From: Thermotogota bacterium
GTDB taxonomy: Bacteria > Bipolaricaulota > Bipolaricaulia > UBA7950 > UBA9294
Assembly (NCBI GenBank): GCA_039679545.1
Contig: JBDKUT010000055.1
Coordinates: 1 to 22,715, forward strand
DNA: 22,715 bases
Direction: 5' to 3'
Both the position numbers and the translations under genes were made by a program. Under the pieces are notes generated by a model. The model did not search any database. It was given only the letters and a program-made list of their open reading frames with translations, and had not been told where the DNA came from. Of the stretch, positions 1-22,715 are shown one piece after another (positions within the stretch are counted from its first letter, which is position 1; every line of letters begins with the position of its first letter).

Positions 1-1
1 G

Positions 2-868
2 ATCCGCGAGCGCGACGCGCTCGCGAACAAGACGTCGCGCACCGAGACGGAGGAGAAGGCCCTCACGACCTTCAAGCAGCAGGCCGCCGACCTGTACGCC
101 ACCACCGTCGCCCGGTATGAAGACGGGCTCAAGAACGGCGGCGGACTCGACATCGACATCAAGCTGGGCAACGCACACCTCGCAATGGGGAAGGTCGCCG
201 ACGCCGAGCGCGAGTTCCACTCAGTGATCGTGCGCTCTCCGTACCGTGCCGACGCCTACGAAGGAATGGGCAACGTCGACCTCGCCAAAGGCCAGACGGC
301 GGACGCTCTCACGCAGTTCCGCACGGCCCTCTCGCGCTCATTCGATACGCAGCAGCGAGAACGGCTGGCGACGCAGATCGTCTCCCTGGACCCCACGGAC
401 GCAGACTCGCTGTCCCGACTGGCCAAGATCTACGCCGAGCAGTACAAGTGGAGCGCAGCGGTGCGGGAGTACGCGAAGCTGATCGAGCTCAAGCCCACGA
501 TGGAGGACGCCTACCTCGGTATCGCCGAGGCGTATCGCTGGAGAACCGAGTACGACTCAGCCATTGACTACCTCAACCGCGGTCTTGCTCGCGTCGACCG
601 CGACGCGGCGAAGGTCAAGCTGTACGACTCGATCGTGACGACCGTGCAGGCCGAGGTGGGGCAGGGCAAGCCGCTCTCGCCGGTCGGGCTCGACGCGCTG
701 ATCGAGTCGGCCAAGATTCAGCTTGCCCGCGGGAACACGTCGGACGCGCTCGCGCGCCTTGAGAAGGTCCGCACGGCGGACGCCAAGTACCGAGCGGACG
801 AAGTCGGTACGTTGATCGTCCAAGCCGGTGGTACTCCGGCCGGTGGCCCAGCGGGGAGCACGCCGTAG
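2..868 (+). CDS. Tetratricopeptide repeat (TPR) protein, 5'-truncated by the window edge
   Basis: Frame is open from base 2 (IRERDALANK...LGNAHLAMGK). It has repeated TPR-like helices (AYEGMGNVDLAKGQTADAL; LSRLAKIYAEQYKWSAAVREY; AYLGIAEAYRWRTEYDSAI). Stop TAG at 866-868. Confidence 0.85.
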   Translation: MRERDALANKTSRTETEEKALTTFKQQAADLYATTVARYEDGLKNGGGLDIDIKLGNAHLAMGKVADAEREFHSVIVRSPYRADAYEGMGNVDLAKGQTADALTQFRTALSRSFDTQQRERLATQIVSLDPTDADSLSRLAKIYAEQYKWSAAVREYAKLIELKPTMEDAYLGIAEAYRWRTEYDSAIDYLNRGLARVDRDAAKVKLYDSIVTTVQAEVGQGKPLSPVGLDALIESAKIQLARGNTSDALARLEKVRTADAKYRADEVGTLIVQAGGTPAGGPAGSTP

Positions 869-869
869 G

Positions 870-1475
870 ATGAGCCAACGGCTCACCCGCCTCGTCGATC
901 TGATCGGTCGGTTGCGCGATCCCGAAGGCGGCTGCCCCTGGGATCGCGCGCAGGATCACCGAACGCTTCGTCCTTACGTGGTTGAGGAGGCGTACGAGGT
1001 CGTTGCCGCTATTGACAGCGACGATCCGCACGAGCTCAAGTCCGAGCTCGGTGACCTTCTTCTTCAGGTTCTCCTTCACAGCCGAATCGCCGAAGAGGCG
1101 GGGGAGTTCACCCTGGACGACGTGATGGAGGGGTTGGCGGAGAAGCTCGAGCGCCGACACCCGCACGTGTTCGGAGACGCGCCGTCCGACCTTTCGTCGA
1201 TTCGAACGCGATGGGATGCGATCAAGGCGTCCGAGCCAAGGCGACAAAAGGCTGAGCTGCCTCCACTTCTCGCAGCGCGCAAGCTCGTCTCCTCGCTTCC
1301 CGAAGGTGCGTCCGTCGAAGATCTCCTCGATCCCGTCGACGACGAAGAGCGGGCAGGTCTCGAGCTCCTCGCCGCGGTGGCGCGCGCGTGGGAAAGCGGT
1401 GTCGATCCCGAGATCGCCCTGCGGAAGGTTGTCGATGCCGTACGCGTTCGCTCGGGGGACCCGCATGGCCGGTAA
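870..1475 (+). CDS. mazG: MazG-family nucleoside triphosphate pyrophosphohydrolase (short form)
   Basis: RLRDPEGGCPWD, EEAYE, ELGDLLLQVLLHS and KLERRHPHVFG are MazG signatures. ATG at 870 lies 1 nt after the upstream stop. The C-terminal domain looks shortened. Confidence 0.9.
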   Translation: MSQRLTRLVDLIGRLRDPEGGCPWDRAQDHRTLRPYVVEEAYEVVAAIDSDDPHELKSELGDLLLQVLLHSRIAEEAGEFTLDDVMEGLAEKLERRHPHVFGDAPSDLSSIRTRWDAIKASEPRRQKAELPPLLAARKLVSSLPEGASVEDLLDPVDDEERAGLELLAAVARAWESGVDPEIALRKVVDAVRVRSGDPHGR

Positions 1476-1737
1476 GCGATTCTGCGGCGCCGCGGTCTAT
1501 TGGATTGCAACCACCGAAGAGGAGATCCACTTCGTCGACGCCATCGTCAGTGCCCACGACGGCCTTGCGACCGTCCGGCGGGAGTTCAAGCTCCAGGACG
1601 GCTCTGCGATGTACAAGGTCTACGTCGCGGAAGGCATGGAGGACGAGTTCCTCGAGGTCATGGATCGTCTGAAGGCGCACGCCCAGATCGGCGCCGTGCT
1701 GCGGGGAGGCGAAGATGGGCCTGCTCAGAGCGCATGA
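1465..1737 (+). CDS. Small conserved protein, DUF4911-like
   Basis: MAGKRF...EEIHFVDAIVSAHDGLATVRR resembles the DUF4911 pattern (I..l..i.EaydGlatvr). It overlaps both neighbours and has host-like codon usage. Confidence 0.6.
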   Translation: MAGKRFCGAAVYWIATTEEEIHFVDAIVSAHDGLATVRREFKLQDGSAMYKVYVAEGMEDEFLEVMDRLKAHAQIGAVLRGGEDGPAQSA

Positions 1738-2143
1738 GGTTGCGCACTCGATCTTCGACGTCGACTACTCCCGTCTCTGGGCGAGCGGGAAGCGGGCCGT
1801 GATCTTCGACCTCGACAACACCCTCGGCGAGCGGAGGGCCAGCAAGCTGCGTCCCGACGTGCGCAAGCTCCTCGACGACCTCCGCGCCCGCGGCTTCCGC
1901 GTCGGCGTGTTGACGAACCGCCGCTGGCGGAGCGTGGAGACCCTCATCGTGGAGCTCGGACCGGAAATGCCCCTCGTGCGAATGGCCCACAAGCCTTCGC
2001 GAAAGGGCTACGCCACACTCCTCGCTCGGCTCGGGGTCTCGGCCGCCGAGACCGTCATGATCGGCGACCGCACGTTGACCGACGTCTTTGGCGCCAATCG
2101 GTGCGGGATCCATTCGATCCGCGTCTCCGGCTTCTCGTCCTAG
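1715..2143 (+). CDS. YqeG-family HAD IIIA phosphatase
   Basis: HAD motif I FDLDNTL, motif II LTN, HKP, and motif IV MIGDRTLTDVFGANR. Confidence 0.88.
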   Translation: MGLLRAHEVAHSIFDVDYSRLWASGKRAVIFDLDNTLGERRASKLRPDVRKLLDDLRARGFRVGVLTNRRWRSVETLIVELGPEMPLVRMAHKPSRKGYATLLARLGVSAAETVMIGDRTLTDVFGANRCGIHSIRVSGFSS

Positions 2144-2167
2144 GCCGTCCTCCCTACGCGGCGCGGG

Positions 2168-2196
2168 TTGGTGGCTCCTGCGGCGTCGGCTATCAT
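2168..2196 (+). promoter_or_regulatory. Possible sigma70-type promoter for argF and the downstream cit/aconitase genes
   Basis: TTGGTG (2168-2173), 17-nt spacer, TATCAT (2191-2196) in the first real intergenic gap. Confidence 0.35.
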
Positions 2197-2255
2197 CCCA
2201 CCGTCCGGGGACGTCCCGGAAGCCACGTCAGGACGTGCAGGAGGGTCGGCCGACG

Positions 2256-3167
2256 ATGAACGCCCATCACTTGATTTCGCTCGCAAGTCTCAGCTCGGAA
2301 GAGGTCTTCGAGATCCTCGAGACCGCCCGGAACCTCAAGCTCGAACACCGTGCCGGGATTCGCCACACGATGCTCGCGGGGAAGACTCTGGCGATGGTGT
2401 TCCAGAAGCCGTCCCTGCGGACGCGCGTCTCCTTCGAAGCGGGGATGGAGCAGCTCGGCGGCCACGCGATCTACCTCGGCCCGAGCGACATCAAGCTTGG
2501 GGAGCGCGAGACGACCGAGGATATCGCCCTCAACCTGTCGCGGTTTGTCGACGGGATCATGGCACGCGTGTTCAAGCACGACACGATTCTCGAGCTGGCC
2601 GAGCACTCGACGGTGCCCGTGATCAACGGCCTGTGCGACCTCCACCACCCGTGCCAAGGGCTGGCGGACCTCCTGACCGTGTGGGAGAAAAAGCGCGACT
2701 TCGAGGGACTGACGCTCACCTTCGTCGGCGACGGGAACAACGTCGCCCACTCGCTCATTGAGGGGTGCGCCAAGGTCGGCATGGGGTTCCGCATCGCCTG
2801 CCCGAAGGGGTACGAGCCGGACGCGAAGATCGTCGCCGCGGCGCGTGCGCTGGGCGCTTCCGTCGAGGTCCTCCACGATCCGCGCGAGGCCGCGTCGGGA
2901 GCCGACGTCCTCTACACGGACGTCTGGGTGAGCATGGGGCAGGAGACGGAGGCGAAGTCGAAGCAGAACGCGTTCGAGGGATTCACGATCGACAAGAAGC
3001 TCCTCGGTGCGGCGAAGAAGGACGCGATCGTCATGCACTGCCTGCCGGCGCACTACGACGAGGAGATCACCTACGAGGCCTCGCGGAGCCCGGGCAGCGC
3101 GATCTTCGACCAGGCCGAGAACCGGATGCACGCGCAGAAGGCGGTCCTGGCTCTTCTGATGAAGTAG
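2256..3167 (+). CDS. argF: Ornithine carbamoyltransferase
   Basis: Carbamoyl-phosphate motif FQKPSLRTRVSFE, HPCQ, GDGNNVA, ornithine loop YTDVWVSMGQE, HCLPA and QAENRMH. RBS AGGAGG precedes ATG 2256. Confidence 0.95.
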   Translation: MNAHHLISLASLSSEEVFEILETARNLKLEHRAGIRHTMLAGKTLAMVFQKPSLRTRVSFEAGMEQLGGHAIYLGPSDIKLGERETTEDIALNLSRFVDGIMARVFKHDTILELAEHSTVPVINGLCDLHHPCQGLADLLTVWEKKRDFEGLTLTFVGDGNNVAHSLIEGCAKVGMGFRIACPKGYEPDAKIVAAARALGASVEVLHDPREAASGADVLYTDVWVSMGQETEAKSKQNAFEGFTIDKKLLGAAKKDAIVMHCLPAHYDEEITYEASRSPGSAIFDQAENRMHAQKAVLALLMK

Positions 3168-3189
3168 GGACGTGGGACAAGGAGGGACG

Positions 3190-4356
3190 ATGGAGGCTCG
3201 AGTCGGGTCGGATGCGAAAGCAGACTGCCTCGTCGTAGCCCGACAAGCAGAGCGGGCGTCCGTGGCGGTCGCCACGAAGAACCGGAACCTCCTGGAGACC
3301 GGGATTCGCGCGGTCGCCGAAGGCGTACTCGACGCGCTCGGGAAGCCCGGCGTCGTGGTGGAGGTGCAGGATCAAGGAGCCCTCGACTACGTCCTCGCCG
3401 CGCGGATCGAGGCCGCCGTCCGAATGGTGCTCCCGGAGACGAAGCTGACCCGCACGGAGCAGGTCGAACGGGCGATGTCCGATCCCGCCCGGCCGCGCCG
3501 CAGTCGGCTCTACGCGCCGGGAAACAACCCGCGCCTTCTCGTCGGAATCGACATCCACGGTGCCGACTGCGTCCTCCTCGACCTCGAGGACTCCGTGCCA
3601 CCCGGAGACAAAACCGCGGCACGCGTGCTTGTGCGGCGTCTCCTCGCCGCCGTTCCCTTCCCTGACGAAGTGTGGGTCCGCATCAATCCGCTCGATGCCG
3701 GCGGGCGTGAGGATCTGTCCGAGGTGCTCGAAGGACGGCCGCACGGGGTCTGCCTGCCGAAGGCCGAGAGTGGCGAGGGCGTCCGCGAGCTCGCGGAGGA
3801 GCTCGGGAAGGTCGAGCGGCGACTTGGCTTCGGCGTCGGCTCGACGCACATCATGCCGATCATCGAGACGGCACGCGGCGTCCTCCGCTGCGAGGATGTG
3901 GCGGAGGCCGACGAGCGCGTTGTCGTTGTTGCGTTCGGTGCCGAAGACTACACCCGCGATGTGGGGGCCCGCAGGACGGACGATGCGCTCCTCTTCGCGC
4001 GGTCGCGCGTCGTGGCCGCCGCCAAGGCGGCCGGCGTCCAAGCTTCGGACACCGTGTACGCCGACCTCTCCAACGACGCCGGCCTGGCCGACGAGTGTGC
4101 CCGAGCCCGCGACCTCGGGTTCGACGGCAAGGGTGCGATCAACCCTCGACAGATTCCGATCCTCCATCGTGCCTTCTCGCCGAGCGAGGATGAGCTCGCG
4201 AAGGCGCGGGCGATCGTCGAGGCGGCGCGCGAGGCCGAAACCCGCGGGCTGGGCGCCGTCGCCGTCGACGGACGGATGGTCGATCAGCCTGTCCTCGAGC
4301 GGGCGCGACGGCTGATCAAGTACGCCGAGACGCTCGCAAACGGAGGTGCGGCATGA
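3190..4356 (+). CDS. citE: Fusion of a degenerate citrate-lyase ACP (CitD/gamma-like) domain and citryl-CoA/ACP lyase (CitE/beta)
   Basis: The first ~80 aa match the CitD pattern (VEVQDQGALDYVLAARIEAAV). The rest matches CitE (RRSRLYAPGNNP, DLEDSV, VRIN, LPKAE, FGAEDY, DTVYAD, LGFDGKGAINPRQI). RBS GGAGG precedes ATG 3190. Confidence 0.88.
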   Translation: MEARVGSDAKADCLVVARQAERASVAVATKNRNLLETGIRAVAEGVLDALGKPGVVVEVQDQGALDYVLAARIEAAVRMVLPETKLTRTEQVERAMSDPARPRRSRLYAPGNNPRLLVGIDIHGADCVLLDLEDSVPPGDKTAARVLVRRLLAAVPFPDEVWVRINPLDAGGREDLSEVLEGRPHGVCLPKAESGEGVRELAEELGKVERRLGFGVGSTHIMPIIETARGVLRCEDVAEADERVVVVAFGAEDYTRDVGARRTDDALLFARSRVVAAAKAAGVQASDTVYADLSNDAGLADECARARDLGFDGKGAINPRQIPILHRAFSPSEDELAKARAIVEAAREAETRGLGAVAVDGRMVDQPVLERARRLIKYAETLANGGAA

Positions 4357-5900
4357 CCCGGAACGCCCTAGGACGCGAGATTCCCGGCAAGATCGGAAGC
4401 CGGAAGGCGGTCCCATTCGGTGGAGCGTTCGCCAAGGTCTCGACGGGAACCAAGGCGCCGCGGCCGCAGAAGGTTGCTCCGCAGCACGAGGACAAGGTCC
4501 TCCCGTCGATCGAAGCGGCGATCGAGGCGTGCGGCCTCTCGAACGGGATGACGATCTCGTTCCACCACTCGTTCCGCGAGGGCGACCGCGTCATCAACCT
4601 CGTCCTTGACGCGTGCGCACGCATGGGGCTGAAGGATCTACGGATCTGCCCGACGGCCCTGTTCGGGATCCACGAGCCCATCGTCGGGCACATCGAGTCC
4701 GGCGTCGTGTCGCGGATCGAAGGGTCGATGAACGGCCCCGTCGGCGCGTTCATCAGCAAGGGCGGAAAGCTGCGGGAGCCGGCGGTCCTCCGCTCGCACG
4801 GGGGGCGCTGGCGGGCGATCGAAGCGGGGACGATGGAGATCGACGTCGCGTTCATCGCCGCGCCGCAGGCGGATCCGTACGGGAACGCGACCGGCATCCG
4901 CGGCAAGACCCCGTGCGGACCCATCGCGTTCCAGGCCGTCGACGCCCAGTACGCGCGGAAGACGGTCGTCGTGACCAACGACCTTGCGCCTTACCCCGAT
5001 TTCCCGATGGAGATCCAGCAAGGGTGGACCGACTATGTGGTCGTCGTCGACGAGATCGGCGACCCGGCGTCGATCACCTCGGGGACGCTGCAGCTCACGA
5101 ATTCGCCGACGAACCTCCTCATCGCGCGGCTCACGGTGGAGGCCGTGAAGGCGTCGGGGTACTTCAAGGACGGGTTCAGCTTCCAGGGCGGGGCCGGAGG
5201 TCTGTCGCTCGCGGCGACGAAGTTCCTCGGCGACGAGATGGAGAAGGCGAAGATCGTCGGCTCCTTCGGGATGGGCGGCGGAACGAAGATGCTCGTCGAC
5301 ATGCTGCGGCGCGGCCAGATCCGCGCCATCCTCGACGGGCAGGCGTTCGACCTCGACGCGATCGCCTCGCTCCGCGAGGACCCGGCGCACGTGATGATGG
5401 ATCCGGGGATGTACGCGAACTACGACTCGCGCGGGTGCTCGACCTACAAGCTCGACGCCGCCTTCCTTGGGGCGACCGAAGTCGACCTCGACTTCAACGT
5501 CAACGTGAACACCCATTCCGACGGGCAGCTCTTGCACGGGATCGGCGGCCATCAGGACGTCGCAGCCGGCGCGGCGATGACAATGATCACGCTCCCCGCG
5601 CTGCGCGGGCGAATCCCGCCGATCGTCGACCGGGTGACCACCGTGACGACGCCGGGCGAGGTCATCGACGTGGTCGTCACCGAGCGAGGGCTTGCCGTGA
5701 ACCCGTGTCGCGGGGACCTTCGCGAGCGCTTCCGGGCCGCGGGACTCCCCGTGCGGGAGCTTGGGGACATCAAGCGGGACGCGGACCGGTACATTCAGCC
5801 GGTGCGCCGCCCTGTGTTCGGGGACGAGGTCATCGCCGCGATCGAATGGCGGGACGGGACCGTGATCGACGTGGTGCGAAAGGTGGAAGGATGGCAGTGA
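4353..5900 (+). CDS. citF: Citrate lyase alpha subunit / citrate CoA-transferase
   Basis: GMTISFHHSFREGD, LRSHGGR, SGYFKDGFSFQGGAGG, GATEVDLDFNVNV, TTPGEVIDVVVTERG and WRDGTVIDVV. ATGA overlap with citE. Confidence 0.93.
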   Translation: MTRNALGREIPGKIGSRKAVPFGGAFAKVSTGTKAPRPQKVAPQHEDKVLPSIEAAIEACGLSNGMTISFHHSFREGDRVINLVLDACARMGLKDLRICPTALFGIHEPIVGHIESGVVSRIEGSMNGPVGAFISKGGKLREPAVLRSHGGRWRAIEAGTMEIDVAFIAAPQADPYGNATGIRGKTPCGPIAFQAVDAQYARKTVVVTNDLAPYPDFPMEIQQGWTDYVVVVDEIGDPASITSGTLQLTNSPTNLLIARLTVEAVKASGYFKDGFSFQGGAGGLSLAATKFLGDEMEKAKIVGSFGMGGGTKMLVDMLRRGQIRAILDGQAFDLDAIASLREDPAHVMMDPGMYANYDSRGCSTYKLDAAFLGATEVDLDFNVNVNTHSDGQLLHGIGGHQDVAAGAAMTMITLPALRGRIPPIVDRVTTVTTPGEVIDVVVTERGLAVNPCRGDLRERFRAAGLPVRELGDIKRDADRYIQPVRRPVFGDEVIAAIEWRDGTVIDVVRKVEGWQ

Positions 5901-6427
5901 GAGACGAGATCCAGAAGATCCTACCGGAAGTTGACGAGATCAGAGACAAGACCCTGCGCGACAAGGTGCTCGCGACGTGGGAGACGGGGCTCGCCCGCGG
6001 CGGCTGGAAGCCCGCCGACATCGCCCGCATCCCGTTCACGCTTCTAAAGCCGGTGAAGATCAGCTTCGTCGACCACGTGCGCAGCGTGACCAAGATCTGC
6101 ATCGCGGTCTCCGAAACGTTTGACGAGATCTACAAGGGGGAGCTGAAGCTCAACCGCGACATCCTGATTGCCGGCGCGCTGCTCCACGACGTGGGCAAGC
6201 TGCTCGAGATCCAGGAGAAGGACGGCAAGTTCGGGAAATCAAAGGACGGGACCCTCGTGCGGCACCCGTTCTCCGGGCTCGCCCTCGCTGACGCGCAGGG
6301 ACTTCCCGCCGAGGTTCTCCACATCATCGGCTGCCACTCCAAAGAGGGCGACCACGGGAAGCGGACGGCCGAGGCGATCATCCTTCATCTGGCCGACTTC
6401 ATGAACTTCGATCCGTTGGAGGGATAA
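5891..6427 (+). CDS. HD (HDIG-type) metal-dependent phosphohydrolase domain protein
   Basis: H...GALLHDVGK...RHPFSG...HIIGCHSKEG...EAIILHLAD. Start at ATG 5891 or GTG 5897, overlapping the citF end. It is the 3' part of the 4613..6427 track ORF. Confidence 0.88.
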   Translation: MAVRDEIQKILPEVDEIRDKTLRDKVLATWETGLARGGWKPADIARIPFTLLKPVKISFVDHVRSVTKICIAVSETFDEIYKGELKLNRDILIAGALLHDVGKLLEIQEKDGKFGKSKDGTLVRHPFSGLALADAQGLPAEVLHIIGCHSKEGDHGKRTAEAIILHLADFMNFDPLEG

Positions 6428-6432
6428 GGCGC

Positions 6433-7704
6433 ATGGGACAGACGTTCGCCCAGAAAGTGTTGGCGAAGAAGTCGGGGCTGCCGCGGGTTCTTGTCGGGCA
6501 GATCGTCGACGTCGAGCCCGACGTCTGCATGTCGCACGACAACACCGCGGCCATCGCGAAGACATTCGCCAAGATCGGCGTCGAGCGCGTCAAGAACCCG
6601 GAGCGGTTCGTCGTCATCCTCGACCACACCGTGCCCGCCTCGACCGAGGAGTACGCGAAGGGTCACAAGGAGATCCGCGAGTTCGTCGCGAAGCAAGGGA
6701 TCACGGCGTTCTACGACGTCGGCGTCGGCGTCTGCCACCAGGTGCTCCCCGAGATGGGGTACGCGCTCCCCGGTCGCCTCATTGTCGGTTCGGACTCGCA
6801 CACCACGGCGTACGGGGCGCTCGGCGCCTTCTCCGTCGGTGTCGGCCGCTCGGAGATGGCCGCGCTTTACGCCACGTCGCGCATCTGGCTCAAGACCCCG
6901 GCGTCGTTCAAGATTGACGTTCGCGGGAAGCTGAGGGAGCCGCTGACGTCGAAGGACCTCGTCCTCAAGATCATCGGCGACATCGGCGCCGACGGAGCAC
7001 TCTACAAGTCCGTGGAGTTGGCCGGCGAGGCGATCGAGGCGATGAGCGTCGCCTCGCGCCTCGTCCTCTCGAACATGGCGATCGAGATGGGCGCGAAGAA
7101 CGGCTACTGCGCGCCCGACAAGAAGACGTTTGCCTTTCTCGAGCCGCGCGCCCAGGCGGAGTACACGCCCATCTACCCCGACCCCGATGCCGAGTATGAG
7201 AAGGTGCTCACCTACGACGCGTCGAAGCTGGGGCCTCAGGTCGCGAAGCCGCACACCGTCGACAACGTCGCCCCCGTCGAGGAGGTTGAGGGGACGAAGA
7301 TCGACCAAGCGCTTCTCGGGACGTGTACGAACGGCCGGCTCGAGGACCTGCACCTGGCGGCCCGGTACTTGGAGGGCAGGAAGCTTGCGAAGGGCGTCCG
7401 CATGATCGTCCTTCCCGCGTCGCGCGAGGTCCTGTTGGATGCCATGCGCGAGGGACTGGTCGAGATCTTCCTTCGCGCCGGCGCGATGGTCCTGAACCCC
7501 GGCTGCGGCCCGTGCCTCGGCGCGCATCAGGGCGTGCTTGCCGCGGGCGAGGTCTGCATCTCCACCGCGAACCGGAACTTCCAGGGCCGCATGGGGTCGA
7601 ACGAGGCGGCGACGTACCTCGCGTCGCCGGCGACCGTCGCCGCGTCCGCCGTGGCCGGTGTGATCGCCGATCCGAGGAAAGCCGTTCGTGGAGGTGGCGC
7701 ATGA
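6433..7704 (+). CDS. Aconitase-family dehydratase large subunit (LeuC/HacA type, homoaconitase-like)
   Basis: MSHDN, DH, GVCHQ, GSDSHT, Fe-S ligands GTCTNGR and PGCGPCLG, and STANRNFQGRMG. Confidence 0.93.
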   Translation: MGQTFAQKVLAKKSGLPRVLVGQIVDVEPDVCMSHDNTAAIAKTFAKIGVERVKNPERFVVILDHTVPASTEEYAKGHKEIREFVAKQGITAFYDVGVGVCHQVLPEMGYALPGRLIVGSDSHTTAYGALGAFSVGVGRSEMAALYATSRIWLKTPASFKIDVRGKLREPLTSKDLVLKIIGDIGADGALYKSVELAGEAIEAMSVASRLVLSNMAIEMGAKNGYCAPDKKTFAFLEPRAQAEYTPIYPDPDAEYEKVLTYDASKLGPQVAKPHTVDNVAPVEEVEGTKIDQALLGTCTNGRLEDLHLAARYLEGRKLAKGVRMIVLPASREVLLDAMREGLVEIFLRAGAMVLNPGCGPCLGAHQGVLAAGEVCISTANRNFQGRMGSNEAATYLASPATVAASAVAGVIADPRKAVRGGGA

Positions 7705-8192
7705 TCGAGGGGAAGGTCTGGAAGTACGGTGACGACGTCAACACCGACGTCATCTTCGCCGGCAAGTACACCTACAAGCCGATGACCCCGGCCGAGATGG
7801 CCGAGCACGCGCTCGAGGACCTCGACCCGACGTTCGCCAAGGGCGTGAAGCCCGGGGACCTCATCGTCGCCGGCGCGAACTTCGGCTGCGGCTCGTCGCG
7901 CGAGCAGGCGGCCACGTGCGTCAAGGCGTCGGGGGTCGCCGCCGTTATCGCCGTCTCGTTCTCGCGGATCTTCTTCCGGAACGCCATCAACGAGGGCCTG
8001 CCGGTCGTCGAACTCGCGTCGGGGACGTCGATGATCGCCAAGGACGACACCGTCCGAATCGACTTCGACAAGGGCGTCGTTACGCACAAAGGGAAGGAGT
8101 ACCGCTTCCCGGCGCTGCCGAAGGAAGTCCTCGCCATCCTGAACGACGGCGGCCTCATCCCGCACGTGAAGAAGACGCTCGCCAAACTGTAG
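7701..8192 (+). CDS. Aconitase-family dehydratase small subunit (LeuD/HacB type)
   Basis: GDDVNTDVIFAGKYTY, NFGCGSSREQA and SFSRIFFRNAINEG. ATGA overlap with the large subunit and RBS GGAGGT. Confidence 0.93.
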   Translation: MIEGKVWKYGDDVNTDVIFAGKYTYKPMTPAEMAEHALEDLDPTFAKGVKPGDLIVAGANFGCGSSREQAATCVKASGVAAVIAVSFSRIFFRNAINEGLPVVELASGTSMIAKDDTVRIDFDKGVVTHKGKEYRFPALPKEVLAILNDGGLIPHVKKTLAKL

Positions 8193-8218
8193 GGTCTGGC
8201 AAGGACCAGGCCCAGCGC

Positions 8219-8413
8219 CTACGTCGCTCGCAGCTCGCCGGGAAGCAGGCTGTACAGGATAACGTCGGACGAGCCGCTGTCTTCGATCGCGTAGCCCGGG
8301 TGGGCCGTCTTGAACGGTGCTACCTCGGTGATCGACTCGCAGACGGCCTCGTGGAGCAGCCTAGCATCGGCCTCTTGCAACGCTCGAACCCGAACCTGTC
8401 CCTCTTGAGCCAT
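8219..8413 (-). pseudogene. Internally deleted RimJ/RimL-type GNAT acetyltransferase relic
   Basis: The 64 aa MAQEGQVRVRALQEADARLLHEAVCESITEVAPFKTAHPGYAIEDS-GS-SDVILYSLLPGELRAT join a RimL-like N-terminus directly to a RimL-like C-terminus. Confidence 0.6.
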
Positions 8414-8460
8414 CTCGCTTCTCGTCGCGTCCGTAGCGTGGCCGACGCGCGCGGAGGCCG

Positions 8461-9357
8461 TCAGGTCAAGAGCCACAAGAGGACGCTCGTGGCGGCGACG
8501 CCGGCGATTGTCGTCAGGAGGACAACGGCGGCGCTCAGCTCGGAGCGGCGGTTGTACTGGAGCGAGAGGATGAGGGCGTTGACGGCCGTGGGGGTTCCCG
8601 CCTCGAGAATCAGCACGGAGCTCACCAGCTTGTCGAACCCGAACAGGACGGCGAGGCCCCAGGCGACGAGGGGTGGGACGACCAGCTTCGCCACGGAGAG
8701 CGGGACGGCCTGGCGGACGAGGCCACCAAGACGAACCTGGGTGAGCGTCATCCCGAGGAGCAGAAGCTGAATCGGGATCGTCGCATCGGCAAGCATCTCG
8801 ATGGGGCGACCTACGGCCACAGGGAGCTGGAACCCCGTGAGTCGAACGACGACTCCAAGCACGATGGCGAGAAGCCACGGGACGGCGCAGATCTCCCGAA
8901 TCAGTCCGCGGATCGACATGCCCTTACGCCAACTCGCGATACCTACGCCGAACAGCACCTGGAACGCGAGTTGCGCGACCATGTACACGACGCCCACCGC
9001 GAACCCCTCGTCGCCGAACGCGAAGAGGAGGACCGGGAGCCCGTAGATACCGCAGTTTCCGAACGTGAGGGATAGGACGGCGGCCGTCTTTGTATCCGAG
9101 TCCCAGTGCGTCCAACGGACGCCGAGGGAAGCGAGCAGAAGAAACGCCCCGTGAACCGCGAACACGAACAAGGTGACGTTCACGAGAACGGTTCCAGAGA
9201 GGGAGTGGCTGAGCATTGAGTTAAAGATCAGGATCGGGGTCAGGACGTAGAACGAGAGCCGCGTGAACGGGGTCAGGTCGAACTTCACGAGCCGTGCGAA
9301 CAGGTACCCCGCACCGGCGATCAGCACCACAGGAACGATGACGTTGACGAGGAACAT
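8461..9357 (-). CDS. AEC (auxin efflux carrier) family transporter
   Basis: About 10 hydrophobic segments with FGNCGIYGLPV, ATIPIQLLLLG, KLVVPP and GTPTAVN motifs. Confidence 0.92.
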   Translation of the reverse strand: MFLVNVIVPVVLIAGAGYLFARLVKFDLTPFTRLSFYVLTPILIFNSMLSHSLSGTVLVNVTLFVFAVHGAFLLLASLGVRWTHWDSDTKTAAVLSLTFGNCGIYGLPVLLFAFGDEGFAVGVVYMVAQLAFQVLFGVGIASWRKGMSIRGLIREICAVPWLLAIVLGVVVRLTGFQLPVAVGRPIEMLADATIPIQLLLLGMTLTQVRLGGLVRQAVPLSVAKLVVPPLVAWGLAVLFGFDKLVSSVLILEAGTPTAVNALILSLQYNRRSELSAAVVLLTTIAGVAATSVLLWLLT

Positions 9358-9385
9358 CCCTCACCCCTTGGGGGGCAAGGCTACT

Positions 9386-9476
9386 GGAGTGACTGCACGT
9401 GTGCAACGCCCCCTGCGCCGGAAGCGGGGAGAACGTTGCGGCGGAGCCCTCTCTTCGCGATAGTGTGCGTCACTCC
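9386..9476 (+). other. Candidate structured RNA (three-way junction) in the leader of the cysteine desulfidase gene
   Basis: P1: GGAGTGAC(T)GCAC 9386-9398 with GTGCGTCACTCC 9465-9476. P2: GCAACG with CGTTGC plus CCCTGC with GCGGGG. P3: GCGGAG 9441-9446 with CTTCGC 9453-9458. Confidence 0.4.
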
Positions 9477-9515
9477 GAAGGCACCGTAGGGTGGAGTCTG
9501 CTAGGAAGGAGACGC

Positions 9516-10832
9516 ATGGGCTATACGGTCAAAGACATCCTCCGCATGGAAGTTGCTCCCGCGCTTGGCTGTACGGAACCGTCGGCGGTCGCACTGGCGA
9601 CGGCGGCCGCGGCGTCGCTTCTCCCGCGCCGTTCGATCGACGGGATCGAATTGTGGGTCGACCCCAACATCTACAAGAACGGATTTGCCGTCTCAATTCC
9701 AGGCACCGAGGGGGAGTCGGGCATCGACCTCTCGGCCGCCCTCGGAGCCCTCGGCGGCGATCCCCACCTCAAGCTCGAAGTCCTACGGCCGATCTCGCGC
9801 GAAACGCTGAAGGCGTCGAAGGCCCTTGTGGCTCGGAAGAGCGTGGTCGTCAATGTCCTCGGGGAGAGAAAGACCGGGATCTACATCCGCGCGCAGCTTC
9901 GGTCCGGGACGCAGACAGCCGAGGCGGTCATCGAGGACGTCCACGATAACATCGTCGCTCTGTCTCTCGACGGACATCGTGTGGAGAGTCACCCGCTCCT
10001 CTGCGGAGCCTCGAAGAGCCAGAACAACGTCCGCGCGCTCGAGGAATGGCTTGCCGACCGCACCCTGCCGGAGCTGATCGCCCTTCTCGACGATCTCGAC
10101 AGCGACGACCTTGCCTTCCTCCGCGAAGGTGTCGACCAGAACATGAGGCTTGCCGAGTACGGGCTCACCTACGGCCCCGGGCTCGGCGTCGGTCTCGCCC
10201 TCGAGCGCCTGGTTCGGGAAGGACTCCTGAAGAAGGACATGATCCTCGCGGCGCGCATCCTCACCTCAGCGGCGTCAGACGCCCGCATGGCCGGCGTGAA
10301 GATGCCGGCCATGAGCTCGGCCGGATCGGGCAACCATGGCCTGACGGCGATCCTTCCCATCTGGGCGGTCAAGGACTACGTTGCCTGTGACGACGAGGAC
10401 TGCGTTCTGCGGGCGATCGCCCTAAGCCACGTGATCACCGCCCACATCAAAGCGCACACCGGTCGACTCTCGGCGATCTGCGGCTGCTCCATCGCCGCCG
10501 GGGCCGGCGCGACCGGCGGGATCACGTACCTGATGGGCGGAAACCACCGCCACATCGCCGGCGCGATCAAGAACGTCATCGGCGATCTCGCCGGCGTGAT
10601 CTGCGACGGCGCCAAGGCCGGCTGCTCGCTCAAGCTCGCCACGGCGGCGGGAACGGCCGTTCAGTCGGCGCTCTTCGCCCTGCACGGCCTCGACGTTCAA
10701 CCGACCGACGGGATCGTTGCCGTTTCTCCTGAGGAGACGATGCGCAACGTCGGCCAGCTCTCGACCCAAGGCATGATCGAGACCGATCGTACGATTCTCG
10801 ACATCATGATCCAGAAGCGGTTCGAGAACTGA
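9516..10832 (+). CDS. L-cysteine desulfidase, CyuA/YhaM (serine dehydratase alpha-like) family
   Basis: PALGCTEP, NIYKN, ASDARMAG, MSSAGSGNHG, GRLSAICGC, GVICDGAKAGCSLK and GMIETD. RBS AAGGAG precedes ATG 9516. Confidence 0.9.
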   Translation: MGYTVKDILRMEVAPALGCTEPSAVALATAAAASLLPRRSIDGIELWVDPNIYKNGFAVSIPGTEGESGIDLSAALGALGGDPHLKLEVLRPISRETLKASKALVARKSVVVNVLGERKTGIYIRAQLRSGTQTAEAVIEDVHDNIVALSLDGHRVESHPLLCGASKSQNNVRALEEWLADRTLPELIALLDDLDSDDLAFLREGVDQNMRLAEYGLTYGPGLGVGLALERLVREGLLKKDMILAARILTSAASDARMAGVKMPAMSSAGSGNHGLTAILPIWAVKDYVACDDEDCVLRAIALSHVITAHIKAHTGRLSAICGCSIAAGAGATGGITYLMGGNHRHIAGAIKNVIGDLAGVICDGAKAGCSLKLATAAGTAVQSALFALHGLDVQPTDGIVAVSPEETMRNVGQLSTQGMIETDRTILDIMIQKRFEN

Positions 10833-10847
10833 GGGGGAGCCTCACTT

Positions 10848-10870
10848 CCAGCCTCGAGAGTCGAGGCTGG
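10848..10870 (+). terminator. GC-rich hairpin after the desulfidase (possible terminator or stabiliser)
   Basis: Perfect 10-bp stem CCAGCCTCGA/TCGAGGCTGG with a GAG loop. There is no U-tract. Confidence 0.4.
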
Positions 10871-10975
10871 GACCGCATCGCAGGTGAGTTGGGTCTGGTC
10901 TATGATCGTTGACGCTGCGGCGCGACGAGGGATCTGTCCGTCGCGGTTGCGGCGAAGAACCTGGGGGCGGCGGTC

Positions 10976-11686
10976 ATGGTAGAGACGTACTCGAAGATGG
11001 CGCGATACTACGACAAGATCTACGGGGGAAAAGACTACGCGGCCGAGGTCGAGCGCCTGATCGCGGTTCTGGGCGACGGGCGAAGCAAGCGGCGCAGTCT
11101 GCTCGACGTCGCCTGCGGCACCGGCCGCCACCTCGAGTACCTGCGGAGAAGCTTCGATGTCGAAGGACTCGACATCTGCGCCGAGGTGCTGGAGAGCGCA
11201 CGCCAGCGGAATCCCGGAGTGGTCTTTCACGTTGCGGACATGACGAGCTTCGACCTCGGGAGAACGTTCGACGTCGTGACGTGTCTGTTCAGCTCGATCG
11301 GCTACGTCAGGACCCTCGATCGACTCCAGGCGGCCGTGCGCTCCATGACCGCGCATCTGAATCTTGAAGGCGTGCTCATCATCGAGCCATGGTTCACGCC
11401 CGAAGAGTGGCACCCCAATACCGTGCACGCCGTCTACATCGACGAACCAGACCTCAAAATCGCGCGCGTCAACACGAGCCTCGTCGACGGCGGTCTGTCG
11501 ATCGTTGAGCTGCACTACCTCGTCGGTACCCCCGAGAAGACGGAGCACCTCGTTGAGCGTCACGAGCTGGGCCTGTTCGAGGTTGACGAGATGATTTCTG
11601 CTCTGGAATCCGAAGGCCTGGTTGTTAGCTATGATCGGGAAGGTCTGACCGGGCGGGGACTGTACCTCGCGAGCCGCCGAAGCTGA
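10976..11686 (+). CDS. Class I SAM-dependent methyltransferase (TylM1/DesVI-like)
   Basis: YDKIY..KDYAAE, LLDVACGTGRH, FDVVTCLFSSIGY and IEPWFTPE. Confidence 0.88.
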   Translation: MVETYSKMARYYDKIYGGKDYAAEVERLIAVLGDGRSKRRSLLDVACGTGRHLEYLRRSFDVEGLDICAEVLESARQRNPGVVFHVADMTSFDLGRTFDVVTCLFSSIGYVRTLDRLQAAVRSMTAHLNLEGVLIIEPWFTPEEWHPNTVHAVYIDEPDLKIARVNTSLVDGGLSIVELHYLVGTPEKTEHLVERHELGLFEVDEMISALESEGLVVSYDREGLTGRGLYLASRRS

Positions 11687-11706
11687 CCACGCGTAGCGGG
11701 AGGGGA

Positions 11707-12531
11707 ATGGACGATCGGGACGTCGGACGGGTGTGGAACGGGAACGCCGAAGCCTGGACGCGACTTGCCCGCGCCGGCTACGACGTCTACCGCGACGCGC
11801 TCAACACCCCGGCGTTCCTGGCGATGCTCCCCGACGTCCGCGGCCTGGGCGGCCTCGACGTCGGCTGCGGGGAAGGCCACAACACCCGGCTGATTGCGAA
11901 GCGCGGCGCCCGCCTCGCTGCCGTCGACATTGCCGACGTCTTCATCCGACACGCGCGCGAGGAAGAAGAGCGCGAGCCGCTCGGCATCGACTACCGCGTC
12001 GCGAGCGCTCTCGAGCTTCCATTCCCGGACTGCACCTTCGACTTCGTGACTGCGGTGATGTGCCTGATGGACATGCCGAACGTCGAACGTGCCGTCGCCG
12101 AGGTCTACCGTGTGCTCAAGCCGGGAGGGTTCTTCCAGTTCTCGATCACCCATCCTTGCTTCGACACCCCGCACCGCAAGAACCTGCGCGACGAGCGAAG
12201 GAGGACCTACGCCATCGAGGTTGGAGGCTACTTCCAGAGGCTCCATGGCGACATCGAGGAGTGGATCTTCAGTGCGGCGCCCGCCGAGGTGCGCCAAGGC
12301 TTGCCGAACTTCAAGGTCCCCCGGTTCACGCGAACGGTCAGCGAGTGGTTCAACATGCTCATGGAGAGGGGGTTCCGGATCGAGCGCGTCGAGGAGCCTT
12401 GCCCGTCGGACGCTGTCGTCGAGCGGTGTCCGCAAGTTCAGGACGCGCAGGTGGTCGCCTACTTCCTGCACATCAGGGTTCACAAACCTGCCGCCGGACG
12501 CGACAATAGACGAGGAGGTACCCCGGCATGA
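11707..12531 (+). CDS. Class I SAM-dependent methyltransferase
   Basis: LDVGCGEGHNTR, LPFPDCTFDFV and RVLKPGGFFQFSITHPCF. Confidence 0.9.
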   Translation: MDDRDVGRVWNGNAEAWTRLARAGYDVYRDALNTPAFLAMLPDVRGLGGLDVGCGEGHNTRLIAKRGARLAAVDIADVFIRHAREEEEREPLGIDYRVASALELPFPDCTFDFVTAVMCLMDMPNVERAVAEVYRVLKPGGFFQFSITHPCFDTPHRKNLRDERRRTYAIEVGGYFQRLHGDIEEWIFSAAPAEVRQGLPNFKVPRFTRTVSEWFNMLMERGFRIERVEEPCPSDAVVERCPQVQDAQVVAYFLHIRVHKPAAGRDNRRGGTPA

Positions 12532-12995
12532 AGAAGTCCGAGATGATTGCCACCTGTGGGCTGGATTGCGGGTCGTGCTCCATCCGCAGGTTCCCGCGCG
12601 ACAAAGCTGCAGCAACGGAAGTGATCGGCTGGTTCAAGCAGGAGGGCTGGCTCAAGGAGGGGGAAGGCGTCGCCGAAGCGATCGAGCGGAAGATGGTCTG
12701 CAACGGCTGCCACGGCGACCGCACGGCCCACTGGTCGGCCGACTGCTGGATTCTCCACTGCTGCGTCGACGCGAAGGGGCTCAAGCACTGCTCCGAGTGC
12801 AAGACGTTCCCCTGTGCCCGGCTCGTCGAGTGGTCGAAGACCGACGAATCGTACGGCAAGGCATTCGACCGCCTACGGTCAATGCATGCGGGGCTGACTC
12901 GTCACACCATTCCGCGCCGCGAACGGAAACCGAAGAGAGTGAGTGACCTCGGCACGGAGCGAGACGACGCCCCCGAAGACGAAACCACGGTGTGA
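12528..12995 (+). CDS. DUF3795-family Cys-rich protein
   Basis: CGLDCGSC, CNGC, CWILHCC and HCSECKTFPC. ATGA overlap with the upstream gene and RBS GGAGG. Confidence 0.85.
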   Translation: MKKSEMIATCGLDCGSCSIRRFPRDKAAATEVIGWFKQEGWLKEGEGVAEAIERKMVCNGCHGDRTAHWSADCWILHCCVDAKGLKHCSECKTFPCARLVEWSKTDESYGKAFDRLRSMHAGLTRHTIPRRERKPKRVSDLGTERDDAPEDETTV

Positions 12996-13016
12996 CCGGC
13001 GCGAGAGCTGCGACGT

Positions 13017-13048
13017 GAAGGCCTGTGCAGCGAGGCGCACAGGCCTTC
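13017..13048 (+). terminator. Hairpin downstream of the methyltransferase-DUF3795 unit
   Basis: Perfect 12-bp inverted repeat GAAGGCCTGTGC / GCACAGGCCTTC with an 8-nt loop, followed by CTTGT. Confidence 0.5.
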
Positions 13049-13240
13049 CTTGTCCTGTGGCCGGGGTGAGAGCAGGAAAGAAGAAGACGGCCGGGGGGTG
13101 GAGCAACTCGGCGGTTGAACGAGAAGCTGTATCTTGTTTGGCGGCGCTCGCTCGGCCGAAGCGCGCGCGGGTGAGTACAGATCGCGGCGCAGGAGACGGC
13201 CTGGCCTTTGAGGTCGCCTTGCGTCTGAAAGGAGTACCGG

Positions 13241-13642
13241 ATGGCGAAGACGAACCTCGAGTGGCGCGGCCGCTTCGACAACCGGGAACTGAACGAACTT
13301 CACGCCGAGGCATTCGATCACCCCGTCCTCGACGCAGAAGACTGGGTCGGCCAGGTTCGGTCGCACAGCCTCGGCTGGGTGACAGCGCGGGAAGGAAGGG
13401 GCCTCGTGGGTTTCGTCAACGTGGTGTGGGACGGCGGCGTCCACGCCTTCATCCTCGACACGATGGTGAAAAAGGAAAAGAAGAGGCAGGGTCTCGGCAC
13501 GCGGCTTGTGAAGGAAGCGACTCAGCACGCGCGAGCCGCCGGCTGCGAGTGGCTGCATGTCGACTTCGAGGACGAGCTCCACTCGTTCTATTGCAGCGCG
13601 TGCGGGTTCGAGTCCACGTCGGCAGGGCTCATCAGGCTCTGA
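13241..13642 (+). CDS. GNAT family N-acetyltransferase
   Basis: LVGFVNVVWDGGVHAFILDTMV, RQGLGTRLV (acetyl-CoA motif), WLHVDFE and FY..CGF. RBS AAGGAG. Confidence 0.9.
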   Translation: MAKTNLEWRGRFDNRELNELHAEAFDHPVLDAEDWVGQVRSHSLGWVTAREGRGLVGFVNVVWDGGVHAFILDTMVKKEKKRQGLGTRLVKEATQHARAAGCEWLHVDFEDELHSFYCSACGFESTSAGLIRL

Positions 13643-13667
13643 CCGCGGAAGGAAGGACGCGGTGGGG

Positions 13668-14186
13668 ATGACCGTCGTTCGTGCAGAGCTCTCGGGCGAC
13701 ATCGCCGCCGTACGCCGGGTCAACGACCGAGCCTTCGGCCGGGCGGCCGAGGGTGCTGTTGTTGACCAGCTTCGTGATGCCTGTCCCGACGCCGTGTCGC
13801 TCGTTGCCGACGAGGACGGTGAGATCCTCGGTCACGTCTTCTTCAGCCCTGTGCTCGTCACGCGTGACGGCGGGGTCGTTCGAGAGGGGATGGGTCTTGG
13901 CCCCCTCGCCGTCGCGCCCGAGCGGCAGCGGCAGGGCATTGGCTCCGCGCTCGTTCGAGCCGGTGTTGACATCCTGCGCGATCGAGGTTGCCCGTTCGTC
14001 CTCGTCATCGGCCACCCTTCGTACTATCCACGGTTCGGGTTCACCCTCGCGTCTGGCCGAGGCCTCGTACCGCAATGGGATGGAATCCCCGACGAAGCGT
14101 TTAGGGTGCTGGTGCTCGACGAGCGCGCCATGGCGGGCGTGACCGGCGTCGCCAGCTACCGCAGCGAGTTCGACCAGGCCGTGTGA
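13668..14186 (+). CDS. GNAT family N-acetyltransferase (YhbS-like)
   Basis: GHVFFSPV, LGPLAVAPERQRQGIGSALV and VIGHPSYYPRFGF. Confidence 0.92.
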   Translation: MTVVRAELSGDIAAVRRVNDRAFGRAAEGAVVDQLRDACPDAVSLVADEDGEILGHVFFSPVLVTRDGGVVREGMGLGPLAVAPERQRQGIGSALVRAGVDILRDRGCPFVLVIGHPSYYPRFGFTLASGRGLVPQWDGIPDEAFRVLVLDERAMAGVTGVASYRSEFDQAV

Positions 14187-14249
14187 CGGCCACGCTCGGC
14201 GCCGGCGTGCAATCAGCTGTTCGTTGTGCTGCGCTGCGAGGGCCACACC

Positions 14250-15077
14250 CTACTCCCACGTCGAAGCCCAATCTTGAATCGTATACGAGACCGCCTTCCC
14301 CGCTGCGTCGAGGGAGGCGAGGTCGAGGATGCCGACGCGATCGAAGCGGTGCAGGTAGTAAATGTACGCGACCCCGTGCGTGAGGTCGAAGACGTTCGAG
14401 TAGGTCGTCTCCGATGGGCCGCGGAGGTTCGCGACGGAGCCAAGGATTTCAGCGAACGCCGCGATCGACAAGATGGAGTCCCCGGTCACGATCCGCTCCA
14501 ATGCGCGGGTCGTTATCCTGTGTCGCGGACAGTTCTTGTGGGTGATGGGGTAGACGGCGACGTTGGTGTTCGTCGTGACCTGGAAGGCGGCCTCCGAATA
14601 GATGAATGCGTGCTCTCCGTCGGGCCCTGGGGCGACGACGACCGATCTGCCGCTGCGATCGGTGAACTGGAGCTGCGCCCTCTGCAGGTAGCTCACGTTG
14701 TACGACTGGATCAGCGCCACGACCTCCTCGATCGTGGCGCAGCGGCGCAAGGCGATCTCGCCGACGTTGATCGGATTCGGCGTCGGCAGCTCAGGGTGGT
14801 CGTTGAGCGGTGTGTGCGCAATCGTGGCCGCGTCGAACGCCAGCCCGGCTGTGTTCATCCCGCCTTGGGCGAAGTCGGCGTCGAAACCGAGAAAGAGACA
14901 CCCATACTCGTTTCCGAGGGAGGGGAGGTACCAGATGAGCGCGCTGGAGTCCGCGTGGTCTTCGCTGTTCCCGAACAGGACGAGTCCGTCGCCTGCGTAG
15001 GAGAAGAACGTGCACGCCGCCGTGGCGGACGAGAGCGCGCAGAAGAGGACGAGGGCCGAGGCTACGTGTCGCTGCAT
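14250..15077 (-). CDS. Secreted N-terminal-nucleophile (Cys) hydrolase, C45/choloylglycine hydrolase-like
   Basis: A signal peptide ending ...SATAA precedes CTFF, then LFGNSED, QGGMNTAGL, LRRCATIEE, TNTN and TTYSNVFDL. RBS GGAGGT. Confidence 0.8.
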   Translation of the reverse strand: MQRHVASALVLFCALSSATAACTFFSYAGDGLVLFGNSEDHADSSALIWYLPSLGNEYGCLFLGFDADFAQGGMNTAGLAFDAATIAHTPLNDHPELPTPNPINVGEIALRRCATIEEVVALIQSYNVSYLQRAQLQFTDRSGRSVVVAPGPDGEHAFIYSEAAFQVTTNTNVAVYPITHKNCPRHRITTRALERIVTGDSILSIAAFAEILGSVANLRGPSETTYSNVFDLTHGVAYIYYLHRFDRVGILDLASLDAAGKAVSYTIQDWASTWE

Positions 15078-15352
15078 CGCACCTCCTTGGAGAGTAGGGA
15101 GTCTACCCGAAGTCGAGGCGCTTCCGGATCACGGCTGCTACCATGCTGCGGAGGAGCCTGCCCACGACGTCAACCATGGCCCTCCGATGAGGTGCAGCGC
15201 AGGCCGTGGCGCGAGCCGAGGCCACCAATCAGACCAGATCGGGGCCTAGAGTTCCTCATCGCAAGACTTGAACCTGTAGCCCTGTGACGGCGAAGAGACG
15301 GAGTCGCCCGAGACTGCAGGCAGGTCGGAGATGGAGCGTGGAGGGAAGCGGT

Positions 15353-16714
15353 ATGGCATCGGCACGAAGGCGCGGCCCGACGGGGTTCACGGGATTCACG
15401 ATCGTGTGGGCCGGACAGTTCTTCTCGATGCTCGGCACGGGGATGACCCAGTTCGCCATCACGATCTGGGCCTATGAGCTGACCGGCAAGGCGACCGCCC
15501 TCGCCCTCGTGGGCTTCTTCGGGTTTGCGCCCATCGTCCTGTTCAGTCCGCTCGCCGGAGCGATCGTCGATCGCGTGTCGCGCAAGGTCGTCATGGCGGC
15601 GAGCGACATCGCCGCCGGCGTCACGACGGCCGCTCTCTTGATCCTGCACGTCACGGGCCACCTCCAGCTCTGGCACCTCTTTGTCACCGGGTTCTTCGCC
15701 GGCGCGTTCGGGTCGTTCCAGTTCCCGGCGTACTCGGCGGCGATCTCGACGATGATGGACAAGAAGCACTACGCGCGAGCGAGTGGGATGCTCGGCCTCG
15801 CCGAGTCGGCGTCGGGGATCATCGCGCCGATGCTCGCCGGCGGCCTCCTGCTTCTGATCGGGCTCCGCGGGATCTTCTTGCTCGACCTCGCCGCCCTCGC
15901 GCTCGCCATCGGAACCCTGCTGATTGTCTACATCCCGCAGCCGGCCCGCGACCCAGGGAAGGCGGAGCAAGCGAGCCTGTGGAGCGACTGCCTGTTCGGG
16001 TTCAAGTACATCTTCGCGAGCCCCAGCCTTCTCGGACTCCAGCTCGTGTTCCTGGCGATCAACTTCGTCGCGATGTTTGGCTTTGCCGTCCTGGCAGCGA
16101 TGGTCCTTGCGCGGACGGGCACTGACAAACTCGCTCTCGGTGCAGTTCAGATGGCTCTCGGCGTCGGCGGTGTCGCGGGCGGCGCGCTGATGGCGGCGTG
16201 GGGAGGGTTCAAGCATAGAGTGCACGGCGTACTCCTCGGGATGGCGTTCGGCGGCCTGTTCGGGCTCACGGCGCTCGGGATCGGGCGAGGGCTCGCCGTG
16301 TGGTGGATCGGCGCGTTCGTCCTGGCACTCACCGAGCAGGTTCTGAATGGGTCAAACCAAGCGATCTGGCAGGCGAAGGTGCCTCCCGCACTGCAGGGGC
16401 GCGTCTTCGCCACTCGTCGGCTCATCGCGCAGATCTCAGGTCCCATCGCCTTGCTCGCCGCCGGCCCACTTGCCGATCGCGTGTTCGAGCCGCTGATGCA
16501 GTCGGGGAGCCCAACGGCGAACCTGTTCGCTCACCTCGTCGGCAGCGGCCCTGGGGCCGGCATGGGCCTCATGTTCGTCTTCGCCGGGCTCCTCGCCATG
16601 GTCGTCGGCGTGGGCGGCTACGCGTTCCCCGCCGTCCGGAACGTCGACACACTCGTCCCAGATCACGACGAAGTGGCGAAGCCGGCAACCGTTGCGGCGG
16701 AGGCAACCGAGTAG
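15353..16714 (+). CDS. MFS transporter (MefA/DHA3-like efflux)
   Basis: WAGQFFSMLGTGMT, MFS motif A GAIVDRVSRK, QFPAYSAAIS and QAKVPPALQGRVF, with about 12 TM segments. Confidence 0.92.
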   Translation: MASARRRGPTGFTGFTIVWAGQFFSMLGTGMTQFAITIWAYELTGKATALALVGFFGFAPIVLFSPLAGAIVDRVSRKVVMAASDIAAGVTTAALLILHVTGHLQLWHLFVTGFFAGAFGSFQFPAYSAAISTMMDKKHYARASGMLGLAESASGIIAPMLAGGLLLLIGLRGIFLLDLAALALAIGTLLIVYIPQPARDPGKAEQASLWSDCLFGFKYIFASPSLLGLQLVFLAINFVAMFGFAVLAAMVLARTGTDKLALGAVQMALGVGGVAGGALMAAWGGFKHRVHGVLLGMAFGGLFGLTALGIGRGLAVWWIGAFVLALTEQVLNGSNQAIWQAKVPPALQGRVFATRRLIAQISGPIALLAAGPLADRVFEPLMQSGSPTANLFAHLVGSGPGAGMGLMFVFAGLLAMVVGVGGYAFPAVRNVDTLVPDHDEVAKPATVAAEATE

Positions 16715-16770
16715 GCAGTGCCCCAGTGAGCAGGATGGGTACGAGCTTCGGGTCCCGGGTGCGTCGCGCC

Positions 16771-17073
16771 CTAATCGCCTGCGATCTTCTCGATCTGAAA
16801 GGTGACCGGACGGAGTCCGTCGGTGCAGCAAGGGAACGCGACGCCGGCCGAGAGCTCTGCCCCGGCGCAGGCGAGGGCGAGGTTCGGGTAGATTGCGACC
16901 CACGCCCAGTCACAGAAGCCCTGCGGCTTCTCGGGGAACGGGCCCTTGACCTCGAAGGTCATGCCCTCGCGGAACGCGGTGCACGCACGGGCGACGCTCA
17001 CGCAGTCGGGCAGGTGCGTCTCCACCAGGTCCATGTTCAGGGCTCGCTTGATGACCGTGATGCGCGCGTTCAT
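16771..17073 (-). CDS. TIGR04076 family protein
   Basis: RITVIKR...C..F.EG...KPQGFCDWAW...CCTDGLRPVTFQIEKI. RBS GGAGGT. Confidence 0.85.
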   Translation of the reverse strand: MNARITVIKRALNMDLVETHLPDCVSVARACTAFREGMTFEVKGPFPEKPQGFCDWAWVAIYPNLALACAGAELSAGVAFPCCTDGLRPVTFQIEKIAGD

Positions 17074-17183
17074 ATGACGACCTCCTCTGGGTTCACGCAG
17101 TTTCGAGCCAATAGGAAAGGGCAGACCGCGGTGGGGTACCGATCTCCCCTATGCCGGCGGTACGAACAGACGTGCCGCAGATC

Positions 17184-17669
17184 CTATCGGTCGCGCATCT
17201 TCTCTTCCAGGTTCCGGGCGAAGTCCTCGGCGCGCTTGAGGTCCTCGGCGTTCGGCCGGCCCTTGTTGAGGCCCCCGAAGAAGCGGAGGAAGCTGTTGGT
17301 GTTGAAGCCAGGGCAGCCGAACTCGTCGACGATCGCGTAGCCCTTGGCCTGCAGCTTCTCGCGTAGTACCGAGTGGTTCTTCAAGATGAAGTTCTGCGTC
17401 ACACCGAACGCCGGAGCGCCGCAGGTCGAGAAGATGAACGCCTTCCTGGCGGTGACGGAGGGCAGCCTGTCCGCAAGGTCGAGAAGCGGAGCGTAGTGCT
17501 TGCCGCTGTCGATCCCCGAGCCGAAGCCGACCAGGTCGTACTCCGCAAGCTCCGCCGGATTCACTTCCTGTGGCGTCACGATCGTCGTGCCAAGGACCTG
17601 GGCGAACGCCCTTGCGACGACCTCGGTGTTCCCGTGGTGATACGAGTGGACAACCACCAGTGCTTCCAC
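17184..17669 (-). CDS. Flavodoxin family protein
   Basis: SYHHGNT FMN loop, YDLVGFGSGI, AFIFSTCG and GLNKGRPNAEDL. GTG start at 17669 lies 9 nt from GGAGGT. The longer track ORF start is unlikely. Confidence 0.88.
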   Translation of the reverse strand: MEALVVVHSYHHGNTEVVARAFAQVLGTTIVTPQEVNPAELAEYDLVGFGSGIDSGKHYAPLLDLADRLPSVTARKAFIFSTCGAPAFGVTQNFILKNHSVLREKLQAKGYAIVDEFGCPGFNTNSFLRFFGGLNKGRPNAEDLKRAEDFARNLEEKMRDR

Positions 17670-17944
17670 GGGCACGCCACCTCCAAGATGGCTGGATTCT
17701 GCCGGAGTGAGGCCCAGAGAGCAAAGCCTGCGCGGCGCGAGTGAGTGGGACCCGTGAGCTTGGGGAGCGGCCGGGCTTTGGACCGAGCCTCTGGTCTCGA
17801 CGTCAAGAAGAGAGATCTGCCGCCCCGTCTCCTTTCGGCTTCCGCCGATTGGTGAAAAGAAGGAAGACAGGCAGGCATATCTCATCTTGTCAGCTAGGAG
17901 CAGAAGGAGTAAGATCGTGCGAGTGAACGATCAAGGTTAGTGCA

Positions 17945-18571
17945 ATGGACATAACGGAGTTCGGTCTGCGGCTCGTCCTGCTCTTTCTCCCGGGCATCAT
18001 TTGTGCCTCTCTTGTGGATGCACTAACGACGCACCCGCAGAGAACGCAGTTTCAGTTCACCTTGCGAGCTCTGATTCTAGGCGTCGCCTCCTATGGAGTC
18101 CTTGCTCTCTTCCATCCCAGTATATCTTTCTTCGCGGCGCTCTCGGATCTAAAGGTCGTGCCCTCGCTGGTGGAGGCCGGCTGGGCGAGTGCTATAGCTC
18201 TGGGCATGGCTGTTGTGCTGACATACATCGCGAACTACAAGCTCCATTTCAAGGTTGCACACCGACTCCGACTGACAAGACGGTTTGGCGATCAAGACGT
18301 GTGGAGCTACCTCTTCAACTCGCTGGATGTCGATTGGATCAGTGTTCGCGACCATAAGCGAAACCTCGTGTACGACGGGCGTGTTCGGTTCTTCTCCGAG
18401 GACAACAAGCCTGCCGAGCTTTATCTCCAAGAGGTCAAGGTGTACGACAATGCGTCGGGCGACTTCCTCTACGATGTCTCCGGGATGTATGTCTCGCTCG
18501 AGCGGACGGACATGACAATCGAGTTTCACGATGCTACACTGCCGAAGGAGACCGTGCAGGAGAGTGAATGA
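17945..18571 (+). CDS. DUF6338-like membrane protein
   Basis: LLFLPG first TM and three hydrophobic segments, then DVWSYLF...WISVRD...YDGRVRFFSE...ELYLQEV...GMYVS. It is visibly less GC-rich than the core genes. Confidence 0.7.
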   Translation: MDITEFGLRLVLLFLPGIICASLVDALTTHPQRTQFQFTLRALILGVASYGVLALFHPSISFFAALSDLKVVPSLVEAGWASAIALGMAVVLTYIANYKLHFKVAHRLRLTRRFGDQDVWSYLFNSLDVDWISVRDHKRNLVYDGRVRFFSEDNKPAELYLQEVKVYDNASGDFLYDVSGMYVSLERTDMTIEFHDATLPKETVQESE

Positions 18572-18693
18572 TGGCGAGCAAGGAGATCCGCGAGGGCCCG
18601 GTGAAGAAAGGCGGCGTGAACCCGCTCACCAACACACCCAGGCCTCCCAGGCCACCTATGGGGCAGCGACCGAACAAGAAGACGGGAGAGTAG
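18568..18693 (+). CDS. 41-aa Pro/Lys-rich microprotein coupled to the DUF6338-like gene
   Basis: MMASKEIREGPVKKGGVNPLTNTPRPPRPPMGQRPNKKTGE*. ATGA overlap with the upstream stop and AGGAG at 18558-18562. It is below the ORF-track cutoff. Confidence 0.6.
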   Translation: MMASKEIREGPVKKGGVNPLTNTPRPPRPPMGQRPNKKTGE

Positions 18694-18729
18694 CCATCCA
18701 GGATGTAGTGCTACCCGGTGCGGAGTCTC

Positions 18730-18921
18730 TTACAGGACCTCAAAGTGTCGCCGCCAGAGGAGATCGCGCGATCCTGTTGCCGACGGCGCAGCGTTACGCT
18801 GCTCGAGGTCAAATAGGAATCGCTTCCGCCGGATGCCGCCGCCGTAACCAGTGAGCGATCCATCCGCTCCAGCTGCACGGTGACACGGAATGATGATGGC
18901 GAATTGATTGGTAGACCCCAT
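18730..18921 (-). pseudogene. ogt: C-terminal fragment of O6-methylguanine-DNA methyltransferase (Ogt/Ada)
   Basis: [36 protein letters not shown] contains the active-site PCHR. The N-terminal half is absent. Confidence 0.85.
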
Positions 18922-18923
18922 CG

Positions 18924-19028
18924 ACTCCGTATACCGACTACGTTCTCCTCTGCAAAGTGGCCCGTGAGTGGCGCCTCGTCGGGAAGATCTCCCACCAGCA
19001 CCTCAGTGCCGCGAAGCCGCGGACGTAG
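18924..19028 (+). pseudogene. C-terminal fragment of an NTF2-like (putative lumazine-binding) protein
   Basis: [26 protein letters not shown]...* resembles the ytDyl.L.k.dgeWkiv.K pattern. An in-frame TAG at 18912 lies upstream and there is no start codon. Confidence 0.6.
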
Positions 19029-19171
19029 CCGTCCTGTTCCCCACCTGCCGCGTCGGCATTGGCGGCTGCGCCCGCTCCGAGGACGTGAGGCGAAGACAGC
19101 GCTGTCGAGGCGAGCGTTGCACGTTCGCGAGACCTGAACCTAACGACGGCGCCCACATACCTCTCCGTTCC

Positions 19172-19199
19172 TTGACACCCGCAGCGGACTCCCTAAAAT
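19172..19199 (+). promoter_or_regulatory. Sigma70-type promoter of the HTH-hydrolase operon
   Basis: TTGACA (19172-19177), 16-nt spacer, TAAAAT (19194-19199), ending 36 nt before the ATG at 19236. Confidence 0.7.
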
Positions 19200-19235
19200 A
19201 GTCTTCGATTCCCAGCATAAGGAACGGTAGGTACT

Positions 19236-19688
19236 ATGTACACGGTTCAGGAGCTTGCAGAGATCCTCTCCCTGCACCCAAAGACGGTGCAGCGCTTTAT
19301 TCGCGAGGGAAAGATCAAGGCGACGAAGATCGGCCGGGAGTGGCGTGTCCGCAAGGAAGACCTGCGGGACTTCGCTCACGCCGAACTGAGCGCGCCGCCG
19401 GCGGACGAACCTCAGGCGACGACCCGTCTGGCGGATCGCGTGCAAGTGTCCGCCGTGATCGAGCTCGATGAGGGTCATTCGAGCGAGGTGTCGCGGATTT
19501 CGAACAGCTTGCTTGCGGCGCTCAACAGCAAGGACCCTCGCTTCGGCGAGGCCCGCTACGACCTCGTCTACCACCCGGAGGTGCGCAAGGCGCGCTTCGT
19601 CCTCTCCGGGACACCGCTTCTCATCCGGACGATCCTCGAGTTGGTGGACGTGCTTCTGCAGCAGGACGGCGCCTCGACGGACGTCTAG
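19236..19688 (+). CDS. Excisionase-like HTH (HTH_17) DNA-binding protein with an uncharacterised C-terminal domain
   Basis: MYTVQELAEILSLHPKTVQRFIREGKIKATKIGREWRVRKEDL followed by a ~90-aa alpha/beta extension. Confidence 0.88.
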   Translation: MYTVQELAEILSLHPKTVQRFIREGKIKATKIGREWRVRKEDLRDFAHAELSAPPADEPQATTRLADRVQVSAVIELDEGHSSEVSRISNSLLAALNSKDPRFGEARYDLVYHPEVRKARFVLSGTPLLIRTILELVDVLLQQDGASTDV

Positions 19689-19697
19689 GAGGTCATC

Positions 19698-20606
19698 GTG
19701 GTTCAGTCGGTGTTCAAAAGCGAAGAGGGGCGGTGGGCCATCGCGGCCGCGTACGAGCAGGTCTTGAGCAAGGCGAACTCTCACTTCTCGTTCCGTCGAC
19801 GTGTTGTCGGTACGGCGCTCGGGGAGACGCACCTCATTGAGGCCGGTCCCGAAAACGGGCCGGCGCTCCTCCTCTTGCATGGCACGGCCAGCAACTCCGC
19901 CACCTGGCTCGTGGACATCCCGCCGTGGTCGCGTCACTTCCGCGTCATTGCGGCCGACATCCCGGGAGAACCGGGACAGAGCGAAGATCGGCGGCTCACG
20001 CTGGCAAGCGAAGAGCCGGCACAATGGCTCGAGAGCCTGCTCGACGCGCTCCATCTCTCGTCCGCCCGGATCGTCGGGATGTCCCTCGGCGGATGGATGG
20101 GCCTGCGCTTTGCGACTCGGTTTCCCGAGCGCGTGGAAGCCCTGTCGCTCATCTCGGCCGGGGGGCTTGCGCGCCCCAAGATGTCCTTCCTCTTCATCGC
20201 GTTGCCGCTGACCCTGCTTGGCGACTGGGGACTGAAGCGAGTCGACCGCATCGTTTGCCGCGGCGTCGAGATTCCTCCCGACGTGGAGGAGTTCATGGTC
20301 CTGGTGGGGCGCCACTTCCGGCCGATGCTGGAGCGGGTTCCCGTGTTCAGCGATGAGGAGCTGTTGCGGCTCACGATGCCGATTCAGCTTCTTGCTGGCA
20401 AGAAGGACGCGCTCCTGCCTGCTGAAGCGAGCGTGCGACGGCTCAAGAGGCTCCTTCCGCAGGCCGAGGTCTATCTCTTTCAAGACTGCGGCCATGCCGT
20501 GATCGGCAAAGCCGGCGAGATCCTCGAGTTCCAACTGAGGTCAGGTCCAGCCCAATCCGCGCCCATGCCGGCTGCGTCGTCCCCGCCCCGGATCTTCGCC
20601 ACGTAG
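19698..20606 (+). CDS. Alpha/beta fold hydrolase (carboxylesterase-like)
   Basis: LLLHG, ADIPGEPGQS, nucleophile GMSLGG, acid GKKD and base CGH. RBS AGGAGG precedes the GTG. Confidence 0.9.
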   Translation: MVQSVFKSEEGRWAIAAAYEQVLSKANSHFSFRRRVVGTALGETHLIEAGPENGPALLLLHGTASNSATWLVDIPPWSRHFRVIAADIPGEPGQSEDRRLTLASEEPAQWLESLLDALHLSSARIVGMSLGGWMGLRFATRFPERVEALSLISAGGLARPKMSFLFIALPLTLLGDWGLKRVDRIVCRGVEIPPDVEEFMVLVGRHFRPMLERVPVFSDEELLRLTMPIQLLAGKKDALLPAEASVRRLKRLLPQAEVYLFQDCGHAVIGKAGEILEFQLRSGPAQSAPMPAASSPPRIFAT

Positions 20607-20654
20607 TCGGCGCTTCGAGTCATGCCCGGATAGCAGTCGCCGCGGAACTAGCAA

Positions 20655-20676
20655 GCGGCTCGGTTCACTGAGCCGC
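20655..20676 (+). terminator. Hairpin after the hydrolase
   Basis: GCGGCTCGG-TTCA-CTGAGCCGC forms a 9-bp stem with one G-U pair. There is no U-tract. Confidence 0.3.
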
Positions 20677-20878
20677 CGCAGACACCCCAAGCTGACTGCC
20701 GCGCAGCCTGACGGCTACGCGTTCCGTCATGGTAGACCCCATCGCCCCTTGCTTGGCCAGTGGTACCATCCCGCTCGGAGGTCGCGTCGGTAATTGGAGA
20801 GGCGTATAGAATGGCGCGTTGGGCGGGCAAGGCAGTACCAGGGCGCATCGCTGCAATGGAGTAAGAGGGCAAGAACCT

Positions 20879-21901
20879 ATGGAATACCGCAAGTTGGGGA
20901 AGACCAACCTGGATGTCAGCGTGATAGGACTGGGCACGGAGCACATTGGGCAATCGAGAGAGAATATCAAGCGCATCCTAGGCCTCGCGGCCGGCGCCGG
21001 CGTCAACTACATCGACCTATTCTTTTGGCATCAGCTTGGTCCGGCACTCCACCCCTACCGAGACCAGTTCATCCTGGCCGCCCACTGGGAAGGCATGGAA
21101 GACATCCTGGCGAATGTCAGCGACCACCACGCCGAGATCGGGATGCTCACCATGGTGGATACAGAGACAAAGTGGAACGGCTGGGCACAAGCGGCGCTGA
21201 AGCAACTGCAGAAGCGCAAGGAGCAAGGCCACATCAGCTACATCGGCATGAGCAGTCATCGGGCAGCGATAGCCGTGAAGGCAGTCAACAGCGGGCTGAT
21301 TGACATTCTGATGTACCCCGTCAACTTGGCCTCATGCGCCATCGAGGCAGACAGGTCGCTGTACGAGGCTTGTGTGGATCGGGGCGTGGGTCTCGTAGCG
21401 ATGAAACCCTATGCCGGGGGCACCTTGCTTGTCGCTGCGGGTCGGCCCACAGGGATCACGCCCGTGCAGTGCCTCGCGTACACGCTCTCGCTGCCGGTGT
21501 CAACAGCAGTGACTGGTGTCAAGAATCCCGATGAACTTCACGCGGCGCTGCACTACTGCGAAGCAGCCGATGAGGAGAAGGACTATCGCGCGGCTATTGC
21601 TGACATCCTTCACCACCTGGGGGACCGGAACATCTATTTGGGACAGTGCGTCTACTGCAATCACTGTCTGCCATGTCCTCGGAACATCGCCATTGCCGAG
21701 ATCATCCGGGTCGTGAATCTCGTTGAGGCGACGGACGTGGAGGAGGCAGCGGCGGAGTACGCGAGTCTTCAGACTAGGGCCTCAGACTGCACCGGGTGTG
21801 GCGTCTGTGCGGAGCTGTGCCCATTCGATGTGGATATCATTGCCAAACTGCGGCGGGCGGTAGAGCTCTTCGAGGGCGGCTGCGATCGGCACGGTGACTG
21901 A
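20879..21901 (+). CDS. Aldo/keto reductase-fold protein with C-terminal 2x[4Fe-4S] ferredoxin domain
   Basis: MEYRKLGKTNLDVSVIGLG, IGMSSH, AMKPYAGG, CVYCNHCLPCP and CTGCGVCAELCP. Confidence 0.88.
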   Translation: MEYRKLGKTNLDVSVIGLGTEHIGQSRENIKRILGLAAGAGVNYIDLFFWHQLGPALHPYRDQFILAAHWEGMEDILANVSDHHAEIGMLTMVDTETKWNGWAQAALKQLQKRKEQGHISYIGMSSHRAAIAVKAVNSGLIDILMYPVNLASCAIEADRSLYEACVDRGVGLVAMKPYAGGTLLVAAGRPTGITPVQCLAYTLSLPVSTAVTGVKNPDELHAALHYCEAADEEKDYRAAIADILHHLGDRNIYLGQCVYCNHCLPCPRNIAIAEIIRVVNLVEATDVEEAAAEYASLQTRASDCTGCGVCAELCPFDVDIIAKLRRAVELFEGGCDRHGD

Positions 21902-22260
21902 GGGCAATACAGAGTCGCCCAGTAGGCAGCTGGGCAGATCTTCCCTTCTGACGTATCGCCCGTCGCAGTGGTTTCCGGCATGGGCCGCAGGACGCCCTCC
22001 TCTGGCGCGGAGAGCTGACCGCCGAGTGACTGGTGACAGGTATCAAGTCCTGACAACAGGTAAGGAAGATCCGGCCCGGCCGCCCAGATTCAACATTCGA
22101 TGTTCAATCTGCAAGGGCGGGACGAGAGTGCGCTCGCGGTCAGGCGTGCCGAGCATGCACGCGTCCAAGGTGACGGAAGCGCGTTGCCGCATGGCGGATT
22201 CGAGTGGCCGAGAATAGCGCGACAGTGGTGCGAGTGGTACAGTGCTTGCGAGGTGAGACA

Positions 22261-22473
22261 ATGCCCAACACCTACACGGCGGTAACCAAGCAGGATGGTG
22301 AATGGTGGATCGGGTGGATCGCGGAGATCCCCGGGGTCAACTGCCAGGAGCGCACGCGGGCTGAGTTGCTCACCTCCCTCAAGGCGACGCTTGCCGAGGC
22401 GATTGAGTTCAATCGCCAGGATGCTGTGCGGGCTGCAGAGCCTGGCTACACCGAAGAGCGCGTCTCGGTATGA
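22261..22473 (+). CDS. hicB: HicB-family antitoxin (short, without a DNA-binding domain)
   Basis: YTAV..QDGEWWIGWIAEIPGVNCQERTRAELL..L...L. RBS GAGGTG precedes ATG 22261. Confidence 0.88.
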   Translation: MPNTYTAVTKQDGEWWIGWIAEIPGVNCQERTRAELLTSLKATLAEAIEFNRQDAVRAAEPGYTEERVSV

Positions 22474-22664
22474 AGCGAGCGGATCTGCTCAAGCACCTGC
22501 GGGAACACGGCTGCGAGCAGATCCGTGAGGGTGGGAGCCACTCCTGGTGGGCGAACCCGCCTCTGAATCGCCGGTCATCGGTTCCGCGCCACACCGAGAT
22601 TCGCGAGGTTCTTGCACGGAAGATCTGCCGGGACCTCGGCGTGCCGTGGAGGACGGCGAAGTAG
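22470..22664 (+). CDS. hicA: HicA-family mRNA interferase toxin
   Basis: MKRADLLKHL..HGC..IREGGSHSWW.N......VPRHTEI...LARKICRDLGVP with the catalytic His in GSH. ATGA overlap with hicB. Confidence 0.9.
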   Translation: MKRADLLKHLREHGCEQIREGGSHSWWANPPLNRRSSVPRHTEIREVLARKICRDLGVPWRTAK

Positions 22665-22715
22665 CCGCGGCTCCTCACTCCGCAGTCGCAAGGGTACGGA
22701 GGAAGCCAAGAGTGA

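Follow-up and report, generated by a model that had tools for sequence, protein, structure and literature searches.

A citrate lyase-like gene module in Bipolaricaulota as a candidate route for homocitrate cleavage

In this study, we found that five closely coupled genes in the window (the whole 22,715-nucleotide stretch of contig JBDKUT010000055.1 that was analyzed) are part of a seven-gene module conserved across many uncultured microbes. Its other two members encode a beta-decarboxylating dehydrogenase and a dehydratase of the PrpD family; in this assembly, they are located on contig C124, whereas relatives have them in one operon with the five. The module probably acts on homocitrate and not on citrate, as suggested by a dehydrogenase loop of the Schizosaccharomyces pombe HICDH type, a hydratase slot that in some relatives holds TIGR00139-positive enzymes, the presence of two hydratases, and a true ATP-citrate lyase (ACL) in 28 of the 42 genomes that encode CitF. 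Our best explanation, to which we assign close to an even chance, is that the module would convert 2-oxoadipate, CO2, and NADPH via homoisocitrate and homocitrate to 2-oxoglutarate and acetate and would be fed by lysine breakdown.

Gene organization and conservation

The five open reading frames (ORFs) lie on one strand and give clean translations (Table 1). Their coordinates reproduced the spacing described in an earlier note on this DNA: 4-nt ATGA overlaps join ACP-CitE to CitF (4353-4356) and HacA to HacB (7701-7704), CitF and the HD gene overlap by 10 nt (5891-5900), and 5 nt separate the HD gene from HacA (6428-6432). Pfam and TIGRFAM matches likewise agreed with the families assigned there, namely, a CitD-like/CitE fusion, CitF, an HD protein, and a two-subunit aconitase-family enzyme; however, that account covered only these five genes and overlooked the dehydrogenase and PrpD (or a second LeuCD-like pair). 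The upstream ornithine carbamoyltransferase (OTC) gene ends 22 nt before ACP-CitE on the same strand and is probably cotranscribed with the module.

Table 1. Features of the module region in the window
Feature	Position	Strand	Details
OTC gene, ornithine carbamoyltransferase (argF/arcB)	2256..3167	+	TIGR00658, 395 over 281
ACP-CitE, fusion of CitD-like carrier and CitE-type acyl-CoA lyase barrel	3190..4356	+	388 aa; PF06857, PF03328
Lys10 codon, aligned to the E. coli CitD Ser14 column	3217..3219	+	
CitF-family CoA-transferase	4353..5900	+	515 aa; TIGR01584, 547 over 501
Small HD-domain metalloprotein, module-tied family	5891..6427	+	178 aa; PF01966
HacA, homoaconitase-family hydratase large subunit	6433..7704	+	423 aa; TIGR01343 (hacA_fam), 562 over 386
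HacB, hydratase small subunit, GKYTY loop	7701..8192	+	163 aa; TIGR02087 (LeuD/DmdB), 185 over 109

Close relatives carry the label Bipolaricaulota. Among 20 wide loci from relatives, the order ACP-CitE, CitF, HD, HacA is kept in 19, and the linkage is therefore not due to chance; HacB comes next in 13 loci, and OTC lies directly upstream in 14. This neighborhood check thus bears out the five-gene linkage of the earlier note. In three genomes (G005, G009, and G013), ACP-CitE, CitF, HD, HacA, HacB, the dehydrogenase, and PrpD are all contiguous. The dehydrogenase ortholog is present in 41 of the 42 CitF-positive genomes, and in family f3, CitF and the dehydrogenase occur in the identical 14 of 22 genomes. 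Of the 49 metagenome loci that encode an HD family member, 35 contain a further module gene; for unrelated HD proteins, the figure is 1 of 31 loci. The phylum survey comprised 74 genomes at least 90% complete; since the genomes compared are related, their counts do not come from independent samples. A search of genome contigs with a single CitF protein recovered 13 loci, all from close relatives, with no named phylum outside this group represented. No published description of the module was found in the literature searched, which included few subscription journals.

The RNA data consisted of one run with a word share of 0.06. Contigs from relatives, most of them with <95% identity, cover 30 of 30 bins of positions 2200-8300 and also 28 of 30 bins of positions 1-12500, which include neighboring genes; DNA in the library is a possible source, and no claim of expression is made.

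A lyase that likely uses free CoA

The fusion protein has an ACP domain (PF06857) at residues 2 to 78 and a CitE-type barrel (PF03328) at residues 101 to 380, approximately. It scores below the cutoffs of the citE equivalog TIGR01588 (267 bits; cutoff, 443) and of TIGR01608 (32; cutoff, 63.5), and its CitE part is 42% identical to Escherichia coli CitE. CitF is 44% identical to E. coli CitF, exceeds the cutoff of the citrate lyase alpha-subunit model TIGR01584 (Table 1), and has NTHSDGxLLHGIGG where the E. coli type has a different motif; residues T387 to G399 are invariant in 34 aligned copies, save for position 392.

E. coli CitD carries Ser14, which we take to be the attachment site of the prosthetic group. 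Across 55 alignment rows, this column contains Lys in 34, Arg in 16, Ser in 3 (E. coli twice and one spurious fragment), and a gap in 2, so that all 50 carrier domains covering it have Lys or Arg rather than the serine. Neither citG nor citC was detected in any of the 74 phylum genomes, with positive E. coli controls. The earlier note had reported no citC, citG, or citX in the window, and none of the three was found in our own assembly, which is 93.55% complete. Because of the Lys or Arg residues in 50 of 50 domains and the lack of citG and citC in 74 genomes, a free-CoA mechanism with no holo-ACP is likely, in keeping with the ACP independence proposed in the earlier note; the serine-less domain would then be a tether or a CoA-binding element and not a covalent carrier. 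A classical holo-ACP citrate lyase, with maturation genes that lie elsewhere or were not assembled, would agree with the CitF score and with the incompleteness of the assembly, but the missing serine and the 0 of 74 counts have largely refuted it, and we regard it as extremely improbable.

Hydratases and dehydrogenase

HacA falls below the LeuC equivalog cutoff of TIGR02083 (484; cutoff, 611), and the window hydratase scores 171 against a cutoff of 246 for TIGR02084; our genome contains no PF00682 gene and hence no leuA/leuB context for a LeuCD enzyme. Against TIGR00139, the fungal homoaconitase model (cutoff, 530), the two subunits score 302 (HacA, which has half the length) and 97 separately, and the fused hydratases found in this slot in L113, L121, and L129 score 744, 729, and 726. 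HacA groups with these fused enzymes with a support of 86/85 (unstarred) and HacB with 98/96, a value obtained with motif columns retained and a bootstrap that is unsettled; HacB and the fused homoaconitases have the YTY loop in common. In fungi, homoaconitase catalyzes only the step between homoaconitate and homoisocitrate, and a second hydratase is required (PMC3556520). In the module, the second hydratase is PrpD in 34 of the 74 genomes and HacA2 in 8, never together. The C124 PrpD carries MmgE/PrpD Pfam domains and scores 78 against the prpD equivalog TIGR02330 (cutoff, 458).

The C124 dehydrogenase has the loop YSSPIV, identical to that of S. pombe HICDH (3ty3); the loop of the true isocitrate dehydrogenase (IDH) of the same genome is IRSLNV. 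YxSPIV was present in 37 of 41 dehydrogenase ORFs, the other four being fragments that do not cover the loop, and Thermus HICDH differs from the module enzymes here. The coenzyme motif HGSAPKY, found in 37 of 41 ORFs (37 of 37 covered), is that of NADP-type IDH, and we read its K-Y as NADP type; the C124 enzyme does not have the NAD-type motif HGSAPDI. Whole-sequence similarity does not separate the possible substrates, which counts against the homocitrate reading: profile scores were 310 for NAD-IDH, 300 for Thermus HICDH, and 253 for S. pombe HICDH, a PDB profile search with an IDH as its top hit did not discriminate between IDH and HICDH, and the enzyme lies below every HICDH cutoff, with the methanogen AksF2 model as its best NCBIfam hit (330; cutoff, 540). 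The module dehydrogenases form their own tree group (96/100), apart from LeuB and IDH, and their loop is unlike the LeuB loops compared.

These data must be weighed against a citrate pathway, in which a CoA-based citrate lyase, a split aconitase (PrpD plus HacAB), and an NADP-isocitrate dehydrogenase would interconvert 2-oxoglutarate (from arginine, ornithine, or glutamate) and oxaloacetate plus acetate, in either direction. This alternative, which we consider unlikely yet worth serious attention, is consistent with the CitF score, with the IDH top hit, and with an NADP-type site that is typical of IDH and thus speaks against homocitrate; in addition, OTC, the most often linked gene, points to arginine, glutamate, and 2-oxoglutarate. 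Ten of the 42 CitF genomes, including the same-genus G140 and G143, have neither ACL nor small aconitase, and in them the module might serve as the citrate system. However, SPIV takes the place of SLNV/SINV, with loss of the IDH asparagine, in 37 of 37 covered copies, the hydratase slot holds a fungal-type homoaconitase in the three loci with fused enzymes, citrate has no need for two hydratases, and ACL plus small aconitase is already present in 26 of the 42 CitF genomes. G006 and G007 have both ACL and small aconitase but no module. Our own genome has a separate NADP-IDH, small aconitase, and aclB (aclA was not found in the assembly), and together with the HICDH-type loop, these genes weaken the leading catabolic route of the earlier note, from 2-oxoglutarate to isocitrate and citrate. 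Homocitrate, also on its list of substrates, is the best supported, given the loop, the homoaconitase slot, and the two hydratases, even though the window HacA is not itself a TIGR00139 member and its grouping with the fused enzymes has a support of only 86/85.

Turnover of another 2-substituted malate, such as the conversion of (S)-citramalate to 2-oxobutyrate or the use of 2-methylcitrate or a longer (homo)n-citrate, seems rather improbable. The CitE family includes citramalyl-CoA lyases, as seen among PDB neighbors, methylcitrate is the substrate of PrpD, LeuCD-type enzymes often have a broad range, and the AksF2 hit, albeit below its cutoff, could be read in the same way, but the loop and the tree group set the dehydrogenase apart from LeuB. 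Methylcitrate, one option of the earlier note, fits poorly, since the hydroxyl group of 2-methylisocitrate is on a tertiary carbon, which rules out oxidation by a dehydrogenase of this type. Citramalate, another, is also a poor fit: searches of our genome detected no ilvC, ilvD, or HMGL-like synthase and no isoleucine pathway.

Proposed pathway and its direction

For homocitrate cleavage, we postulate that the dehydrogenase would use NADPH to add CO2 to 2-oxoadipate, yielding homoisocitrate, which HacAB would dehydrate to cis-homoaconitate. PrpD, or the second LeuCD-like pair of some relatives, would hydrate this intermediate to homocitrate, probably the (S) form. CitF would then transfer CoA from acetyl-CoA onto homocitrate, releasing acetate, and CitE would split homocitryl-CoA into 2-oxoglutarate and acetyl-CoA; the net reaction would be 2-oxoadipate + CO2 + NADPH -> 2-oxoglutarate + acetate. 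The 2-oxoadipate would come from lysine via the lysine-ketoglutarate reductase/saccharopine dehydrogenase (LKR/SDH) pair of our genome, and the 2-oxoglutarate would pass to KorAB and then to succinyl-CoA synthetase, for which a korAB-sucCD cluster is present on contig C160. KorAB and SucCD could instead drain 2-oxoadipate to glutarate.

Breakdown is the best reading of the direction, judging from gene content: LysX, DapB, and HMGL-like synthases (homocitrate synthase) were not found in our genome, LKR/SDH and korAB-sucCD are present, and no acyl-CoA dehydrogenase was found there, and thus no glutaryl-CoA dehydrogenase route. The HGSAPKY motif and the separate homocitrate synthase that G001 keeps beside lysW were also counted in its favor. 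LKR is present in 29 of 29 f1 genomes but in 0 of 22 f3 genomes, in which saccharopine dehydrogenase-like genes do not follow the module, and the lysine link is therefore not general. A LysDH-like gene did not track the module among the genomes surveyed. The search for lysine 5,6-aminomutase gave no signal in any control genome and was uninformative.

The reverse direction, in which CitE and CitF would replace homocitrate synthase to make 2-oxoadipate for lysine, is improbable in our view; its end steps would be LysW in a few genomes or a fungal-like saccharopine route with SDH and LKR reversed. It is favored by the combination of LKR and SDH with no detected DapB, LysX, or homocitrate synthase in our genome, by the lysW clusters of G136 and G138, which have no homocitrate synthase within the fetched stretches, by that of G001, which has no hydratase or dehydrogenase, and by the biosynthetic role of every characterized HICDH and homoaconitase (PMC3556520). 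On the other hand, LysX is limited to 4 of the 42 CitF genomes, LKR is missing from f3, and G001 retains its separate synthase despite encoding CitEF. Neither the homocitrate synthase nor the LysW/LysX end steps of alpha-aminoadipate lysine biosynthesis were found in our genome, which also has no detected leuA, ilvC, ilvD, lysY, or lysZ and looks like that of an amino acid auxotroph. Synthases are driven by thioester hydrolysis, a drive that the CoA-transferase route lacks, and the ATP-grasp ligase variant described below resembles ACL, normally a cleaving enzyme.

Lyase variants and comparison with known systems

The lyase slot varies among relatives. In L138, it holds CitF and a citrate synthase-fold lyase, with ACP and CitE missing from the locus; in G095, G097, and L130, it holds a pair consisting of an ATP-grasp ligase and a citrate synthase-fold lyase. 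Both arrangements were counted as support for the free-CoA mechanism. The G097 module sits among KorAB, Hdr, and fumarate reductase-like genes, surroundings that resemble a reductive tricarboxylic acid (TCA) cluster and would count for citrate and against homocitrate; yet its ligase has neither the GGIANFT loop of true ACL nor a match to PF16114. The L120 locus, which has no hydratase, places HD and a Lys-type carrier next to a citrate transporter-family gene and a CitF resembling the classical type; this setting is likewise counted against homocitrate, but the active-site motif of the L120 CitF differs from that of the module.

The citrate (pro-3S)-lyase CitDEF (EC 4.1.3.6) of E. coli (citCDEFXG; PMC10798043) shares with the module CitF, CitE, and a CitD-like domain, and the chemistry, acyl exchange followed by retro-Claisen cleavage, is probably the same. 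Unlike that system, the module has CitD fused to CitE, Lys at the Ser14 position, and another CitF motif; its linked genes encode HD, a dehydrogenase, and a pair of hydratases instead of citC, citG, citX, a transporter, or oxaloacetate decarboxylase. The upper alpha-aminoadipate pathway of fungi and Thermus (homocitrate synthase, aconitase plus Lys4/HACN, and Lys12/HICDH; PMC3556520) has in common with the module two hydratases, the HICDH-type loop, and a homoaconitase-type hydratase, a likeness that rests on fused relatives passing TIGR00139. The module differs in having a lyase/CoA-transferase pair in place of the synthase, PrpD or HacA2B2 in place of aconitase, an NADP-type motif, LysW/DAP end steps that are mostly absent, and a predicted reverse direction. 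With the 2-methylcitrate cycle (PrpC, PrpD, AcnB, and PrpB), it shares a PrpD-family dehydratase and an aconitase-family enzyme for the second step only; it has a dehydrogenase for the PrpB lyase, no PrpC, and a PrpD far below the equivalog cutoff. ACL and the citryl-CoA synthetase/lyase pair of the reductive TCA cycle recall the ligase-lyase variant and the lone citrate synthase-fold lyase of L138; however, the ligases in the module slot lack the citrate-binding loop of ACL and PF16114, and many of these genomes encode true ACL elsewhere, at a locus of its own together with IDH and aconitase.

Taken together, these comparisons lead us to suggest, as a composite reading that is plausible but falls somewhat short of probable, a widespread, undescribed, O2-independent, CO2-fixing breakdown of lysine (2-oxoadipate) that would reverse the fungal alpha-aminoadipate pathway. 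It would comprise three interchangeable lyase modules and three new activities, namely, NADPH-dependent reductive carboxylation of 2-oxoadipate, (S)-homocitrate hydratase, and CoA-dependent homocitrate lyase with a serine-less pseudo-carrier; fungal Lys4 could have originated from the lineage of this bacterial homoaconitase. If this is true, anaerobic peptide fermenters have an unrecognized electron sink for lysine carbon in which CO2 is fixed and acetate and 2-oxoglutarate are formed, and the new activities are directly testable with purified proteins. Citrate lyase, ACL, leuCD, isocitrate dehydrogenase, and prpD would then be misannotated in many genomes of uncultured microbes, and claims of reductive TCA carbon fixation based on such marker genes would be affected. 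Even with citrate as the substrate, a lyase with neither covalent carrier nor maturation genes would depart clearly from the textbook enzyme.

The HD protein

The HD proteins form an orphan family whose gene context is defined. Its most likely role, offered as a weak guess, would be that of a clean-up hydrolase for the CoA-ester step. Three other roles were considered and not adopted: as a homocitryl-CoA hydrolase that drives synthesis, HD would short-circuit the CoA-transferase or the ligase, a homocitrate lactonase does not fit the presence of HD in L120 without hydratases, and a CitX/CitG substitute would have no serine to modify and does not fit the HD genes beside carrier-free lyases. The fold search returned generic HD matches alone, none pointing to a function; the best, obtained with a structure model of the HD protein (pLDDT, 96.7), was YhaM (9h3f; TM score, 0.69; 19% identity). 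Residues H62, D100, R124, H125, H149, and D169 are each at least 90% conserved.

The five-gene operon and its extended module

The five tightly coupled reading frames and junctions described in the earlier note were confirmed in the sequence, and family profile searches identified the first product as an ACP-like/CitE fusion, the next two as CitF and an HD protein, and the last two as subunits of a homoaconitase-family hydratase (large, HacA; small, HacB); an ornithine carbamoyltransferase (OTC) gene lies 22 nt upstream. The module is real and conserved. CitF was matched in 96 of 184 genomes of the phylum, mostly at 59 to 96% identity, with four matches in family f2 and a few others weak or fragmentary; close relatives are labeled Candidatus Bipolaricaulota. 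In wide loci from 20 CitF-matching genomes, picked for their long contigs, the linkage is conserved: the order ACP-CitE, CitF, HD, HacA was kept in 19, HacB came next in 13, and OTC stood ahead of the module in 14.

The window's own assembly (G000; 93.55% complete) carries two Iso_dh-family genes. The first, on contig C64, encodes an NADP-isocitrate dehydrogenase and lies next to aclB and not far from a small aconitase gene. The second, on contig C124, is followed by a PrpD-family gene. Orthologs of the C124 pair lie directly 3' of hacB, in a single operon, in three other genomes (G005, G009, and G013); the module comprises seven genes, including this dehydrogenase and PrpD. Of the 42 CitF carriers among the 74 genomes with a completeness of 90% or higher, 41 also possess the C124-type dehydrogenase. 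Within family f3, both are found in the same 14 of 22 genomes, and G006 (f3; 99% complete) has neither. A PrpD ortholog is present in 34 of the 74. Another 8 carry HacA2B2, a second LeuCD-like pair that forms its own tree group at 100/100; no genome has both. G002 has neither, and its dehydrogenase contig stops shortly past that gene. The HacA2B2 family, in which RDF(A/G)G replaces the HDN motif and the small subunit has an HN loop, substitutes for PrpD.

All parts of the module are assignable to known families, and membership tests placed it in none of classical citrate lyase, LeuCD, PrpD, or lysine biosynthesis. No description of the gene combination was found in the mostly open-access literature that was searched.

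Coordinates of the module and of associated features (+, forward strand; G, genome; C, contig; L, locus from a relative or metagenome)
Location	Feature	Remark
Window 185-2143	TPR protein, MazG, DUF4911, HAD phosphatase genes	Conserved 5' of OTC across many f1 genomes
Window 2256-3167	OTC	
Window 3190-4356 (+)	ACP-CitE	
Window 4353-5900 (+)	CitF	
Window 5891-6427 (+)	HD protein	
Window 6433-7704 (+)	HacA	
Window 7701-8192 (+)	HacB	
Window 8461-22473	AEC-family transporter, serine-dehydratase-alpha-like protein, methyltransferases, DUF3795, GNATs, MFS, flavodoxin, DUF6338, HTH_17 with alpha/beta hydrolase, aldo-keto reductase	Variable accessory region 3' of operon
Window near 22261	Small ORF	HicB-like by eye; no match in Pfam search
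G000:C64:1-3126 and 8833-10941	IclR, IDH, aclB; small aconitase nearby	Interrupted by SMC/PHP-like ATPase and HD protein with possible intein-like tail (by eye)
G000:C64:11489-21992 (partly L004)	Phytoene-desaturase-like, squalene/phytoene synthase genes (Pfam); then putative IspH, squalene-hopene cyclase, IspG, radical-SAM protein, prenyltransferase (by eye)	Hopanoid/terpene type
G000:C120:26298-28956	LKR and SDH	Adjacent genes
G000:C136:3066-4358	Second MmgE/PrpD-like gene	Distant (25% identical to C124 gene); near peptide ABC transporter
L090 (G097:C10), L196 (G095:C6)	ATP-grasp ligase and SucD/citrate-synthase-fold fusion	In place of CitEF
L095, L097-L099, L102, L201, L202	HacA2B2	Also in several metagenome loci
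L120:405-6246	Citrate-transporter-family gene, HD, free CitD (Lys at Ser14 column), CitE, classical-like CitF, LysR	
L129:18978-20534	OTC and carbamate-kinase-like gene (the latter by eye), 3' of module	Unrelated metagenome contig; second OTC link

Carrier domain and HD protein

In classical citrate lyase, CitG and CitX build the prosthetic group and CitC acetylates it (PMC10798043). The genes citC, citG, and citX, reported earlier as missing from the window, were not found elsewhere in G000 either, and searches for citG and citC that detected the E. coli controls gave 0 of 74 for each in the genomes of at least 90% completeness. In a 55-row alignment of the carrier domain, two rows of which are the window's own protein, the position matching Ser14 of E. 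coli CitD, the prosthetic-group attachment site, holds Lys in 34 rows, Arg in 16, Ser in 3 (two E. coli rows and a spurious fragment), and a gap in 2. The proposal that the module works on free CoA esters without a holo-ACP is supported by this column together with the missing citG and citC; the module is very likely carrier independent, and we have high confidence in a free-CoA mechanism for its lyase.

The lyase slot is filled differently in some loci. In L138, CitF stands with a citrate-synthase-fold lyase, and the locus lacks both ACP and CitE; in G095, G097, and L130, an ATP-grasp ligase is paired with a SucD/citrate-synthase-fold fusion. Both lyase types act on free CoA esters. The ligase loop in L090 and L196, FGGISSCD, differs from that of ATP-citrate lyase (ACL), so this protein may represent a new CoA-ligase family liable to be misread as ACL.

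The predicted structure of the HD protein (pLDDT, 96.7) has conserved metal-type residues, and its closest fold, the YhaM HD domain, is uninformative on function. Source labels of the family reach Chloroflexota, Planctomycetota, Fidelibacterota, and Thermoplasmatota. In metagenomes, 35 of the 49 loci with a family member also had another module gene, and 13 of the remaining 14 loci were shorter than 3.2 kb; for unrelated HD proteins, the figure was 1 of 31 loci. Since the HD protein is found with each of the three lyase forms and in the L120 operon, its tie appears to be with the CoA-ester step and not with the ACP; that it is a clean-up hydrolase is a weak guess.

Substrate of the module

Most likely, the module is a putative homocitrate-cleaving route for 2-oxoadipate. 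Across 41 ORFs of at least 50% identity, the dehydrogenase loop reads YxSPIV in 37, and the other four are fragments that lack it; the homoisocitrate dehydrogenase (HICDH) of Schizosaccharomyces pombe has YSSPIV, and isocitrate dehydrogenases have IRSLNV or FSSINV. The module dehydrogenases form a single tree group (96/100). Against homocitrate, their overall similarity does not discriminate between substrates, and they fall below every HICDH model cut-off.

Measured against the model for fungal homoaconitase (cut-off, 530), fused hydratases in the same operon of L113, L121, and L129 reach 744, 729, and 726, respectively. They share HDN and YTY motifs with the window HacAB and group with the window HacA at 86/85 and with HacB at 98/96, both supports carrying caveats. 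According to PMC3556520, homoaconitases of fungi and Thermus are limited to the homoaconitate/homoisocitrate step, and methylcitrate requires a syn-eliminating dehydratase. The module retains a second hydratase. A pro-3S lyase, as the name of TIGR01588 has it, would act on (S)-homocitrate, and PrpD, from a family known for dehydrating such products on the acyl-derived arm, would take the second role.

Of the substrates listed in the earlier note, the homocitrate series is the one that we favor as probable; citrate is less likely, many genomes having a separate ACL/aconitase arm. ACL occurs in 28 of the 42 CitF genomes, ACL with small aconitase in 26, and both in two genomes without the module (G006 and G007). 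Both are missing in 10 of the 42, and aclA was not found in the G000 assembly, where a contig end cuts aclB. Also consistent with citrate are OTC as the commonest neighbor, a module copy amid KorAB, Hdr, and fumarate-reductase-like genes in G097, and the HD protein and Lys-type carrier beside a citrate-transporter-family gene in L120; the L120 CitF motif, however, is classical-like, and that operon reads as a putative carrier-less citrate-lyase-like system without hydratases. The IclR-IDH-aclB cluster of C64, which is split by two lower-GC3 genes, was not found in the two genomes of the same genus that reach 90% completeness.

Direction and the possible link to lysine

A search of G000 found no LysX, DapB, HMGL-like synthase, lysY, lysZ, ilvC, or ilvD, and its sole LysA-like gene scores below the cut-off. 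The genome has a lysine-ketoglutarate reductase/saccharopine dehydrogenase (LKR/SDH) pair, a LysDH-like gene on contig C160, one aldehyde dehydrogenase, and korAB-sucCD; no acyl-CoA dehydrogenase was found in it. This gene set fits a peptide fermenter that routes lysine to 2-oxoadipate. SDH and LKR could instead run toward lysine. The coenzyme motif is HGSAPKY in 37 of 37 covered dehydrogenases, as in NADP-IDH (NAD enzymes have HGSAPDI), and NADPH would push the enzyme toward carboxylation. Synthases are driven by a hydrolysis for which a transferase/lyase pair has no counterpart, and values for the citrate series suggest that cleavage may be mildly favorable at millimolar acetate.

Within the phylum, LKR is restricted to f1: it is present in 29 of 29 f1 genomes and in 0 of 22 f3 genomes. 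Its association with the module is therefore confounded with ancestry. Saccharopine-dehydrogenase-like genes in f3 do not track the module; in G034, such a gene immediately precedes the operon of OTC and the module, and coordinates indicate the same arrangement for G033 and G042. Another genome, G001, has a cluster of lysW, lysX, and a homocitrate synthase from which the hydratase and dehydrogenase are missing, so synthesis there may borrow module enzymes or depend on the genome's LeuBCD. The terpene-type cluster on C64 of G000 looks unusual for an anaerobe of this phylum.
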